Shown: piece by piece, positions 1 to 64,000 of the stretch
Layout: the number at the start of each line of letters is the position of its first letter
How positions within the stretch are numbered: the first letter of the stretch is position 1
NCBI GenBank assembly: GCA_013289145.1
Contig: JABDAM010000001.1
Location: 4,466 to 68,465 of the forward strand
Source: Alphaproteobacteria bacterium
GTDB taxonomy: Bacteria > Pseudomonadota > Alphaproteobacteria > UBA11073
Direction: 5' to 3'
DNA: 64,000 nucleotides
The notes under the pieces: model-generated
The model's database searches: none
The model's input: the letters and a program-made list of their open reading frames with translations, nothing else
What the model was told of the DNA's origin: nothing
Made by a program: the position numbers and the translations under genes

Positions 1-783
1 GGCGGTGTTGGTTTATCAACGGCCATGGCGGTGTTGAAAAGCGGCCACGTGATTGTCGGTTCGACGCCCAGCACCGATGGCACCACGGCGACCAAGGGCG
101 CGGGATGTTTGATCGTTCTGGATTCAAACGGTCAGGTTGTCAGCACGATCGCGGGCAAGAATATCAACGACCCATGGGGTAACATGGCGGTGATCGACCA
201 CGGCGACAGCGCGACATTGTTCGTCAGCAACACAGGATTTGGCGTCGGCGCACCCGCCGCGCCGGATCCGGTGGTGAATAAGGCGACGATTTTGCGCATT
301 GAACTGTCCACCGCGGGTAAAACACCTGTCGTGAAAAGCCAGACGATGATCGCAAGCGGTTTGAGCGAGCAAGCGGCGAAAGACGTTTTCATTATTGGTC
401 CGACCGGCCTTGCGCTCAGCGCGGATCACAAAACGCTTTATGCGTCGGATGCGATCAATAACCGCGTCGTGGCGATTGATAATCCGACAACACTCACTGG
501 CCCCGGTAACCTGCGCGAAGTGACGAAGGAAGGTTTCCTGCACCGTCCGCTCGCGATGGTGATGGCGCCGAATGGCAATTTGCTGGTGACCAACGGTAAA
601 AACGGTCAGGTGGTGGAAATCAATCCGGCGTCCGGAAAGCAAATCGCCGCGCAGTGGCTGAATGCCGACAAAGCACAGGTTCCACCCGGCAGCGGCAATC
701 TGTTCGGTATCGCCATGAAGCCAACCGGCGACGGTTTTTATTACGTTGAGGATGACACGAACAACCTGTCTGTGTCAGAATAG
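1..783 (+). CDS. Beta-propeller (YVTN/NHL-like) repeat protein, probably periplasmic. The ORF is open to the window edge, so it is 5'-partial.
   Basis: Repeated L-x-V-x-N-x-G-x-V blades. There is no in-frame stop between nt 1 and the first Met at 25. A 3-nt gap separates it from the downstream Dyp peroxidase gene. Confidence 0.5.
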   Translation, partial: GGVGLSTAMAVLKSGHVIVGSTPSTDGTTATKGAGCLIVLDSNGQVVSTIAGKNINDPWGNMAVIDHGDSATLFVSNTGFGVGAPAAPDPVVNKATILRIELSTAGKTPVVKSQTMIASGLSEQAAKDVFIIGPTGLALSADHKTLYASDAINNRVVAIDNPTTLTGPGNLREVTKEGFLHRPLAMVMAPNGNLLVTNGKNGQVVEINPASGKQIAAQWLNADKAQVPPGSGNLFGIAMKPTGDGFYYVEDDTNNLSVSE

Positions 784-786
784 GGC

Positions 787-2025
787 ATGGCATGCCCCTT
801 TAAAGGTCTGACGGATATCACCCGCCGCAATTTCTTCACGGCGGCGGGCGGAGTCGGTTTGGCCGCGGTGGCGGGTGCGGGGCTGGGGTTCGGCCTCGGT
901 CCTGCCGCGCGTTTGTTTGAACGCAATCCGCGCGGTGCGGAAAAATTTTACGGCGCGCATCAGGCGGGCATCGTAACGCCGCAGCAATCGCATAGCTATT
1001 TTGCGGCGTTTGATTTGACAACGGACAAGCGCGATGAAGTCGTTTCATTATTGAAAGATTGGACGGAAGCCGCCGCCCAAATGACGCAGGGTAAATCAGT
1101 CGCAGGCGACGGCGGTGACGCGCGCGGCCTGCTGCCTTCACGTCTGACGGCGACATTCGGTTTCGGCGCGGGATTGTTTTCCAAAGATGGCAGTGATCGT
1201 TATGGTTTGGCCGCGCGCCGTCCGGCGACGTTCGTTGATTTGCCAAAATTCGCGGGCGATCAATTGATCATGGAAAAATCCGGCGGTGATTTATCGGTGC
1301 AAGCCTGCGCGAACGATCCCCAGGTCGCCTTCCACGCCATCCGCCAATTCGCACGCATCGCGGGCGAGCGCGCCCACATCCGCTGGGCGCAGACCGGATT
1401 TTTGTCGGGCGGCAATGATGGCGAAACGCCGCGTAACCTGATGGGTTTCAAAGACGGCACGCAGCAGCCCAAAGACCACGATAAATTCGTCTGGGTGGGC
1501 AATGAAGGGCCGGATTGGATGCAGGGCGGCACATACCTGGTCGCGCGGCGCATCCGCATCGCGCTGGAACATTGGGATTCCATGGATGTTGCGGCGCAGG
1601 AAGAAATCATCGGGCGTAAAAAAATCTCCGGCGCACCCCTGACCGGCCGCAATGAGTTCGACGCACTGGATTTAAATGCGACGGATAAAGACGGCAATTA
1701 TATCATCCCCGAAAACGCGCACGTTCGCCTCGGCAACGCTGCCGCAAACGGCGGCGCGGAGATTTTGCGGCGCGGTTATTCTTATAACGACGGCGTGAAT
1801 TTCATCGCCGAACGCTGGCCGCCCTGGCGCCAGAGGATTGAATATGATGCGGGGCTGCATTTCATTTCCTATCAGCGCGATCCGAAAACCTTCATCAAAA
1901 TGTTCGACCGCATGGCGAAACAGGATGCGCTCAACCAGTTCACCACCCACAACGGCAGCGCCATTTTCGCCTGCCCCGGCGGCGCGCGCGCGGGTGAGTT
2001 TATTGGCCAAAGATTATTTGTCTGA
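787..2025 (+). CDS. efeB: Tat-exported Dyp-type heme peroxidase (EfeB/YcdB-like)
   Basis: Twin-arginine signal TRRNFFTAAGG at the N-terminus. Dyp signature GFKDGTQQP. Length about 410 aa. Confidence 0.8.
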   Translation: MACPFKGLTDITRRNFFTAAGGVGLAAVAGAGLGFGLGPAARLFERNPRGAEKFYGAHQAGIVTPQQSHSYFAAFDLTTDKRDEVVSLLKDWTEAAAQMTQGKSVAGDGGDARGLLPSRLTATFGFGAGLFSKDGSDRYGLAARRPATFVDLPKFAGDQLIMEKSGGDLSVQACANDPQVAFHAIRQFARIAGERAHIRWAQTGFLSGGNDGETPRNLMGFKDGTQQPKDHDKFVWVGNEGPDWMQGGTYLVARRIRIALEHWDSMDVAAQEEIIGRKKISGAPLTGRNEFDALDLNATDKDGNYIIPENAHVRLGNAAANGGAEILRRGYSYNDGVNFIAERWPPWRQRIEYDAGLHFISYQRDPKTFIKMFDRMAKQDALNQFTTHNGSAIFACPGGARAGEFIGQRLFV

Positions 2026-3540
2026 TCACGCCGCGCGGCGTCCGGATTCCTGATAAGCCCCAAACAAGTTTAACCATTCACGCGTGCGCGCTTCGGGGTT
2101 TGCATTTTGCGATACATCTGAAATCACCGCGATGCCCGTCGCCCCCGCTCCTAAAACCTCTCGCGCATTTTCCAAGGTGATACCGCCAATGGCAACCAAT
2201 TGCCCATTCAGCATCCGGCGCCAATTGCACAATGTATCCAAACCTTGCGCGCCGAAACGCAAAACCTTGCTGCTAGTCTGAAAAATCGGCCCGAGCGCAT
2301 GATAAGATGGCTGGCACGCAACCGCACGTGCAAGCTCGGCATATGAATGCGTGCTGAGGCCAAGGCGCAAACCGCTTTTGACAATAGCCGCGATGTCGGC
2401 TGCTTCGATATCTTCCTGCCCTAAATGGATGCCGTATGCTTTGTGTTTGATCGCGATTTCCCAATGATCGTTGATGAACAAACGGCAGTTATATTCCCGC
2501 CCGACCGCAATTGCGGCGCGGATTTCATTTTCTAATTCCGCGCCAGTTTTATCCTTGATACGCAGCTGCGCCGTCGTGACGCCAAGCGGCAATAACCGCC
2601 GCAACCAATCCGCGCTATCCGCTAGCGGATAAAACCCCAGCGGTGTGTCGCCGCAATCAGGGAAATGCGCGCGGTTTCGCCCCGCCACCGCATCTGCCGT
2701 CAGCCACGGAAAATCATCCGCCGTGCATGGCAAGGGTTGATAAGTTAAAATCGGCGCGTCCTGGCCGAGCGGCTGCGACAGGCGCGTGAATTGATTGACG
2801 CTTGCCTTTGCCATCACGACCGCATCTTCTTCGGAATAACTTAGTGCATGCGCCGCCGCGATGGCGGAAGCAAAACTGCAACCCGTCCCGCGCGCATCAG
2901 TGTTGCGGCGGCGCGGCGATGTCAGCCAGAAACTTTGCGCCGCTGACTGATAAAAATCCTGTACAAAACCATTACCGTTATTCCAGCCTTTTATGATCAC
3001 TGCGCGCGTGCCAAGCAGGCAAATAAGCATCGCTGCTTTGACCACGTCTTTGTCGTTGGCGATTTTTACACCCGATAAAGCTTCCGCTTCCCGCACATTA
3101 GGCGTCAACAAATTTGTTAGCGGCAATAAATGCTCCTTCATTAGCGCAACAACATCGTCGCCAATCAAAGCGCGTCCGGAGGAAGCAATCATCACAGGAT
3201 CGCACACCACATAACTGTTCAAATTCTTTAAATTCTCCGCTAGCGCGCGCACGCTGTCCGCGTTACCGAGCATCCCAATTTTAATCGCACGCGGCGGCAT
3301 GTCGGATTTCAGCGCGTTAATCTGCGCCTCCAGCATCTGCGCGGAAACGGATTCAACCGCTGTCACCGCGCCTGTATTCTGCGCCGTCAACGCCGCGATC
3401 ACCGTACAGCCGTGCACACCCATCGCGGCAAACGTTTTCAAATCTGCCTGGATTCCTGCGCCGCCGCAGCTGTCCGATCCCGCAATCGTCCAAACAATAG
3501 GCCGCTGTTCTGGCGCGCGCGGAGCGTAAATTTCAATCAC
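2026..3540 (-). CDS. thiDE: Bifunctional hydroxymethylpyrimidine/phosphomethylpyrimidine kinase (ThiD) fused to thiamine-phosphate synthase (ThiE)
   Basis: The N-terminus ([20 protein letters not shown]) is typical of ThiD. The C-terminal about 210 aa are ThiE-like (GIHLGQEDI...LGLSTHS). There is a 4-nt overlap with thiG. Confidence 0.85.
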
Positions 3541-4319
3541 GCGCGTTTCTCCTCTTTCCAGAATGGCGTGCCAAGCGTTGGTGTTGAAGGCTCTGCAAAA
3601 TCACGCCGCGGCATCAGGCCTGCTTCGTATCCCATACGCCCAGCTTCAATCGCGCGCGCGAAAGCCTGCGCCATTTTGGGCGCATCATCGGCCAAAGCAA
3701 TTGCAGTGTTCAGCATCACGGCATCATATCCCATTTCCATTACCTGCGCGGCATGGGAAGGGGCGCCAATTCCGGCGTCGATAATCAGTGTCGTTTCCGG
3801 AAAACGCGCGCGCAAAGTTTTCAGCGCCTGCGCATTCGCAATCCCCTGCCCCGATCCAATCGGCGCGGCCCAGGGCATTAAAATTTTACATCCCGCTGCA
3901 ACCAGGCGTTCGGCCACCACCAAATCTTCAGTTGTATAAGGAAAAACTTCGAACCCATCGGCGATCAAAATCCGCGCGGCTTCGACCAATGCAAAAGGAT
4001 CCGGCGCCAACGTATATTCATCGCCGACCGTCTCCAATTTAATCCAGTTGGTTTTGAAAACTTCGCGCGCCATGTGGGCCGTGGTGATGGCTTCCTGCAC
4101 GCTGCGGCAATTGGCGGTGTTGGGCAGAAAGGCGATATTCATTTCGCGCAGCAAATCCCAGAATTTATTGCCATCACCGGCGGCCTGGCGGCGCAGTGAA
4201 ACCGTGACGATTTCAATCCCCGAACGCGTAATGGCTTCGCGCAGATTTTCCGGCGAACGATACCGCGACGTGCCGAGAACCAACCGGCTGGAAAAATTTT
4301 TACCGCCCAATTGCCACAT
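3537..4319 (-). CDS. thiG: Thiazole synthase ThiG
   Basis: 260 aa with a ThiG-like sequence (IVTVSLRR...KLETVGDE...). Sits in thi operon context. Confidence 0.9.
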
Positions 4320-4320
4320 G

Positions 4321-4514
4321 TCAGCCTCCCTGCATCGGCATTAGAATTTCGATTTCATCGTTTTCCGCGATGGCGGTTGCATCATATTGATTACGCGGCA
4401 CACACGTCAGATTTTTCGCAACGGCAAAATAATCGCCTTCGTATCCCAATATTTTTGTTACATCCGCAATCGTGGCGGCATTTATCTCTTTCGCTTCGCC
4501 GTTGATGATGATTT

Positions 4515-4518
<4 letters not shown>
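4321..4518 (-). CDS. thiS: Sulfur-carrier protein ThiS
   Basis: MKIIINGE...MPMQGG: about 65 aa ending in the Gly-Gly of a ThiS/MoaD fold. The ATG overlaps the thiO stop (ATGA). The ORF-track N-terminal extension to 4581 is judged an artefact. Confidence 0.8.
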
Positions 4519-7270
<2,752 letters not shown>

Positions 7271-7299
7271 TTACGTATCACAGGGAAGACAAGTCAGGC

Positions 7300-7410
7300 G
7301 CGATGCGGCAATGCCGCCGTCACACTCCCTCCGCTGGTACTAACCAGATCAGGTCTTGGGGTTAGGCGCCATGGCACCCTCTCAGCAATTGCACCCCCGG
7401 TGATGCCCTT
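7300..7410 (-). promoter_or_regulatory. TPP (THI-box) riboswitch in the thiC leader
   Basis: The minus-strand sequence reads ggggtgcaattgctgagagggtgcc...acctgatctggttagtaccagcggagggagtg. This matches the GGGGUGC / CUGAGA / ACCUGAUCUGG...CCAGCG.AGGGA THI-element core. A hairpin (gcggcattgccgc) lies downstream before the thiC RBS. Confidence 0.85.
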
Positions 7411-7422
7411 AAATAGGCCGTT

Positions 7423-8529
7423 TCAGGCGTAATGTCCAGCGGCTTGCATCGCCAGAATACCGCCTTTTAATGCGCGCGCACGGTATCCGTGTTTTTGTAA
7501 TTCCTCTGCCGCCTGGGCGCTGCGCTGACCGGAATGACAATAAACTATGACTTCTTGATTGATTGGAATTTCATGCAATCTTTGCGACAAAAGCGGCAAA
7601 GGAATTAAATACGCCCCGGAAATTTTATTAACCGCAAATTCATCCGGACTCCGGACGTCCAATAAAAAAGGCGCGCTGCTGGCTTGTATTTTATCCTGCA
7701 ATTCATTCGCGGTAATTTCCATTATCGCGCAAGCCTGAACAGGCATCATCAAATTTGTAATTGCCGGTTGGTTTCCGCATATAGCACAATCCTGATTTCG
7801 CGTTACTTTAATTTCCTTGAATTGTCCGGTCAGGCTGTTAACGCGCAAAATCCGATCGGCCAGAAGTTCGCCGATTTGCAAAATAATTTTCAGAATTTCT
7901 GTGGCTTGCAAAGTACCGATCATGCCAGGCACCGTGCCCATCACCCCGATTTCCGCACAAGACAGCGCAACGCCGGGTGGAGGTGGCGACGGATACAAAC
8001 AACGATAACAAGCAGTTTGGAGCGGCAAGACAGCGCCCACCTGCCCCGAAAAGCGCTCAACATTTCCCCAGACCAGCGGTTTGCGCGCCAATATCGCCGC
8101 ATCATTGATTAAATAATGCGCGGCAAAATTATCCGTGCCATCTAAAATAACATCGTAATCGTTAAAAATATCCAATACGTTATCGAATGATATTGCATTG
8201 TGATAACTTTTAATTTCTACATTTGAATTCGACGCTCGCAAACGTTGCGCGGCAATATCGACTTTATATTTCCCAACGTCATCAGTAGAATAAATCACTT
8301 GGCGCTGTAAATTGCTAAGCGATACTTGATCCGCATCGGCAAGGCCAATCGTGCCCACACCCGCCGCCGCCAAATACAATGCTGCGGGCGATCCCAGACC
8401 GCCAACGCCAACAATTAAAACTTTCGCCGCCTTTAATCGTTGCTGTCCCTCCGCGCCAATATCCGGCAAAATCATCTGGCGCGAATAACGATTTTTTTCC
8501 TCTGCGGATAAGGAAATATCAGACGGCAT
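7423..8529 (-). CDS. thiF: ThiF/MoeB-family E1-like adenylyltransferase with a C-terminal rhodanese domain
   Basis: RYSRQ...VLIVGVGGLGSP nucleotide-binding motif. The C-terminal rhodanese domain carries the active-site Cys in VIVYCHSGQRS. Confidence 0.8.
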   Translation of the reverse strand: MPSDISLSAEEKNRYSRQMILPDIGAEGQQRLKAAKVLIVGVGGLGSPAALYLAAAGVGTIGLADADQVSLSNLQRQVIYSTDDVGKYKVDIAAQRLRASNSNVEIKSYHNAISFDNVLDIFNDYDVILDGTDNFAAHYLINDAAILARKPLVWGNVERFSGQVGAVLPLQTACYRCLYPSPPPPGVALSCAEIGVMGTVPGMIGTLQATEILKIILQIGELLADRILRVNSLTGQFKEIKVTRNQDCAICGNQPAITNLMMPVQACAIMEITANELQDKIQASSAPFLLDVRSPDEFAVNKISGAYLIPLPLLSQRLHEIPINQEVIVYCHSGQRSAQAAEELQKHGYRARALKGGILAMQAAGHYA

Positions 8530-10888
8530 GTTTTAGCCCGCCTGAAAGTAAGTCCTGAATTGTCGAAAAGATTAATTGATGCTTGAATTTCGAATTCAAT
8601 AGGGCCTCTGCGCGCAATTCATCCAAACTGCGGTCGAAATGCTGTTCCAATCCCGCTTGCCCGCCCAGAATTTCCGCCATGGCTTCTAATGTCATCAGTG
8701 CGCAACCTGTATTGAAATGATCCCCTAAAATTGTTGTGCGCACAGACTGATGCGGATCAACGTTTCTTCCGACATGCGGCGCAATTGGAGACATAACACG
8801 CTTGAATTGCGCCGCCGGCCAGCGCCGCGCGGCAAATTGAATCAAAATATCCCGGCAAGCAGCAGGATCATTTGGAAATAAATTTTGAGCCGCGCGCATA
8901 TGTTGATAAACCTCAAGCGGAGACTCCCGGCGCACTAATAAATGCTCTTCCATAAAATCCGATTGGCGATAGGTAAAACCCAAATCATCCTCATCCGTTT
9001 GCCCGGCACGGGTTGTATCGGCTTTGCGCAGCTCAGCCGTCGGCGTTTCTAAATTAGTATAATGCAATGACGGCGCTGGCGCTGCGCCAATTAATCCGCG
9101 CTTTTCAAAATAAAGCAGCGATTCCGTAATAATGTTTTTGGGAATGCCGCCAATCGGATTTGCGCCACCTAAATGCATGTCGCCGCCCGCAGTCGTATAA
9201 CCCAACGCCGCTTCGGACTCATTCGATGTGGTCAGCGCTATTTTCCCCTCGCGCGCGGAAATGGCCCATGGTAGCGGCAAACGGACCCGCGCCTGCATAT
9301 TTTGCAGCAACAAATCATCGCGCGGATTCGCCCAATCAGGTGGCATAAATCCGAGGCCGTTAAATGCCGCCAGCGTCGTATCCCAAATTCCCTGCACGTC
9401 CGCGGCATGAAATTTACCGCCGATACCAGGCGTTTTCGCGTCGCCTTCAATCAAAAATCGCGCGGCGTGGCGCGTGCGATCCGAACTGTTTTCCGTTGAC
9501 ATATAAATGCAGGTCAATAGATGTTGTTTAATCGCGCATACGGCGGCAGCCTCGCCCTGTTCCGACAAAATTTTCAAAATATCATTTTCATAATTTAAAT
9601 CTTTAAAGCGTTCAAAAAATCCACGAATCCCATTTTCTGCGACATCTAAATCCACCATGGTGGTCACAGCCAGCGCGCCATAGGCGGAATCCTTGCCGCC
9701 CGACAATGAAATCACATACCCCTGACAGGCAAAGGTTTGTTTGCGTATATAATCGCGCAACCACAATGCGACAGAACGCAAATATTCTTCATAGCGCAAT
9801 TCGTCGGTAGAAATTATCCCCTCTTCATACGCCGCATCAAATAATGATTTCCCGCCAACTTTCGTCGCAGGTAGATTATCCGAAAATTCATGCGGCACTG
9901 TCTCACCGTCCGGCACACGCGCTGCCGACGGCACATCAACCGTAACGCTACTGTAAGAAATATCACCAAACGAATAACGTTGATTATGGTGAATAACTTT
10001 GCCGTTCTGGGCAAAAATCTGACCGCCTTCCGCTGCATAAAGGCCCGAAGCAGATCCCAGGCAATTTGTAAAAACATAAAGCCCGCAATATTCCGAACCC
10101 GTTTCACACAGACCTTTAATACGCAATAATTCCTTATTATTTGCGGGTTCAGGCTTGCTAGAGCTGGGATTCAAAATCACGCTCAAATCATATTTTTGCG
10201 ACAATCCAATAATAAATCGCGCTTCCTGTTGTTCGCGCGCGTTAACATTCGCGCTATCGAACAAACCCGGCCAAGCGTCCGCGCAAATTTCCTGCACTAA
10301 TGTCACGCATCGGCCATCCTCTGATAAAACCGTTACTGGTTTTCCAAACGGCGCACGCGAACCATCAGGCAATATAATCTCACGCACTCCCTGCGACGGT
10401 GGCCAACCGATAAAATGTCGCCGTTCATATTCCGCCGGGCCATTTGCCAATAACGACTTAGCCGTAATGGCAACGACGCGGCCCCGTGTGATCAGCCATT
10501 GCGTGTTATAAGGCAAATTTTCAATATTATATTCTGGATCATCAGCATGGCGCGTTTTATCCGCATAATGCCACGGCGCGCCAAACGAAATCACCAAATT
10601 TGGATTTTTTTCAAAGGCATGGTTTTTGATTTTCTGAATCGCCAGCCAAACCAGATCATTATTTTTATTCCACTGATGGTAATCATCAGCGGCATAACCG
10701 GTCAATGTCAATTCTTCCAGTGATAAAATATCGGCTTGATCCGCCACCGCGCGATCAATCGCAGCGCAAATATTTTTTACATTCACAGCGAAATCATAAA
10801 CCGTCTGATTCAGACTGGCTGAAGCAATACGCAAGCGAACAAGAGACGGATTTGCCATAACCATTAAATAGCCAGCTTTGGCGCACAA
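8519..10888 (-). CDS. nadE: Glutamine-dependent NAD+ synthetase (N-terminal CN-hydrolase domain plus NAD synthetase domain). The exact start is uncertain.
   Basis: PP-loop ISLSGGKDS motif in the C-terminal half, nitrilase-like N-terminal half. 789 aa is longer than typical. 11-nt overlap with thiF. Confidence 0.8.
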   Translation of the reverse strand: MCAKAGYLMVMANPSLVRLRIASASLNQTVYDFAVNVKNICAAIDRAVADQADILSLEELTLTGYAADDYHQWNKNNDLVWLAIQKIKNHAFEKNPNLVISFGAPWHYADKTRHADDPEYNIENLPYNTQWLITRGRVVAITAKSLLANGPAEYERRHFIGWPPSQGVREIILPDGSRAPFGKPVTVLSEDGRCVTLVQEICADAWPGLFDSANVNAREQQEARFIIGLSQKYDLSVILNPSSSKPEPANNKELLRIKGLCETGSEYCGLYVFTNCLGSASGLYAAEGGQIFAQNGKVIHHNQRYSFGDISYSSVTVDVPSAARVPDGETVPHEFSDNLPATKVGGKSLFDAAYEEGIISTDELRYEEYLRSVALWLRDYIRKQTFACQGYVISLSGGKDSAYGALAVTTMVDLDVAENGIRGFFERFKDLNYENDILKILSEQGEAAAVCAIKQHLLTCIYMSTENSSDRTRHAARFLIEGDAKTPGIGGKFHAADVQGIWDTTLAAFNGLGFMPPDWANPRDDLLLQNMQARVRLPLPWAISAREGKIALTTSNESEAALGYTTAGGDMHLGGANPIGGIPKNIITESLLYFEKRGLIGAAPAPSLHYTNLETPTAELRKADTTRAGQTDEDDLGFTYRQSDFMEEHLLVRRESPLEVYQHMRAAQNLFPNDPAACRDILIQFAARRWPAAQFKRVMSPIAPHVGRNVDPHQSVRTTILGDHFNTGCALMTLEAMAEILGGQAGLEQHFDRSLDELRAEALLNSKFKHQLIFSTIQDLLSGGLKHAV

Positions 10889-10900
10889 TGCCAGTGCTTA

Positions 10901-12142
10901 TCAAACCATAAAAGTGTCCGTTATGCCGCGTAGGCTGATTTGGCCCGTATAATTCCCAAATAAAATCCGGCCGGGCTGAGCGCAAAAATCTTGGCTGATT
11001 TTTTCATGCGCAATCGCCAGTTCCGGCGAATAGACTGGAATTGCCTGGGGCCAGCGATGTGTGACGATTTCAAGCGGCGGCTCGGACAAATTGAAAACTG
11101 CGGCGAATTCTGCCGTAATTAATTGCCGCAATTCCTGATCAGTCAAATTCAGAATTTCCGGATCGCGCGTGCCGCCCAGCATAACCGTATAGGAAGCAAC
11201 GCGCGATTCATCCCGCACGCGATGCGCGAAACTTGAAGAATTAAATAAAATTCCCATCATCCGGCGCGGCTCGTTCGCGACACATAGAATGCCCATACCC
11301 TTTGGCGGCCGATGCGATTGACGATCTAGAAAAACCGTCACTGAGATCATCGGCGCATAGCGAATGCCATGCAGCGCAGCCGAGGATGTTTTAAAATCAT
11401 TTTGCAGCAGCGATCCGGTGGCCCCGGCAGGCGTTGCAATAATCATATTGGGCGAATCCGGAAGATCGGAAATTTTTTCACTTAACCAAATCTGACCGTT
11501 TGATGACGATTGAATAAAATTGAATAACTTTTCCGTCAACGCCGCCATTCCCACGCGCGGGGCCATCACGCGCGCTTTATGTTTTCCGCGCGGCTGCATG
11601 AATGCATGAGGTAACAACGACCGCCCCGATGCCGGTAGCAAGCCTGGAAAAACCAATTGCGGCGAAAGTTCGTCCGGCTGGGCCGCATAAATCCCCTGCA
11701 TCATAGGATAAATTAAACGGTCCAATGCCGCTTGTCCTAAATGATGTAATGCCCAATCTTGTAGGTTATTATACTTCGGCTTCGCGGGGATAAAAGCCGC
11801 CCGCGCTGCGGCTGTAATAATTTCATTAAGCCGTAAAGGGAAAGTTGAAAACTTGCCATCATGCAAAATATATTTCTTATTCGCGCGCGCCGTGACAGTT
11901 TCGATTTCTAGTTCGGCAAATAGCTGATCCATTGCCAGGGAGGAACGGACGCTATGCGCCGCTGCTTCGGCAATACCGTATTCGGTTTGGGCGGTGTCGA
12001 TCAGGCCGCCTGCCCGCGCTGCGGCGTCATATAATTTTATCCGCCAGCCACGTTGCAGCAACCGGTACGCCGCCAGCAATCCGGAAAACCCCGCGCCGAT
12101 AATAACGCACTCCTTGTAATCTTCATTCAAACAGCCAAGCAT
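10901..12142 (-). CDS. hemY: FAD-dependent protoporphyrinogen oxidase (HemY-like)
   Basis: N-terminal dinucleotide fold VIIGAGFSGLLAAY. C-terminal HRWPQAIPVY resembles the HemY RWxxxxPQY motif. Sits in a heme-cluster context. TAATG overlap with hemN. Confidence 0.65.
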   Translation of the reverse strand: MLGCLNEDYKECVIIGAGFSGLLAAYRLLQRGWRIKLYDAAARAGGLIDTAQTEYGIAEAAAHSVRSSLAMDQLFAELEIETVTARANKKYILHDGKFSTFPLRLNEIITAAARAAFIPAKPKYNNLQDWALHHLGQAALDRLIYPMMQGIYAAQPDELSPQLVFPGLLPASGRSLLPHAFMQPRGKHKARVMAPRVGMAALTEKLFNFIQSSSNGQIWLSEKISDLPDSPNMIIATPAGATGSLLQNDFKTSSAALHGIRYAPMISVTVFLDRQSHRPPKGMGILCVANEPRRMMGILFNSSSFAHRVRDESRVASYTVMLGGTRDPEILNLTDQELRQLITAEFAAVFNLSEPPLEIVTHRWPQAIPVYSPELAIAHEKISQDFCAQPGRILFGNYTGQISLRGITDTFMV

Positions 12143-13506
12143 TAGGCGGTTTTGCTAAATATGGGTTTATCCATTTGCTGTCGTTGCAGCCGCGCATCAA
12201 AAGCCATACAAATATTCCGCAAAAATGGCCGCCCTTTTTCCGTCACTTTTAAATGCCCGGATGAAAACTGCACCAATCCATCGTTAACAAAGCCCACCAT
12301 CAATTTCGGAATTTGCGTTAAGCTATCGGTCCACGTTTCCTGATCAGACCATCGCGTTTCGAATTGCGTCATTAAATTTAAAATATGCTGGCGCAGAACT
12401 AAATCTTCCGCCGTCAAAACATGGCCGCGCATGATCGGCAACTCACCAGCATCAACGCGCGCGGTATAATTTTTAATATCTTTTTCATTTTGCATAAATG
12501 CCGTCCAAGCGTCGCCAATCGCCGAAACACCCAGGCCGATCATCGGCGAAACATGATGCGGCGTATAACCCATAAAATTGCGGAATAAAGTTTTCTTGTC
12601 CATCGCGACTGCCAGCTCATCATGCGGCAGAGCGAAATGATCCATGCCGATTTCAATATAACCCGCCGCCAGAAACATTTCCCGTCCGGCTTCATAAAGC
12701 GCGCGTTTAGCCGACCCCGCGGGCACATCCGCATCCGTGAATTTACGCTGGCCGGTCTGACCGACCCAAGGCACATGCGCATAAGAATAAAACGCAATGC
12801 GATCAGGCTTTTGCACAATCACCTTTTCGATCGTTTGCGTGATGCCCGCAATCGTCTGATGCGGCAGGCCGTAAACCAAATCAAAATTCACACCGCTGTA
12901 ACCAACCATACGCGCGGATTCCGTCAGCCGCCCAACCATTTCAACCGATTGCACACGGTTGATCATATCTTGCACGACGGGGTTATAATCCTGCACACCC
13001 AAACTGATACGGCGGAATCCCAAATCATATAAAACTTGTAATTGTTCATCCGTCGTCACGCGCGGATCGGTTTCAAAGGACAATTCCGCATCCGGTGTGA
13101 AATCCATATCGGCAAAAATACCTGACAATAAATCCCGCAATTCATCCGGCGACATAAACGTTGGCGTGCCGCCGCCCAAATGCACCTCGGCAACCGGAAT
13201 TTTTTGCATGCCAAGTTTTTCCAGATAAATCTTCCATTCGCGTTGCAGCGTTTCAATATATGGCCGCGCGCGGCCGTGATTTTTAGTCACAATCTTATTG
13301 CAGGCACAAAAAGTGCATAGCGATTCACAAAACGGCAAATGCATATAAATCGCCGCCCCACGATTTTTCTGAATGCTGCTTTCTAATTCCGCGCGCAGCG
13401 CCGCAATCCATTCACTTTCCGTCGGCGCGGTTTCCCAATAAGGCACGGTGGGATAACTGGTGTAACGCGGCCCGGCAACATCATATTTTTCGAATAGGTT
13501 CTTCAT
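12142..13506 (-). CDS. hemN: Oxygen-independent coproporphyrinogen III oxidase (radical SAM) HemN
   Basis: Canonical HemN N-terminus (YDVAGPRYTSYPT) and a CxxxCxxC radical-SAM cluster (CESLCTFCAC). Confidence 0.9.
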   Translation of the reverse strand: MKNLFEKYDVAGPRYTSYPTVPYWETAPTESEWIAALRAELESSIQKNRGAAIYMHLPFCESLCTFCACNKIVTKNHGRARPYIETLQREWKIYLEKLGMQKIPVAEVHLGGGTPTFMSPDELRDLLSGIFADMDFTPDAELSFETDPRVTTDEQLQVLYDLGFRRISLGVQDYNPVVQDMINRVQSVEMVGRLTESARMVGYSGVNFDLVYGLPHQTIAGITQTIEKVIVQKPDRIAFYSYAHVPWVGQTGQRKFTDADVPAGSAKRALYEAGREMFLAAGYIEIGMDHFALPHDELAVAMDKKTLFRNFMGYTPHHVSPMIGLGVSAIGDAWTAFMQNEKDIKNYTARVDAGELPIMRGHVLTAEDLVLRQHILNLMTQFETRWSDQETWTDSLTQIPKLMVGFVNDGLVQFSSGHLKVTEKGRPFLRNICMAFDARLQRQQMDKPIFSKTA

Positions 13507-14585
13507 GCCGCCGCCGAATGCGCGCCGAAAAATTCACGCGACATTTGCACAAAGGCCTTGACGTTTTCTTCACGCGCCTGCGGCGTGACTCCGTGGCCGA
13601 GGCCGCAAACCCAGCCTTGCCGCAATTCCGTAGGCACAGTGGCCATCGCCGTAAAAAACTCTGCCGCGCGCGCGCGGAATTCATCATGCGGCAGCGTCAG
13701 ATAATCTGGATGAAAATTGCCCTGCAACGCCCATCGCGCTCCGTATTTTTGCATCGCATTTGGTAAATTTTGATAATGATCAACGCCAAGGCACGTAATC
13801 GGCAAATCGCGCAACAAATCCCAATATTCGCGCGTCATATGCTTGCCGTAATAAATAATCGGCATATCGGGATAAGCCGCGTTAAAGTCACGCAGTACTC
13901 GCGCCAGATGCGGCAAATAAATTTTTGCGAATAAATCCGGCGCGATATCGCCGCCGCATGAATCGAACATCGCCATCGCGTCCGGGCGCGCGGCGGCCTG
14001 TGTTTTCATGTTTTGCAGCAGCACGGGATGCAACCGCTCCATAAAACCTTTGAACCGCCCGTCCAACAGGCCCGCATGGGCGGAGGAACAATCGCCCTTA
14101 TGCGAACCTTCAACCGCAAAGAAATACAGCGTCAAAGGCGCCCCGACAAAACCGATCAAGCCTTTTTCAGGTGACAGCATCGCACGGGTTTGGCGCAATC
14201 CGTCCGCCTGAAACTCAAAAAAATCGGGGGGGATGTTTGGATTATAATTTTCCAGATCCGCCACTTCACGCAAATGGCTGGCCAGTTTCGGCCCCGGCGC
14301 AAAATCCAATCCAATCCCCATGGCTTCAAGCGGAAACAGAATATCCGAAAACAAAATTGCGGCGTCAAAATCGAAATCGCGCATCGGCCCCATGGCGACT
14401 TCGGCAGCCAATGCAGGCGTTTTACAGACTTCCAAAAACGAATGCTTTGCGCGGATGGACTGATAATGCGCGTGATAACGCCCCGCCTGGCGCATCATCC
14501 AGACCGGCGGCGTGCTGGTATTTTCATGTTTCAATGCAGCGACAAATTTATTCACCATAAAACTCCCTGAGCCATTCACGCGCAT
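13503..14585 (-). CDS. hemE: Uroporphyrinogen decarboxylase HemE
   Basis: PVWMMRQAGRY signature. About 350 aa. Confidence 0.9.
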   Translation of the reverse strand: MRVNGSGSFMVNKFVAALKHENTSTPPVWMMRQAGRYHAHYQSIRAKHSFLEVCKTPALAAEVAMGPMRDFDFDAAILFSDILFPLEAMGIGLDFAPGPKLASHLREVADLENYNPNIPPDFFEFQADGLRQTRAMLSPEKGLIGFVGAPLTLYFFAVEGSHKGDCSSAHAGLLDGRFKGFMERLHPVLLQNMKTQAAARPDAMAMFDSCGGDIAPDLFAKIYLPHLARVLRDFNAAYPDMPIIYYGKHMTREYWDLLRDLPITCLGVDHYQNLPNAMQKYGARWALQGNFHPDYLTLPHDEFRARAAEFFTAMATVPTELRQGWVCGLGHGVTPQAREENVKAFVQMSREFFGAHSAAA

Positions 14586-15552
14586 AACGCGCGGCGTAAG
14601 TGATGATCATTCTCGCGCCCGCGCGGCGCAGCGCGTGCCAATTCTCAATATGCGCAGCACGCGCATCAAGCAGGCCCTGCGCCGCCGCGGCTTCCACCAT
14701 CGCATGCTCGCCGCTAACGTAATAAGCCGCGAACGGCAGTGGAATTTCCGTGGTCAGCCGCGCCAACACATCCAAATAATGCACCGCCGGTTTGACCATC
14801 AAAATATCCGCGCCCTCTTCCGCGTCGCGCAGCGAACAAATTAACGCATCATCCGTGCGGCGAAAATCCATTTGATAAGTTTTGCGGTCTTGCAATTTCA
14901 ATTTTTTATCCGGTGCGGAATCCTGCGCGATGCGGAACGGCCCATAAAACGCGCTAGCGAATTTTGCCGAATAGCTCATGATCGCCGTGCAGTCCAAATC
15001 CGCGTGATCCAACGCCGTGCGGATCGCCGCAACACGGCCGTCCATCATATCAGACGGCGCCACGCAATCCGCGCCCGCCGCAGCACAATCAACTGCCATC
15101 TCAGCCAATGCGGCAGCACTTTCGGGATTTACGACATGATCCATCGCGTCATTCAAAATTCCGCAATGGCCATGTGCCGTCGAAGCGCATAAACATACAT
15201 CCGCCACCAGCCAGATATCTTCGCCGAATTGTTTTTTCAGTGCGGCGATTTGCGATGCCAGAAATGAATGATCAAATTCACGCGTCGACTTCGCCGCAGG
15301 GGATGCAAAGAGCAAAAATTTAGTCGCGCCGTTTTTCAGATCAAATTCCACCTGACGCAATAAACTATCGGGCGTGTCGCGATGCGTGCCTGGAATACCG
15401 GGAACCTCGGCGCGCGCGGGCAAATTCTCCGCAACAAAGAGGGGCTGAATCATTTGACGATGCGATACGTGTATTTCCGCCACCAAATCGCGCATATGTC
15501 GGCTGGCGCGCTGGCGGCGCTGTTTGAGCGGCTGGAGGAGCAGATTTTGCAC
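14548..15552 (-). CDS. hemB: Porphobilinogen synthase (ALA dehydratase) HemB
   Basis: N-terminal RRQR...R..V motif and a HemB-like body. The 38-nt overlap with hemE suggests the ORF-track C-terminus or the hemE start may be shifted. Confidence 0.9.
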   Translation of the reverse strand: MQNLLLQPLKQRRQRASRHMRDLVAEIHVSHRQMIQPLFVAENLPARAEVPGIPGTHRDTPDSLLRQVEFDLKNGATKFLLFASPAAKSTREFDHSFLASQIAALKKQFGEDIWLVADVCLCASTAHGHCGILNDAMDHVVNPESAAALAEMAVDCAAAGADCVAPSDMMDGRVAAIRTALDHADLDCTAIMSYSAKFASAFYGPFRIAQDSAPDKKLKLQDRKTYQMDFRRTDDALICSLRDAEEGADILMVKPAVHYLDVLARLTTEIPLPFAAYYVSGEHAMVEAAAAQGLLDARAAHIENWHALRRAGARMIITYAARYAREWLREFYGE

Positions 15553-15560
15553 AACCTTAA

Positions 15561-17036
15561 TTAATCAAAAAGCGGCAAAACAACAAGGTTTTTTACGCCT
15601 TGCGCACGTAAATAATCGGCCGTTTTACCCGGCCCGCAAACATGCAAAGCGTTTGGGTGCGCGTAAGAATGCAGTGCCGCGAATTGCTGCGCGCTCGACC
15701 ATTCAATCACATCCGCCGCTGCGAGTTCGGCGAGACATTCGGCAGGCGGCATGGGAATTAATTTATATGTCGCGCAAACCTTGGCATCTCCCCAACCTTC
15801 CTGGGCATCGACATGCGTAAAGATTTCCCATTCGCTCAGCGGCGGCAATTGCAACGCCGGATCGGCGATCAGGTTTCGGATAAAATCAAAGCCGAATCCA
15901 TCCGCGCAGCCCTCCACCCACAGACCCCGCGCGGCGAGGTTTTCCCAACTGGTCATGCCTGAAACCCATAGCCGAGTTTGTAAATTAAAATCATCCGGTA
16001 GCGCACGGGAATTGGCGGCAAAAGCAGCGGCAGCATCGCCGGGCAACGCCGATAATTTTTCCATCTGAAAAATCTTGCGCTGCCAGTCGCGCCCGCGCCA
16101 GATTTTTTTGCCTGTATAATCTGGCGCATTCGGGACACACGTTTCGCCTACTGCCCTGCCCGCTTCATTCGCGCCGCGCACGATCGTCACACCAGACTCC
16201 ATATTCGGCAGATCGACGACCGCCACGCCGAAACGCTGATGACAACCGCCGCCGTGGGCGCGCAGGATATCTAATTCATGTTCAATTTGCGCGGCGCTCG
16301 GCGCGTGGTTCAAAACCGATAAAATTTCTAATGTTTGCGCATCACCCGCGCGTGCTTCAATCGCAATCGCCCCTTGCCCCGGCGCGCCCGGGCAGCGCGT
16401 GAGCGGCAAGACCATCCATTTTAAATCACGCAGCAGATCGAACAAAATTTTCCGGCCTTCATCATCGGCATACAAACGCGACAAACCCGCGAAGGCCAAA
16501 ATGATCCCGTCCAGCGCGCGGTCGCCATCCTCACGCAACCGGCGCAAACGCGTGTCAATATTTCCGCGCAGCGGCGCCATTTTGATTTGCGGTGTCCCCT
16601 TCAATTGCGGCAAAGCAGAACGTAAAAATTCCGGCACCAGTTCATTCCGGCGCGGCGCGGAGGTACCGATTTTTATCGCGCGGCCCGTGCGCAAAATATC
16701 TATAATGTCCGGGCGAAACAACGCCACATCATAAGACGGTGCGCGGCGCGGAATCGCGGCGGTTATTAATCCTGCCGGACGCTGCGTGCCTAAATCTTTC
16801 ATCGAATGAACGGCGAAATCAATTTCACCCGATAATAATTTCTCATCAATGTCACGCGTAAAAATACCAACCGTATCCATTTGCCAGAGCGGCGCGGCTT
16901 GGTCGCGGTCGCCATGCGTGATGATGCCGACGAATTCAATTTCCAATCCCGGATGCGCGGCACACAACGTTTCCGCCACTTGACGCGATTGCGCCATGGC
17001 GAGCAAGGATTTGCGCGTCCCCAATCGTAATTTCAT
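15561..17036 (-). CDS. hemC: Hydroxymethylbilane synthase HemC with an about 180-aa C-terminal extension (possibly a HemD-like domain)
   Basis: N-terminus (LGTRKSLLAMAQS) is classic HemC. 491 aa versus about 310 aa typical. The C-terminal part is unassigned. Confidence 0.85.
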   Translation of the reverse strand: MKLRLGTRKSLLAMAQSRQVAETLCAAHPGLEIEFVGIITHGDRDQAAPLWQMDTVGIFTRDIDEKLLSGEIDFAVHSMKDLGTQRPAGLITAAIPRRAPSYDVALFRPDIIDILRTGRAIKIGTSAPRRNELVPEFLRSALPQLKGTPQIKMAPLRGNIDTRLRRLREDGDRALDGIILAFAGLSRLYADDEGRKILFDLLRDLKWMVLPLTRCPGAPGQGAIAIEARAGDAQTLEILSVLNHAPSAAQIEHELDILRAHGGGCHQRFGVAVVDLPNMESGVTIVRGANEAGRAVGETCVPNAPDYTGKKIWRGRDWQRKIFQMEKLSALPGDAAAAFAANSRALPDDFNLQTRLWVSGMTSWENLAARGLWVEGCADGFGFDFIRNLIADPALQLPPLSEWEIFTHVDAQEGWGDAKVCATYKLIPMPPAECLAELAAADVIEWSSAQQFAALHSYAHPNALHVCGPGKTADYLRAQGVKNLVVLPLFD

Positions 17037-17045
17037 GCTCTTGAT

Positions 17046-18311
17046 TTACGCGGCTTCCAGCAAAGCCGCAAGCGCATCCGATTCCATCGGCGCGGCGCGC
17101 AGCAGGTCGTTGCACGCTTTATTCCGCAAAACGCGTGCCAGCGCCTCAACCAGGTGATCAATTTCCTCATCGCTATGCAGCGGCGAAGGCGTCAGGCGCA
17201 AACACTCCTCGCCCCACGGAACGGTGGGATAATTAATCGGCTGAGCGTAAATACCATATACATGCAGCAAAGCGTCGCTGATATTACGGCATAAAATCGG
17301 ATCGCCGATGACGACGGGTACAATGTGCGACGGCGTATGGCGATATTTAATTCCCGCCCCGGCGAGTTTTTGCTTGAGCGCCCCCGCGCGTTCCTGATGC
17401 CGCGCGCGCATGTCGGGCGAGGCGCGCACAATCTGAATGGATTTGAGCGTCGCCGCGCAAATCGCAGGCGGCAGGGACGTCGTAAAAATAAACCCACGGC
17501 CATAAGACCGGATGCAATCCACAATCCGCGCGTCCGCCGCGATATAACCGCCGATCACGCCGAATGCCTTGGCCAGCGTGCCGTTAATGATGGTGATGCG
17601 ATCCATCAAACCGTCACGCTCCGCCACGCCACCGCCGCGCGCGCCGTACAGACCAACGCCGTGCACTTCGTCCAAATAAGTCATCGCGTTATAACGGTCC
17701 GCTAAATCGCAAATCTCGCGGATTGGCGCAAAATCACCGTCCATGGAATAAACGGATTCAAATACGATAATTTTCGGGCGGCATGCATCGATTCCGCGCA
17801 AAATTTCTTCAACATGCGCGGCGTCGTTATGGCGGAAAATATGTTTTTCCACGCGCGCGTCCTGAATGCCGTGGATCATCGAGGCGTGATTTTTCTCATC
17901 TGACAAAATCACCAAATCCGGAAAAATTTTTCCCAGCGTCGCGAGTGTCGTCTGGTTCGCGACATAAGCCGATGTGAACAGCAACGCGGATTCTTTGCCA
18001 TGCAAATCCGCGATCTCTTCTTCCAATAACAAATGATAATTCGTCGTGCCGGAAATGTTTCGCGTCCCGCCGGAACCCACGCCCACCTGCCCTGCCGTCT
18101 CCGCCAGCGCGCGCACCACGTCAGGATGATTGCTCATGCCCAGGTAATCGTTGCTGCACCAAACGGTGATTTCGGATTGCGAATATTTGCACGGGCGGTA
18201 CGTCGCGCGCGGATACTTTCCTTGAACACGCGACATGTTTTTGAATTTGCGGTAATTGCCCTTTTCCTGGAGCTCCTCAATTTTCGCCGCAAAGACGTTA
18301 TTGTAATCCAT
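17046..18311 (-). CDS. hemA: 5-aminolevulinate synthase (ALAS, PLP-dependent)
   Basis: [23 protein letters not shown] start is typical of alphaproteobacterial ALAS. ATG at 18309-18311. The 30-codon upstream extension in the ORF track is rejected. Confidence 0.9.
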
Positions 18312-19341
18312 TTGCACTCCCGCACGGACAAGCATCACAATGGGCCGGGCAAATCCGGCGGCCCTGTGGCGGAATGTACGGCGGCGAAGGATTCGCCGCA
18401 ACCTGTAAAACCAGACTGCGCAGTTCCTGTATAAAGGCCGGGTGCGTGGAAACCGTGGGAACGCGGCCGTAAAACGGAATACCCTGATCTGCGGCGATAT
18501 GGCCGTATTCTTTATCCAGTTCCACCAAGGTTTCCAGGTGTTCGGAAACGAATGCGAGCGGAATAATGACCAAAGGCACTTTTTCCTCCGCCGCGCGGTG
18601 GATTTCGTCGATGGTATAGGGCTCCACCCATTTTAGCGGTCCCACGCGGCTTTGGTATGTGACTAACCAATCCAGCCCCGGTTCATTCAGTGCGGCGGCG
18701 ATGGCGGCGGCGCTGCGCTGCACCTGAATGCAATAAGGATCGCCGTGATCGCGCACGATTTTTTCCGGCAGGCCATGCGCGGAAAACAGGATGCGCGGCG
18801 TGCCGTGTTTTTTCGCTTCAGCCAAAACGGGCCAAGCCAGATCCGCTTGCGCCCGCACGTAACCGGGCGCGTCAGGGAAACAGCAAATGGTTTGCGTGGG
18901 GATGTTCAGCCCGTGCGCCGCGGCGGCCTGTTCCCATACGCGGACGAATGATGAAGTCGTGGTCGTTGAGAACTGCGGATAGAGTGGCAGTAAAATTACA
19001 CGTTCGGCGCCCCACCCTTTTACTTGACGCACGGTTTCGTCCGCCATGGGGTGCCAGTAACGCTGGGCGGTGAAGATTTTATATTCGCCGCCCAATGCGG
19101 TCTGTAATGCCTCCGTCTGCGCCAAAGTGTTTTTCTGTATCGGCGAGCCGCCGCCCATTATATCGTATTGCGGCGCGACTTTCGGCGCGCGGGTGGTGGA
19201 AATCAGCCAGGCGAGCGGCGTGCGCAACCATCCGGGCAAATCAATAATCGCGGGATCATTGAATAGGTTATACAAAAACGGCTGAATGGCCTCGCGCTTG
19301 TCGGGGCCGCCCAGGTTGTAAATGACGACTGCGGTTTTCAC
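18298..19341 (-). CDS. hemH: Ferrochelatase HemH with a C-terminal Cys-rich tail
   Basis: N-terminus [10 protein letters not shown]. About 347 aa. C-terminal [10 protein letters not shown]. Confidence 0.9.
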
Positions 19342-19344
19342 GCC

Positions 19345-19908
19345 TTAGGGTTTAAACTTCCCCGTGATTTCCGCAATCCGTTTGCCAAACAATTTCGCCG
19401 TTTCGATGTCGCCGGATGGCGGTGAAACTTCAGGCGATTCATTATTCGCCTGTGTCATCAGGCCGGAAAAGCTGCCGACGCGGTTGATGTCGGTGGATTT
19501 CGCGACGTCCGTACCTGTGGGATCCGGACCGCGTTCGGTTTGACCGGTCCAAATCATGCCGTGCTGCATCGAGAATACCATCATATATGTGAGGGTCGAA
19601 AGTTTATCGCCGCTGGCGGAATGCGAATTGGTGAAACCCGCCGCGATTTTGTCTTGCCATTCGGACGCGAACCAGCGTTTGGATGAGGTATCGGCGAATT
19701 TTTTGAACTGCCAGGACACCGTGCCCATATAGGTGGGCGAGCCGAAAATGATCGCGCGCGCAGCGTCCAGTTTGGACCATTCGGCATCGGTGATGTTGCC
19801 TTCGGCGTCGATGGCGATCAGGTCGGCTTTCGCGCCTTCGGCGACGGCCTGCGCGACTTTGGCGGTGTGGCCGTAGCCGCTGTGATAAACAACTGCGATG
19901 TTTGACAT
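19345..19908 (-). CDS. wrbA: Flavodoxin-like NAD(P)H:quinone oxidoreductase (WrbA family)
   Basis: IAVVYHSGYGHTAKVAQAVAEGA resembles the WrbA N-terminus. 187 aa. Confidence 0.7.
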   Translation of the reverse strand: MSNIAVVYHSGYGHTAKVAQAVAEGAKADLIAIDAEGNITDAEWSKLDAARAIIFGSPTYMGTVSWQFKKFADTSSKRWFASEWQDKIAAGFTNSHSASGDKLSTLTYMMVFSMQHGMIWTGQTERGPDPTGTDVAKSTDINRVGSFSGLMTQANNESPEVSPPSGDIETAKLFGKRIAEITGKFKP

Positions 19909-19956
19909 GGTGTTCTCCCGTTTGGTGTCAGAGAGATAGGAAGGATTTGACCCGAG

Positions 19957-20541
19957 TCAAGCGCCGCACAATTCGAGGAACCGCCGGTGCATCGGCGACG
20001 GCGTGTCGGGCGACAGTTCGGGGTGGAAGGTTGTCGCCATCGTATGGCCATATTCCACCCAGACGGGATGACCGCCATGTTCCGCCAGGATATTCACGCC
20101 CGCGCCGACAGTTTCGATCACGGGCGCGCGGATGAAGGCGACGTCATAGCCGTTGACCTGAGCATGAAAACTGTCGAGCTGGCTGCCGTAGGCGTTGCGC
20201 TGGACGCGGATCGGTAAAGCGCCGAAGGAGAATTGGGCGGGGTTAGTGACTTCATCGGCCAGCAGGATAGCACCCGCGCAGATGCCCCAGGCAGGGCGGG
20301 ATTTGACGAAGGCGCCAATGGGCTCGCGCAGGTGGTAGTAATCCATGATCCGCAGCATGGCGGAACTTTCCCCGCCGGGGAGGATCAGGCCGTCGAGGGC
20401 CGCCAAGTCTTCGGCATGGCGCACCTCCACGGGCTCGGCGCCCCCCATTTCATTGAGAGCGGCGATGTGGGGGTAATGCGGGGTGACGGCGCCTTGCAGC
20501 GCGAGAACTCCGATGCGATACATGAGGTGATAGATGGCCAT
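19957..20541 (-). CDS. pdxT: Pyridoxal 5'-phosphate synthase glutaminase subunit PdxT. The start could be 20523 or 20541.
   Basis: RIGVLALQGA...LILPGGES...GICAG...FHPE triad motifs. Confidence 0.85.
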   Translation of the reverse strand: MAIYHLMYRIGVLALQGAVTPHYPHIAALNEMGGAEPVEVRHAEDLAALDGLILPGGESSAMLRIMDYYHLREPIGAFVKSRPAWGICAGAILLADEVTNPAQFSFGALPIRVQRNAYGSQLDSFHAQVNGYDVAFIRAPVIETVGAGVNILAEHGGHPVWVEYGHTMATTFHPELSPDTPSPMHRRFLELCGA

Positions 20542-20966
20542 CCCCCGCCGCCCGTCAAGAGCCCGAACATAGCCAACCCCGAAAATGCGGAACAATCCCA
20601 TGCACCCGCCGTCTCGGGTTTTTATGTTACGAATTTAATCGTATCTTGGTAAGATTATTATACAACTCTCTCTCATCGTTTTGCTAAGCAATGCCTTAAG
20701 ATAAATTCCCTTCTCCCTGTAGGAAGAAGGTGGCGCAAAGCGCCGGATGAGGGGAGGATGAAAAGGAGGAAAGATCAGTTTTTATCCTGACACCTCCCCT
20801 CACCCGATTTGCTAAGTTCGTTCGCTGCGCCCCTCACTAAGCAAATCTGCCCTCTCCCTACCGGGAGAGGGGAAGCTTTAAAGGGCAAAGTATGAAAGTA
20901 ATAACCATTTTGACAAATAATCCATGGATATGATAAGGTTACACATAACTTTTAAGGAGAAACTTT

Positions 20967-22070
20967 ATGTCTGAAGATCAACGCCCCTCCTTGTGGGAGC
21001 TTTTTAATGTATCCAACACAATCAGTTTACGGGTTCCCGAAGAGGAGCTTATTAACGCAGTCCGTTCAGGACATTATAATGTTAATGCGTTTCTTGATAA
21101 ATTGAATGGTCCGGTGCTTTCCTTTGCGGCACGCATTCCTGGTTTGATTAGTTTGAATGCTGTAGAAGAGCTCCTCCGTGCCGGCGCCGAAACCTGCCCA
21201 GAAGCAAGTCCCTATAAAGGTGGGTGGTCAGCTCTGTTTGAGGCAGCAAATTATGGCAACCTCGCGTACTTAGAGCTTTTCCTAAAGTATCATGCCGACG
21301 CCAAGGAGGTGGGACACAACAACTATACAGCGCTCCACGTAGTAGCGGAAAGAACCAAAGGGAATCCGGAAGACAGAGCAAAGATGGTTGATCTGCTGGC
21401 GGCGGCAGGCGCCGATATCAACGCAAAAACGGCAGACAACGAAACCCCGGTATCACTAGCCGTTAAAGCTGGGAATGTTCCAGTCGTGCTGCGTTTATTT
21501 GCTCACGGCGCGAGCCCCTATCAAACTATGGCCGTAGCGGAAGAGACAGCGAATGGGCAAAAGGAATACAAGCAAAAAGGATTATTGGATCTGGCAACAA
21601 CGGAAGGCATGAAAGACGCCATCCGGCAGGTTCAAGCGGAGCGGAATAAAGAATTCCTCACTCCTTCAAATACACAAAAGGACGTGACGGACCTGAAACA
21701 AATGGTATCGGATCTGACGGATGAGATTGAGGGTCTGAAGGAGGAAGTTGCAAATTTGAAGGATCAAGTTGCAGATTTGAACGGAGCCAATGGGCGTCTG
21801 CAAGGCTGGCGGATAGATCTGGAAAATACGTTAATGGAGCAAGATATTAAAGTGCCGCCCAGACCCTTTGTCCTGGGTGAATCGGCGTTGAATGGCGCGT
21901 CTTATTTGGCAGGAGATGATAATGAGCCGCCAACAGAACCAAGATCCCGTCATGCGACAAATTTTGTAAGAACCGGCCTAGCCGCAGGTGTTGCTCCCGC
22001 AGAGCCAGGGGAGAAGATCGGCGCTAAACCATGGCGCGGCGGTTTCCGCCCGGGCGGCGCGGCGCTGTAA
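20967..22070 (+). CDS. Ankyrin-repeat protein with a central coiled coil, lower G+C. Candidate secreted effector.
   Basis: ANK repeats (NYTALHVVAE...DLLAAAGADINAKT...TPVSLAVKAGNVPVVLRLFAHGASP). A heptad-like LKQMVSDLTDEIEGLKEEVANLKDQVADL stretch. A/T-richer codons than its neighbours. Confidence 0.75.
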   Translation: MSEDQRPSLWELFNVSNTISLRVPEEELINAVRSGHYNVNAFLDKLNGPVLSFAARIPGLISLNAVEELLRAGAETCPEASPYKGGWSALFEAANYGNLAYLELFLKYHADAKEVGHNNYTALHVVAERTKGNPEDRAKMVDLLAAAGADINAKTADNETPVSLAVKAGNVPVVLRLFAHGASPYQTMAVAEETANGQKEYKQKGLLDLATTEGMKDAIRQVQAERNKEFLTPSNTQKDVTDLKQMVSDLTDEIEGLKEEVANLKDQVADLNGANGRLQGWRIDLENTLMEQDIKVPPRPFVLGESALNGASYLAGDDNEPPTEPRSRHATNFVRTGLAAGVAPAEPGEKIGAKPWRGGFRPGGAAL

Positions 22071-22967
22071 TCACCACCCGCGTTTCGCGAGGCGTTGGTC
22101 GGCGTCTATCGTTGCGATTTCAATCCCGCGCATGGCCGCCGGCAGGTTTGTTGATGCCGCCAAAAGATCCGCCGGAGTTTTGTAATGGGCGGTGGCTTTG
22201 ACGATGGCGCGCGCGAATTTCGCGGGATCTTCAGATTTGAAAATGCCGGAGCCGACAAAGACGGCTTCAGCGCCCAATTGCATCACCAGCGCCGCATCGG
22301 CTGGCGTCGCCACGCCGCCCGCGGAGAAATTCGGCACGGGCAAGCGGCCCAGGCGGCGGACTTCGTGCAGCAGTTCATAAGGTGCGCCGAGGTTTTTGGC
22401 TTCGGTCATCAATTCGGCTTCGTCGAGCGACAGCACGCGGCGGATATCCTGGTTGATCTGGCGCATGTGGCGCACGGCTTCAACGACGTTGCCCGTACCC
22501 GCCTCGCCTTTGGTGCGGATCATGGCCGCGCCTTCGCCGATCCGGCGGAGGGCCTCGCCCAGGTTGGTCGCGCCGCAGACGAAGGGAACTTTGAAGGCAT
22601 GCTTGTCGATGTGGAAATTATCGTCGGCGGGAGTCAGGACTTCGCTTTCGTCGATATAATCGACGTTCAAAGCTTCGAGAATTTGCGCTTCGGCGAAATG
22701 GCCGATGCGGCATTTCGCCATGACGGGGATATTGACGGCTTTTTGTACGGCCTGGATTAGTTCCGGCGGCGACATGCGCGCCACGCCGCCGTCGCGGCGG
22801 ATGTCGGACGGCACGCGCTCTAATGCCATCACGGCAACCGCCCCGGCATCCTCGGCAATCTTAGCCTGATCGGCGGTGACGACGTCCATGATGACGCCGC
22901 CCTTAAGCATTTCAGCAAGGCCGGTTTTAAGGTTGCGCGGAGAAGTGGCGGTGGGTTTTGCGTTCAT
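22071..22967 (-). CDS. pdxS: Pyridoxal 5'-phosphate synthase lyase subunit PdxS
   Basis: MNAKPT...LKGGVIMDV...AVMALERVP is PdxS-like. ATG at 22965-22967. The ORF-track extension to 23090 runs through the tRNA and is rejected. Confidence 0.9.
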
Positions 22968-23010
22968 GATTATATCTAGTCTATTTTGTTCGCAGAACAA
23001 AAACAAAGGC

Positions 23011-23096
23011 TGGTGGGTGGGGTAGGATTCGAACCTACGTACGCTCACGCGGGCGGATTTACAATCCGCTGCCATTAACCACTCGACCACCCACCC
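23011..23096 (-). tRNA. tRNA-Tyr (anticodon GTA) with a long variable arm, CCA encoded
   Basis: Reverse complement folds as a cloverleaf: acceptor GGGTGGG/CCCACCC, anticodon loop gattGTAaatc, long extra arm. Confidence 0.9.
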
Positions 23097-23113
23097 AGGA
23101 TGATAAGGAACGC

Positions 23114-25270
23114 TTAAAAAGCTTTTTTATCCGCCGGTGTCAAGCTTTTCGTGTTATCCGGCGCTACATTTCCGGGATCCAGCGGGCTTGCGCCTGTGGT
23201 CGGATCATAGGGGCAATAGGCGTTGAAAAGCATGGATACAACCGTCCGCAAAGCGTCGCAACCTTGGCCGTTATGGCGGGCAATCAGTTCGTTCGGCCCC
23301 AACCAGGTCACGGCATAATTAAACCGGGCAAATTTTTCATTCGCCAGGCGCTGGTAATCAACCCCTGCCCGCTCCGGCGTGGTTATCAAGGTCATGTGAA
23401 TTTTGCGGCCATCCCAACTATCGGGATCATTGATATTAAAGACGTCAATTTTATCCGCGCGCCAGCCCAGGATACTGAGCGATACGGCGTTCAACGCGCC
23501 CAAAACATCCGCTTTATACCGGACATAGGTAAAGACCGGCTTTTCGTGATGGTTTTGCAAGCGTTCTAAATAAATGAGGGTATGAATCTTGTCGGCGATA
23601 AAATGTGAAACGTCATAACCGGCATTGGCGGTGTGCGGCACTTCGCGATAAACCAGTTTCAGGAAGTTGAATTTTTTCTCCTGCGGCAGCGCTTCCCATT
23701 GATGCACCAGCATTTGGTTGTCATCCAGATTGGGTTGATTATACGAGATCCATAATTCCTGATAGGGTTTGTGCGGAAACAAATAGTTATGCACCGCAGG
23801 CACGCACAGAGCAGCGGCGAAGGATAAAACAATCACCGTAATGCCGGCCATCGCGGTTTTGGCGATCGGCGCCTGTTCTGGCCAGCGCCAGTGTGCGGAT
23901 GAGAAAAATTTGCGCGGATGATCCAGCAGCATCGCGCCCTCATTCATAATAAATGCGGTAAATGACGGAATGGTAAAGAGCAAAGCCAACAAGGCAACAT
24001 AACCATAAGGCGGCGCCATGTAATAGACCAATCCTATGGCAACCGCATAACCGATATAAACCATCGCCATCATGCCCGCGATAAAAAGATGCTCCCCTCG
24101 CCGCCGCAATGCAAAAAGCAAAGCGGTCAGGCCCATAAGCGTGCACAAAATACTACTGAGATGACGGAAATCAAAATCATAATTGAATAATATATTGCTG
24201 GTGATGCGCGCCGCGAGGGAACGCGTCACAAATCCCGGGTCCTGGCGCCAGACCTGCATGAATTCTTTTTGAGCTGCGATGTCGTGCTTGGTGTAATCGC
24301 AATAATTATATCGAATGCCGTAATCTTTTTCAGTTTTGGTGAAAACGTATAAATCTTCATCCTCCAGGCCGTATTGGTTGGGATAATGGCCCAGCCCCTG
24401 AAACGCCGTGTGCCAGGACATGCGCGTGGAAAGCGCAAAGTGCCCCATGACGCTGGAGGCGCGCATAACCTGCGGCATGATGGTGAGGGCAAAGATCAAA
24501 AAGAAAATACCGCAATAACGCCGCAATGACGGCACCGTTAAAAACACGGCGATAAAGGTAAGCGCCACGATCAACGCCGTCGACCGCACCCACAGGGTGA
24601 AACCGATCGCGGCGGCGGCCAGGATAATCAGCGGAATGGCGTAAAGGCGTTTGTCGCCCTCCACCAGCGCCCGCCGCGCCCAGATCAAAGATATCACCGC
24701 CAATGAAATCAGCCAGCCTTCCCAGAAATATTGAAAGGGAAAGACCGCCTGATAGGCAAACACCGGATGGACGCCGTAAAATAATCCCGCCATCGTCGCG
24801 GGAATAATCCCCATGCGCAGAAACGTAAAAAATAATAAAAACAACATCACGCCGTCGCAAACCAATTGCAGGCATTCGGCGCGCAAATAACTATCGGGAA
24901 TATCGGTCATCAACTTGCGCGCAATCGCCACGATAATGCCGAAACCGGGATCGAGCGCGAGATAAGTGCATTTGCCGTCTTTGGGAGAGTCGTTCAAAAT
25001 ATAATCACTGATCTGAAGGCGGTGCATGTTGACCATCATGCGCGAGATATCAACCACGCCCAATTTCTCGCCTTTTAACCAGTTTTCCGACATATCGTGG
25101 AAAGTGTAATAATTCGGATGGATCGTTTGATTAGGCGGGATCTGATATAAAAACAAAAAATCAAACCGCGTCGTGAACCAAGACCCAAAACAAAGCAGCA
25201 GCGCGCCCAAAACCAGCCATTGTTTGCCTGTCAGATAAAAATTAAGGCTGGCTTTGGATGGGTTGTCCAT
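23114..25270 (-). CDS. Polytopic membrane protein, 718 aa, about 12 TM plus a C-terminal about 250-aa soluble domain. Paralog of the upstream gene. Function unknown (GT-C-like architecture?).
   Basis: Multiple hydrophobic helices. Conserved loop motifs LDPGFG and [28 protein letters not shown] are shared with its neighbour. Confidence 0.6.
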
Positions 25271-27293
25271 TTAACTCTCCGCATTGATGATTGAAATAAC
25301 GCGCCAATTGCAGCCGCGTTTCGGAACAGCCGTCATGCACATGCGCGCCGATATATTCGCCATTGCCCAGGGCGCGCAGATCCCAGTTCCAATGGTCGAA
25401 TTTTTTTATCATCAATTCATCGACGCGTTGGGCTGATAATAATGTATTAGGCACCAGTTTAATGCGCAGTTGCTTGCCTTCCCATGTCGCCGGGTCGGCA
25501 ACGTCAAAAGAACTGATTTCGGCATAACCGACGCCCGCAATGGATTGCGACGCACGCGCCAGCGGTTCGTAGGTGTCGCTGTCCACCTTCCGGTTGAACC
25601 AGAATTCGCCGCCCGAGCCGTCCAGATTGGTAAAGCTGGCTTCGCGTAAGTTTTGAATGACATATTGGTAAACCGGATCGTCCGGCCCGCTAATATGATT
25701 TTCCGTATGGGATTTCATAAAAGCGATCAGACGCGCATGCACCGCGGGTGGCAGAGCATCAATGCGCTCATGCAGCTTCATAAAGGCTTTTCCCATAATC
25801 ACCGGCGGCGTATCCCAGCGCACGGTGATAACCGGATTAGGCGTGAAATATTGCTGCACCGGCGGGAAAAATAAGACCACCGCGACAATGGCGGAAAACA
25901 ACAGGCCGATATTGACCGGCTGGATTTTATCCTTGTCCCATTTGGGCCAATCGCGCCGGATCGCGCGGCGCACCAATTCACACAGCCCCGCCACCGCGAC
26001 GGCAGAACCGAAAATATTCATCATCTGCGTGGGATAGGAATATTCGCGGTGAATATAATAGACGAATGAATAGGCCGTATTAATCAAAACATACATCATC
26101 GCGGCCAGCAGCGCCAAAACCTGCATATCGCCACCGAGCCACAGGCCGAACATCAAACCCGCCCAGGCGGCGAATAAAATATAATGATCCCAGAAGACGA
26201 AATTCTGATCGCTGAAGTTGCCAAAGATGCTGGCGAACATGCGCTGGGCGATGGAATGGACGATGTAACCCGGATTATCATGCCATAGCGCCTGGTATTT
26301 TTGCTTCATCACCTGGTCTTCCTGGCTGTAATCACAGAAATTATAATTTATATGATCTTCCTGGTGCGAACGTTCGAACAGATATAAATCGTCATCCTCC
26401 AGCGCATATTGGTTGGGATAATGCCCCAGCGCCTGAAAGGCCGTATGCCACGACATGCGCGTGGAATAAGCCAGATGGCCGCTGAGCTGCGTCGCGCGCA
26501 TCACCATACCGCCCGCAAAGAGCACGTAAATCACGGCGGGGTAAATCAGCCAGGGGCGAAGCGTTTTGGAAAAGATCGCCGAGGCGCCGAGCATAATGGG
26601 CGCGAAAATAAACCAGCTGCTGCGGATCCAAACGCCCGCGCCCAAAATCAGGCCGAGCAGAATCGCCAGCGTGATAAGCATCGCCTTTGGCCGGTCGTCT
26701 TTTTGCAGACGGTAAATCCAGAGCAGCAGCAAAACCGACAGCGTCGCCACCAGCCCGTCCCAGAAATGATACCAGGCCGCGTCGGCGCTAAGCGCGAAAA
26801 CGCTGTGCGAGGCATAAAGCAGCGCGCCGAAAACCGCCGGGATCCAGCCCCAGCGGTAAAAGGTCAGATAAAAAAAGATCACCAGCAACGCATCCAAAAA
26901 TAATTGGATGGAAATAATCCGCATTTCCGTATCAGGAATAAAAAACATTATTTTATTCGCGGCCGCGTAAATGCCGCCCAAACCGGGATCCAATGTTTTA
27001 AACGCGCAATATTTATCACCGGGCTGGCGGTCGGTTTTATAAACTTCCTTGGAAGAAAAATCCAAATTGCGCATCAGGCGCATTTCATTAACCTCGCCGA
27101 ATTTATGGCCTTCATCCAGGCTGACGGCGATGTCCTTAAACACCTTTGTCATCGCGTGATGCATCGGCTCAAAATTAAAGATCAGATAAACGCGCGTGCC
27201 GGCCCAACCCGCCAGCACAATCACGAGGCCCAGAGCAAAGAAAAATTTCCGCCAAGCTTGGGCATTGGGGTTTGTCGCGTCGAATTGCATCAT
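25242..27293 (-). CDS. Polytopic membrane protein, 683 aa, tandem paralog of 23114..25270
   Basis: Same architecture. Motifs [34 protein letters not shown] and CDYSQED are shared with the downstream paralog. Confidence 0.6.
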   Translation of the reverse strand: MMQFDATNPNAQAWRKFFFALGLVIVLAGWAGTRVYLIFNFEPMHHAMTKVFKDIAVSLDEGHKFGEVNEMRLMRNLDFSSKEVYKTDRQPGDKYCAFKTLDPGLGGIYAAANKIMFFIPDTEMRIISIQLFLDALLVIFFYLTFYRWGWIPAVFGALLYASHSVFALSADAAWYHFWDGLVATLSVLLLLWIYRLQKDDRPKAMLITLAILLGLILGAGVWIRSSWFIFAPIMLGASAIFSKTLRPWLIYPAVIYVLFAGGMVMRATQLSGHLAYSTRMSWHTAFQALGHYPNQYALEDDDLYLFERSHQEDHINYNFCDYSQEDQVMKQKYQALWHDNPGYIVHSIAQRMFASIFGNFSDQNFVFWDHYILFAAWAGLMFGLWLGGDMQVLALLAAMMYVLINTAYSFVYYIHREYSYPTQMMNIFGSAVAVAGLCELVRRAIRRDWPKWDKDKIQPVNIGLLFSAIVAVVLFFPPVQQYFTPNPVITVRWDTPPVIMGKAFMKLHERIDALPPAVHARLIAFMKSHTENHISGPDDPVYQYVIQNLREASFTNLDGSGGEFWFNRKVDSDTYEPLARASQSIAGVGYAEISSFDVADPATWEGKQLRIKLVPNTLLSAQRVDELMIKKFDHWNWDLRALGNGEYIGAHVHDGCSETRLQLARYFNHQCGELNGQPIQSQP

Positions 27294-27334
27294 GCCAGCT
27301 ATACTTTCTTTACCGGGGCGCGTAAATCCATTGC

Positions 27335-28084
27335 ATGTCGCGCAAATCCGCCCCGCAAAAACAATGGCTTTATGGCTGGCATGCCGTGCTGGCCGCCTGG
27401 GCGAACCCGGCGCGGATTTGTCATCGGTTGTTATTGGGCCTGGATAGCGGGCGCGAATTTCAAGAACGCGCGCAAATGCCTGTGGGCAAAACGCGGCCTG
27501 CCATTGAATACGCCGAACGCGCGAAGTTTGAAAAGATTTTGGGCAAAGGCGCCGTGTTTCAAAACATCGCGGCGGAGTTTACGGAACTCGAACCCCTCGC
27601 CATGCCGGACCTGATCCGCATGGTGAAAATGCGCGAACGCGTGACGTTTATTATGCTCGACCAAGTTACCGATCCGCAAAATGTCGGCGCGATTATGCGC
27701 TCCGCCTATGCCCTCGGCGCGGATGCGATGATTTTGCAAGACCGCCACGCGCCGGATGGCGCGGGCGCACTGGCCAAGGCTGCGTCGGGCGCGCTGGAAT
27801 TATTGCCGATTTGCGAAGTGGTGAACCTGTCGCGCGCGCTGGCCGAATTGGCCGAAGCGGGCTGCGCCGGCCTCGCCCTCGATGAACGCGAAGCGCCTAT
27901 TCATACCGTTAATATTCCCGCCAAAGTCTGCCTCGTCATGGGCGCTGAAGGCGACGGCCTGCGCCCCTCCGTCCGCGCAGCATCCACCCTCGCCGCATCC
28001 CTGCCGACAAGGGCAGATTTCGGGACGTTAAACGTCTCCAACGCCGCCGCGGTGGCGTTATATGAGTGTTTGAAAGTAAAATAA
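27335..28084 (+). CDS. rlmB: TrmH/SpoU-family RNA 2'-O-methyltransferase (RlmB-like)
   Basis: LYGWHAVLAAW N-terminal motif and a C-terminal SPOUT domain (LVMGAEGDGL...LNVSNAAAVALYE). Confidence 0.8.
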   Translation: MSRKSAPQKQWLYGWHAVLAAWANPARICHRLLLGLDSGREFQERAQMPVGKTRPAIEYAERAKFEKILGKGAVFQNIAAEFTELEPLAMPDLIRMVKMRERVTFIMLDQVTDPQNVGAIMRSAYALGADAMILQDRHAPDGAGALAKAASGALELLPICEVVNLSRALAELAEAGCAGLALDEREAPIHTVNIPAKVCLVMGAEGDGLRPSVRAASTLAASLPTRADFGTLNVSNAAAVALYECLKVK

Positions 28085-28125
28085 TATTTGATTTTCCGGT
28101 CCTGCCTCCATAAAGTAAGCCGATA

Positions 28126-29343
28126 GTGAATTCAAAGGAATATGTTATGAGCAGACAGCATAAAAATACCCAACAGCAGCATCCTCAGGTTAAGAAAACC
28201 CCGCCTCCGGCTAAACCACAACCGGTTTCGGTCATCAGCAATGCAGAAGAAATTAAAGACATTCTTAAAGAAAACGCCATTAGCTTGCAAAAAAAGCTGT
28301 TGCCATCTCCGGGAAAAACACTTGTGAACGGTCTGATTTTCAGCCTTATTTGCAATTTAACGGCATGGATTTTTACAAACACGCTTGACGCCAATCACAT
28401 CCACCCCGTCTTAACCGCGCCAAAAGGGGTAAAAGCGTCCGAACGGCAAGGGCATTATATTTTCAGCGGCTCCGGCCTGACGGCTTATGGGGAGATGAGC
28501 AACAGCCTTTCAGACGCGATGGCAAATAAATTGGGATCGAGTTTCGAAGGCTATGGTTATTACAAAGCCGGCGGCTCCTATATTAACGCCCTGCAAGTTC
28601 AAAGCCCGGAGAACGAATTATCCGTGGGCTTTATGCAATCGGATACCCTACCTTTTATGCGCAGACACGGGGAAAGCAAAACAGCGGATGGCGTAAAAAT
28701 CCTGATGCAAACCCAAGAATACGAAGCAGTTTTTATGCTTACCAACACAGACCGCTTTAAATCTTTGACGGATTTGCAGAATGCCGCGCTGCTTGCTGAA
28801 AAAAAGCCGGGCCTCACGCCTGTGATTGCGACGGCAAGCCATTATACCAGCGGCTCTTATTACACTGCTAAAAATATCGCTGAATGCCTGGGCGGAAAAA
28901 TAAAGGTGACGGATTACGCCACCCCCAGCATCGCCATGGATACCGTCATGGATGGCAATGCCGATATCTGCCTGTTTGTGGAATATCCCGGACCGATCAA
29001 AGATGAAGCGATGGGTTCGCTGAAAAGCTTATTTGATAAAAAGCAAAGCCAGAAAGGCAGCCACCTTTCGCTGCTTAATGTCGGTCTTTCCGATTATAAC
29101 AGAATAAAAGGGCTGAGTAATTATTATAGCGACGCCGATGTTAATATTCCAAATTTCGGCCGGAGGAATGTTCTGGCAACCCGCATTGTGATTGTCGGGC
29201 CGGATCCGGATCACATCCAAGATCCGGCGACGCGGAACAGCGCGGGCTATTTTCAGCAGTTTTTCAAATCCCAAATCACGCCGAATGACGTGAAGCTGAG
29301 TTCCAAAGAAAACATCAAAATCGTTCACGATATTCCACAGTGA
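28126..29343 (+). CDS. Hypothetical protein with one N-proximal TM helix, low G+C (ORFan)
   Basis: Long ORF, A/T-rich codons, hydrophobic segment LVNGLIFSLICNLTAWIF. No motif recognised. Confidence 0.5.
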   Translation: MNSKEYVMSRQHKNTQQQHPQVKKTPPPAKPQPVSVISNAEEIKDILKENAISLQKKLLPSPGKTLVNGLIFSLICNLTAWIFTNTLDANHIHPVLTAPKGVKASERQGHYIFSGSGLTAYGEMSNSLSDAMANKLGSSFEGYGYYKAGGSYINALQVQSPENELSVGFMQSDTLPFMRRHGESKTADGVKILMQTQEYEAVFMLTNTDRFKSLTDLQNAALLAEKKPGLTPVIATASHYTSGSYYTAKNIAECLGGKIKVTDYATPSIAMDTVMDGNADICLFVEYPGPIKDEAMGSLKSLFDKKQSQKGSHLSLLNVGLSDYNRIKGLSNYYSDADVNIPNFGRRNVLATRIVIVGPDPDHIQDPATRNSAGYFQQFFKSQITPNDVKLSSKENIKIVHDIPQ

Positions 29344-29439
29344 TGATTAATATTGCGTAAAATGCCGTTTTGCAGGGGGTGACAAAGCCCCGGTGGCCGA
29401 CCTATATATTCTATCATCCCTTTTGCAATGGAGCCTTTT

Positions 29440-30066
29440 ATGACCCAACTCACCCTGCCCGAATTACCTTACGCTAAAGACGCGCTGGCGCCCTATATGT
29501 CGGCGGAGACTTTGGAATTTCACCACGACAAACACCACCAGGCCTATGTGACCAAGGGGAATGAGTTGCTGGCGGGCAGCGGGCTGGAAAATGCGAGCCT
29601 GGATGAGATTGTCAAACAGTCGTTCGGCAAACCGAATTTGCAAGGGCTGTTCAACAACGCGGCGCAGCATTGGAACCATAACCATTTCTGGAAATGGATG
29701 AAACCGAACGGCGGCGGCGCGATCCCCGGTGCGTTGGAGAAAAAAATTGCTGAGGATCTGGGCGGCACGGAAAAATTCGCGGCGGATTTCGCGGCGGCAG
29801 GTGTGGGGCAGTTCGGCTCCGGCTGGTGCTGGCTCGCGCAGGATCCGAAGACGGGGAAACTGGAAATCATGAAAACCCCCAACGGCGAAAACCCGCTGGC
29901 GCACGGCAAGATCACACTGCTCGGCTGCGATGTGTGGGAGCATTCCTATTACATCGACTACCGCAACCGTCGTCCCGATTATCTGAAAGCGTTTTTGGCA
30001 AATATGGTGAATTGGGATTACGTGCTGGAACTGTACCAAAGCGACGCGCACCGCCAGGCGGCGTGA
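29440..30066 (+). CDS. sodB: Fe/Mn superoxide dismutase
   Basis: HHDKHHQAY, metal ligands, DVWEHSYY motif. ATG at 29440 with an upstream GGAG. Confidence 0.9.
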   Translation: MTQLTLPELPYAKDALAPYMSAETLEFHHDKHHQAYVTKGNELLAGSGLENASLDEIVKQSFGKPNLQGLFNNAAQHWNHNHFWKWMKPNGGGAIPGALEKKIAEDLGGTEKFAADFAAAGVGQFGSGWCWLAQDPKTGKLEIMKTPNGENPLAHGKITLLGCDVWEHSYYIDYRNRRPDYLKAFLANMVNWDYVLELYQSDAHRQAA

Positions 30067-31599
30067 TTATTGCGCTAAGGCCATTCCGTTCAGGTAACTA
30101 TCAATCTGCTGTTTTTGCGCTTTGGCTGGCTGGAAAACACGGTCATTATAATCCTTATCGACAGCCTTCCAATTTTTGACCGCGTCATCCAGGCGCTTGG
30201 AATCGACGGGAGAAAGAGCGTTGCCCGCCATACGGCGTAAATCCGGAATTGCCCGCCAGATTTCATTATGCGCATCCTCAAGCCGGCCCAGAGAAGTTTC
30301 GGAAGCCTGATCTAAAAGGTTAGAATTACGGCGCCAGAGGTGGGGCGTTTCTTCTTTTAAACAACTTGCAATGCTATCATATTTCAAATTATTCGGATGA
30401 TCTTCTCCCTGTGCTTTATCATAGCTCAATGTTAATTTAAAATTCCCGACATGGTCCAATCGATCCTTCGATGCTGGGATGGGCATCGCAACGAAACCTG
30501 AATAAAAACTGCCTTGCCAATTTCTTAATGTACCCACTGCTTCTCCCGCCTCCGCGAAAGTTATGGTCATGCGCTGCTTGCCGCCATATTGATCAAGCAG
30601 TTTTTGATGATTTTGTAATACAGACAAACGTTGCGCCTCTAGGTTTCGCATCGACTTCGTGCTGTCTTGCAGATAAGTGGTGAGATCTTTAAGGGCAGAA
30701 ATTGAATTCTGCTGATCCGCGCTTTTCACATAATTCAATGCGGCCATGCCAATAGCCAGAGCCATACCGGTTTTCAAAGGCAGGGTGTGCAGGCGGTAGT
30801 TTTTGCGAATCCATGTTGGATCTTCCTTATTTGTCGACCATGGCGCGACAATTGCAAGACCACGAAAAGCCGCCAGGGGGAAAGCAAAACCAACCAACAT
30901 CCGCCCCCAGAAATTGACATGCGCTGGATGAGCATTACAATCTGCGGAGGCATATATAAGAGCGGATATCACAGCCCCAGTATAATGCCCAAAGCGCCTC
31001 ATCCCCATATCACATAGAGATCCTGTAGAGTCTTCTATGGCTGCAGCAAAATACGGATAATTATCCTTACTCAGCTTCCAATTTTCCCACTTCACGCTGG
31101 CAGCGATTTTTTGCCCGGTGCGGCGCAGGCCTTGGCCGGCGGCTTGCGCTTTTGTCACAAGATAGTTTTTTGCCGCGATTTTGTGGCGTTGCAAAGCTGC
31201 ACGGCGCGGCGGCAGGGTCAGTGTTTTTTCCAAATCACGTGGCAAAATGCCGCCCTTTAACTCTACCGCGACATAGGTTAGCAGGCGGTCAAGATCATAT
31301 TGCAAATCTCTTGCGGCTTTGCCGTCATAACTATGCGGACGGCGGCCATTTTCAGCACCCAGCCAACCCTCCATGGTTTTGCGAATATCCGCCCCGGTAA
31401 CTGTGTGTTGTGCTGTCTGATCTAAATCCGCGTTTTCCTTGCCAAGACCGTATGCGCTGGAAATCGCGCTGACCAGGGCCTTTGGATCTTTCATGCCTTC
31501 AAACCGTTCGGCATCAAGCTTGCCCAGCAAATCTTCCAGCTGGAACGCAGTTTGGCTCGCCTGTTCAGCTTCGGCGCCATTATATAATTCGTGCTGCAA
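30067..31599 (-). CDS. Hypothetical 510-aa protein with a central bilobed hydrophobic segment, lower G+C. Candidate effector / membrane-inserting protein.
   Basis: Hydrophobic region AVISALIYASAD...MLVGFAFPLAAFRGLAIVAPW inside an otherwise hydrophilic protein. No motif recognised. Confidence 0.5.
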   Translation of the reverse strand: MQHELYNGAEAEQASQTAFQLEDLLGKLDAERFEGMKDPKALVSAISSAYGLGKENADLDQTAQHTVTGADIRKTMEGWLGAENGRRPHSYDGKAARDLQYDLDRLLTYVAVELKGGILPRDLEKTLTLPPRRAALQRHKIAAKNYLVTKAQAAGQGLRRTGQKIAASVKWENWKLSKDNYPYFAAAIEDSTGSLCDMGMRRFGHYTGAVISALIYASADCNAHPAHVNFWGRMLVGFAFPLAAFRGLAIVAPWSTNKEDPTWIRKNYRLHTLPLKTGMALAIGMAALNYVKSADQQNSISALKDLTTYLQDSTKSMRNLEAQRLSVLQNHQKLLDQYGGKQRMTITFAEAGEAVGTLRNWQGSFYSGFVAMPIPASKDRLDHVGNFKLTLSYDKAQGEDHPNNLKYDSIASCLKEETPHLWRRNSNLLDQASETSLGRLEDAHNEIWRAIPDLRRMAGNALSPVDSKRLDDAVKNWKAVDKDYNDRVFQPAKAQKQQIDSYLNGMALAQ

Positions 31600-31669
31600 G
31601 CCATTTTAGTTTCGCCTTTAATTTGACATCAGAATAACATGCCGGCGGCCGCAAGTAAAAGAAAAATCG

Positions 31670-32314
31670 TTAAAATACTTTCATCCATGCGGTGCGCAGC
31701 GCCGCATCCAAATCCGCCATCGTAGCCCCCACGCCCAGCGCGGCGAGTGACGTAACGCCATGCTCGCTGATGCCGCAGGGCACGATACCGGCGTAATGCG
31801 ATAGGTCCGGCGCGACGTTGATGGAAACACCGTGGAAAGTGATCCAGTGCCGCAATCGCACGCCGATGGCGGCGATTTTATCTTCGCGGCCACTGGGCGT
31901 TGCAACCCATAACCCCACTCGCCCCTCGCGGCGTTCGGCATTCACGCCGAATTCACGCAACGACAAAATCACCCACTCTTCCAAATTCCAGACATATTTG
32001 CGCACGTCTTGCCCGCCGCGTTTTTTCAAATCCAGCATCACATAAGCAATCCGCTGTCCCGGGCCGTGATAGGTATATTGGCCGCCCCGCCCCGTTTCAA
32101 AAACTGGAAATCGCGCATCCAGCAAATCCGCCACGCGCGCCGAAGTCCCCGCGGTATAGAGCGGCGGATGTTCAAGCAGCCAAACGCATTCACCGGATGT
32201 GCCGGACCATTCATCCGCCGCACCCGCGCGGATGTCGGCGACGCGCTGTTCCATGAACGCCAGCGCATCGGGGTATTCAACCAAACCGTCGGATGTTTTC
32301 CATTCTATCTGCAT
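31670..32314 (-). CDS. lipB: Octanoyltransferase LipB
   Basis: [11 protein letters not shown] and C-terminal GVxxxKI / catalytic-Cys region typical of LipB. Confidence 0.85.
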
Positions 32315-32853
32315 TACTCATACTTCAATTCCGGCAGCCGACGGCCCATTTCTTTTTTCCCGCCTTCTATGTTTTGGGCCAATTGTATTTTTTGCGCGTC
32401 TGTCAGTTCATTGCTGACAAGCAAATGGGGTATCTTAAAAAATAATTTCTTGGCAATTTGCAATTGCAGCACATGGGTTCCCAGATATTCATTACGCTGG
32501 TCGAGCTTTGTTTCATAATGCTCGGCGGAATCAAATTCGGCGATCTCCGACAAATTTTGCGACCACAGACCGGATTCCGCGCCTTTTTCGTAATAAAACA
32601 CTTGCTCTGGGTGCGCCTTGAAAACGCTAAGAAACGCAGTCCCTGAATGCCTTGCGCTAAAATATGTCTCCACCAAATCCCAGCAGGCAAACGCATGCAG
32701 CAGCGGGCCGTCATTTTCCTCACCATATAATGTTCTTTGCCAGTCGGGATGCTTTGTGATCCGAAACAAAAAAGCGGCGGCGGGCGAATTACGGGACCAT
32801 TCCATCGGCACCGCGCTATACGACAAACTATCGAAAATATCTTTCATCTTCAT
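32314..32853 (-). CDS. Hypothetical protein (179 aa), lower G+C
   Basis: ORF only. No motif recognised. Confidence 0.45.
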
Positions 32854-33350
32854 GCCTCATTATTTCGTTCTTCAAATACACCAGTTTGGATATTTTTTCT
32901 GACTTGCGCCGCATCGAAGACACGTCCGTTCATCGCGACATAAACCCCCGGCGGCAAAGTTTGCGCGGCCACGATGGCGCCGCCCAAATTAAAACTAGCG
33001 TCGGAACGCAGCAATGCAAACGGCCGCATCGCGCCTGTCAGAACAACGGTTTTACCCGGCACCGCGCCGTTCAGGTATTCAGCCGTCTGCGCCATGGTGC
33101 TGGTGCCGTGGGTGAGGACGATTGCTTCTTCCGTACGCGCCAGAATGGCATGTTTCATCGCTTCGCGGTCCTGATCCGTAATATCCAAACTGTCTTTTTG
33201 CATCAGGATTTGGTACGGCACATCCTTGACCCGGCATTCGCGCAAAATATCCGAGATGTGCGACTGGCCGGTAAAGACCAGCTTTTCCGTAATCGGATCG
33301 TGGTCTTTGTCAATCGTGCCGCCGGTGGCGAGGATGCAGATATCGTTCAT
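32850..33350 (-). CDS. Short asparaginase/glutaminase-domain protein (166 aa)
   Basis: ILATGGTI threonine-containing signature of the asparaginase N-terminal domain. Much shorter than AnsA/AnsB. Confidence 0.6.
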   Translation of the reverse strand: MNDICILATGGTIDKDHDPITEKLVFTGQSHISDILRECRVKDVPYQILMQKDSLDITDQDREAMKHAILARTEEAIVLTHGTSTMAQTAEYLNGAVPGKTVVLTGAMRPFALLRSDASFNLGGAIVAAQTLPPGVYVAMNGRVFDAAQVRKNIQTGVFEERNNEA

Positions 33351-33392
33351 TCCAATAAATTAGTCGTTTTTTAGTTATATTTCCAGCAGCAC

Positions 33393-33423
33393 TCTTCACC
33401 GCCCATTCAGGGCGGTGAAGACT
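33393..33423. terminator. Strong 12-bp perfect hairpin (tcttcaccgccc-attca-gggcggtgaaga) downstream of the coiled-coil gene, without a U tract
   Basis: The inverted repeat is seen directly. The absent T-run makes an intrinsic-terminator assignment uncertain. It could be a REP-like element. Confidence 0.35.
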
Positions 33424-33469
33424 GTATCTTGCGGAAATTTTGGACGTTTACCGGGAGGAACAGATTATT

Positions 33470-35296
33470 TTAGAGTTCCAAACGGCGACCAGGCTCACAA
33501 CGGCGAAGGAATTTTTGTTCGGGTGTGAGGTATTTGCGGTGATGGAAGTCGCCTCCGCCGGAGTCGCCGCCGCTGGAGTCGAAGCCTCCGCCACCGCCAC
33601 CGTTATCATTGCTACCGCCGCCATCGTTATCATTGCCGCCGCCGCTCCAGGTGCTATTGTTGTCATTGTTGTTGTCATTGTTGTTATTGTCATTGTCATT
33701 GTCATTGTTGCTGCGGCTCCAGTCATTACCACCGCCGTTGCCAGAAGACCAGTTATTGCCTCCGCCAGTAGGCGAGATGTCCATGTCTGAAACAGATGGG
33801 ATTTCAAAACTAAATGCGTTGCCGCCGCCGGTATTGCCCGTATCGCCAAAGCCGTTTTCACCCATCGCAAAACCAGCGTTAGATGCTTCCAAACCACTCG
33901 ACAGGACTTCATCCGTCGCATCCGCATTATGAACGCCAGACATGTCGAAACCCGACATATCAACATCAGATGCAATATCCTGAATATGATCTGGGATAAC
34001 AAAGGCATCAGGCGGCAGATCCGCTGCATCCATTTGTGCCTGTTGAACATTCAGCATCGATGCATAATACAATGCATCGTTATTTTGCTGCGCCAAATTC
34101 TGCCACATGCGGGAGTTCAACTTATCCTTGAAACTGTCATCCACAACAACGACCGTATAATCAGGCTGATAGGTGGAAACAGAAGTACGGAAACTGCCCG
34201 AGCGAATAGTCGATTGGCGCGCTGCCACTGTCTGGCACGCTACACGTTGTTCAATTACATCCAAATCCAAATTAGGAATTTGACGCGACCCGTGCCCATT
34301 GCGGATTTCTGTATTGAAGCTAGGAAGCGGCTTTTCAAGCTCTTGAATGTTCCCGTCAATGCCATCGATCTGCGCTTGCAGCGCCTTATCTGATTTTTGC
34401 AATCCTTCGACCTGGATCACGGCCAGGGCGATCGGGCCGGCAGCTTCAAGACCAAACACTTCGACCAAGGCATCCACAAATTCAGGGTTTTTAAGAGCGA
34501 CATCTACCACCGTAGCGGCAATCGTTTCCTGCATTTCTTCCGTGGTTGTAAGCTTCTCGTCCAATTTTTTCATCCGCTTTTGCAGATCGTTCATTGTCTG
34601 AATGGTGTGGGTGAAAGATTGGATTTGTTCCTGTTGTTCCTGATAATCTTTGCGGCATTCTTCTGCCTTTGCTTCAAGCGTGGTTTTTACTTCAAGATCT
34701 GTATAGAAATCGCCATGCACGGGTTCATAGTTTGCCACAACCTTAACCGCATCATGGAAATCATCCTGAAAGAAAAATGCCTTAAAGTTGTCCCAGCGAC
34801 TGAGTTTGGCATTATAATAACTACCAAAATTGCTTCCATCGATCTTTTTGTAATGGGTTTCATTATAACGCTTAATACCGGCAAGCGCATTATCGATTTC
34901 CAGGATGCCCTTTTGGTCAGACTGAAACATCTCATTGATTTCAATCTTTTTTTTCTCTGCCGCTTCCTTGGAAGCGATCTCCGTAGCCGGCGAATGCCAT
35001 TGTTCTTTTAATGGTTTAATGCTCTCTTCAACAGTGGCGTTTTGCTGATGAAAACCAGCCAATATTCTGTCAAAACTACGGCCCGCATTCGAGCGGATGG
35101 ATGCATCATCGAATTTAGCAATCGCTTCAGGGGAAAGATCCGAAAGAAGCTCAATAGCTTTTTGAGCCATTCTGTCTTTCGTGGTTTCAATCTCTGTTTG
35201 GGTAGCATCGGATTCCGCGACCAATCCGTTCCGGACATTTTTTAGATCTTTAGTTAATTCTTTAAATTTAGCGCTTGCTTGGTTGATAGTTGACAT
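33470..35296 (-). CDS. Coiled-coil protein (608 aa) with a C-terminal Gly/Asn/Asp-rich low-complexity tail. Candidate effector.
   Basis: N-terminal about 450 aa are rich in heptad-like K/E/L/Q segments. The tail is GGGN..NDNDNDNNNNDNNNDNN..GGGGGG. Confidence 0.6.
   Translation of the reverse strand: MSTINQASAKFKELTKDLKNVRNGLVAESDATQTEIETTKDRMAQKAIELLSDLSPEAIAKFDDASIRSNAGRSFDRILAGFHQQNATVEESIKPLKEQWHSPATEIASKEAAEKKKIEINEMFQSDQKGILEIDNALAGIKRYNETHYKKIDGSNFGSYYNAKLSRWDNFKAFFFQDDFHDAVKVVANYEPVHGDFYTDLEVKTTLEAKAEECRKDYQEQQEQIQSFTHTIQTMNDLQKRMKKLDEKLTTTEEMQETIAATVVDVALKNPEFVDALVEVFGLEAAGPIALAVIQVEGLQKSDKALQAQIDGIDGNIQELEKPLPSFNTEIRNGHGSRQIPNLDLDVIEQRVACQTVAARQSTIRSGSFRTSVSTYQPDYTVVVVDDSFKDKLNSRMWQNLAQQNNDALYYASMLNVQQAQMDAADLPPDAFVIPDHIQDIASDVDMSGFDMSGVHNADATDEVLSSGLEASNAGFAMGENGFGDTGNTGGGNAFSFEIPSVSDMDISPTGGGNNWSSGNGGGNDWSRSNNDNDNDNNNNDNNNDNNSTWSGGGNDNDGGGSNDNGGGGGGFDSSGGDSGGGDFHHRKYLTPEQKFLRRCEPGRRLEL
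33656..33712. repeat. Hexanucleotide (ATTGTC/ATTGTT)n microsatellite encoding (Asn-Asp)n, plus adjacent GGC/GCC repeats (33540..33650)
   Basis: attgttgtcattgttgttgtcattgttgttattgtcattgtcattgtcattgtt is seen directly. Also a 16-nt direct repeat gccgccgctggagtcg x2. Confidence 0.8.
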
Positions 35297-35452
35297 TGCT
35301 TTTCTCCTCGATGGTTAAATTATTAGTGTCTGGATAGCCAATTTTTCCACGAAAAGTCAAGAAATTTTTACTTGCATGGGCTGTCGACCACTACCCCGGC
35401 CTCAAAAAGATCTACCATTCCGCAGTGAAACTTGTTAAACACCTGTTTGGAT

Positions 35453-35538
35453 GCGGCTGTGGCGGAATGGTAGACGCGCAACGTTGAGGTCGTTGTGGGG
35501 GCAACCCCGTGGAAGTTCAAATCTTCTCAGCCGCACCA
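35453..35538 (+). tRNA. tRNA-Leu (anticodon GAG), class II with a long variable arm, CCA encoded
   Basis: GCGGCTG acceptor, GCGGAATGGTAGACGC D-arm, anticodon loop ttGAGgt, extra arm, TTCAAAT T-loop. Confidence 0.9.
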
Positions 35539-35757
35539 CGCTTCGTGAGCGCAGCGAACGGGGCGTGTCCGGCGTAGCTCCAAAGGAGCGAAGACGGACT
35601 TTCGCCGGGCGCTCACTACGCCTGGCGCAGCCATCAATTTCGCACCTGCACAACAAAGCCGCAAAAACGGCGCATAAATCCGCAATCACGGGTTGTCGCC
35701 GTGCCGCGCATAACTTATGTTTCCCGCAGAAATCAACGAATCTGAACGGCCGGAACC

Positions 35758-38079
35758 ATGGATCAGCAGCTACGCGACAACGCTCTTTACTATCACCGCT
35801 TTCCCAAGCCCGGCAAACTGGAAATCACGCCGACCAAGGCGATGACGAACCAGCGCGATTTGTCCCTCGCCTATTCCCCCGGCGTGGCGGCGGCGTGTGA
35901 CGCGATTGTCGCGGACCCGAATGAGGCCGCCCGCCTGACCGCGCGCGGAAACCTGGTTGCGGTGATTACGAACGGTACGGCCGTTTTGGGCCTGGGCAAC
36001 ATCGGCCCCCTCGCCGCAAAGCCGGTAATGGAAGGCAAGGCGGTTTTATTCAAAAAATTCTCCGGCATCGATTCTATCGATATCGAAATCGACGAATTAA
36101 ACGTCGATAAACTGGTCGATATTATTGCGTCCCTGGAACCGTCGTTCGGCGGCATTAATCTGGAAGATATCAAGGCTCCTGAATGCTTTGAAGTTGAGCG
36201 TAAATTAAAAGAACGCTGCAATATTCCGGTCTTCCATGACGACCAGCACGGCACGGCGATCATCGCGGGCGCAGCGATTTATAACTGGTTGCGCCTGGCG
36301 AAACGCAAGATCGAAGATATCAAGCTCGTGACATCCGGCGCGGGCGCGGCGGCGATTGCCTGCCTGGACGTTTTGGTCGGCATGGGTATGAAGCGCGAGA
36401 ATATCCTCGTCACTGACCGCACCGGCGTGATTTATAAAGGCCGCAATGAATTTATGGACCCCTACAAGGAAAAATACGCCAACGATACCAAGGCGCGCAC
36501 CCTGCTGGATGCGTTAAAAGGCGCCGATATTTTCCTAGGCCTGTCCGGCCCGAATGTGATGGGCGAAGAGCATTTGAAGGCAATGGGCAAGGAACCGTTA
36601 ATCCTGGCCATGGCGAACCCGACGCCCGAAGTTGACCCTGCATTGGTTGCCAAAATTCGCCCAGATGCCGTTCTGGGCACGGGCCGCAGTGATTATCCGA
36701 ACCAGGTTAATAACGTTTTATGCTTTCCGTTTATTTTCCGCGGCGCGCTGGATGTCGGCGCGACGACGATCAATGAAGAAATGAAAATCGCCTGCGTGAA
36801 GGCGATCGCGGACCTGGCGACCGAAGACGTTTCAGAAACCGTTGCCTCCGCCTATGCAGGCCAGGAGCTGACGTTTGGGCCTCAGTATATTATTCCAAAA
36901 CCATTCGATCCGCGACTGATCATCCGCATCGCGCCCGCCGTGGCCGAAGCCGCGATGAAATCCGGCATCGCCACGCGCCCGATTAAAGACATCGAAGCTT
37001 ACCGCGAAATGCTGTCGCAATTCGTTTACCGCAGCGGCTTTGTCATGCGGAATATTTTCATCCGCGCGAAAGAACAGCAAAAACGCATCGTTCTGGCCGA
37101 CGGTGAAGACGAACGCGTGCTGCGCGCCGCGCAGGCGATGGTGGATGACGGTCTGGGCCGCCCCATTATTATCGGCCGTCCCGAAGTGGTGGAACGCCGG
37201 TTGAAACACGCCTTGCTACGCATTGAAGAAGGCAAGGATTTCGATCTGGTCAATCCAAATTCCGACGATCGTTACAGCGATTATTGGCATCATTATCACG
37301 GCATCATGGAGCGCCGCGGCGTTTCTCCGGACGATGCGAAGCTGGCAATGCGCACGAATACAACGGTGATCGCTTCGACCATGGTCGCGCGCGGGGACGC
37401 CGATGGCATGCTGTGCGGTATGCAAGGCAGCTATCATTCGCACTTCCAAATCGTGCATGATGTCTTTGGCCTGCGCCCCGGAACTGAATCCGCCGCTGCC
37501 TATAACCTATTGGTTTTGTCGAACGGAAACTTTTTAATTGGCGATACGCAGATTCAGGCGGAGCCGACCTGTCACCAGATCGTCGATACGACGTTAATGG
37601 CGACGGAGCTGGCGGAACAATTCGGCATGGAGCCGAAAGTTGCGCTGTGTTCGCATTCCAACTTCGGCTCGCACCACGATTTCATCGCCTGCAAAATGCG
37701 TGACGCCCTGGCGGAAATCCGCCGCCGACAGCCGGAACTGGAAATCGAAGGTGAAATGCATGCCGATATGGCGCTGGATGAGCCCGCGCGCATAAAAGCT
37801 TTCCCGAATTCGCGCCTGAAGGGCCAGGCTAACGTGCTGATTATGCCCGGCCTGTCGTCCGCCAATATCTCGCTCAACATGCTGCGCTTACTCGGCGAAG
37901 GCGTGGTGATCGGCCCGATTTTGATGGGCGTAAACGCGCCCGCGCACATCCTGACGCCTTCCACAACCGTACGCGGCATTATTAACATGGCGGCCCTGAC
38001 GGCATTACAAGCGCAAGTGCGCGTGGATGGTTTGGCTGGTGCAAGTTTGCGTGGGATTAGTAGCGCACAGGCAGCTTAA
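35758..38079 (+). CDS. maeB: NADP-dependent malic enzyme (malic enzyme plus PTA-like C-terminal domain)
   Basis: 773 aa. N-terminus [13 protein letters not shown]...[10 protein letters not shown] matches MaeB. Confidence 0.9.
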
Positions 38080-38082
38080 TTT

Positions 38083-38682
38083 TTAAAGCTTATTCCCGTT
38101 CAACGAGGCTAAAAACCGCAGCAGGATAGCCGCGCTCCGCGTTTCCTGCATTTGACCGCCCAGGGCGATTTGGGACGCTTCATCCAAAGACGCCCACTTT
38201 AATTCGATGTTTTCGCCTAATTCCAGGGTTTGGCCTTTGGCGTGCGGTGTGAATTTTTTAACGACGAAGTAAAACAAATCCCAAATCACCGTCGCGCCAC
38301 AGGCATCGGTGTGAAAGTGTTCGATGTCCAGAACTTCAAGCCCCGTTTCTTCCAGCGCTTCTTTTTTCGCCGCTGCCGTAGCTTGAAGCAATATATCGTC
38401 TTTGTTTTCTAAACTGGTCGCGTATTCGCCTAAAGAATCAAAAACCTTCCCGCCCGGCAGGCGGAAATCCCAGTTACGGTGCTCGCTGCGGTATTCTTTG
38501 GTTAACAAAATTTTCCGGTCTGGGGATATGATGATCAAGCGCACGCCCGGCGATCTGCGGGCGAATTCAAACACGCGTTCCTTATCGCCGATCTGCATGG
38601 TCTGCTCGACGATTTCGAAAATCTTGCCTTGATATGGGATGCGTTCTTTCCCAACCGGCCGCGCGATGGTTTCAGCGGTCAT
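38083..38682 (-). CDS. NUDIX hydrolase
   Basis: Nudix box GGKV...E...AAKKEALEETG. Confidence 0.8.
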   Translation of the reverse strand: MTAETIARPVGKERIPYQGKIFEIVEQTMQIGDKERVFEFARRSPGVRLIIISPDRKILLTKEYRSEHRNWDFRLPGGKVFDSLGEYATSLENKDDILLQATAAAKKEALEETGLEVLDIEHFHTDACGATVIWDLFYFVVKKFTPHAKGQTLELGENIELKWASLDEASQIALGGQMQETRSAAILLRFLASLNGNKL

Positions 38683-38746
38683 TCAATCCCCCATAAAAAA
38701 AGCCACCCATTGCGTAACAATGGATGGCTTTTTGGTATTATTTTTA

Positions 38747-40855
38747 TTACCCGCCCACGCCCATCTTCGCGAGGATCGCGAGGAGCAGGATCGCGACGAT
38801 GTTCGCGATTTTAATCATCGGGTTGATGGCAGGGCCCGCTGTATCCTTGTAAGGATCGCCGACGGTGTCACCCGTCACGGCTGCTTTGTGGGCTTCAGAG
38901 CCCTTGCCGCCGTAGTTGCCTTCTTCAATGAATTTCTTCGCATTGTCCCATGCGCCGCCGCCCGATGTCATCGACACCGCAACGAATACGCCTGTCACAA
39001 TTACGCCCACCAGCATCGCGCCCAGGGCTTCAAACCCGTTCGCCAAACCGCCGAGCCACCAAATCAGGCAGAACAGCGCAATCGGCGCCAGCACGGGGAG
39101 CAAGGATGGGATCACCATTTCCTTAATCGCCGCCTTGGTCAGCATGTCAACGGCTGTGCCGTAGTCGGGTTTCGCCGTGCCTTCCATAATGCCCGGGATT
39201 TCCTTGAACTGGCGGCGAACCTCAACCACCACGGCACCTGCCGCGCGGCCGACCGCCGTCATGCCCATCGCGCCGAACAAGTACGGCAGCAAACCGCCGA
39301 TGAACAAGCCGATCACAACAAATGGGTTTTGCAAATCAAAGCTGAGGTGATCCGCAATGTGAGGGAAGTAATGTTTCAAATCTTCCGTATAAGTCGCGAA
39401 CAGCACCAGCGCAGCCAGACCGGCAGAACCGATGGCGTAACCCTTGGTCACAGCCTTGGTCGTGTTACCGACAGCGTCCAGCGCATCGGTCGTCACGCGG
39501 ATTTCCTTGGGCAAGCCCGCCATTTCCGCGATCCCGCCCGCGTTATCCGTCACCGGACCGTAGGCATCCAGCGCGACAATCATACCCGCCATTGCCAGCA
39601 TCGTCGTTGCCGAAATCGCCAGACCGAACAGTCCCGCGAAATGGTAAGCGCCGAAAATACCCGCGCAGATAATAATCGCCGGCAGCGCCGTTGATTGCAT
39701 CGAAATCGCCAGGCCTTGAATGATATTCGTGCCGTGGCCGGTTTGCGATGCAAAGGCGATGCTTTTCACCGGTTCATATTTGCTCTCGGTATAATAAGCC
39801 GTCACCACAACCATCAGCGCCGTCACCGCGATACCGATCAGCGAGCAATAGAACAGGCTATCCGTTGTCACCGTGATATCGCCCATGTGGAGTTTGATAT
39901 GGCCCAGGAAGTTATAAAGCACCCAGTAAATCAAAGCGCCGGAAACAACACAGGTTGCAGCCAGGCCTTTGTACAGCGCGCCCATGATATCGTTGTTTTT
40001 GCCCAGACGGACAAAGAACGTACCGATGATCGAGCCGATAATGCTCACCGCGCCGATTAACAACGGCAAGAGCATCATTTTGCTTTGCAACACACCGGAA
40101 CCGAACGAAATCGCGGAAAGCAAAATCGTCGCAACCGTCGTCACCGCATAGGTTTCAAAAAGGTCCGCCGCCATACCCGCGCAGTCGCCCACGTTGTCGC
40201 CAACGTTGTCCGCGATCACGGCTGGGTTGCGGGGATCATCCTCTGGAATTCCTGCTTCAACTTTACCCACCAAATCCGCGCCGACGTCGGCACCCTTGGT
40301 GAAAATACCGCCGCCCAGACGTGCGAAAATCGAAATCAAAGACGCACCAAAGGACAAAGCCACAAGGCCTTCCAAAATCGCGCGCTGTTCCAAATTCATT
40401 TGCAGCAGGGTGAAATAGTATCCAGATACGCCCAGCAAACCGAGGCCCACCACCAGCATCCCGGTGATCGCACCGGATTTAAAGGACAGCGCCAGCGCGG
40501 GCGCCAGGCCGTGTTTCGCGCATTCCGCCGTACGCACGTTGGCGCGAACCGACACGTTCATGCCGATATAGCCCGCCGCGCCCGACAAAATCGCGCCGAT
40601 GGCAAAGCCCACGCCCACATGCACGCCCAGGACATACCCGAGCAGCAAACAGATCACCACGCCCACCATGGCAACCGTGGTATATTGGCGGTTCAGATAG
40701 GCAGATGCGCCTTCCTGGATCGCCTTGGCGATGGCCTGCATTTTGTCGTTGCCCGCAGGCGCGCTCAGCACGCCCATGGCGGCCCACAGGCCGTACAGCA
40801 GCGCCAGCGCGCCACAAATGATAATTAAGGTCTCATAAGAGAAAGGTAAGGTCAT
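38747..40855 (-). CDS. hppA: Membrane-bound proton-translocating pyrophosphatase (V-type H+-PPase)
   Basis: 702 aa polytopic. Conserved GGG(I/A)[16 protein letters not shown] and [12 protein letters not shown] motifs. Confidence 0.95.
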
Positions 40856-40964
40856 TGGAAAAACTGCCCTTTTTGTTGTTGGTTATTAGTCCAGCCGCGG
40901 AAAATGCCGAAATTTACATGCAATGGCAAGGGGGGGCGATGCGATGTTTTAGAAAATTATAAAA

Positions 40965-41447
40965 CTAAACCGTAGGTATCGCCGCCAATAATTTTTGGTG
41001 CACGATATTGTTGCTAAGAACTAGGCCGCCTTGGCAGATTCTGAGGATCGCCGAATTTTGAGGAACATAGGATTCCAAAGGCCCGACTGCACCGATTTTT
41101 CTGCACAGCCATTGAAACGTTTCAGGATGATCGGTTTGGGTCAATTCCGGATCTATTTTACGAATCATATCCATAAATATACGTTCGCAATTTGCCAGCA
41201 GATCGCCACGCTCGCGTCCGATATAATTGAAATATCCCTTATAGCGGCTCTCATCACCGTATTGATGTTCTTCTGAGAAAGCGATGTGATGTGCACACCG
41301 TTCCCTGCAAAACATCTCGCTTGCTTCTATGAATTCTTTGAATTCCGCATCGCTGAAGGCAAACGAGCCGCGCCCGTCCCATTTCTTGCCGAATTCGCCA
41401 AAACGGGCTGAAATATCGTTAGCAGCAGTTATATGTTGATGTAACAT
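40965..41447 (-). CDS. Hypothetical protein (160 aa), lower G+C
   Basis: ORF only. Confidence 0.4.
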   Translation of the reverse strand: MLHQHITAANDISARFGEFGKKWDGRGSFAFSDAEFKEFIEASEMFCRERCAHHIAFSEEHQYGDESRYKGYFNYIGRERGDLLANCERIFMDMIRKIDPELTQTDHPETFQWLCRKIGAVGPLESYVPQNSAILRICQGGLVLSNNIVHQKLLAAIPTV

Positions 41448-41509
41448 GCTCCGAATATCGCATAAAAGCGGCGTGAAAGCAAATAATTCGTATGATTTAA
41501 ATCATAGAA

Positions 41510-41995
41510 TTACGCCTTCAATGCGGCCACGACATTATCGCTAACGAATTGCGACACATCCCCGCCCAGCGCGGCGATTTCCTTGACAAACCGTGAGGAA
41601 ATGAATTGCAGTTTATCCGACGCCATCAGGAAAACGGTTTGTACGGCAGAGTTCAGGCGGTTATTCATCGCCGCCATTTGGAATTCATATTCAAAATCCG
41701 ACACGGCGCGCAAGCCGCGGATGATCATCTGGGCGTTTTTTTGCAGGACGTAATGCATCAGCAAAATATTAAAATGCTCCACGCGGATTTTTTTCTGTAA
41801 TTCGGGCGGCAGCAGTTTGATATCCGCCTCCACCAGCGCGACGCGCTGCGCCGTGGTGAATTTAGGATTCTTGCCCGCGTTTTCAGCCACGGCGACAATG
41901 AGTTCGTCCACGATACTGGCGGCGCGGTGTATGATATCCAAATGCCCCTTGGTAATCGGGTCGAAAGTACCGGGATAGACAGCGCGGGAGGTCAT
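41510..41995 (-). CDS. coaD: Phosphopantetheine adenylyltransferase
   Basis: AVYPGTFDPITKGHLDII motif. 161 aa. Confidence 0.9.
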   Translation of the reverse strand: MTSRAVYPGTFDPITKGHLDIIHRAASIVDELIVAVAENAGKNPKFTTAQRVALVEADIKLLPPELQKKIRVEHFNILLMHYVLQKNAQMIIRGLRAVSDFEYEFQMAAMNNRLNSAVQTVFLMASDKLQFISSRFVKEIAALGGDVSQFVSDNVVAALKA

Positions 41996-42131
41996 TTGTG
42001 ATTGATACTATTATATAAATTTACAGACAATAGCAGCCCGTCAAAAACAGCCCAGAAATTTCCCCTAGCAAATAATAAAAAGGCCCCTTTTTTCTTGACA
42101 AAGAGGGATCACCTTAATCTATAGTAGCCCC

Positions 42132-43238
42132 ATGTCTCTAAAATTAACATTTGAACAAGACCGAACCACCCAGATTGAACTCATTGGCGAAGAGAAAGCC
42201 AGGGTTATCAGCGCCTATGCAGAAACAGCGGGCAGGCAGAAGCTGGCTACAGCATTATTCGCTCAGCTATCCCCCAGCCGTCTCGATTTCTTTCTCCACT
42301 TGGCAGGAGAGAGCATATTTCACGCACCTCCACGGAATGAGTACTGTTTTTTGCGAGACTTAACGGCCAGTATACCACTAGTGGATGTTAAACGCCTGGA
42401 TATGGTAATGAGTTCAATGCAATATCATAACAACATATTAACGGATTTTTCTGAAACTCTCTGTGATTTCCTGCGTCAAAATCCAAAAAAGGATCCCGAG
42501 GCGGCGGCTGGCTTTCTTGGGGCAATAGACGGTGATCACGGCCGCGAGGTATTAGGCGGAATCATTGAAGCTCTACTTGATGTGTCTGATTCAGGATATG
42601 AATTAATTCATGATCTGGCAATGAATTTGTACGCCTCGAAGGGCGCCAGATTAGATGAGTTTTTGGAATCTTCCGGCATTATATCACCTAGTGACCGGGA
42701 ATTATTCGAAGAACTTAAGCTGGTTGCCGCTAAAAAAATCTATTCTGAAATGCCTCCTGCAGATCAGAACATATTTATCTTATTAACCAAAAAAATCACC
42801 GCTGATGCAATAAGTGCGGAAGATTATAAATTGCTTGAATTTTTTGCCGGAGATGAAATAGCCGCCTTTATTCCTGAAAGTGAAAGCCTTCCCGGCAGTA
42901 TTTTAAGTCTTCTGAAATTATATTCTGCATGTGAGCGTACTGATCCGCGTGGCGGGCTTACAGGAATATCCCCTGAAAATTATCACTTATTATCCGGACA
43001 CCTTCTTAAAATGTCAGATGAAGAACGTGAAACGATGTGCCGCGTCATCACTGGGGGAAGCCCAATATCCGCCACGAACGGCAAAATGATCAAGTTTGTT
43101 AGTGCCGATCAAGATTCATGGATTTTCTATATATCTGAATTCGCGAGGTTCAGTAACGCAAAATTGGTGATAACAAATAATGGCAAGCCCCCGTTACCGC
43201 CGACCGGTGGAAACCGCCCAGAGCCACTGCAAGGCTAA
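42132..43238 (+). CDS. Hypothetical protein (368 aa), lower G+C (ORFan)
   Basis: ORF only. Preceded by a near-consensus TTGACA-N19-TATAGT element. Confidence 0.5.
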   Translation: MSLKLTFEQDRTTQIELIGEEKARVISAYAETAGRQKLATALFAQLSPSRLDFFLHLAGESIFHAPPRNEYCFLRDLTASIPLVDVKRLDMVMSSMQYHNNILTDFSETLCDFLRQNPKKDPEAAAGFLGAIDGDHGREVLGGIIEALLDVSDSGYELIHDLAMNLYASKGARLDEFLESSGIISPSDRELFEELKLVAAKKIYSEMPPADQNIFILLTKKITADAISAEDYKLLEFFAGDEIAAFIPESESLPGSILSLLKLYSACERTDPRGGLTGISPENYHLLSGHLLKMSDEERETMCRVITGGSPISATNGKMIKFVSADQDSWIFYISEFARFSNAKLVITNNGKPPLPPTGGNRPEPLQG

Positions 43239-43338
43239 CCACATTTTGTAAAAGCACTTTGTAACTACCCATCCAGGCAGTTACAATTACCTTGAGAAAT
43301 CCAATGAGGATGGAACATCCCTCTTCCACCACAAAATA

Positions 43339-46092
43339 TTACGATACTTCTTCCTGGGTTTCGGGAGGCTCTTCTTCCCCCTCAATCCGCACGGCCGAAA
43401 CGACTTTTTCGCCATCGCTCACGCGCAATAAAATCACGCCGCTCGACGCGCGCCCCGTAATACGAACAGAGGATAACGGCAGCCGGATCAGCGTGCCGCC
43501 GTCGGTGGCGAGCATGACTTGGTCAGTCGGCTGAACCGGGAAAGTCGCAACGACTTCGCCCACTTTGCCCGCGTTTTTCAGGTTGGTAATGCCCTGCCCC
43601 GCGCGGCCTGACGTGCGGTATTCATAGGCAGAGGTCAGCTTGCCGTAACCCTTGCTGGTGACGGTTAAAATATATTCTTCCGCCTGCTCCATTTGCAGCG
43701 TGCGGGCGGGAGATAACGTGATATCGGAAGCAATATCTGCTTCTTCCTCATCGCTCCCCGCCTCTCCCTCGTCGCCATTATCGTTCGCCGCACGTTTCGC
43801 GCGTAAATATGACGCGCGTTCCTCGGCGTTGGCTTCGATGCCGTGCAGGATGGAAAGCGAAATAATGCTGTCGCCGTTCGCCAGTTTAATGCCACGCACA
43901 CCGTTTGACGCACGGCCGGCAAAGACGCGGATATCATCCACCGCGAAACGGATCGCGCGGCCCAGCGCCGTTGATAACATAATGTCATCTTCCGGCTTCG
44001 CCGTGTGAACGCCGATCAGTTTTTCTTCGCCGTCCAGTTTCATCGCGATAATTCCGCTGGAGCGAATGCTGTCAAAATCCGACAGTTTATTCCGGCGGAC
44101 GTTGCCGACGGACGTGGCGAAAATCATGTCCAGATCGCCCCAGGTTTTGTCATCCAGCGGCATCGGCAGCACGGCGGAAATCCGTTCATCCTGCGCGAGC
44201 GGCAACAGGTTCACCAGCGCCTTGCCGCGCGATTGCGGCGTGCCTACGGGAAGTTTGTAAACCTTCAGGCGGTACGCCATGCCTTTTGACGTAAAAAACA
44301 ACAGCCATTGGTGCGTGTTCGCCACGAACAGGTCGGTGACAAAATCTTCATCCTTCGTCGCCATGCCCGCGCGGCCTTTGCCGCCGCGGCCCTGGGCGCG
44401 GTAGGTGTCGAGCATGACGCGCTTCGCATAGCCGCTGTGTGAAATCGTCACGACCATTTCTTCACGCGGAATAAGGTCTTCGATATCCGCTTCGAATTCC
44501 AGATCCAAAATCTCCGTCCGGCGCGGCACAGCGAATTTGGTTTTGATTTCCTGCAATTCCATCACCAGAATGCCCAGCATTTTTTGGCGGTCGGCCAGGA
44601 TGGACAACAGTTCCGTGATATTCGCCACAACTTCATGCAATTCGGCGGAGATTTTTTCGCGCTCAAGGCCGGTCAGGCGTTGCAGGCGCAATTCCAGAAT
44701 GGCTTTCGCCTGCGCCTCAGACAAGCGGTAATTCGCGCCGTCGAATTGCGCGCCCTCGCCGCCTGCAACGGCGATCAGCGGCGCGATATCCAATGCCGGC
44801 CATTCACGCGCGATCAATTGTTCGCGCGCGGTATTGCCGTCCGGCGCAGCGCGGATGAGTTTAATGACTTCATCAATATTCGCGACGGCAACGGCCAGAC
44901 CGATCAACAAGTGAGCGCGTTCACGCGCCTTGCCGAGCTGATAAACCGTGCGGCGCGTGATGACTTCTTCGCGGAAGTTGACGAAAGCGCGGATGATGTC
45001 TTTCAGATTCATCATCTGCGGCTGGCCGTTATTCAGCGCCAGCATATTCACGCCGAACGAAGTTTGGAACGCCGTCGCGCGGAACAGGTTGTTTTGCACG
45101 ATATCCGCTTGCGCATCGCGTTTTAGTTCGAATACGACGCGCACACCGAGGCGATTGGACTCGTCGCGCATGTCCGCGATGCCTTCGAGCTGTTTGTCGT
45201 TCACCAATTCTTTCACGCGCGCCTGCACGTCGGCCTTGTTCACCTGATACGGCACTTCATCGATAATAATCGCCTGGCGTTCTTTGCGCAGTTCTTCGAT
45301 GTGTGATTTCGCGCGCATAATCACGCTGCCGCGGCCTGTCATATAGGCGCTGCGAATGCCCGCACGCCCCAAAATCTGCCCGCCCGTGGGGAAATCCGGA
45401 CCGGGCACATGCGTCATTAATTCTTCAATGGTGATGTCGTTATTCGCGACATAAGCGACACAGCCGTCGATCACCTCGCCCAAATTATGCGGCGGGATAT
45501 TTGTCGCCATACCGACCGCGATACCACCCGCGCCGTTGACGAGCAGGTTCGGATAACGCGCGGGCAGGACGACGGGTTCATGCTGGCTTTCGTCATAGTT
45601 CGGGCGGAAATCGACGGTGTCGTTATCAATGTCTTCGAGCAACGCTTCGGCGGATTTCGCCAAACGCGCTTCGGTATAACGCATCGCGGCGGGCGGATCA
45701 TCATCCATTGAGCCAAAGTTCCCCTGCCCGTCGATGAGCGGCAGAGACATGGAAAAAGGCTGCGCCATGCGCACCATGGCGTCATAAATCGCGCTGTCGC
45801 CGTGCGGGTGATAATTACCCATCACCTCCCCGACGATTTTGGCGGATTTTTTATAAGGCTTAGTGGAATCGAAACCACCTTCCTTCATCGCGAACAAAAT
45901 GCGGCGGTGAACAGGTTTCAAACCGTCGCGCACATCCGGCAGCGCGCGCGAGACAATGACTGACATCGCGTAGTCCAGATAGGACCGCTTCATCTCCTCT
46001 TCGAGGGTAATGGCAACAATATCCTGCGGCGGACCCGGAGGCATGGGCGGTGTATTTGCGGGCGGTAATTCAGCGGCGGTATCAGCGGTCAT
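43339..46092 (-). CDS. gyrA: DNA gyrase subunit A
   Basis: 917 aa. N-terminal [28 protein letters not shown] and the Tyr active-site region. C-terminal acidic tail. Confidence 0.95.
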
Positions 46093-46141
46093 CAGATTCG
46101 ATTCTCAAGTGTCAAAAAACAAAGGAATTCCCAAGAAATTC

Positions 46142-46178
46142 AGGGGCGAATCCGGCACGGATTCACCCCTGTTTTTTA
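46142..46178 (+). terminator. Orphan intrinsic-terminator-like hairpin plus T6 on the plus strand, just upstream of the gyrA start
   Basis: caggggcgaatccg-gcac-ggattcacccctg followed by tttttt. There is no plus-strand gene upstream. Confidence 0.35.
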
Positions 46179-46320
46179 GCCGTTTCTGAGAGATTTTACC
46201 AGTCAATTTACGTTTTATTTTCCAGCCATCTGCTCTGTTACCGTACGCATATAGTTTGCTTGACATTAAGACTTTTCAAGGAATAAGGTCGGTCAGTTAT
46301 AGAACCATAAAGGGGATATC

Positions 46321-46731
46321 ATGGTGAAAGTTCTGGTTGCAGACGCAAAAGAGGGCTCCATTGAGCTTTACCGAAACATCCTGAAATCCGCCGGTTATAC
46401 CGTGCTTGCCGCTTCCACGAGCACCGAAGCAACACATCTGGCAAGTTTTGAAAAGCCCGATGCCATCATTTTGAACGAGCTCGATGGGATCAATGAAGAC
46501 CATGCGCTCGCCAAAGGACTAAGACGGATTATCGAGGAAGGAACTGGGAAAAACCCTCTTATTATTCGGGTAGGAACAACGAAAAGTACTATGATCGATG
46601 ATGACTGGTATTATCCCTATGACTTGGAACTTCAAAAACCAATCAAGCCTTCATGGTTGCTCCACTGTCTAAGCCGCTTAACAAGCCCACAAGTTCCCGT
46701 TAATCATCCACTTCCCCTCAATGGACCATAA
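46321..46731 (+). CDS. Stand-alone CheY-like receiver-domain protein, possibly a pseudo-receiver
   Basis: (beta-alpha)5-like pattern: VLVADA...DAIILNELDG...IIRVGTTKS...LQKPIKP. The position expected for the phospho-Asp appears to be Asn. Confidence 0.5.
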   Translation: MVKVLVADAKEGSIELYRNILKSAGYTVLAASTSTEATHLASFEKPDAIILNELDGINEDHALAKGLRRIIEEGTGKNPLIIRVGTTKSTMIDDDWYYPYDLELQKPIKPSWLLHCLSRLTSPQVPVNHPLPLNGP

Positions 46732-46750
46732 ATATTGCTCGGAGTTTGAA

Positions 46751-47248
46751 TTAAAACGGAATCTCGTCATCAAAATCCGATGGAATGGCCGCAGACGCGC
46801 CGCCGCCAAAGGAACCGCCGCCTGAGCCGCCCCCCGTGCCTGTGGCCTGGAAGCTGTCCAGGCCGTAATTATCATTCCCCTGGCCTGCGCCTGAGCCCGC
46901 GCGGTCAAGCAAAATCAATTCACCGCGGTAAGGACGCAAGACAACCTCAGTTGAATATTTCTCCTGGCCGTCTTTGTCCGTCCATTTGCGGGTTTCCAGC
47001 TGGCCTTCGATATACAGTTTGGTGCCCTTACGCACATATTTTTCCACGACGCCGACCAAATTCTGGTTCAGCACGGAAATGCGGTGCCATTCCGTTTTTT
47101 CTTTTTGCTCGCCGGACTGTTTGTCTTTCCAGCGCTCGCTCGTCGCCACGGAAAAACTCGCGACGCGATCGCCGTTTTGGAATGAACGGATTTCCGCGTC
47201 CTTCCCCAAATTGCCGATGATTGTGACTTTGTTTAATGAGCCCGCCAT
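46751..47248 (-). CDS. ssb: Single-stranded DNA-binding protein
   Basis: OB-fold N-terminus (VTIIGNLGKDAEIR), Gly-rich linker, acidic tail DFDDEIPF. Confidence 0.9.
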   Translation of the reverse strand: MAGSLNKVTIIGNLGKDAEIRSFQNGDRVASFSVATSERWKDKQSGEQKEKTEWHRISVLNQNLVGVVEKYVRKGTKLYIEGQLETRKWTDKDGQEKYSTEVVLRPYRGELILLDRAGSGAGQGNDNYGLDSFQATGTGGGSGGGSFGGGASAAIPSDFDDEIPF

Positions 47249-47269
47249 ATGTGTCTCCCGGATCTGGAC

Positions 47270-47284
47270 GTTCTGGTTATGTTC
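47270..47284. promoter_or_regulatory. Alphaproteobacterial-type LexA (SOS) box GTTC-N7-GTTC in the ssb promoter region
   Basis: gttctggttatgttc, 22-36 nt upstream of the ssb ATG. Matches the direct-repeat SOS box described for alphaproteobacteria. Confidence 0.55.
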
Positions 47285-47389
47285 TTAACATGATGTCATG
47301 CAAGATGTAAAGCATTATCGGCAAAAATAGATGTAGGCAAGTTTTTATTGGAATTTCGGCGCAATGTTATTTATGTTCTTCGCGATCGG

Positions 47390-47638
47390 CTATGACAAAA
47401 CTATATCCGGATTCTTGTGCGACCCGCCGTTGCCGCGCAAAGCATAATCCAGCCGCGCTTCACGCAAAATGTCCTGGGTCATTTCCCGTATTTCTTTCCT
47501 GCCGGACATTTCATCTAGAATATCAATGACTTCGCTTCTTGTTTTCGAGCTGCCGAATGGAGCGGTTTCCGGATCCCGTTGAGCATGCCCAAGATAAATC
47601 GCAATCCTGGCGTTCAAACCTGGTGTTTTATGCGGCAT
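47390..47638 (-). CDS. Small hypothetical protein (82 aa)
   Basis: ORF only. Confidence 0.3.
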   Translation of the reverse strand: MPHKTPGLNARIAIYLGHAQRDPETAPFGSSKTRSEVIDILDEMSGRKEIREMTQDILREARLDYALRGNGGSHKNPDIVLS

Positions 47639-47719
47639 GGAGAGCCTCCGTGTTAATGGTAGATTTTTAATTGACTCGATTTCTCAGTCAATCTGCAAAA
47701 TCCAGTCGCAAGTCTTTGC

Positions 47720-48352
47720 CTAAAGTGACAAGCTGTTTGCCCTTGATTTTAATACACCCCAGGATATCCCGCAAACTATAGCTGAAAGAATGAATATTGC
47801 AGTCGAATATGGCAAGAGCTGTACTTGCCATGCCAAAGCTTCCTTTCTTTCGCCAACGGTGATCGTGCTGCGGAAAGCTGTTTGGGGGGTGGCAAGGAGG
47901 CTTTGATCTTCAGGCTTAGTGATCACATAACTATCAGGAACATCTTTTAAAAAAGATTCTTCATTAGGCGCAGTGATCGCACCGCCCAGCGCGGCCGCGC
48001 CAGAAAGCAAACATATCGTGCCAGACACCATAGAGGTGATTACAGCCACACCTTCCACCTTGCCTTCCGTTCGCCTGCGTTCATTAGCGGCTTTATTACG
48101 TTGCTGCTGCGCTTCCCATTGCCGCTCCTCTGGCGTCATGGAAGCTTCTCTTGCAAGATTTCTATTTCTGATATTATCCCAAAACTCATCCCCCGTATGA
48201 ACTGGAACAAATTTCCCGTCCGGCTCGAATTGTCCGATTGCGGGCTCTATTGGATCATATTTCCTGCTAAAGCGCCCGCTATAATCATATAATTTTTCCG
48301 GGGCCAGCGGCGACAAATTCTCGCTCTGTTCATTTTTGGTGTCTTTAGACAT
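47720..48352 (-). CDS. Hypothetical membrane protein (210 aa, two C-terminal hydrophobic helices), lower G+C
   Basis: Hydrophobic segments VAVITSMVSGTICLLSGAAALGGAI and AIFILSAIVCGISWGVL. Confidence 0.45.
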   Translation of the reverse strand: MSKDTKNEQSENLSPLAPEKLYDYSGRFSRKYDPIEPAIGQFEPDGKFVPVHTGDEFWDNIRNRNLAREASMTPEERQWEAQQQRNKAANERRRTEGKVEGVAVITSMVSGTICLLSGAAALGGAITAPNEESFLKDVPDSYVITKPEDQSLLATPQTAFRSTITVGERKEALAWQVQLLPYSTAIFILSAIVCGISWGVLKSRANSLSL

Positions 48353-48409
48353 GCATCATCCTTATCTTTAAACGTTTCCGGTGGAATATAGCATTTTGCC
48401 GTGCCCAAA

Positions 48410-49273
48410 TCAAATATTTTCGGCAAAATCCAGCCCGATATCCAGCGCCGGGGCGCTGTGCGTGATCGCGCCGACGGAAATAAAATCCACGCCGGTTTCG
48501 GCGATGGCGGCAATATTATCGGCGTTGACGCCGCCGGTGGCCTCAAGAATCGCTTGATTGGCCGTGATTTCAACGGCCTCGCGCATGATCGGCACGGGCA
48601 TGTTGTCGAGCATAATCCGGTCCGCGCGGGCGGATAATGCGGTACGTAATTGATCGAGGCTTTCAACTTCAACGGCAATCGTCAAGCCGGGTTGCGCCGC
48701 GCGTGCTTTGGCGATCGCAGCGGTAATGTTACCGCCCAATACCGCGATGTGATTATCCTTAATCATCACCATATCGAACAACCCCATCCGGTGGTTCGCG
48801 CCGCCGCCGCAACGCACGGCGTACTTTTCCAGCTCACGCAGACCAGGCGTAGTTTTACGCGTATCACAAACCTTCGCTTTCGTGTGGGCAATCTTTTGCT
48901 GCAATGTATGCGTCGCCGTAGCGATGCCGGACAAATGCGTGATGAAGTTCAGCGCCGTGCGTTCAGCCGTTAAAATCGCAGCCGCGCTGCCGGTAACGGT
49001 TGCAAGCCTGGTTTGCGGCACGACGAAATCGCCGTCTTTGGCGTGATAATGTATTTCCACCCGGCCACCGGCCTGGGCTGGAATAACGGCAGAAAGCACG
49101 TCAAACACTTGACCGATAATTTCCAACCCCGCCACCAGCCCCGCGCGGCGCGTCACAAAATACGCTGTCACCACCGCATCCGGCGGCACCAGCGCGGCGG
49201 TGGTGACATCCCCCTGCCCGCCTAAATCCTCGGCCAGCGCAGCGCGGATTAACTTAGAAACGTCCAATGCCAT
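48410..49273 (-). CDS. nadC: Nicotinate-nucleotide pyrophosphorylase (quinolinate PRTase)
   Basis: N-terminal LIRAALAEDLGGQGDVTT motif. 287 aa. Confidence 0.9.
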   Translation of the reverse strand: MALDVSKLIRAALAEDLGGQGDVTTAALVPPDAVVTAYFVTRRAGLVAGLEIIGQVFDVLSAVIPAQAGGRVEIHYHAKDGDFVVPQTRLATVTGSAAAILTAERTALNFITHLSGIATATHTLQQKIAHTKAKVCDTRKTTPGLRELEKYAVRCGGGANHRMGLFDMVMIKDNHIAVLGGNITAAIAKARAAQPGLTIAVEVESLDQLRTALSARADRIMLDNMPVPIMREAVEITANQAILEATGGVNADNIAAIAETGVDFISVGAITHSAPALDIGLDFAENI

Positions 49274-49319
49274 GCGGCCTTATAGCACGGAGAAAAATTC
49301 AAACACGATCAAAATTGCC

Positions 49320-50204
49320 CTAAAATTGCCAAGTCAGCGCCGCGCCCAACTCGATCGTATGGTTCGCGGGTTCGACGCCGGTTGTAATCAGGCCGAGCGT
49401 ATGGCTGGCATTCACCGCCAAATAGGTGTTCGAATCGGACTCGCGGATGTTCCAGTAACGCACAAACGGCGTGAAGATCAGGTTGCCATATTCGAATTGC
49501 TTGCTGACCGGCAAGCTCGCGCGCAAGCCATAACCGTTATGCTGGGCGTTATGCAAATCCGTAACGCCCGTAAAATTCTGCCCCAGGTATGTCGTGACCA
49601 ACCCGGTGGTTTGGGTCTGCTGTTCGCCGGCAATGAAATAATCATATTCAAAATTCGGCGCGAAATGGAATCCCGAACCCAGATCAAAACCAAATGCAAC
49701 GCCCAGCGGCAGGTAATAGTAATGCGAAAAGCGATTATACCCTTCAAAAAGCTCGTTACCGACCAGTTTCGTATGCCCCTGCTGTTCGTCTTTTAAAAAC
49801 CGGAAACCAAATCCCGTGTAGGGCGTAAAGGTGTTATGGTTACCCATGATCCAGCCGACCAATGCGCGCGGCTCGATATACGAATTTAAATTATTGTTTA
49901 TGCGCCCGGTCGGCTGCGACGAATATGTCAACCACCCGCCGCCCGCGTGCGCGTCCAGCCCCAGATACCAATGTTTTTTAATCGCGGCGAAATCGCCCTG
50001 GATGCCGTACATGGCGCCATATAGATTTGCAAAATGCGGTTCGGTGTAGTGGTAATAAAAAACCTCCGGCCCGATATCCCAAGTGTAATGCCAGGAAGAT
50101 TTAGCGGGTACATAGGTTGGCGCCGCATCCTGCGCACGCGCCGACGACAGACAAAAACCGGCGATTAAAACCAAGCATAAAAAACTGAGTGTAAGTTTCT
50201 TCAT
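49320..50204 (-). CDS. Outer-membrane beta-barrel protein with a signal peptide
   Basis: MKKLTLSFLCLVLIAGF...ARAQD signal. Alternating aromatic/hydrophobic strands. C-terminal ...ALTWQF with terminal Phe. Confidence 0.6.
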   Translation of the reverse strand: MKKLTLSFLCLVLIAGFCLSSARAQDAAPTYVPAKSSWHYTWDIGPEVFYYHYTEPHFANLYGAMYGIQGDFAAIKKHWYLGLDAHAGGGWLTYSSQPTGRINNNLNSYIEPRALVGWIMGNHNTFTPYTGFGFRFLKDEQQGHTKLVGNELFEGYNRFSHYYYLPLGVAFGFDLGSGFHFAPNFEYDYFIAGEQQTQTTGLVTTYLGQNFTGVTDLHNAQHNGYGLRASLPVSKQFEYGNLIFTPFVRYWNIRESDSNTYLAVNASHTLGLITTGVEPANHTIELGAALTWQF

Positions 50205-50272
50205 CCCGTCCCCCTGGGGCTGCAAACCTGGCGGACAGTAGAAGATTCTTGCCTATAAAGAAACGATAAACG

Positions 50273-51286
50273 CTATTTGACCGCCAGCATCCGTTCAACC
50301 GACGCGCGGGCGCGCTCGGCAACGGCGGGGTCGATGGTGACTTCGGGCTGCTCAGTTTGCAGCGCGGCCAGGATTTTCGGCAGCGTGATGCGCTGCATGT
50401 GCGGACACAGATTGCACGGCTGAGTAAATTGCGTTCCCGGATTGGCGGCGCGGAGGTTGTCGGACATCGCGCATTCGGTAATCAAAATCACGCGCGGGGG
50501 TTTGTTGGTTTCGACGTAATCCTGCATTTTGGCAGTCGAACCAACGTAATCCGCCTCCGCCAGCACCGACGGCGGACATTCAGGATGCGCCAGCACGACC
50601 GCGCCGGGGTTATTCTTTTTGAAAAAACGAATGTCTTTGGCGGTGAAGCGTTCATGCACTTCGCAGTGCCCGTGCCAGGCGATGATTTTCACCTTCGTCT
50701 GCGTCGCGACGTAGTTCGCCAGATATTCATCGGGCAAAAACAAAACTTCCGGCACACCCAGACTTTCCACCACCTTCACCGCGTTGCCTGACGTGCAGCA
50801 AATATCCGTCTCCGCCTTCACTGCCGCTGAGGTATTCACATAAGTCACCACCGGCACGCCCGGATAGCGTTCGCGCAGCAATCGCACATCCGCCGCCGTG
50901 ATGGATTCCGCCAACGAACAGCCAGCCTTCACGTCCGGGATTAAAACTTTTTTGTGGGGATTCAACAGCTTCGCCGTCTCCGCCATAAAATGCACGCCGC
51001 ACATGACGATGATATCGGCGTCCGTCTTCGCCGCATCGCGCGCGAGGGCCAGGCTGTCCCCCACCACATCCGCCACGGTATGAAAGATCTGCGCCGACTG
51101 ATAATTATGCGCGAGGATAACGGCGTTCTTTTCTTTTTTCAGCCGGTTGATCTCATGAATGATCGGCGCATAACCCGGCCATTCGAGTTGAGATACCACA
51201 TCCTTGACGCGATCAAACAGAGGCGCTGTCGCCGCCGCGATTTCGGGGGTGTATGGGAGCTCGGCGGCGGTTGCTTGCATAGGCAT
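50273..51286 (-). CDS. nadA: Quinolinate synthase
   Basis: AHNYQ...[10 protein letters not shown]...TSGNA motifs. Confidence 0.9.
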
Positions 51287-51320
51287 GGATATGCTTTCAG
51301 TTGTTATATGGCAAGACTAA

Positions 51321-51740
51321 TCAGGCGCTTAACGTCGCGCTGAAACTACCTTTACGAGAAGCAGCCACTGGCACTTGACGCGTTTCCATACGGCGAGCGA
51401 CCTCTAAAACACGCTTCCATTTACGCTTTTGGCCAAGAGCATCGGGGGGATCATAGCGCGAACCTCGAGTAACATCAAAAGCCCCTAATCCCATAAAGAT
51501 CAAAGTAGATAATGCTGCCAAAGTAGCGTACGCTCCCTGATCCTTAGTATGGCTGGTTACCATAGTGGCGAGGAAGCTCCCAAACGCGGCTACACTCCAT
51601 AGTAATCCTTTCAAAAAATCATATCCCTCAAGACGTTCTAGCGCACGAGAGGCATATTCCCCAGCCTCATGCGCCGGGATTTTTCTGTTATGAATATCTG
51701 TCACCAACCCTAAAGTTCTACGGAAAAACATTCGAGTCAT
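51321..51740 (-). CDS. Small membrane protein (bilobed hydrophobic domain), 'MFFRR' family, paralog B
   Basis: M-x-x-MFFRR N-terminus and hydrophobic core LLWSVAAFGSFLATMV...ATLAALSTLIFMGLGAF. Clear paralogy with 51797..52279. Confidence 0.5.
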   Translation of the reverse strand: MTRMFFRRTLGLVTDIHNRKIPAHEAGEYASRALERLEGYDFLKGLLWSVAAFGSFLATMVTSHTKDQGAYATLAALSTLIFMGLGAFDVTRGSRYDPPDALGQKRKWKRVLEVARRMETRQVPVAASRKGSFSATLSA

Positions 51741-51796
51741 GGACATCCCCTTATCAGTTAATCAATCATTCTTAGCGTAATAGAGATCATCTAAGA

Positions 51797-52279
51797 TTAT
51801 ACCTTCAATGTTGGTCCAGTCGATACGACCCCTTGCCGTTTAGCCGATGCGGTTTGCAGCCGCTGCGCTTCCTGTTGGTCACGTTGGCTCTTATCTTCAA
51901 TCCGTTCAGCTTGCTGTAATACTGTTCTCCACTTTGTCATTTGACCAAAAAAATCAGCCTTTGGATGCTTGCTAGCAGGGAAAACCACAGCCATATGTTC
52001 ATGATCAATATTCTCCCCTGCTATAGCCATTATCAACCCCCCAATAATAAGGCCTAAACTAACCGACGTATTTGCATTAAGATTAGGCCCCATCATCACT
52101 GTACCTATAAGACCAGCCATCACCCCTGCCATGCTAGCTAGCCGACTCCAACCCACAAATTCAGGAATATTATCATGCAAAACATGGAGTGCATATGCTT
52201 TAGCCTCACCAGGATCAATTTTACCGCTGCCAATATCTGCGATTAAAGAACCTCTTCTACGAAAAAACATTCCAGACAT
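51797..52279 (-). CDS. Small membrane protein (bilobed hydrophobic domain), 'MFFRR' family, paralog A
   Basis: MSGMFFRRRGS... AGGAGG sits 5 nt upstream of the ATG at 52277-52279. Hydrophobic core MAGVMAGLIGTVMMGP...SLGLIIGGLIMAIAG. Confidence 0.5.
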   Translation of the reverse strand: MSGMFFRRRGSLIADIGSGKIDPGEAKAYALHVLHDNIPEFVGWSRLASMAGVMAGLIGTVMMGPNLNANTSVSLGLIIGGLIMAIAGENIDHEHMAVVFPASKHPKADFFGQMTKWRTVLQQAERIEDKSQRDQQEAQRLQTASAKRQGVVSTGPTLKV

Positions 52280-52416
52280 GCACACCTCCTTATAAGTTAA
52301 TCAAGTACTTTCAGGGTAACAGGAATTTATCTAAAATTCAATGAATTTATTACTTGCAAGCCGATGGAAGCTGAAAAATCTTGACTTCAAACACTTAAAC
52401 TCAACATAAAAGACAA

Positions 52417-52935
52417 ATGAACATCAGCCGCATCCGCCGCAGATTGGCTTCGTGCCTCCGGCGTTTCACATATCATTTTTCCGCCCCGCCCGCCGAAAGG
52501 CCGTTATTCGAATTCACGGGCCGACTTGCCTATGATTGGGATGCTGGCGCAAACCAAATTCTGATTTTCGCCGTTATGAAAAGCAACGGCATCCGCCCCG
52601 CCGAGGGCTCCGCCCATTCCATCGACAGCGGTTTTATCTATGGCGGCGAAGATTGCTTTAGTCCGAAAGAATTACAAGACCTGCGGAAAGAACATCAACG
52701 CATCGTTCACGACTACAATTTAACGTCTCATTCCAGCCAAGCGCTGACCGTGCAACAATGCGATACCGCGCTGGACGCTATTCACCAGGATTGCCAGCAA
52801 CGCAAAGCTCTTAATTACACGTCGGCCGATACCGCTGGCGCTTTGCTACATCGTTCCGCCGTACCTGATACAAGCGGCGCTTTCCACCCCAGCCGCCGCC
52901 AGATTGAAAAGGCGCACAGGGAATTGACACTTTAG
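52417..52935 (+). CDS. Hypothetical protein (172 aa)
   Basis: ORF only. Confidence 0.35.
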   Translation: MNISRIRRRLASCLRRFTYHFSAPPAERPLFEFTGRLAYDWDAGANQILIFAVMKSNGIRPAEGSAHSIDSGFIYGGEDCFSPKELQDLRKEHQRIVHDYNLTSHSSQALTVQQCDTALDAIHQDCQQRKALNYTSADTAGALLHRSAVPDTSGAFHPSRRQIEKAHRELTL

Positions 52936-53045
52936 GGCATTTGTTACGCCTACACCCGCACGATTTCAGGGATGCAGGGGAGTTCGGCGGCGGTTGAGAG
53001 CATAGGTGTTAGATATGCGCTCAACCATAATCAGACAATAGAGAA

Positions 53046-53765
53046 TTAAGGAGTAGCTTTCGGCGCGTTTACCGGCGCTTTGCCTGAGAACTCACGCTTA
53101 ACAAATGCCATCATAGAACCGTGGGTTTTGCCGACATTTTCTACGCGATCAACAATAGCAAAACGCTTTTCCATTTCAGGAGTCACTGGGGGGTTATTAT
53201 AAAGTCCAGCGGGCGGATCATCCACAGCATCATTAATTTTAAGTTCTTTCAAGAAAGCTTCCCGCCTTGCTTTTTTCTCAGGATGCGTAGCGTCCCAATT
53301 TTTCCGTATCTGATCGACAGTTTTGTTCCAATCATTATATTCCTGCAACCAGTTAGGGCCGTATAGTGTAACGAGTTGCTTACTCGGAACCCAATGCTTT
53401 TCCAAAGCTTCTTTAGCGTCAAAAGGATCAGTAAATTGAAGTTTATCTTGAGGCTTATTTTCAACCGCAGTTATTTTGTCATATAAAGCGGCAGCTTTGA
53501 AAGCTGCAGGTTTATTGCCACCTTCAATGGCGTCTATAACTTTAAACTCTAATTCTTGTTTATCCAATTGCTCAAAGTAGTCATATTTCTCACTTTTGGT
53601 AGCAATGACTAAATCTATTTTATCTATCGATGTTCTCCGTAAAATAATTCCTTCCGTTACTTTCGGCTGAAAAGGCTCCGGCGGAAAATCCTGCGCAACG
53701 GCAAAAGATGTTGTTAACGCTGCAAAACCCAAAACGGCGGCGTTACGGGCGTGACCAAAGTTCAT
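53046..53765 (-). CDS. Hypothetical secreted protein (signal peptide), lower G+C
   Basis: N-terminal AAVLGFAALTTSFAVAQD signal-like segment. Lys/Glu-rich body. Confidence 0.5.
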   Translation of the reverse strand: MNFGHARNAAVLGFAALTTSFAVAQDFPPEPFQPKVTEGIILRRTSIDKIDLVIATKSEKYDYFEQLDKQELEFKVIDAIEGGNKPAAFKAAALYDKITAVENKPQDKLQFTDPFDAKEALEKHWVPSKQLVTLYGPNWLQEYNDWNKTVDQIRKNWDATHPEKKARREAFLKELKINDAVDDPPAGLYNNPPVTPEMEKRFAIVDRVENVGKTHGSMMAFVKREFSGKAPVNAPKATP

Positions 53766-53873
53766 CCTAATTCTCCTGCTAAATGTTAGCTGGCCGAATT
53801 ATAGCGATTCCTTTCATTCCAACAAGACAATCAGACATTGAAACCCGCCGCAAAATACCCATATATCACCCTT

Positions 53874-56753
53874 ATGACCCAGAAAAATATCATCGTCCGC
53901 GGCGCTCGGGAACATAACCTGAAGAATATCAACGTGGAGATTCCGCGCGACCAGTTGGTGGTGATCACAGGCCTGTCGGGCAGCGGCAAATCCTCGCTGG
54001 CCTTTGACACGATTTATGCCGAGGGGCAGCGGCGTTATGTGGAAAGCCTCTCCGCCTATGCGCGTCAGTTTTTGGAAATGCAGCAAAAGCCCGACGTGGA
54101 TCTGATCGAAGGCCTGTCGCCCGCCATTTCCATTGAACAAAAAACGACGAGCAAAAATCCACGCTCCACCGTCGGGACGGTGACGGAAATTTACGATTAC
54201 CTGCGCCTGTTATACGCGCGCATCGGCGTGCCCTATTCCCCCGCCACCGGCCTGCCGATTGAAAGCCAGACGTCAACGCAAATGGTTGACCGTATCGCGG
54301 GCATGAAGGCGGGCTCGCGCCTGTTGATCCTCGCCCCGATCGTGCGCGGGCGAAAAGGCGAATATAAAAAGGAAATTGACGCCCTGAAACGCCAGGGTTT
54401 TCAGCGCGTGCGCGTGGACGGCAAAGTTTATGAAATCGCCGAAGCCCCCACGCTCGATAAAAAATTCAAACATGATATCGATGTCGTGGTGGACCGCGTC
54501 GTGTTGGGCGATGACCTCGGCAACCGCCTGGCGGATTCCGTCGAAACCGCACTGCGTTTGTCCGAAGGATTATTGATCGTCCAGGACGCAGACACGAATG
54601 AAGAACAATTGCTGTCCAGCAAATTCGCCTGCCCCGTTTCCGGTTTCACCATCGCGGAAATCGAACCGCGGTTGTTTTCATTCAACTCCCCCCACGGTGC
54701 TTGCCCGGAATGCGGCGGCCTCGGCACCTACGAAGAATTCATCGAAGATTTGGTTATTCCGGATGAAACATTATCGCTCGCGGGCGGTGCGATTCTGCCT
54801 TGGGCGACGGCGAGCACGGGCACGAGCGCGTGGTACATCGGATTATTGGAAACTTTGGCGCGCCATTACAAACAAAGCATGAATAAACCCTGGAAAGATT
54901 TGGACAAAACTTTCCGCCACGAATTGTTGCACGGTTCATCCGAAATCATTCACATCAAATACGCCGACGGCTGGTTCAACTACAACCAAAAGAAAAAATG
55001 GGAAGGCGTCCTGCCCAACATGCGCCGCAAATGGCGCGAGACCGACAAAGAAAACCTGCGCGAAGAATACGCGCGTTTCATGCGCCTGAACCCCTGCCCC
55101 GCATGCCACGGTTACCGTTTGAAACCCGAAGCCTTGGCCGTAAAAATCCACGGCAAACACATCGGCCAAGCCACCGAAATGGCCATCCGCGACGCCGCGC
55201 CATGGTTTGCGGCGTTGCCGAAACATTTATCGAAACGCGATAATGAAATCGCGGTGCGGGTGCTGAAAGAAATTAATGACCGCCTTGGCTTCCTCGTCAA
55301 TGTCGGCCTCGAATACCTAACATTATCACGCGCAGCGGGAACATTATCGGGCGGAGAATCTCAACGCATCCGCCTCGCCTCCCAAATCGGCTCGGGTTTG
55401 ACAGGCGTATTATATGTGTTGGATGAACCATCGATCGGTCTGCATCAACGCGACAACGACCGCCTCCTCGGCACGCTGAAACGCTTGCGCGATCTCGGCA
55501 ACACCGTCCTCGTTGTCGAACACGACGAAGACGCCATCCGTCAGGCCGATTACGTCATCGACATGGGCCCTGGCGCGGGTTCGCAAGGCGGTCAAATTAT
55601 TGCTCAAGGCACGCCCGAACAATTGTTGAAATCTAAAAATTCCATCACGGCGCAATATCTGCGCGGTGAAAAACACATCGCCGTGCCGCGCACGCGCCGC
55701 GCGGGCCAAGGCGACAAAAAAATCACCGTCTACGGCGCGCATGAAAATAATTTGCAAAACGTCACGGCGGAATTTCCGCTGGGCAAATTCATTTGCGTCA
55801 CGGGCGTATCCGGCGGCGGAAAATCGACGCTCGTTATTGAAACACTCTACAAAGCCGCCGCGAAAGCATTGATGCGTGCCTACGACCCGCCCGCCGCGCA
55901 TGAAAAAATCACCGGCTTGACCCACGTTGATAAAGTCATCGACATCGACCAATCCCCAATCGGCCGCACGCCGCGCTCGAACCCCGCGACCTATACCGGC
56001 GCGTTCGATCCCATCCGCACCTGGTTCGCGGGACTGCCGGAGAGCAAGGCGCGCGGTTATCAGCCCGGACGCTTTTCCTTCAACGTCGCGGGCGGGCGCT
56101 GTGAAGCCTGCCAGGGCGACGGCGTGAAAAAAATCGAAATGCATTTCCTGCCGGACGTGTTCGTCACCTGCGATCAGTGCAACGGCAAACGATATAACCG
56201 CGAAACGCTGGAAGTTTTATACAAAGGCAAATCCATCGCGGATGTGCTCGACATGACCGTCGACGACGGCGCGGAGTTTTTCAAAAACGTCCCGACGATT
56301 TTCAACAAACTCGAAATGCTGCAACAAGTCGGCCTGGGCTACATCCACGTCGGTCAGCAAGCCACAACGTTATCGGGCGGTGAAGCGCAGCGCATTAAAC
56401 TCTCCAAGGAACTTTCCAAACGCGCGACGGGCCGCACGCTCTACATCCTCGACGAACCCACCACCGGACTACATTTCGAAGACATCAAAAAACTCCTCGA
56501 AGTCCTCCACCGCCTCGTCGACCAAGGCAATACGATTATCGTCATCGAACATAACCTCGAAGTCATCAAAACCGCGGACTGGATCCTAGACCTCGGCCCC
56601 GAAGGCGGCGACGGCGGCGGTTACATCGTCGCGTCAGGCACGCCAGAAGAAGTTGCGGAAGTCAAAAACAGCTACACCGCGAAATACCTGAAACCCTATT
56701 TGCAAAACCAAGCCGCGCTGGAAAACGCACCGAAAAAACGTAAACGCGCCTAG
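53874..56753 (+). CDS. uvrA: Excinuclease ABC subunit A
   Basis: Two ABC modules ([22 protein letters not shown]), zinc-finger Cys pairs, LSGGE signatures. ATG at 53874. Confidence 0.95.
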
Positions 56754-56780
56754 GCGCAAATTTACGCGCCGCAACCGGAA

Positions 56781-57695
56781 TTAAGGCGCCAGCGCAAGCC
56801 TGATATGATTGATAGGCCCCAAACGGCCGCGCTTATCACCCTTTGCCAAATATATCTTATTCATCTTTATCATCTCGTCCATTTTCGATGAAATCGCTTT
56901 CACGGAAGCGGCATCCAAAAGCGCGGGATACAAATTATTCTTCATTTTATCCAGCTGCCACACAATCTCCGATGAACCAGGCCGGTCAACAACCATCTGA
57001 ACATATTCCCGAATTTGCCCAGGGTCGAATGCATGCAACAAATCTTTCTTTTTCACGGCCGCGCCAAGTAATTCCGCATAACCTAAAATGCCGGTGGCAT
57101 TTTTTTGACTATCTGCCGCATCCTGACACATGGCAAAAAGCCTATCAGCCGCCACGCGAATTTGATCCGGTTTAATCATAGCGAGCAACCGCTTCCGCTT
57201 GCTTGCCTGGGACGCTAAGTCCGCCAAAAGTTCGGCCCCCGTATCGCCCAAAGACGGCAGTTGCTTTGCCACATGCTCAACATGGTTTGGCAAAATGCAT
57301 TTAAACAAATCTTTGCGGCGGCCGCATCCGGACATTAATCTGACAAAACAATTGTAATTGACCTTAGTGTCAAATTCCGTATTTTCGCGGTCCAAAGCCT
57401 GCGCGATCAAGCCATTGGCGGCTTCCTCTATATCATCAGGCCTTATCCATTCATCATAACCGTAATAAGCTTCCAGCATCGTGGGGCCTTGTGCCTCGCT
57501 CAGCCTGGAAATCATTAGCGCAAAGGGTTGCCATGCCTCTGTTTTATAAAAAATGTCCAATGCGGCCTCAACGTCCTTGATATCGACGAGCACCGACCTT
57601 CTTTCATCCGACTCTATTTTCAACCACGGCGCCCCTGTAAACTGAAGGATTTGCTCAGTGGCGGGAGCGCGGAAAGTCGGACAAGAGGCAGGCAT
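56781..57695 (-). CDS. Hypothetical protein (304 aa), lower G+C. Candidate effector.
   Basis: ORF only. Downstream of the kinase-like gene on the same strand. Confidence 0.45.
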   Translation of the reverse strand: MPASCPTFRAPATEQILQFTGAPWLKIESDERRSVLVDIKDVEAALDIFYKTEAWQPFALMISRLSEAQGPTMLEAYYGYDEWIRPDDIEEAANGLIAQALDRENTEFDTKVNYNCFVRLMSGCGRRKDLFKCILPNHVEHVAKQLPSLGDTGAELLADLASQASKRKRLLAMIKPDQIRVAADRLFAMCQDAADSQKNATGILGYAELLGAAVKKKDLLHAFDPGQIREYVQMVVDRPGSSEIVWQLDKMKNNLYPALLDAASVKAISSKMDEMIKMNKIYLAKGDKRGRLGPINHIRLALAP

Positions 57696-57814
57696 TTAGA
57701 ATCCTATAATTGTTGATATGAAGTTAATTGGTACAATCCGGATTTAGCATAGATTGACGATCAAGAACAACAGGATTTTTGATGCAATAAACCCTACCCA
57801 TCAAACGCATATAA

Positions 57815-58702
57815 TTATGCGGTTAGCTCCACTTTATATTTCGGCTGTTTTCCAGCGGGCACACGCATATTCCATTTGAGAATAGAGTTCAAAGAACTCT
57901 CTGAATCGAACTTTTTATCCCACCCGGCGTCGCTTATAAATTTGCGCGCCGCACTGCCATCCGTAATCTCCAATCTGCGGGTTTTTTTACTATATGGGCT
58001 GAAAGCCCCTCCGTCACTTACGCGAAACGCCTCGACGGGCTCAATCCCATTGGCAGGATTCCAATATTGAATAAAAGTATCCGCAACGCCTACGATGCCT
58101 GGAATATTGTCAAAATAAGGCTGGCGTTTATCCGTGACATGATTTTCAGGCAACAAAAAAAGCACGCGTTCGTTTTCCGGCATATCGGTCTTGCGATTTT
58201 CAGCCTTATTGCGCTCCAGGCAAATATCAACGGGTGCTGAAAAACCGGCGATAGTTACCGTATAACCTTTGCTTTTGGCTTCTTCAAATAATTTTAATGC
58301 AAACGGCGAGGCTGCCGTGCCGACAGCGATTAAATCATAACCTTCGTCCAAAGCGCGTTTATTGGCGTTGATGGAAATCCAATTGGACGCATTGCGCCAT
58401 TTTTCATAGGCATATTCAAAACCGCGCTCCGCCAAATCACGCTGATATCCGGGAATGGCGCACAAACAATTATCATTCACATCCACTAAAACCGCGTTGG
58501 GATTTTCACGTGCCAGCTGACGCGCATAACGCGATTTACCGGCACCAGGCACACCGCCAGTGCCGATAAATTTTTTATGCACTGATGGGCGCTTTCCCTT
58601 AAATAATTTTTCTAAAACGTCCCGAACTTCGGAAATCTCTGCGCGTGTTAAACCGTCAAAATTATCTTTTTGACTAACGAAAAGATTGTTTGGATTAGTC
58701 AT
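57815..58702 (-). CDS. P-loop kinase-like protein, zeta-toxin / AAA-type (Walker A GTGGVPGAGKS)
   Basis: Walker A motif followed by a hydrophobic strand and Asp (VLVDVND), reminiscent of zeta-toxin/UNAG-kinase-like phosphotransferases. About 110-aa C-terminal extension. Confidence 0.55.
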   Translation of the reverse strand: MTNPNNLFVSQKDNFDGLTRAEISEVRDVLEKLFKGKRPSVHKKFIGTGGVPGAGKSRYARQLARENPNAVLVDVNDNCLCAIPGYQRDLAERGFEYAYEKWRNASNWISINANKRALDEGYDLIAVGTAASPFALKLFEEAKSKGYTVTIAGFSAPVDICLERNKAENRKTDMPENERVLFLLPENHVTDKRQPYFDNIPGIVGVADTFIQYWNPANGIEPVEAFRVSDGGAFSPYSKKTRRLEITDGSAARKFISDAGWDKKFDSESSLNSILKWNMRVPAGKQPKYKVELTA

Positions 58703-58764
58703 TAAAATATCTCCCTCTTGGATAGTAGCAACATTATATGACGGTTATTTTACAAATACAAACT

Positions 58765-59088
58765 TTAATTGCTTTTCTTATCATAAATCACCACCTCATC
58801 CGGCTGCGTATAATTCAATGTCCGCCGTGCCTGTTCGTCCAGCAGATCAGGATCAATACTGCCCGACCGCATGTGGGTGACGCGGTTTTCCAGCGCGTCA
58901 TGTTCGGCCTTTACGCCGTCCAGTTTGGTTTGCGTCGACTGAATTTGCGCCTCCAGCCGCATCATGCGCAGCAGGGAACGGTCGCCAAAGAACGTATAAA
59001 ACGCAAAATACCCCACCAGCAGCGAAGCCAACAACGGCACCACCACCGCAGACCGCAACCGAACCCCTATGGCTGAACGTGAGAGCAT
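58765..59088 (-). CDS. ftsB: Septum formation initiator (FtsB/DivIC family)
   Basis: N-terminal TM, coiled coil (RLEAQIQSTQTKLDGVKAEHDALENRV). Conserved position upstream of eno. Confidence 0.7.
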   Translation of the reverse strand: MLSRSAIGVRLRSAVVVPLLASLLVGYFAFYTFFGDRSLLRMMRLEAQIQSTQTKLDGVKAEHDALENRVTHMRSGSIDPDLLDEQARRTLNYTQPDEVVIYDKKSN

Positions 59089-59278
59089 GATTTTATCAGG
59101 TTCTGATAAAAAAATGATTCCGTCAATCGCCGCCGTCAGATTTCATTAACCACGTAAATGCATCTCCGGAGCCGGGGCAGCCTCCGCCACCCGCGCCGGG
59201 GCGGCATTCAGCCCGCGCAAATTCTTTATCCTCAACTTTTCTTGATAGACTTCCCCGACCGGCCTTCCCAAGCCTCGC

Positions 59279-60622
<1,344 letters not shown>

Positions 60623-60726
60623 TTAAAGGAACGGCGCCGGATCAAGCCGATAGCCGTTATTTATCTTTATATTTTCAGCACCAGCCATGAATCGTTTTTT
60701 GATACCACCCTTCTTATATTTATAAA

Positions 60727-61080
60727 ATGCATGCAATTGCCGCCTTTTTTGCCGGATTAGGACAGAATTTTTTAGGGTTATTGCACAGCATAAGTTTGGG
60801 CATCGGCACATTTATTTTTATTTGCGCTGTGATATTTATGATTTTGATCCCCGAAATCATGCCGCCCGCACCGCAAAACACGCCGGCCGATAAAAACGAT
60901 AGGCGATTATTGCGATTGTTATCCATGAACGTATTATCAAATGCCAAGAAAAAGCCCGCTCCGGCTGTGCAGGTTAATGTCGCGCATCCAGAGGATAATC
61001 AGCCTTTGATTCAAGTTGCAGATGGCACGGATGTTCATACGAATCCGGATATGCCGCAGGAAGAGCAAAGAACAGATTGA
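60727..61080 (+). CDS. Small hypothetical membrane protein (117 aa)
   Basis: Hydrophobic segment LGIGTFIFICAVIFMILIP. ORF only. Confidence 0.35.
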   Translation: MHAIAAFFAGLGQNFLGLLHSISLGIGTFIFICAVIFMILIPEIMPPAPQNTPADKNDRRLLRLLSMNVLSNAKKKPAPAVQVNVAHPEDNQPLIQVADGTDVHTNPDMPQEEQRTD

Positions 61081-61234
61081 AATAGTGAAAATAAACTTAG
61101 CCGTAAACAGGCTGGACCAGTCCACCTTCGCTACGCTACGGCGCGACAGCTTTCTTATCTTTAGCCGAAATGGCGGAACCTAGAACACTGGCTTGCCGAG
61201 CCGAAGTTTTTGTTCGCAAAACAAAAACGAAGGC

Positions 61235-61309
61235 TGGTGGGCGGCGAGGGGATCGAACCCCCGACCCTTTCGGTGTAAACGAAACGCTCTACCGCTGAGC
61301 TAGCCGCCC
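61235..61309 (-). tRNA. tRNA-Val (anticodon TAC), CCA encoded
   Basis: Reverse complement is GGGCGGCTAGCTCAGCGGTAGAGCG...tttcgtttTACaccgaaa...GGTTCGATCC...GCCGCCCACCA. Confidence 0.9.
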
Positions 61310-61388
61310 ACTTTTTGGCCTTAGGGGGCGTGTTTTAAGCGATATAGGCAAACAAAGTCAATGACTAAAAAGAATTGGCCCAAAAGAA

Positions 61389-62201
61389 CTAATGCATCGC
61401 GGTGGCGGGTTGCCTGTGCGCGGCGGCATGGTTCAGGCTTTCCGTCATTGCGACAACATCCGTATGCTGCAATTTGCCGCTGTGATCGATGTCTTTCAGA
61501 ATATTGTCCAATACCTCAGCCTTGCCGGCGCCCAGCATTTTTTTAACCTCGGCGTAATTTTTATGCTTCATTTCATCCTGCACTTTGTCCCAGTACATCT
61601 GGCTCGCCAGGCCCCAGCGCGGCCCCAATTCTTTATAATGTTTTTCCAGCGTCGGTTGATCAGGAATGCGCGGCGGCTGGATGTCTTCGGCTTTCGTCAT
61701 TTCATTCTTGGGTGGATTAAACGTCAATGTGGTCTGCACAGTCGATAAGCCTTCTTTAACCGGCGCGCCTTGCAGCTTTGGAACCGTTTTAACCGGCGGC
61801 GTATTGGGGGGTGTCGTGAATTCCGGTTCAAGCAAAAGATCAATCGGCAGCGAAGCTGGCGCCGGATTGTTATTATCTACAATGCTTTTGAATTGATCTA
61901 CATTCTGGCTGATGACTTGCATCAATTCCGGGTTTTCTTTGATAAAATTTGCCGCCAGTTCCTGATACTTATCCGGCTCTATTTGCCTGCCCTTAACATG
62001 CATAGGCGTATTAGCCTCACCATGCCCCAAAGCCTTGACAAAGAGACGTGGATCCTGGTGGAGGCTTTTTAAATAAACCGCCAGCTGCACATAATGCGGG
62101 CCTTCTTTTTGATTATTAAATTCGCCGGTCCAGTCGGCGTCCATCCGCGTGAACAGCTTCGCAATATTCTCATTTAACTCTGCGGGGGTAAAGCTTGGCA
62201 T
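61389..62201 (-). CDS. Hypothetical protein with a Pro-rich central linker (about 270 aa), lower G+C
   Basis: ATG at 62199-62201 with an AGAGG RBS. Central segment PEFTTPPNTPPVKTVPKLQGAPV. Confidence 0.45.
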   Translation of the reverse strand: MPSFTPAELNENIAKLFTRMDADWTGEFNNQKEGPHYVQLAVYLKSLHQDPRLFVKALGHGEANTPMHVKGRQIEPDKYQELAANFIKENPELMQVISQNVDQFKSIVDNNNPAPASLPIDLLLEPEFTTPPNTPPVKTVPKLQGAPVKEGLSTVQTTLTFNPPKNEMTKAEDIQPPRIPDQPTLEKHYKELGPRWGLASQMYWDKVQDEMKHKNYAEVKKMLGAGKAEVLDNILKDIDHSGKLQHTDVVAMTESLNHAAAHRQPATAMH

Positions 62202-62328
62202 AAAAACCTCTAAGAACATTCCACCACATCGGGTTTAAATTTCCGTAAAGAATAGATAGAATTATCGATAAATTGTTGCTGTAACCTTTTGTCTCAGCCG
62301 CGCGAATAAAACAGCAGGAGAGCCAATC

Positions 62329-63006
62329 ATGGAAAAATCAAAATCCGGTTTTATCGCCAAGGCATTGGGCCTGGCGGGCGCTGCCACGGTGGCTTGCGGC
62401 ATCGGCAGCGCGCAGGCGATGTCCCTGCCCGCCCCAACCGTGGATGAAACGCAAGCGCAGCACGCCAGCGCGCAATCCATCGTCCTGGCGGGCGGTTGTT
62501 TTTGGGGTATTCAGGCCGTGTTTCAGCATTTGCGCGGCGTGCAAAGCGCCGTATCCGGTTACGCGGGCGGCACGGCGGAAACCGCCAATTACCGCGCCGT
62601 TTCAACGCGCATGACCGGACACGCGGAATCGGTTCAGGTCACCTATGATCCGTCACAGATCACATTAGGCAAAATTTTACAGGTATTTTTCAGTGTTGCG
62701 CATAATCCGACGGAACTCGACCGCCAGGGGCCGGATACCGGCCCGGAATACCGTTCGGCGATTTTTTATTCGTCGCCCGAACAAAAAGCGATCGCGGAAA
62801 AATACATCGCGCAATTGGATGCGGCGCGTGCATTTGATGCGCCCATTGTGACAAAACTTGAACCCCTGGAAACGTTTTATAAGGCCGAGGATTACCACCA
62901 GGATTATGCGCGATTAAATCCGCTCAACCCTTATATCATGATCAACGATGCGCCAAAGGTTCGCGCGTTGAAAAGTGAGTTTCCGGATTTATATACTGAA
63001 AAATAA
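62329..63006 (+). CDS. msrA: Peptide methionine sulfoxide reductase MsrA with an N-terminal signal peptide
   Basis: GGCFWG active-site motif, preceded by a signal-like AGAATVACGIGSAQA. Confidence 0.9.
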   Translation: MEKSKSGFIAKALGLAGAATVACGIGSAQAMSLPAPTVDETQAQHASAQSIVLAGGCFWGIQAVFQHLRGVQSAVSGYAGGTAETANYRAVSTRMTGHAESVQVTYDPSQITLGKILQVFFSVAHNPTELDRQGPDTGPEYRSAIFYSSPEQKAIAEKYIAQLDAARAFDAPIVTKLEPLETFYKAEDYHQDYARLNPLNPYIMINDAPKVRALKSEFPDLYTEK

Positions 63007-63040
63007 ATCCCCCCCTCCAGGGGGAGGAAAAGATTATTTT
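63007..63040. terminator. Possible bidirectional terminator between convergent msrA and the SPFH gene
   Basis: cctcc-aggg-ggagg hairpin followed by aaaag...attatttttt. Confidence 0.35.
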
Positions 63041-63966
63041 TTAGCAAAACTCTCCCGCGCCAGTTCCGCCACACCTGCGATGGAACCGATAACGCCGGAT
63101 GCCTCCAGCGGCATCATGATGATTTTCTGGTTAGGCGCGGAGGCGATGGCTTTCAATGCCTCCACATATTTCTGGCCGATGAAATAATTCAACGCGTTAA
63201 CATTGCCGCCCGCAATCGCGGCGGAAACAACCTGCGTTGCCTTGGCCTCCGCATCAGCGCTGCGTTCACGCGCTTCGGCATCGCGGAATGCGGCCTCGCG
63301 GCGGCCTTCGGCATCCAGAATGGCGGATTGCTTGCCGCCTTCGGCGCGCAAAATAGCGCCTTGTTTTTCGCCTTCGGCCTGTAAAATTTCTGCGCGTTTG
63401 TCGCGCTCCGCCTTCATCTGCCGCCCCATGGCGTCGATGATATCTTTGGGCGGCGACAGATCTTTGATTTCAATCCGCGTAACCTTCACGCCCCACGGGC
63501 TGGTCGCCGCATCCACCACCTGCAACAAACGTTCATTGATGAAATCACGTTTCGATAGCACTTCGTCCAAATCCATCGAGCCAATCACGGTGCGCAAATT
63601 CGTCTGCGCCAGATTGATGATGGCGTATTTCAAATTCTGCACTTCATAAGCCGCCTGGGCTGCATTAATGACCTGATAATAAACCACGCCGTCCGCAGTG
63701 ACCTGTGTGTTATCGCGCGTGATCACTTGCTGCGACGGCACATCCAGCACGATTTCCTGCATCGAGATTTTATAAGTCACCCGCTCCACAAACGGCGTCA
63801 GAAACGCAAGGCCTGGCTGCAGGGTTTTGGTATATTTCCCGAACTGTTCAACCAGCCAGTTTTGACCTTGCGGCACCGTTTTGATGCTGGCGAAAGCCAG
63901 ATACAGCGCAAAAACCAATAGAATAACGATTACCGTTTCAAAGCCCATAATGCCCTCCCCAATCAC
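63034..63966 (-). CDS. SPFH/band-7 (stomatin/HflKC-like) membrane protein
   Basis: N-terminal TM then SPFH core (VPQGQNWLVEQFGKY...TRDNTQVTADGVVYYQV) and a C-terminal Ala/Glu coiled coil. Confidence 0.85.
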   Translation of the reverse strand: MIGEGIMGFETVIVILLVFALYLAFASIKTVPQGQNWLVEQFGKYTKTLQPGLAFLTPFVERVTYKISMQEIVLDVPSQQVITRDNTQVTADGVVYYQVINAAQAAYEVQNLKYAIINLAQTNLRTVIGSMDLDEVLSKRDFINERLLQVVDAATSPWGVKVTRIEIKDLSPPKDIIDAMGRQMKAERDKRAEILQAEGEKQGAILRAEGGKQSAILDAEGRREAAFRDAEARERSADAEAKATQVVSAAIAGGNVNALNYFIGQKYVEALKAIASAPNQKIIMMPLEASGVIGSIAGVAELARESFAKK

Positions 63967-64000
63967 GTTGGCGCGATTCTAACCGGATGCAACAGCATGT

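Follow-up and report, generated by a model that had tools for sequence, protein, structure and literature searches.

PdxS and PdxT, the synthase and glutaminase subunits of PLP synthase, are canonically encoded by two genes with a spacing of 0-20 nt and translational coupling. The first-pass annotation of the DNA studied here, a stretch of 64 kb (hereafter, the window), stated that pdxS and pdxT normally form an operon, and this is borne out by 155 loci, across which the gap between the two genes has a median of 12 nt and exceeds 1 kb in just five. In the window, both genes are likewise intact, co-oriented, and highly conserved relative to those of the closest relatives, but they are separated by an interval of 1547 nt that holds an antisense gene, here called ank. 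Measured against this median, a pair parted by a gene on the other strand is both rare and derived, and among the sequences compared it is limited to one small clade.

The product of ank is an ankyrin-repeat (ANK) protein. In Pseudomonas aeruginosa, the ANK gene ankB is co-transcribed with katB, and AnkB carries an export or membrane signal. Like ank, ankB is a single ANK gene placed beside housekeeping or stress genes, and its bearer is not an intracellular bacterium, but ank is antisense to its neighbors and encodes no hydrophobic segment. ANK proteins as a whole are found in bacteria of all lifestyles (PMC3932732). As for the gene order, PMC7154746, citing Saenz-Lahoya 2019, presents menE-menC-MW1733-ytkD-MW1731 of Staphylococcus aureus as a noncontiguous operon. 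Such operons and the excludons of Listeria share with the ank locus an opposite-strand gene between functionally linked, co-oriented genes, as well as convergent partners with no terminator between them; the ank locus differs in that pdxT seemingly has its own upstream element, and any co-transcription of pdxS and pdxT across ank, or reciprocal regulation, would be putative.

Gene layout and the ank product

The first-pass annotation had placed a gene for an ANK and coiled-coil protein on the opposite strand between pdxS and pdxT, with its stop codon directly abutting that of pdxS. All of these coordinates were verified, and the abutting stops were read in the sequence itself (Table 1). The start of pdxT is set at ATG 20523, which opens the conserved MYRIGVLALQG and where the alignments of relatives begin at about residue 3; no counterpart of an extension of the pdxT ORF up to 20601 was found in the upstream sequence of relatives. 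The pdxT-pdxS interval given above is counted from this conserved start and becomes 1529 nt when counted from ATG 20541, the start chosen in the first pass. The true start of pdxS is ATG 22970, and a longer ORF reaching 23090 overruns the tRNA-Tyr gene. Amid a 25-kb stretch of minus-strand genes, ank is the sole plus-strand gene, and it is also called in the Logan assembly of SRR8427201 (L161).

Table 1. Features of the pdxT-ank-pdxS region, in window coordinates.
Feature	Position	Strand	Remarks
pdxT	19957..20523	-	PLP synthase glutaminase subunit; Pfam SNO E = 3.9e-41
pdxT/ank divergent intergenic region	20524..20966	.	443 nt, GC 0.463; the "leader" of the first-pass annotation
Terminator-like hairpin + T-run (ACCCGCCGTCTCGGGT TTTTATGTTA)	20604..20629	+	consensus match only
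Nested GC-rich palindrome cluster	20696..20883	-	probably pdxT upstream/regulatory region
Promoter-like site for ank	20892..20921	+	ATGAAA-18-AATAAT; 9/12 matches, consensus only
Shine-Dalgarno AAGGAG	20954..20959	+	7 nt before ank ATG; read from sequence
ank CDS (P0001)	20967..22070	+	367-aa ANK-repeat/leucine-zipper protein
ANK repeat domain	21126..21521	+	residues ~54-185; four canonical repeats after cap-like helix pair, residues 25-45
Beta-hairpin (residues 187-205) + helix (213-231) after repeats	21525..21659	+	AF2, pLDDT ~85-92, prediction only
Leucine zipper (predicted)	21675..21821	+	seven consecutive xxxVxxL heptads, residues 237-285
Disordered Gly/Ala/Pro/Arg-rich tail	21843..22067	+	residues 293-367; segment GC 0.59
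Abutting convergent stops	22068..22073		ank TAA 22068-70; pdxS TGA (+ strand TCA) 22071-73
pdxS	22071..22970	-	PLP synthase synthase subunit, 299 aa; Pfam SOR_SNZ E = 3e-108
tRNA-Tyr(GTA)	23011..23096	-	ARAGORN; Rfam tRNA 58 bits; 40 nt upstream of pdxS

An ankyrin-repeat protein is taken here to be one with at least two tandem helix-loop-helix repeats of ~33 residues above the Pfam gathering thresholds. The ank product has 4-5 ankyrin repeats in total, and the profiles of the Pfam clan Ank (PF12796, PF00023, PF13606, PF13637, and PF13857) score above their cut-offs over residues ~54-187 with E-values from 1.7e-12 to 6.6e-8: Ank_2 with 48.2 bits (cut-off, 27.3), Ank with 46.0 (21.1), Ank_3 with 41.5 (22.3), Ank_4 with 33.5 (22.7), and Ank_5 with 33.2 (27). 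A phmmer search of the PDB returned ankyrin-1/2 (E = 3.7e-35). Both by its repeats and by its ANK solenoid fold, the product is an ankyrin-repeat protein. Modeling with AF2 gave a pLDDT of 49.8 from the single sequence and block means of 76-98 with an alignment. The definition of a leucine zipper used here is a run of four or more heptads within a continuous helix, the a positions being hydrophobic and the d positions Leu. The seven heptads of the ank product have V, V, I, V, V, N, and I at the a positions and Leu at all d positions, and AF2 predicts a long helix over residues 233-273 and 279-291, by which residues 237-285 are predicted to form a leucine-zipper coiled coil. The DNA encoding this part has a 21-nt periodicity (repeat D5), and weak matches to DivIC and SlyX were obtained.

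The homology check suggested in the first pass upheld the identity of the protein as an ANK protein but yielded no specific homologue. In protein sets of 5.8 billion and 1.84 billion entries and in the PDB, only generic ANK or coiled-coil matches were found, and the matches in PADLOC and PHROGs were likewise limited to generic ANK and weak coiled-coil ones. As to orthologues, the searches returned the protein itself and generic ANK matches with coverage ≤47%, except for one weak match at 73%; when the C-terminal half alone was searched exhaustively with HMMER, only itself and weak coiled-coil matches came up, and the tail has no homologues among 1.84 billion representative proteins.

The gene had also been described as low in G+C. 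This is right when ank (GC 0.509) is compared with pdxT (0.637) and pdxS (0.610), but not when it is compared with 55 genes of the window, which have a GC of 0.525±0.047 and a GC3 of 0.577±0.097: ank, with a GC3 of 0.484, is within one standard deviation in both, and the GC-rich outliers of the window are pdxS and pdxT rather than ank. Where the adjacent core genes are highly conserved and rich in GC, a local drop in GC does not count as evidence for a recent transfer. Across the window, genes without a Pfam match are generally GC-poorer than core genes.

It is highly improbable that ank is a nonfunctional ORF, either a decaying relic or a spurious one. Such a view could draw on the loss of the gene in a sister lineage (L083/L164, see below), on the lack of an orthologue that could reveal purifying selection, and on the last 75 residues, which are of low complexity and end at the first stop that the reading frame meets, on the border of pdxS. 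The 367 codons are, however, intact and preceded by a strong Shine-Dalgarno sequence, the ANK repeats are well kept, as seen from both the Pfam scores and the AF2 block means, the zipper is perfect over its seven heptads, and the codon-position GC pattern is that of typical coding sequence.

The pdxS-pdxT slot in related genomes

The compact operon is retained in sister lineages and outgroups (L082, L162/163, L168/169, L172, L173, and L174). In the closest relatives, which include L081 and L083, PdxS is 91-93% and PdxT 69-73% identical, the values for PdxS of L081 and L083 being 92-93%. L081 has in the slot between the two genes an ORF for a 229-aa ANK protein, which is on the opposite strand as well, stops 3 nt from the pdxS stop, and lacks the zipper; its short, basic tail carries the NLS-like SPSRKRARKSD. 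In L083/L164, ~670 nt of the slot are deleted, and a C-terminal remnant of the ANK gene is left. Inspection of this slot in relatives had been proposed in the first pass as a test of the idea that ank is an insert, and the finding of an ANK gene or its remnant there, in the same orientation, largely amounts to the outcome named in that pass as refuting the idea. Neighbor-joining trees of PdxS, PdxT, and both combined place the window together with L081 and L083 with a bootstrap value of 78%, a moderate support based on two proteins.

The DNA flanking the slot in the window is 76-80% identical to that in L081, and this similarity ends exactly at the stop of pdxS on one side and at the start of pdxT (20517) on the other; the intervals themselves have no DNA similarity to each other. 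The two ANK proteins give a Smith-Waterman score of 71 against each other (BLASTP, E = 7e-4), compared with 126-128 for each against a DARPin consensus. In each of them, ~20 non-ANK residues precede an "SGHY" motif at residues 34-37, an agreement reached in 1 of 2000 shuffles, but we downgraded this N-terminal similarity as evidence of orthology because the segment is ANK N-cap-like and the DARPin consensus matches each protein better. Searches with the L081 protein found itself and generic ANK proteins only, and the best of the latter, P0171 and P0173, are in unrelated contexts (a eukaryote-like contig; a multi-ANK bacterium).

Taken together, ank is, in our judgment, fairly probably an accessory gene that is specific to its lineage and evolves fast, and the splitting of the ancestral, translationally coupled pdxS-pdxT operon would have created the slot for it. 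The presence of an ANK gene, or of what is left of one, in this slot of sister lineages would make it an old accessory gene rather than a fresh foreign insert. An ANK gene would have lodged in the common ancestor of the window genome, L081, and L083/L164, on the opposite strand and with its stop against that of pdxS, and the slot would then have diverged past recognition at the DNA level to give a soluble protein of 367 aa here, one of 229 aa in L081, and a remnant in L083/L164.

The similarity between the window and L081 proteins has the same pattern that would be expected from independent arrivals or from replacement at a hotspot. The pdxS/pdxT junction might be such a hotspot, with the two ANK genes as unrelated, independent cargos and the HAD gene of L165 as another. 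The lack of DNA similarity between the two intervals fits this possibility, as do a protein similarity no greater than that to the ANK consensus and the different layouts, a zipper and tail here and a short basic tail in L081. Other genes do occupy the slot or lie upstream of pdxT: L165, which the tree places with the compact-operon lineages and which has the pdxT-hemH synteny common to the ANK clade, carries a same-strand HAD hydrolase gene between pdxS and pdxT; L166 has a 410-aa lipoprotein-like gene upstream of pdxT, with pdxS absent from the contig; and in other phyla OsmC, DinB, or EamA genes lie at the junction. By tblastn, no remnants of the L165 HAD gene, the 410-aa and 489-aa genes of L166, or the L081 ANK gene were found in the window interval. 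A hotspot would, however, need two ANK cargos that are both on the opposite strand, both end 0-3 nt from the pdxS stop, and both have the non-ANK residues followed by "SGHY," which is much coincidence. Moreover, the trees unite the lineages with an ANK gene in a monophyletic group, and ANK genes are scarce in these genomes: the 64 kb of the window and the 12.5 kb of L081 contain one each. We regard independent arrival as doubtful, though worth keeping in mind.

The borders of the window interval carry an 11/12 inverted repeat (11 of 2000 shuffles), which hints at a mobile-element origin. As a mobile-element terminus, it is nominally unusual, but it was chosen post hoc, the ends of the interval in which it lies are rich in GC, and relatives lack it.

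Comparison with ANK effectors

According to the first-pass annotation, ank looks like an inserted effector gene. Taken further, this reading would have the genome recently acquire, within its operon, a foreign gene for a secreted, eukaryote-targeting effector, which is rather unlikely in our view. Effectors of host-associated bacteria commonly contain the ANK domain (PMC3932732), and the fall in GC relative to pdxS and pdxT, the failure to find ank orthologues, the isolated plus-strand position, the basic C-terminal tails here and in L081, and the weak border repeat could all be taken as signs of such an acquisition. The claim of a recent foreign insertion is nevertheless not supported: the composition of ank is ordinary, the true outliers being pdxS and pdxT, no integrase, transposase, or target-site duplication is present, and sister lineages have an ANK gene or remnant in the same slot. 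With regard to secretion, the prediction called for in the first pass revealed no signal peptide, and no transmembrane segment was found either (maximum hydropathy, 1.28); the 64-kb window contains no secretion genes and no second ANK gene. The region also encodes full thiamine, heme, NAD, and PLP synthesis, which is atypical for an obligate intracellular lifestyle. The net charge of +3 over the last 19 residues, together with the disordered tail, is compatible with the C-terminal translocation signal of type IV-secreted ANK effectors, a basic or E-block tail, but not diagnostic of one.

The ANK effectors of intracellular bacteria, such as AnkB/AnkX of Legionella, AnkA of Anaplasma, and those of Coxiella and Orientia, resemble the ank product in that a short ANK array is combined with lineage-specific non-ANK regions, and also in the lack of a Sec signal, the basic C terminus, fast evolution, and patchy presence among relatives. 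In contrast to them, the ank product shows no specific similarity in sequence or fold beyond the generic ANK domain and contains neither an F-box nor a FIC or other effector module. The organism is not known to have a T4SS or a host, and ank is the sole ANK gene in 64 kb, compared with the many found in these pathogens. No homology to a characterized effector or to a eukaryote-type catalytic or adaptor module was found in the searches described above (the protein sets, PDB, PADLOC, and PHROGs).

If ank is an accessory gene, as we prefer to think, the domains of its product suggest that the coiled coil might form a dimer or oligomer exposing the protein-binding surfaces of the ANK repeats. Such a presentation of ANK surfaces would suit an adaptor or decoy, whose partner might be a protein of a host or of prey. 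The closest named relatives of the organism are Micavibrio-like MAGs, and should it prove to be associated with a host or prey, the ank product and its L081 counterpart would be candidate effectors.

The pdxT upstream region and transcription of the locus

A repeat-rich region of 425 nt had been assigned to ank as its leader in the first pass. The richness in palindromes is real: the RNA folds with -95 and -98 kcal/mol (z = -7.7 for the + strand and -6.6 for the - strand), and the cluster within it contains the palindromes CCCTCTCCC..GGGAGAGGG, GGGTGAGGGGAGG..CCTCCCCTCATCC, GGCGC..GCGCC, and CCTTCTTCC..GGGAGAAGG. The assignment to ank, on the other hand, has to be revised, because a homologous element lies in the same orientation directly upstream of pdxT in L166/L167 (nhmmer, E = 6e-6), where pdxT has neither pdxS nor ank adjacent to it; the "leader" is more likely that of pdxT.

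As a string of GC-rich, imperfect intergenic palindromes with conserved stems and divergent loops, the cluster resembles REP/BIME clusters. It differs from them in copy number and position: a search of 1.6 Mb, made up of the window and the fetched loci, gave a single copy in the window and, beyond that, only those preceding pdxT in L166/L167. Its occurrence before pdxT alone, in both lineages, is suggestive of a cis element specific to that gene rather than a dispersed repeat. An identity as REP/BIME or MITE, for which many dispersed copies would be expected, is not supported within these 1.6 Mb. We also rejected a conserved RNA in a block of ~200 nt upstream of pdxT in L081/L083, which is 80-82% identical, compared with 84% for the coding sequence next to it, and lacks covariation. 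An Rfam search of the pdxT-pdxS interval gave no match, the adjoining tRNA-Tyr being the only hit, and none was obtained in L081 or L083. Promoter-like sites on both strands of the intergenic region are not enriched (4, compared with 2.6±1.6 in shuffles), and 6 terminator-like consensus sites were seen against 4.2±2.0 expected.

Expression of ank might proceed from its own Shine-Dalgarno sequence and promoter-like site, and pdxT, uncoupled from pdxS, would have its own upstream region including the palindrome cluster. The first-pass annotation saw no room for a terminator between ank and pdxS; in agreement with this, the predictions for the window and for L081 show no intrinsic terminator following either of the two convergent genes, which makes an antisense overlap of the ank and pdxS transcripts plausible. 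Untranslated antisense read-through is usually terminated by Rho. Unless Rho halts them, the two transcripts would probably run antisense into each other.

One possible consequence is that pdxS and pdxT are co-transcribed across ank as a noncontiguous operon or excludon, in which reciprocal repression, via polymerase collision and RNase III cleavage, would couple PLP synthase to ank. The topology is like that of the S. aureus operon (PMC7154746, citing Saenz-Lahoya 2019), the lack of intrinsic terminators agrees with it, and the convergent stop-to-stop layout is common to two lineages. A terminator-like minus-strand hairpin (20730-20709) is, however, located inside the palindrome cluster and, together with the separate upstream element of pdxT, suggests that pdxT has its own promoter. 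The arrangement was also lost without replacement in L083/L164, and Rho would be expected to stop the read-through. Co-transcription with reciprocal repression is, in view of these points, quite improbable. There is only a slim chance that pdxS-ank-pdxT might be a conserved noncontiguous operon in which the ank mRNA is a full-length antisense to the untranslated stretch of the pdxS-pdxT transcript. If that were true, expression of a fast-evolving ANK/zipper protein, which might be directed at a host or prey, and vitamin B6 synthesis would be mutually exclusive, and the selected feature would be the terminator-less, stop-to-stop geometry kept in two diverged lineages.

Overall, the locus is an ordinary to mildly interesting case, and its direct impact is small because it adds one more orphan bacterial ANK protein. 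It nonetheless offers a clean case from nature in which an antisense gene split an old operon of two tightly coupled genes. The split outlasted speciation, and the gene in between either decayed or changed until it was no longer recognizable. As such, it is useful for thinking about how operons break up and how noncontiguous operons might originate.

Splitting of the pdxS-pdxT operon

The split of the pdxS-pdxT operon is real and derived. The first-pass annotation had placed ank, a gene for an ankyrin-repeat (ANK) protein with a coiled coil, between pdxS and pdxT on the other strand, and the ORFs, Pfam matches, stop codons and heptads all agree with that placement. The ank stop codon TAA (22068-70) abuts the reverse-strand stop of pdxS (22071-73), and an AAGGAG Shine-Dalgarno sequence lies 7 nt 5' of the ank ATG. 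Because the first codons of the maximal pdxS ORF overlap tRNA-Tyr, pdxS is taken as 22071..22970, while pdxT most likely starts at 20523 because the PdxT proteins of relatives align from MYRIGVLALQG. From these bounds and from the points at which the DNA similarity between the window and its nearest relative ends (20517 and 22069), the interval measures 1547 nt.

Features of the pdxS-ank-pdxT interval and genes in the pdxS-pdxT gap of other loci
Feature	Position or locus	Strand	Remarks
ank ORF	20967..22070	+	367 aa; sole long plus-strand ORF of the interval
pdxT ORF, maximal	19957..20601	-	Pfam SNO, E = 3.9e-41
pdxS ORF, maximal	22071..23090	-	Pfam SOR_SNZ, E = 3.1e-108
tRNA-Tyr	23011-23096	-	overlaps first 40 codons of maximal pdxS ORF
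Nest of GC-rich palindromes	20696-20883		homologous copies: L166 2736-2912, L167 1594-1770
OsmC	L072, L074	same strand	Terriglobia/Acidobacteriota
DinB	L059, L061	same strand	Terriglobia/Acidobacteriota
EamA-like fragment	L004 (Micavibrio)	same strand

Gene callers run pdxS across tRNA-Tyr, giving products of 334-339 aa. A 52-nt repeat of 85% identity (22984-23035 and 61208-61259) spans the 3' ends of tRNA-Tyr and tRNA-Val, and both copies contain an identical AT-rich hairpin, TTTTGTTCGCAGAACAAAA, just 3' of the tRNA, which at tRNA-Tyr stops 14 nt 5' of the pdxS start codon. An 11/12 inverted repeat (CCCCGCCGCCCG / CGGGCGGCGCGG, at 20543-20554 and 22051-22062) has one arm at each border of the interval, the first 20 nt away from the start of pdxT and the second 9 nt away from the stop of pdxS; relatives lack it, it was reached in 11 of 2000 end-shuffles, and it may be a product of chance in GC-rich ends.

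The loci compared comprised 80 genomic ones found via PdxS and 80 metagenomic ones found via PdxT, plus contigs obtained by exact protein look-up. Where both genes lie on the same strand (155 loci), the median gap is 12 nt; it exceeds 200 nt in 16 and 1 kb in five. Only the window and L081, a close relative's locus, hold an opposite-strand gene in the gap among the loci compared, and the larger gaps of other phyla hold small same-strand genes (OsmC, DinB, an EamA fragment). Moreover, ank is the single plus-strand gene within a 25-kb minus-strand run (2026-27293) encoding thiamine, NAD, haem and PLP synthesis. This cofactor "supercluster" includes a thiD/thiE fusion, thiG, thiO, thiC, a ThiF-rhodanese gene and nadE; hemY-like, radical-SAM (hemN-like), hemE, hemB, hemC, ALA synthase and hemH genes; and wrbA, pdxT, pdxS and tRNA-Tyr. 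Two large Pfam-less ORFs, 23114-25270 (718 aa) and 25242-27293 (683 aa), adjoin one another and have a 130-nt stretch in common (78% identity), so they look like paralogues, and their products appear to be membrane proteins.

Origin of the ANK gene

The first-pass annotation had described ank as a low-G+C gene, which is correct relative to its flanks, as GC dips locally to 0.42-0.52 across the interval versus ~0.60, but not relative to the 55 non-overlapping window ORFs (GC 0.525±0.047, GC3 0.577±0.097), where ank (GC 0.509, GC3 0.484) lies inside one standard deviation. The dip stands out because both neighbours are unusually rich in GC: the pdxT ORF (GC 0.63, GC3 0.76) and the pdxS ORF (GC 0.60, GC3 0.70), which stand at the top of the window range. 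Scattered Pfam-less window genes have GC3 values of 0.36-0.53, similar to or below that of ank, versus 0.6-0.75 in conserved core genes. The composition of ank is ordinary for the window and therefore gives no evidence for recent transfer. Low-GC3 (0.36-0.48) Pfam-less ORFs amid GC-rich core genes are found at 33470-35296, 42132-43238, 47720-48352, 51797-52285 and 53046-53765; the first (608 aa) contains 9-12-nt tandem repeats, TGTTGTCAT, at 33591-33699. A zeta-toxin/AAA_33-like ORF (57815-58702, 295 aa, GC3 0.43) also lies amid housekeeping genes.

In six lineages, identity to the window protein is 91-93% for PdxS and 69-73% for PdxT. L081, on an 86-kb contig, has the gene order pdxS-[gap]-pdxT-wrbA-hemH-hemA in common with the window, and its 1105-nt gap holds a 229-aa opposite-strand ORF that ends 3 nt from the pdxS stop, is an ANK gene by Pfam (Ank_5, E = 4e-17) and has a GC of 0.44 versus 0.56-0.57 in its flanks. 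In two further relatives, L083 and L164, a 411-nt gap contains the 3' end of an L081-type ANK gene (phmmer E = 4e-12; 77% DNA identity), ~670 nt, repeats included, being missing relative to that gene. The gap of L165 holds a same-strand 351-aa HAD-like hydrolase (L165 3163-4218); a HAD phosphatase in this position beside PLP synthase could act on PLP or pyridoxine phosphate. L166/L167 carry a 410-aa lipoprotein-like gene 5' of pdxT, with pdxS absent from the contig, and the gap is 0-10 nt in L082, L162/163 and the more distant L168/169, L172, L173 and L174. Neighbor-joining trees of PdxS, PdxT and both combined unite the window with L081 and L083 at 78% bootstrap (100% for L081+L083 and for the six-lineage clade). 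L165 clusters with the compact-operon lineages (90%), in conflict with the pdxT-hemH synteny that it shares with the ANK clade.

An ANK gene or its remnant thus occupies the same slot in relatives, essentially the observation that the first-pass annotation had itself named as speaking against a recent foreign insert; together with the ordinary composition, it leaves that reading unsupported. The simplest reading of these sequences is that an ANK gene would have entered between pdxS and pdxT once, in the common ancestor of the window, L081 and L083, then diverged, and in L083 decayed. Independent arrival of the window and L081 genes at a hotspot seems improbable, although it would agree with the absence of detectable DNA similarity between the two intervals and with the weak likeness of the proteins (BLASTP E = 7e-4 and 0.003 in two collinear segments; Smith-Waterman score 71, z ≈ 6.6), which is no more than ANK consensus because each scores 126-128 against the DARPin consensus. 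What the two genes have in common is positional: both lie in this slot on the opposite strand, end within 0-3 nt of the pdxS stop, encode ~20 non-ANK residues ahead of an "SGHY" motif (residues 34-37) and have a basic C-terminus.

The pdxT upstream region and transcription

The 425-nt repeat-rich region 5' of ank, which had been called its leader, holds a palindrome cluster with a predicted RNA fold of -95 kcal/mol (z = -7.7; opposite strand, z = -6.6). Directly 5' of pdxT in L166/L167 its modules recur with order and orientation unchanged (nhmmer E = 6e-6), and there the last palindrome arm, GGGAGAAGG, occupies the usual Shine-Dalgarno place of pdxT. Over ~180 nt, stems are kept and loops have diverged, and the pdxT neighbourhoods of the two palindrome-bearing lineages differ. 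The cluster has no Rfam match and no further copy in the window and the other fetched loci (1.6 Mb in all). In L166 neither pdxS nor ank adjoins pdxT, so the element accompanies pdxT itself and is therefore placed in the pdxT upstream region, not in an ank leader. It is a candidate cis-regulatory element specific to pdxT, for which a terminator of pdxS read-through, promoter context and leader structure are conceivable roles. A promoter-like site for ank at 20892-20921 and the Shine-Dalgarno sequence imply a short ank 5' UTR. A separate ~200-nt block 5' of pdxT (L081 5783-5990, L083 5797-5990, and L164; 80% identity), considered as a selected element, was rejected because it is conserved no more than the surrounding coding DNA; it has no Rfam match and a single covarying pair.

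A consensus scan found no terminator after the ank or pdxS stop, and the ~85-100 nt 3' of each stop in the window and L081 have fold z-scores of +0.3 to +1.2. Rho-dependent termination aside, it is plausible from the sequence that the two transcripts overlap antisense at their 3' ends. According to the account of the Staphylococcus aureus noncontiguous operon menE-menC-MW1733-ytkD-MW1731, the interposed and polycistronic mRNAs regulate each other via polymerase collision and RNase III (PMC7154746). The pdxS-ank-pdxT arrangement resembles such an operon, having the topology described there. A terminator-like minus-strand hairpin at 20730-20709 and the pdxT-linked element speak mildly against pdxS-pdxT co-transcription.

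The ANK protein and its possible role

Five Ank families score above their Pfam gathering thresholds over ank residues ~54-187. An AF2 model, built with an alignment of generic ANK matches, has block-mean pLDDT values of 76-98 across residues ~51-230. This region contains four canonical ANK repeats, then a beta-hairpin (187-205) and a helix (213-231), with a less confident cap-like pair of helices ahead of the repeats. Residues 237-285 form seven perfect heptads (QKDVTDL, KQMVSDL, TDEIEGL, KEEVANL, KDQVADL, NGANGRL, QGWRIDL), a predicted leucine zipper with Asn at one a position; the Gly/Ala/Pro/Arg tail (residues 293-367) is disordered, with a net charge of +3 in its last 19 residues. Neither a signal peptide nor a hydrophobic segment was found in the protein. 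Besides the protein itself (P0001; 106.9-kb contig in NCBI/JGI/Logan), a word-indexed search across 5.8 billion proteins returned only generic ANK proteins, nearly all covering less than half of it; exhaustive HMMER with residues 196-367 against 1.84 billion representatives returned, apart from the protein itself, only 14 weak coiled-coil matches, and PDB, PADLOC and PHROGs gave nothing beyond matches of these kinds. Judged by these searches, the ank product is an orphan bacterial ANK/coiled-coil protein.

ANK proteins occur in all bacterial lifestyles and are enriched in host-associated bacteria (PMC3932732). The window organism is an uncultured alphaproteobacterium with an ALA-synthase haem pathway, whose nearest named relatives are Micavibrio-like and "Alphaproteobacteria bacterium" MAGs (PdxS identity 73-81%). 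Complete cofactor pathways are encoded in the 64-kb window, as are housekeeping functions (gyrA, ssb, uvrA, eno, nadA/C, H+-PPase), and within it neither secretion genes nor a second ANK gene was found. The product of the L081 ANK gene (4893-5582, minus strand) ends in HQSPSRKRARKSDTGLSGGP, its tail reading SPSRKRARKSD, a basic stretch which resembles a monopartite nuclear localisation signal. An effector role for the ank product, as proposed in the first-pass annotation, appears unlikely: an effector or arms-race gene could show such rapid divergence, such basic tails and loss from a sister lineage, and so, equally, could a dispensable gene.

Follow-up and report, generated by a model that had tools for sequence, protein, structure and literature searches.

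GT-C glycosyltransferases build or decorate a large part of the bacterial envelope, with roles in lipid A modification and resistance, in O-antigen seroconversion, and in arabinan and protein glycosylation. Members of the superfamily have a polytopic membrane domain of 7–13 transmembrane (TM) helices (PMC11127046), and the catalytic Asp or Glu is expected in the extracytoplasmic loop that follows TM1 (PMC12041299, PMC11127046). The conserved module of GT-C_A enzymes lies at the N-terminus and comprises TM1–7; two juxtamembrane helices separate TM1 from TM2, and TM3 is kinked (PMC12041299). New families are still appearing, GT136 of 2024 being one example, and such transferases can form part of a three-component periplasmic glycosylation system that also includes a GtrA flippase and a GtrB-like GT2 enzyme (PMC11127046). 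A two-paralog arrangement has been described in Rhizobium leguminosarum, where the ArnT-like membrane transferases RgtA and RgtB are galacturonosyl transferases of the outer Kdo of LPS and thus share one acceptor region (PMC4402001).

Here we describe two overlapping genes, A and B, that lie within a 64-kb window (the whole stretch of DNA analysed). It is likely that each encodes an inner-membrane GT-C glycosyltransferase, nearest to GT-C_A and distantly related to the PMT_2/ArnT clan, that would use a lipid-linked donor and a periplasmic acceptor. Together they make up a new and narrow family, a divergent offshoot of an established superfamily rather than machinery of a new kind.

The gene pair

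A first-pass annotation had described two adjacent, tandemly paralogous genes with a 29-nt overlap, and the open reading frames are arranged exactly so (Table 1). A GGAG Shine-Dalgarno sequence for the downstream gene, B, lies inside gene A, 6 nt upstream of the gene B ATG. The products align over their full length (29% identity over ~700 columns, BLASTP E 2e-79), a paralogy that, judged by this alignment, is far above chance. Gene A has 14 orthologs and keeps all of the family-invariant residues found in gene B; in the family alignment 47 invariant columns are common to clades A and B, with none lost in either clade. A scan for promoters and terminators across positions 22900–27700 gave counts no better than those in shuffled sequence.

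Table 1. Positions, in window coordinates, of the gene pair, its neighbours and its motifs and predicted domains
Feature	Position	Strand	Basis or remark
tRNA-Tyr	23011-23096	(-)	17 nt past gene B stop codon
Gene B, downstream paralog (clade B)	23114..25270	(-)	ORF; 718-aa polytopic membrane protein
Predicted periplasmic C-terminal alpha/beta domain, gene B residues 498-690	23201..23779	(-)	Domain model, pLDDT 88.5
Predicted large periplasmic loop TM7-TM8 with family signature, gene B residues 276-371	24158..24445	(-)	Model and topology
CDYTKHD, gene B aa 324-330	24281..24301	(-)	D330 invariant
Signature [28 protein letters not shown], gene B aa 281-308	24347..24430	(-)	Motif match and alignment
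Predicted EL1, the first loop on the periplasmic side, containing short helices, gene B residues 44-127	24890..25141	(-)	Model, conservation, topology
LDPGFG, gene B aa 106-111	24938..24955	(-)	N-terminal tip of helix 109-120
A/B junction: coding overlap 25242-25270 and GGAG 25277-25280 for B	25242..25280	(-)	Translational-coupling junction
Gene A, upstream paralog (clade A)	25242..27293	(-)	ORF; 683-aa polytopic membrane protein
Homologous, predicted periplasmic C-terminal domain, gene A residues 483-683	25245..25847	(-)	Alignments
CDYSQED, gene A aa 320-326	26316..26336	(-)	Motif match
Signature [28 protein letters not shown], gene A aa 277-304	26382..26465	(-)	Motif match
LDPGLG, gene A aa 101-106	26976..26993	(-)	Motif match
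RlmB-like SpoU rRNA methyltransferase, divergent	27335..28084	(+)	Pfam and NCBIfam matches

Topology, conserved residues and fold

The AF2 model of gene B (pLDDT 89.3, pTM 0.87) has 11 TM helices, seven of them ahead of the large loop in a 7+4 layout, a count that agrees with hydropathy and positive-inside analysis and that falls within the GT-C range. The first-pass figures, about 12 TM helices and a soluble C-terminal domain of about 250 aa, were both somewhat high, as the domain measures ~200–220 aa. The N-terminus would be cytoplasmic and the C-terminus periplasmic. Across 26 sequences, short loops assigned to the cytoplasm have a mean K+R of 14.1 and those assigned to the periplasm 1.4, and by the positive-inside rule this contrast argues for the extracytoplasmic placement of the conserved motifs that had been proposed; with the 11-TM topology every invariant motif, and every polar residue invariant in the family, would face the periplasm. 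The EL1 helices of the gene B model span residues 54–65, 75–82 and 109–120, and TM3 is modelled as two helices, 155–167 and 169–176, with a break at residue 168. A TM3 kink is typical of GT-C_A (PMC12041299).

All three loop motifs quoted in the first-pass annotation were found in both proteins, namely the LDPG(F/L)G motif of EL1, the long signature [11 protein letters not shown](G/A)LGHYPNQY(G/A)LED(E/D)DLY, and CDY(T/S)xxD. Within the gene B signature, S281-T-R-M, W286-H-T-A, N298, D304 and D306 are invariant, and the pattern W-H...G-L-G..P-N.Y-G...D is still present in distant relatives of the family; among 96 remote relatives the Asn is kept in 98%, the Gly residues in 93–95%, the Asp in 79% and the Trp-His pair in 76–78%. 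This loop (STRMSWHTA...PN.YG.ED.D, between TM7 and TM8) matches no Pfam or NCBIfam model. The invariants of EL1, in gene B numbering, are H51, D/E59, G67, G71, R77, D107-P108-G109 and D126. EL1 is the expected site of a GT-C catalytic acid, and the model leaves D/E59, D107 and D126 as candidates only; each is present in 26 of 26 family sequences, and D107 is not kept in distant relatives. The C-terminal domain contributes an invariant Cys pair (C671 and C686 of gene B) and a conserved (S/T)-W-x-G. Overall, D, R, H and N on the periplasmic side make up most of the invariant columns.

Foldseek comparison of the gene B model with the PDB, a check that the first-pass annotation had suggested, returned GT-C enzymes at ranks 1–11, all with probability 1.00. 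The top matches include AglB (E 2.7e-6), ArnT (1.2e-4) and human STT3A (5.5e-4), together with Pmt4, ALG3 and ALG9, and EmbC also appears in the match list; query-normalised TM-scores are low, at 0.25–0.36. The best matches, AglB, ArnT and STT3, are GT-C_A members. For the C-terminal domain, Foldseek of the domain model against the PDB gave nothing significant (best E 0.025, TM ~0.26), the domain profile gave nothing significant against PDB sequences, and the AglB/PglB C-terminal (OST) domain was absent among the top 50 listed matches of the domain model.

Direct sequence searches bear out the earlier remark that no ArnT, PMT, PglB or YfhO signature could be matched, as none was found in Pfam, NCBIfam or PDB sequences. 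Against Pfam and NCBIfam, up to E 10, A and B gave nothing but one chance OppC_N match, with no Pfam match to PMT_2 (PF13231) even at that threshold, nor to STT3, PMT, MIR, Wzy_C (PF04932), YfhO, Arabinose_trans (Emb), GT87 or Glyco_transf_22, and the WWDYG-type motif WW[DE]xG is absent from both proteins. Searches of PDB sequences with single sequences and several family profiles gave noise only, the MexB and ribosomal-protein matches being compositional. Distant relatives were recovered when the family profile was used for an exhaustive HMM search, and 16 of 89 of them have a Pfam PMT_2 match. Four of these (P0095, P0114, P0116 and P0131) reach PMT_2 scores of 37–41 bits against a cut-off of 26.1 and match the family profile at E 6e-9 to 1e-6, and hhalign of the family with the PMT_2-positive group gave 99.8% probability and E 6e-30 over 406 columns, covering gene B residues 19–442. 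The lack of a direct PMT_2 match, combined with this bridge, places A and B in the same clan as PMT_2 but not in the PMT_2 family. Weak GT87 and Glyco_transf_22 matches were confined to single distant relatives. A remote-relative cluster of 430-aa proteins was rejected as the PMT_2-positive group, since the PMT_2-positive groups lie elsewhere, and the 1306-aa relative P0034 was rejected as a two-copy fusion because it holds one family domain and a tail that resembles junk translation.

Distribution and genomic context

Phyletic spread and gene neighbourhoods were surveyed, as likewise suggested at the outset. The core family is very rare, with ~30 sequences, one locus among 185,579 species genomes and seven loci among 241 million metagenome records, and it is restricted to a handful of uncultured Alphaproteobacteria of one lineage. 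The A-then-B order with a 17–32 nt overlap recurs in 10 contig types (overlaps at L001, L002, L005, L006, L017 and L018). Locus L005 carries three tandem paralogs, and L016 carries a lone B-like gene and no A, which counts against an obligate heterodimer.

The only conserved immediate neighbour is the RlmB-like gene, which adjoins the pair also at L001, L002, L005, L006, L016 and L018 and is probably chromosomal backbone rather than a functional partner. The tRNA-Tyr gene to which the first-pass annotation had drawn attention does lie 17 nt from gene B, but the adjacency is absent from related loci and is therefore probably incidental. A 510-aa protein (30067–31599, no Pfam match) was considered as a conserved partner and set aside, as by BLASTP it is unrelated to the 508–562-aa neighbours at L017 and L018.

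No GT2, flippase or other glycan-biosynthesis gene was found in the 64-kb window, and no polyprenyl-phosphate GT2 gene and no flippase gene of the GtrA or small-multidrug type adjoins the family genes at L001, L002, L005, L006, L016 or L018. The sole GT2/GtrA case among the fetched core-family loci is a generic GT2 in the cluster adjoining the pair at L017; it was considered as a possible ArnC/GtrB-type polyprenyl-phosphate transferase, but its NCBIfam matches are generic GT2 ones that fall far under all cut-offs. At L002, L017 and L018 the pair abuts a surface-polysaccharide-type cluster, with GT2, GT4, AsnB-like and methyltransferase genes across these loci. Distant relatives are found in Wzx/GT4/Wzy-like clusters, and some carry CBM_4_9 and Laminin_G_3 lectin domains. 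The relative P0087 (L019) overlaps a GT2 gene, with a GtrA flippase gene next, which makes up the canonical three-component set, and a Wzy_C gene also lies beside P0087; the relative P0151 is fused to GtrA.

Proposed activity and relation to known systems

The relative beside GT2 and GtrA genes, and the one fused to GtrA, suggest a polyprenyl-phosphate-linked sugar as donor, which would be made in the cytoplasm by a GT2 enzyme and flipped afterwards; the GT2 and flippase partner genes, if they exist, would lie elsewhere in the genome. On the periplasmic side A and B would each pass this sugar on to an acceptor of the envelope, with one of the three first-loop acids as catalytic base, and the interface arginines R130, R229, R270 and R283 together with H287, N298, D304 and D306 may bind the donor phosphate, the sugar or a metal. 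Family and context point to an envelope-modification role, in which the acceptor is most likely a surface polysaccharide or LPS and the C-terminal domain probably serves in acceptor recognition. Because every invariant residue is kept in both, both paralogs are, on sequence grounds, probably active. The conserved order of overlapping, translationally coupled genes suggests either an A/B hetero-oligomer or two additions, consecutive or parallel, to the same acceptor.

The architecture had at first been likened to GT-C glycosyltransferases or to polymerase/ligase-type membrane enzymes, and of these two the former is favoured. If A and B were Wzy, WaaL or shape-family polymerases or ligases, they would use undecaprenyl-diphosphate-linked glycan donors and not polyprenyl-monophosphate sugars. 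WaaL (7tpg) does enter the Foldseek list, but at E 0.12 and probability 0.72, whereas the top 11 matches are mono- or diphosphate-donor GT-C enzymes whose best E-value is at least four orders of magnitude lower. Relatives are housed in Wzx/Wzy-type clusters, and two distant ones match Wzy_C weakly and below threshold (P0052, E 0.019; P0101, E 0.029), yet the sequence bridge goes to PMT_2 and not to Wzy_C, and L019 has a separate Wzy_C gene besides its GT2 and GtrA genes, a combination typical of monophosphate-sugar donors. The GT-C fold and the PMT_2 bridge thus favour a GT-C glycosyltransferase, and a polymerase or ligase is quite improbable.

Within the GT-C enzymes, a protein glycosyltransferase of the PMT or oligosaccharyltransferase kind, with periplasmic or outer-membrane protein targets and a C-terminal domain that binds peptide, is unlikely. 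In PMT enzymes, as in the pair, a large TM7–TM8 loop divides the helices 7+4, the best fold matches include the oligosaccharyltransferases AglB and STT3A as well as Pmt4, and the conserved (S/T)-W-x-G would suit such a role. Against this stand the missing WWDYG motif, the lack of MIR or STT3 by Pfam and of an AglB/PglB C-terminal domain in the top 50 listed matches of the C-terminal model, and the contexts of relatives, which are polysaccharide clusters and not protein-glycosylation loci. It is very unlikely that the proteins are a GT-C-like scaffold with a structural, sensory or transport function, or that one paralog is an inactive partner. The absence of a direct match to any catalytic family, a window devoid of glycan genes, and the low TM-scores against solved GT-C enzymes would fit a non-enzyme, but the 47 shared invariant columns, rich in periplasmic D, R, H and N, form the pattern of an active site rather than of a scaffold, no invariant is lost in either clade, and the N298/D306-type signature persists in 79–98% of the 96 distant relatives.

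The pair defines a family invisible to current profile libraries, with an invariant periplasmic residue set that suits mutagenesis, a periplasmic domain that has no solved relative, and two paralogs that offer a natural case for how GT-C enzymes pair or share labour. The family's confinement to a few uncultured Alphaproteobacteria limits its reach. A bolder proposal, possible but doubtful, is that A and B found a new CAZy-level GT-C family, marked by the TM7–TM8 signature loop and a C-terminal fold new to the PDB, and act as an obligate hetero-oligomer in the synthesis or decoration of a lineage-specific envelope glycoconjugate of uncultured, possibly host-associated Alphaproteobacteria, with donor or acceptor chemistry outside that of ArnT, PMT, OST and Emb.

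Compared with three-component periplasmic glycosylation, the likeness lies in the distant relatives, at L019 (GT2, then GtrA) and in the GtrA-fused P0151, whereas in the window and the fetched core-family loci no GT2 or GtrA gene accompanies A and B bar the generic GT2 of L017. EmbA–EmbB and Pmt1–Pmt2 are heterodimers of paralogous GT-C enzymes, and A and B may form a hetero-oligomer of this kind. The Emb proteins also have a C-terminal periplasmic domain, and EmbC and Pmt4 are among the gene B fold matches. A and B differ in having no Arabinose_trans or PMT Pfam match and no MIR or CBM domain, a putative heterodimer is suggested by gene overlap and conserved order, and a genome with a single-copy relative exists. 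RgtA and RgtB are an alphaproteobacterial paralog pair and a precedent for neighbouring additions to one acceptor; they are ~200 aa shorter than A and B, which possess an extra periplasmic domain. ArnT, the GT83 lipid A aminoarabinose transferase, has 13 TM helices rather than the 11 of A and B, which are further set apart from PMT_2/ArnT by their signature loop, their C-terminal domain without a PDB relative and their tandem pairing. ArnT is likewise polytopic and sits in the inner membrane, its active face and its C-terminal domain turned to the periplasm as predicted for A and B, and it is a top fold match of gene B.

The gene pair and its family

The two paralogous membrane proteins under study, A and B, are encoded in tandem with a 29-nt overlap, an arrangement proposed in the first-pass annotation and confirmed by the ORF coordinates and by a full-length alignment of the proteins (29% identity, E 2e-79). 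The GGAG Shine-Dalgarno sequence of B lies inside A, 6 nt 5' of the ATG of B. The three motifs quoted in that annotation occur in both proteins at equivalent positions; its estimate of about 12 TM helices is corrected here to 11, and that of a soluble C-terminal domain of about 250 aa to about 200-220 aa. The tRNA-Tyr gene that it singled out as a neighbor does adjoin B, but this adjacency is not kept at other loci.

Coordinates of the gene pair and of other features in the window
Feature	Coordinates	Strand	Description
ThiD-ThiE fusion	2026-3540		in thiamine cluster
thiC	5585-7258		in thiamine cluster
TPP riboswitch	7308-7408	minus	Rfam RF00059, 62 bits; directly 5' of thiC
Haem cluster	10901-19341		starts with ALA-synthase-like aminotransferase
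Porphobilinogen deaminase ORF	15561-17036	minus	491 aa, in haem cluster; Pfam domain at residues 3-236 only
pdxT	19957-20601
Ankyrin-repeat protein	20967-22070	plus	C-terminal coiled-coil-like region; between pdxT and pdxS
pdxS	22071-22970
PdxS mechanical ORF	22071-23090	minus	runs upstream through tRNA-Tyr gene
tRNA-Tyr	23011-23096	minus	17 nt after B
Gene B	23114-25270	minus	ORF, 718 aa
Gene A	25242-27293	minus	ORF, 683 aa
Asparaginase	32314-33350	minus	apparently split
Asparaginase ORF, 166 aa	32850-33350		asparaginase N-terminal domain only
ORF, 179 aa	32314-32853		no Pfam match; overlaps 166-aa ORF by 4 nt
Zeta-toxin-like gene	57815-58702
Orphan ORF	28126-29343
Orphan ORF	30067-31599
Orphan ORF	33470-35296
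Orphan ORF	42132-43238
Orphan ORF	47720-48352
Orphan ORF	49320-50225
Orphan ORF	51797-52285
Orphan ORF	52417-52935
Orphan ORF	53046-53765
Orphan ORF	56781-57695
Orphan ORF	61389-62219

A word-indexed search of 5.8 billion proteins returned 15 matches per paralog, all unnamed or 'hypothetical' and with Alphaproteobacteria or Rhodospirillaceae MAGs as their sole labels. When 1.84 billion cluster representatives were searched exhaustively by HMM, 181 proteins came up at E<=1e-3, just 21 of them at E<=1e-30. Only one locus, in Rhodospirillaceae bacterium UBA11073, was found among 185,579 species (one genome each), and seven loci were found in 241 million metagenome records. The GyrA encoded in the window shares 65-67% identity with its nearest named cultured relatives (Azospirillum, Skermanella) and 75-92% with a few metagenome or assembly proteins; the host is therefore a member of an uncultured alphaproteobacterial lineage.

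An alignment of 26 sequences spanning both clades contains 47 invariant columns, which include (B numbering, as throughout) H51, D107-P108-G109, D126, R130, Q135 and D139 in and just after the first periplasmic loop (EL1), the arginines R200, R229, R250 and R270, the residues S281-T-R-M, W286-H-T-A, N298, D304, D306, D330 and R355 of the signature loop between TM7 and TM8, and the pair C671 and C686 in the C-terminal domain. Position 59 is acidic (D or E) in every sequence. Identity is 39-68% within clades and 26-31% between them, and a neighbor-joining tree separates clade A, clade B and further clades (homologues P0030, P0031 and P0032-35); the duplication is therefore older than the diversification of the lineage. 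The seemingly double-length homologue P0034 (1306 aa) contains a single family domain (residues 9-647) and was rejected as a fusion, its remaining 650 aa being R/G/V/D-rich and resembling a read-through or antisense translation artefact.

Fold, topology and superfamily membership

The first-pass annotation could not match the architecture to ArnT, PMT, PglB or YfhO signatures. Scans against Pfam and NCBIfam at E values up to 10 were empty for both, as were PDB sequence searches with single sequences and with the family profile. The link to known enzymes comes through remote relatives. Sixteen of the 89 distant relatives scanned match Pfam PMT_2, and single relatives match each of the GT-C families GT87, PMT and Glyco_transf_22. 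Four relatives (P0095, P0114, P0116 and P0131) reach 37-41 bits against PMT_2, whose gathering score is 26.1, and are themselves matched by the family profile at E 6e-9 to 1e-6 in the whole library. When the family was compared with 13 PMT_2-group members, hhalign aligned 406 columns (B residues 19-442) at 99.8% probability (E 6e-30), pairing PG(Y/F), Q135..D139, R229, the W-H...G-L-G..P-N.Y-G...D signature, D330 and R355. Among 96 remote relatives, R229 is conserved in 96%, N298 in 98%, two signature glycines in 93-95%, D306 in 79% and W286/H287 in 76-78%. Together, the PMT_2 matches, the profile alignment and the residue conservation place A and B within the GT-C clan, in a family distinct from PMT_2.

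The AlphaFold2 model of B, built on the family alignment (pLDDT 89.3, pTM 0.87), consists of seven TM helices, a 96-residue loop, four further TM helices and the C-terminal domain. Its first 11 Foldseek matches in the PDB are all GT-C glycosyltransferases, each at probability 1.00: AglB (7e9s, E 2.7e-6; 3waj, 3wak and 5gmy, E 4.4e-5 to 5.4e-5), ArnT (5ezm and 5f15, E 1.2e-4 and 4.3e-4), human STT3A (8pn9, E 5.5e-4), and Pmt4, ALG3 and ALG9 (E 8.6e-3 to 4.5e-2). AftA, WaaL, AftD and EmbC stand lower in the list, and the query-normalised TM-scores are modest (0.25-0.36). In the model TM3 is split into two helices at residue 168, and a TM3 kink is typical of GT-C_A enzymes (PMC12041299).

Topology was derived from the model helices and the K+R count in short loops, averaged over the 26 sequences. 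One side of the membrane has a mean of 14.1 and the other of 1.4, which places the N-terminus inside and the C-terminus outside. EL1 (44-127), R229, R270, the signature loop (276-371) and the C-terminal domain are accordingly predicted to be periplasmic, in agreement with the extracytoplasmic location of the motifs suggested earlier, and the invariant cysteine pair is compatible with a periplasmic disulfide.

When B residues 498-718 were modelled on their own (pLDDT 88.5), no significant Foldseek match emerged among PDB structures (best E 0.025, TM about 0.26), and a profile search of PDB sequences likewise gave none. Outside the family, the domain surfaced only as the short fragments P0043 and P0056 when the whole library was searched with the family profile. 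The domain seems to be a periplasmic module peculiar to this family, presumably one for acceptor recognition. Two independent weak signals hint at a Hedgehog-N / LAS (peptidase M15) like sub-fold within it, namely non-significant Foldseek matches to Hedgehog N-domains (E 0.15-0.37, target-normalised TM-score 0.33-0.41) and a non-significant Peptidase_M15_4 match in relative P0039 (residues 614-686, E 0.14). No His/Asp metal triad is found among the invariant residues.

Genomic context of the pair

The window is filled with housekeeping genes, for thiamine, haem and NAD biosynthesis, PdxS/T, SodB, LipB, malic enzyme, H+-PPase, GyrA, UvrA and enolase, and its 64 kb are free of GT2, flippase and other glycan genes. 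The sole conserved immediate neighbor of the pair is a divergently transcribed RlmB-like methyltransferase gene, part of a conserved chromosomal backbone (SodB, LipB, malic enzyme, CoaD-like, GyrA) that loci L006/L007 share. Ten contig types show the order A then B with an overlap of 17-32 nt. Two loci depart from it. In the related genome at L016:1116-3371, the B-like P0010 (751 aa) stands alone beside SpoU, with no A paralog on that 13-kb contig; a hydrophobic 41-aa insert right before TM8 could add two TM helices to its product. At the metagenomic locus L005:1398-7654, a SpoU methylase is followed by three paralogs in tandem: P0030 of a third clade, an A-like gene and a B-like gene. The last is split at about residue 229 into ORFs of 244 and 479 aa, which could mark a pseudogene or result from a frameshift or an error in assembly.

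At three loci the pair adjoins a surface-polysaccharide-type cluster, with a GT2 gene (L017), GT4/GT1-type glycosyltransferases and two AsnB-like amidotransferases (L002, L017), methyltransferases (L002, L017, L018) and a TIGR04326-like protein (L018). AsnB-like (Asn_synthase) genes occur beside or near family members at five independent loci (L002, L017, L019, L021 and L022), and the members concerned include both core-family proteins and very remote relatives. The association may be a hint of amidated uronic-acid sugars in the glycans, or it may be mere polysaccharide-cluster context.

Several other features of the window deserve mention. The riboswitch-headed thiamine cluster comprises thiC, a DAO-family oxidase that is likely ThiO, ThiG and a ThiD-ThiE fusion. 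The extra ~250 aa of the porphobilinogen deaminase ORF may come from fusion to uroporphyrinogen-III synthase or to some other domain, and the asparaginase gene may have been frameshifted or may consist of two pieces. The real PdxS start is placed at about 22970 because the SOR_SNZ domain begins near residue 53 of the mechanical ORF. The ankyrin-repeat protein and the zeta-toxin-like gene hint at a host-associated lifestyle. At E<=1e-5, Pfam recognises nothing in eleven sizeable ORFs of 162-608 aa, an orphan-gene share that is unusually high for an otherwise housekeeping region.

Proposed activity and comparison with known systems

A and B combine a GT-C-type fold, PMT_2-clan homology, invariant residues that are predicted to be periplasmic, and a conserved coupled gene order. 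Of the two architectures suggested by the first-pass annotation, the GT-C likeness is upheld by the fold ranks and the PMT_2 bridge, and a polymerase or ligase of the Wzy/WaaL type is disfavored, as the fold-match ranking opposes it and the sequence bridge points elsewhere. Glycosylation of proteins is a less probable alternative, against which stands the absence of WWDYG, MIR and STT3 features. The invariant polar periplasmic residues make a non-enzymatic role unlikely.

As lipid-linked sugar transferases, each paralog would draw on a polyprenyl-phosphate sugar that has been flipped across the membrane and pass its sugar to an envelope acceptor in the periplasm. An Asp at the tip of the juxtamembrane helix JM1 is essential in all GT-C_A enzymes (PMC12041299), and the catalytic base of A and B would be an EL1 acid, with D/E59, D107 and D126 as candidates. 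The donor may be bound by interface arginines together with the H287/N298/D304/D306 loop. Both paralogs are likely active, since both clades retain all invariant residues. The least secure step of the scheme is that the overlapping genes might ensure equimolar production, with hetero-oligomerisation or two consecutive additions. Paired paralogs have precedents in EmbA-EmbB and Pmt1-Pmt2. A further precedent is RgtA/RgtB (PMC4402001).

A and B form a new, narrowly distributed family inside a known superfamily and no new kind of machine; to a specialist this is a reasonable, not startling, addition, with an impact limited by the rarity of the family. What is distinctive is the signature loop, the periplasmic domain, which has no solved relative, and the conserved tandem arrangement. 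The contexts and fusions of relatives support the use of lipid-phosphate-sugar donors, with glycans as acceptors, by the wider family and, by extension, by A and B: P0151 is fused with GtrA, P0070 and P0073 carry CBM_4_9 or Laminin_G_3 domains, and P0053, P0114 and P0065 lie within or beside polysaccharide or AsnB-like genes. At L019, within a GT4/Wzy_C/GT4/AsnB cluster, the P0087 gene overlaps the gene of a 346-aa GT2, with a GtrA gene coming next, an arrangement that matches the canonical set described for three-component periplasmic glycosylation (PMC11127046).

Follow-up and report, generated by a model that had tools for sequence, protein, structure and literature searches.

The 608-residue open reading frame considered here is a genuine stand-alone chromosomal gene, which encodes a divergent member of a small and unnamed family of alphaproteobacterial proteins. 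It is found within a 64,000-nucleotide stretch of DNA, referred to throughout as the window. The protein is a new representative of a general kind that is already known, in which a folded helical domain is followed by a low-complexity disordered tail. What is newly defined is the family itself, with 27 representatives among 1.84 billion and a confidently predicted but unmatched all-helical fold. The account that we favor, and consider probable by a modest measure, is that of a cytoplasmic helical-domain protein to which a lineage-specific disordered tail has been added through slippage. The conserved unit would then be an N-terminal all-alpha domain, composed of around 420 residues of long helices, and each lineage would append a disordered tail of its own.

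The coordinates of the gene and its component features are collected in Table 1. The annotated ATG is correct, since the N-terminus of the protein, MSTINQ, aligns with the conserved MPTIR start of the family. The hairpin that lies beyond the stop codon has a weak U-tract on the strand of the gene. The N-terminal part of the coding sequence has a GC content of 0.446, compared with 0.524 for the window. At 90% identity the protein, for which an SRA-run assembly (Logan) is listed as a further source, is a singleton among 15 billion proteins, and eight housekeeping proteins from the same genome are likewise singletons in that collection; the source genome is phylogenetically isolated. Two scans of JGI metagenome contigs returned neither a related locus nor a close relative, and looking up contigs by the exact protein yielded no entry for the target.

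Table 1. Positions of the gene and its associated features within the window.
Feature	Residues	Position	Strand	Description	Basis
Coding sequence	608 aa	33470..35296	(-)	Complete; ATG start, TAA stop at 33470-33472	ORF list, sequence, homologues
Shine-Dalgarno-like GAGGAG		35304..35309	(-)	ATG lies 7 nt further downstream	Direct sequence reading
Conserved all-alpha domain (predicted)	1-425	34022..35296	(-)		AlphaFold2 with 27-sequence alignment; family HMM
Predicted disordered tail	426-608	33473..34021	(-)		pLDDT <50; composition and charge
Low-complexity core	488-585	33542..33835	(-)	GGGN(N/D)W-type units, N/D run, Gly runs	Translation, composition, TRF, direct repeats
N/D run NNDNDNDNNNNDNNNDNN	530-547 (18 residues)	33656..33709	(-)	Contains (ATTGTC)x3.83 and the 17-nt repeat 33657/33669	
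Basic C-terminal peptide HHRKYLTPEQKFLRRCEPGRRLEL	23 aa	33473..33541	(-)	pI 10.3	
GC-rich palindromic hairpin, 12 bp		33393..33421	(-)	49 nt past the stop, between the 608-aa gene and the next downstream gene	

The family was delineated by an exhaustive phmmer search of the 1.84 billion representatives, in which residues 1-479 were used as the query. This recovered 26 relatives of 365-587 residues, which share 20-30% identity with the target and are collinear with it from residue 1 (E = 1e-43 to 1e-3). The target and these relatives (P0002-P0027) together make up the family as defined here, P0001-P0027. The best match, MDB5491046.1 (P0002), is a hypothetical protein from the Micavibrio sp. MAG RYN_474, and aligns over residues 1-452 with 28% identity and E = 1e-43. 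In the family alignments (A1 and A2) the conserved N-terminal region of some 400-430 residues begins M-[PS]-[TS]-[IL]-[RK], and I141, N145, Y190, D200, F273 and P323 are nearly invariant. A family HMM scores 439 bits against the open reading frame in the window, over residues 7-428, and detects no second family member within the 64 kb. The target has diverged at several of the motifs that its relatives conserve, among them W..TD..YRSGY and a hydrophobic N.MLL..LL helix, and its ancestral role may have been changed or lost. The first-pass annotation had proposed a homology search as a check: homologues do exist, but they are uncharacterized and do not include a housekeeping ortholog.

Searches of family and sequence databases gave no lead to function. 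No Pfam domain, whether eukaryotic or not, matches any of the 27 members, and the target has no significant match in NCBIfam. Searches with PADLOC and PHROGs gave only noise for the target and four relatives, and PDB sequences, searched with both the protein and the profile, yielded nothing below E = 0.004. Against coiled-coil families the target falls far under the cut-offs, with 15.8 bits against a threshold of 30 for MAD and 18.3 against 300 for ASRP. A word-index search was run for the complete protein and another for a 15-sequence profile; nothing beyond the query itself and P0016 came back, this approach having probably been swamped by low-complexity and coiled-coil words. The ten relatives that were looked up are all singletons at 90% identity, and the only name attached to them is hypothetical protein. 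In a genome set of 185,579 species, a family pattern that fits the target as well retrieved a single locus, that of the Micavibrio MAG, and no relative was found on viral contigs. The neighboring 510-residue ORFan was considered as a paralogue of the target and rejected, as the two have no similarity.

Structure prediction with AlphaFold2 places long helices in the target at residues 4-50, 75-99, 104-137, 197-247, 283-321 and 345-375. The pLDDT is above 90 to around residue 380 and 62-85 for residues 380-420, and falls below 50 for the remainder from residue 426. The protein is predicted to be helical to around residue 440, with the helices split into at least 15 segments. The first-pass annotation had described the N-terminal 450 or so residues as heptad-rich, and the label is fair, since a crude a/d heptad score of 0.538 exceeds that of shuffled sequences (0.435 +/- 0.022). 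The helix lengths, the segmentation, the pLDDT and the pTM (0.58-0.62 across the models, and 0.58 for the target) suggest that the helices probably pack into an intramolecular bundle and do not form a simple dimeric coiled-coil rod. The model of P0003 has the same order of helices as the target, and in both models residue 3 forms a one-residue bridge with a conserved I.IDLD segment, which may explain the conservation of the N-terminus. In the P0003 model the tail, built of VPDIS repeats, is also disordered, with a pLDDT below 50; a pentapeptide-repeat beta-helix was considered for such tails and rejected, given this disorder and the lack of a Pfam match. Foldseek comparisons of two models with the PDB and BFVD gave only generic long-helix matches, including the dynein stalk, the arms of MukB, SMC and Rad50, chemoreceptors, and XaxB and AhlB, with TM-scores of no more than 0.31 and rmsd above 20 A.

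The tail of the target, at 187 residues, is the longest in the family. Across these last 187 residues the net charge is -24, and the whole protein has a pI of 4.6. Residues 488-585 are rich in Gly, Asn, Asp and Ser, with Phe or Trp spaced every 10-24 residues, and within 50-residue blocks of the tail Asn and Gly each reach as much as 34%. One pentapeptide-like motif, IPSVS, is retained at residue 499. Acidic-tailed relatives mostly finish with a run of Gly residues or with a short Asp/Ser-aromatic motif, and have no counterpart of the basic 23-residue end (HHRKYLTPEQKFLRRCEPGRRLEL), which is unique to the target.

Among the relatives, tails of 70-187 residues are found in all except one 365-residue protein, and the tail sequences are unrelated to one another. 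Around 18 of the tails are acidic (net charge -2 to -24) and harbor [VI]P[DN][IV]S-like pentapeptides, SSYDSG (Ser/Tyr/Asp) units or Gly runs, often terminating in an aromatic or acidic residue. Around eight are basic and rich in Arg and Gly (net charge +3 to +12). Asn enrichment is specific to the tail of the target, as the Asn content of the relatives' tails is 0-11%. The closest relative, P0002, illustrates the pattern: like other relatives it shares with the target a collinear N-domain, a stand-alone gene and a disordered, repeat-encoded acidic tail, but its tail is made of DVP/VPDI-type units that are unrelated to the GGGN(D/N)W and (N/D)n units of the target, and its genomic neighbors differ. 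Tail-less members are represented by P0011 and by a 369-residue tandem paralogue encoded directly downstream of P0003 (loci L003 and L004). Their existence indicates that the fold is independent of the tail, which is therefore dispensable for folding.

Such dispensability raises the question of whether the tail is of any consequence. It could be a neutral feature, the product of a runaway low-complexity expansion and a 23-residue read-through extension, tolerated since only the helical domain matters. The total lack of conservation in tail sequence would fit with this, as would the tail-less paralogues and the unmatched basic end of the target. However, all full-length members but one have kept a disordered tail, in loci that range from 41 to 67% GC, and most of the acidic tails retain the [VI]P[DN][IV]S-like motifs (a single copy in the target) and an aromatic content of 3-10%. 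The retention of tails, motifs and aromatics suggests that tails with particular physical properties have been selected for, and we regard neutrality as unlikely.

At the level of the DNA, TRF gives eight rows for the entire window, and six of them correspond to the tail of the target. Among real coding segments within the 64 kb this tail has the lowest entropy, and for these reasons the low-complexity repeat feature can be considered real and beyond chance. TRF reports periods of 6, 12, 15, 21 and 24 nt in overlapping arrays at 33547-33710. An exact-repeat scan identified a perfect ATTGTC array of 3.83 units at 33686-33708, together with GCC tracts of 3.7 units at 33635-33645 and 3.3 units at 33821-33830. 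There are also two 17-nt exact direct repeats, one of which, TTGTTGTCATTGTTGTT, has copies at 33657 and 33669, the other having copies at 33686 and 33692. These scans and the composition bear out the earlier description of a C-terminal tail rich in Asn, Asp and Gly that is encoded by short in-frame DNA repeats, and the 16-nt direct repeat noted at that time was essentially right. The units within the target differ synonymously (GGC/GGT/GGA, AAT/AAC and GAC/GAT). Imperfect tandem repeats, with 64-93% matches, encode the tails not only in the window but also at L001, L002, L003, L005, L008 and L011, the seven repeat-tailed loci spanning 41-67% GC; the units in the relatives include those of 6, 15, 21 and 30 nt.

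These observations are consistent with a tail that would have been born by slippage, or by unequal exchange, on in-frame codon repeats (AAT/AAC/GAC and GGN, in units of 3, 6, 12, 15 and 24 nt), and whose repeats would later have been broken up by point mutations. Given such interruptions, the length and composition of the tail would be expected to drift over evolutionary time, and not to switch at high frequency. The first-pass annotation had gone further, taking the tracts as a site of slipped-strand length variation. In its strongest form this would make the gene a contingency locus, in which the hexanucleotide and GGC tracts slip often, varying the tail in frame and so diversifying a surface or effector protein. 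The repeat units are indeed multiples of 3 nt, such that slippage would be in frame, and tails vary greatly among family members. However, known contingency loci have tracts that are well longer than four perfect units, and a long uninterrupted tract of this sort is absent here, where perfect arrays reach no more than 3.83 units for the 6-nt repeat and 3.7 units for the 3-nt repeat, and the remainder are interrupted. As fewer than four perfect units is far below the known hypermutable tracts, slow evolutionary slippage accounts for the tail better than phase variation. Moreover, the protein has neither a signal peptide nor a transmembrane segment, and P0004 and P0008 are identical in four and six contigs, respectively, from different samples, a comparison made by exact-sequence look-up and thus biased towards identity. 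A contingency locus is consequently highly improbable. Slippage stands as the likely origin of the tail, as seen in the imperfect repeats and lineage-specific tails of the relatives, but its extension to ongoing switching is not supported. The family illustrates clearly how codon-repeat slippage can invent and replace disordered tails with retention of the folded domain.

The location of the protein also has to be considered, as the tail had previously been likened to those of eukaryote-like, surface or effector proteins. The target has no signal peptide, its N-terminus is not hydrophobic, and hydropathy analysis reveals no transmembrane-grade segment common to the family. The only KD19 (Kyte-Doolittle) peak above 1.6 in the target lies within a confidently predicted helix pair and includes Glu residues. 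No eukaryotic-type domain is significant in the target by Pfam, and no ABC exporter, MFP, TolC or other secretion genes are adjacent to it in the window, or to its relatives in their loci. The only relative that is placed taxonomically, from the Micavibrio MAG, is bacterial, and all of the fetched loci carry bacterial housekeeping genes. The likeness to eukaryotic, surface or effector proteins was thus not upheld. The protein is presumably cytoplasmic, judging only from the lack of export signals, and its sequence would be compatible with non-classical routes or type I secretion (T1SS). The result is a modest one. The target has the look neither of an antigen subject to phase variation nor of an effector that mimics eukaryotic proteins, and so on its own it raises no major question.

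Export by such a route is central to another explanation, in which the protein is secreted and serves in predation or symbiosis. It would act on the membranes of prey or host, either as an acidic T1SS substrate rich in Gly and Asp or as an elongated alpha-helical pore-forming toxin like ClyA, XaxAB and AhlB. The genes of a T1SS need not be linked to the gene for their substrate. Among named relatives the closest comes from a Micavibrio MAG, and Micavibrio relies on T1SS-exported Gly/Asp-repeat proteins (PMC3189940). Like these hemolysin-related RTX proteins (PMC3189940), the target is an acidic protein (as its low pI shows) with a C-terminal region rich in Gly, Asp and Asn, and has no N-terminal signal peptide. 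Tandem paralogues in one lineage recall bipartite toxins, and an ankyrin-repeat protein is also encoded in the window. XaxB, PaxB and AhlB recur among the weak Foldseek matches, and these members of the ClyA superfamily, at around 350-420 residues, resemble the target in forming an elongated bundle of long helices.

In other respects the secreted-factor explanation fares poorly. The RTX nonapeptide GGxGxDxUx and its periodicity are missing from all 27 members, the target having just one isolated GGxGxD hexamer, and there is no HemolysinCabind match in the target even at E<=1. ABC, MFP or TolC genes adjoin the gene in no locus, and the basic, RG-rich tails of around eight members are unlike T1SS substrates. 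With regard to the toxins, the best TM-score is 0.31, short of the value above 0.5 expected for a shared fold, with E of at least 0.1 (E > 1e-3 for the Foldseek matches in general), the hydrophobic head segment is missing from the family, and the window contains no partner gene. A secreted role therefore seems distinctly unlikely.

Returning to the cytoplasmic helical-domain protein with a slippage-grown tail, the function that the family conserves would reside in the helical domain, which would most likely act as an oligomeric scaffold or adaptor. The acidic tail, with its Asn, Asp and Gly residues and spaced Trp and Phe, could serve as a flexible multivalent appendage, whether as a spacer, an entropic bristle or a weak sticker-and-spacer module. 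In architecture, and in architecture only, this mirrors bacterial hub or scaffold proteins such as PopZ and HubP, which combine a helical oligomerization part with an acidic, low-complexity disordered region of variable length. These are cytoplasmic, as the target presumably is, and share its lack of an enzymatic motif. There is no detected sequence or fold relationship to either, and both size and domain order differ: PopZ of Caulobacter has around 180 residues and a disordered region in its middle, and HubP of Vibrio is membrane-anchored. A further parallel may be drawn with the Asn/Gln-rich prion-like domains of bacteria, such as that of Clostridium botulinum Rho, as the target has an Asn-rich (34%) disordered segment with Gly, Ser and spaced aromatics. 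It differs from such domains in the strong acidity of this segment (13-16% Asp, net -24), which disfavors amyloid or prion behavior.

A bolder proposal, which we advance tentatively and consider doubtful, is that the family constitutes an undescribed class of alphaproteobacterial scaffolds, in which a helical bundle is coupled to fast-evolving disordered tails of two physically opposed types, one acidic and rich in motifs and the other basic and RGG-like, that would drive lineage-specific assemblies, for instance condensates, or the recruitment of partners. The N/D/G/W tail of the target would here act as a sticker-and-spacer or cation-binding module. If the tails are functional, the presence of acidic and RGG classes on one scaffold would provide a natural experiment on disordered regions in bacteria.

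The genomic setting of the family is varied. No conserved operon surrounds the family genes across the fetched loci. A link to RimK, found close to the family gene in L003 and L011, was rejected since RimK is missing from the window, and so was linkage to prophage, as in L005 some 5 kb and intervening housekeeping genes separate the phage genes from the family member. In the window the gene is flanked on one side by tRNA-Leu(GAG) and a malic-enzyme gene, and on the other by genes for a 166-residue asparaginase-N-domain protein and an ORFan, and by lipB. In the loci of the relatives the neighbors differ every time and are mostly housekeeping in nature, encompassing an ABC ATPase, an M48 peptidase and hydrolases; NAD kinase, PurS and a glycosylase; RNase D and AspRS; UvrA; and response regulators.

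Tailed members of the family are in some cases accompanied by a second, tail-less copy. A 369-aa tail-less paralogue (HMM E = 3e-59), similar to the 365-aa tail-less relative P0011, is encoded immediately downstream of P0003, a member with a tail, in two of the fetched contig loci, at positions 2156-3265 of L003 and 2954-4063 of L004, and a pair of tailed and tail-less genes is therefore present in some lineages. In a further locus, L010, the RG-tailed member P0010 is followed at 11575-15654 by three same-strand genes (458, 512 and 374 aa) that have no Pfam family on record; together, these three genes are a candidate operon, one that would be peculiar to the basic-tail subfamily.

Within the target gene itself, which encodes the 608-aa protein with the Asn/Asp/Gly-rich tail, an exact-repeat scan found the longest mononucleotide run to be an A8 homopolymer (T8 on the forward strand) at window positions 34947-34954, coding for Lys-Lys-Lys. 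This run is the sole site in the gene where slippage would shift the reading frame. The gene's neighbors include a 166-aa protein made up solely of an asparaginase N-terminal domain, which may represent a split, truncated or re-purposed asparaginase. Its gene overlaps by 4 nt that of a 179-aa ORFan, for which neither Pfam nor NCBIfam returned a family match.

Features of the window, with strand and supporting match
Feature	Window position	Strand	Match
TPP riboswitch	7308-7408	-	62 bits, exceeding the gathering score
Ankyrin-repeat protein	20967-22070	+	
Large ORFs, 718 and 683 aa	23114-27293	-	
Large ORF, 405 aa	28126-29343	+	
Large ORF, 510 aa	30067-31599	-	
Asparaginase N-terminal domain protein (166 aa) and ORFan (179 aa)	32314-33350	-	PF00710, E = 2e-31
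Large ORF, 368 aa	42132-43238	+	
Zeta-toxin / AAA_33 kinase-like protein	57815-58702	-	

The large ORFs in the table, all without a match in Pfam and those of 405 and 510 aa also without one in NCBIfam, lie scattered among core genes (sodB, lipB, gyrA, the H+-PPase gene). The 510-aa ORF was compared with the target as a possible relative and proved unrelated. Among some 15 billion proteins, the eight housekeeping proteins recovered by exact look-up, including LipB, malic enzyme, H+-PPase, enolase, QRPTase and GyrA, are all singletons at 90% identity. Judged from these sequences, the lineage of the window genome is without close sequenced relatives.

It is unusual for free-living bacteria to encode ankyrin repeats, and the ankyrin-repeat protein hints at a host- or prey-associated lifestyle. 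Its gene contains a 21-nt tandem repeat of 2.4 copies (TRF), located at 21736-21787.
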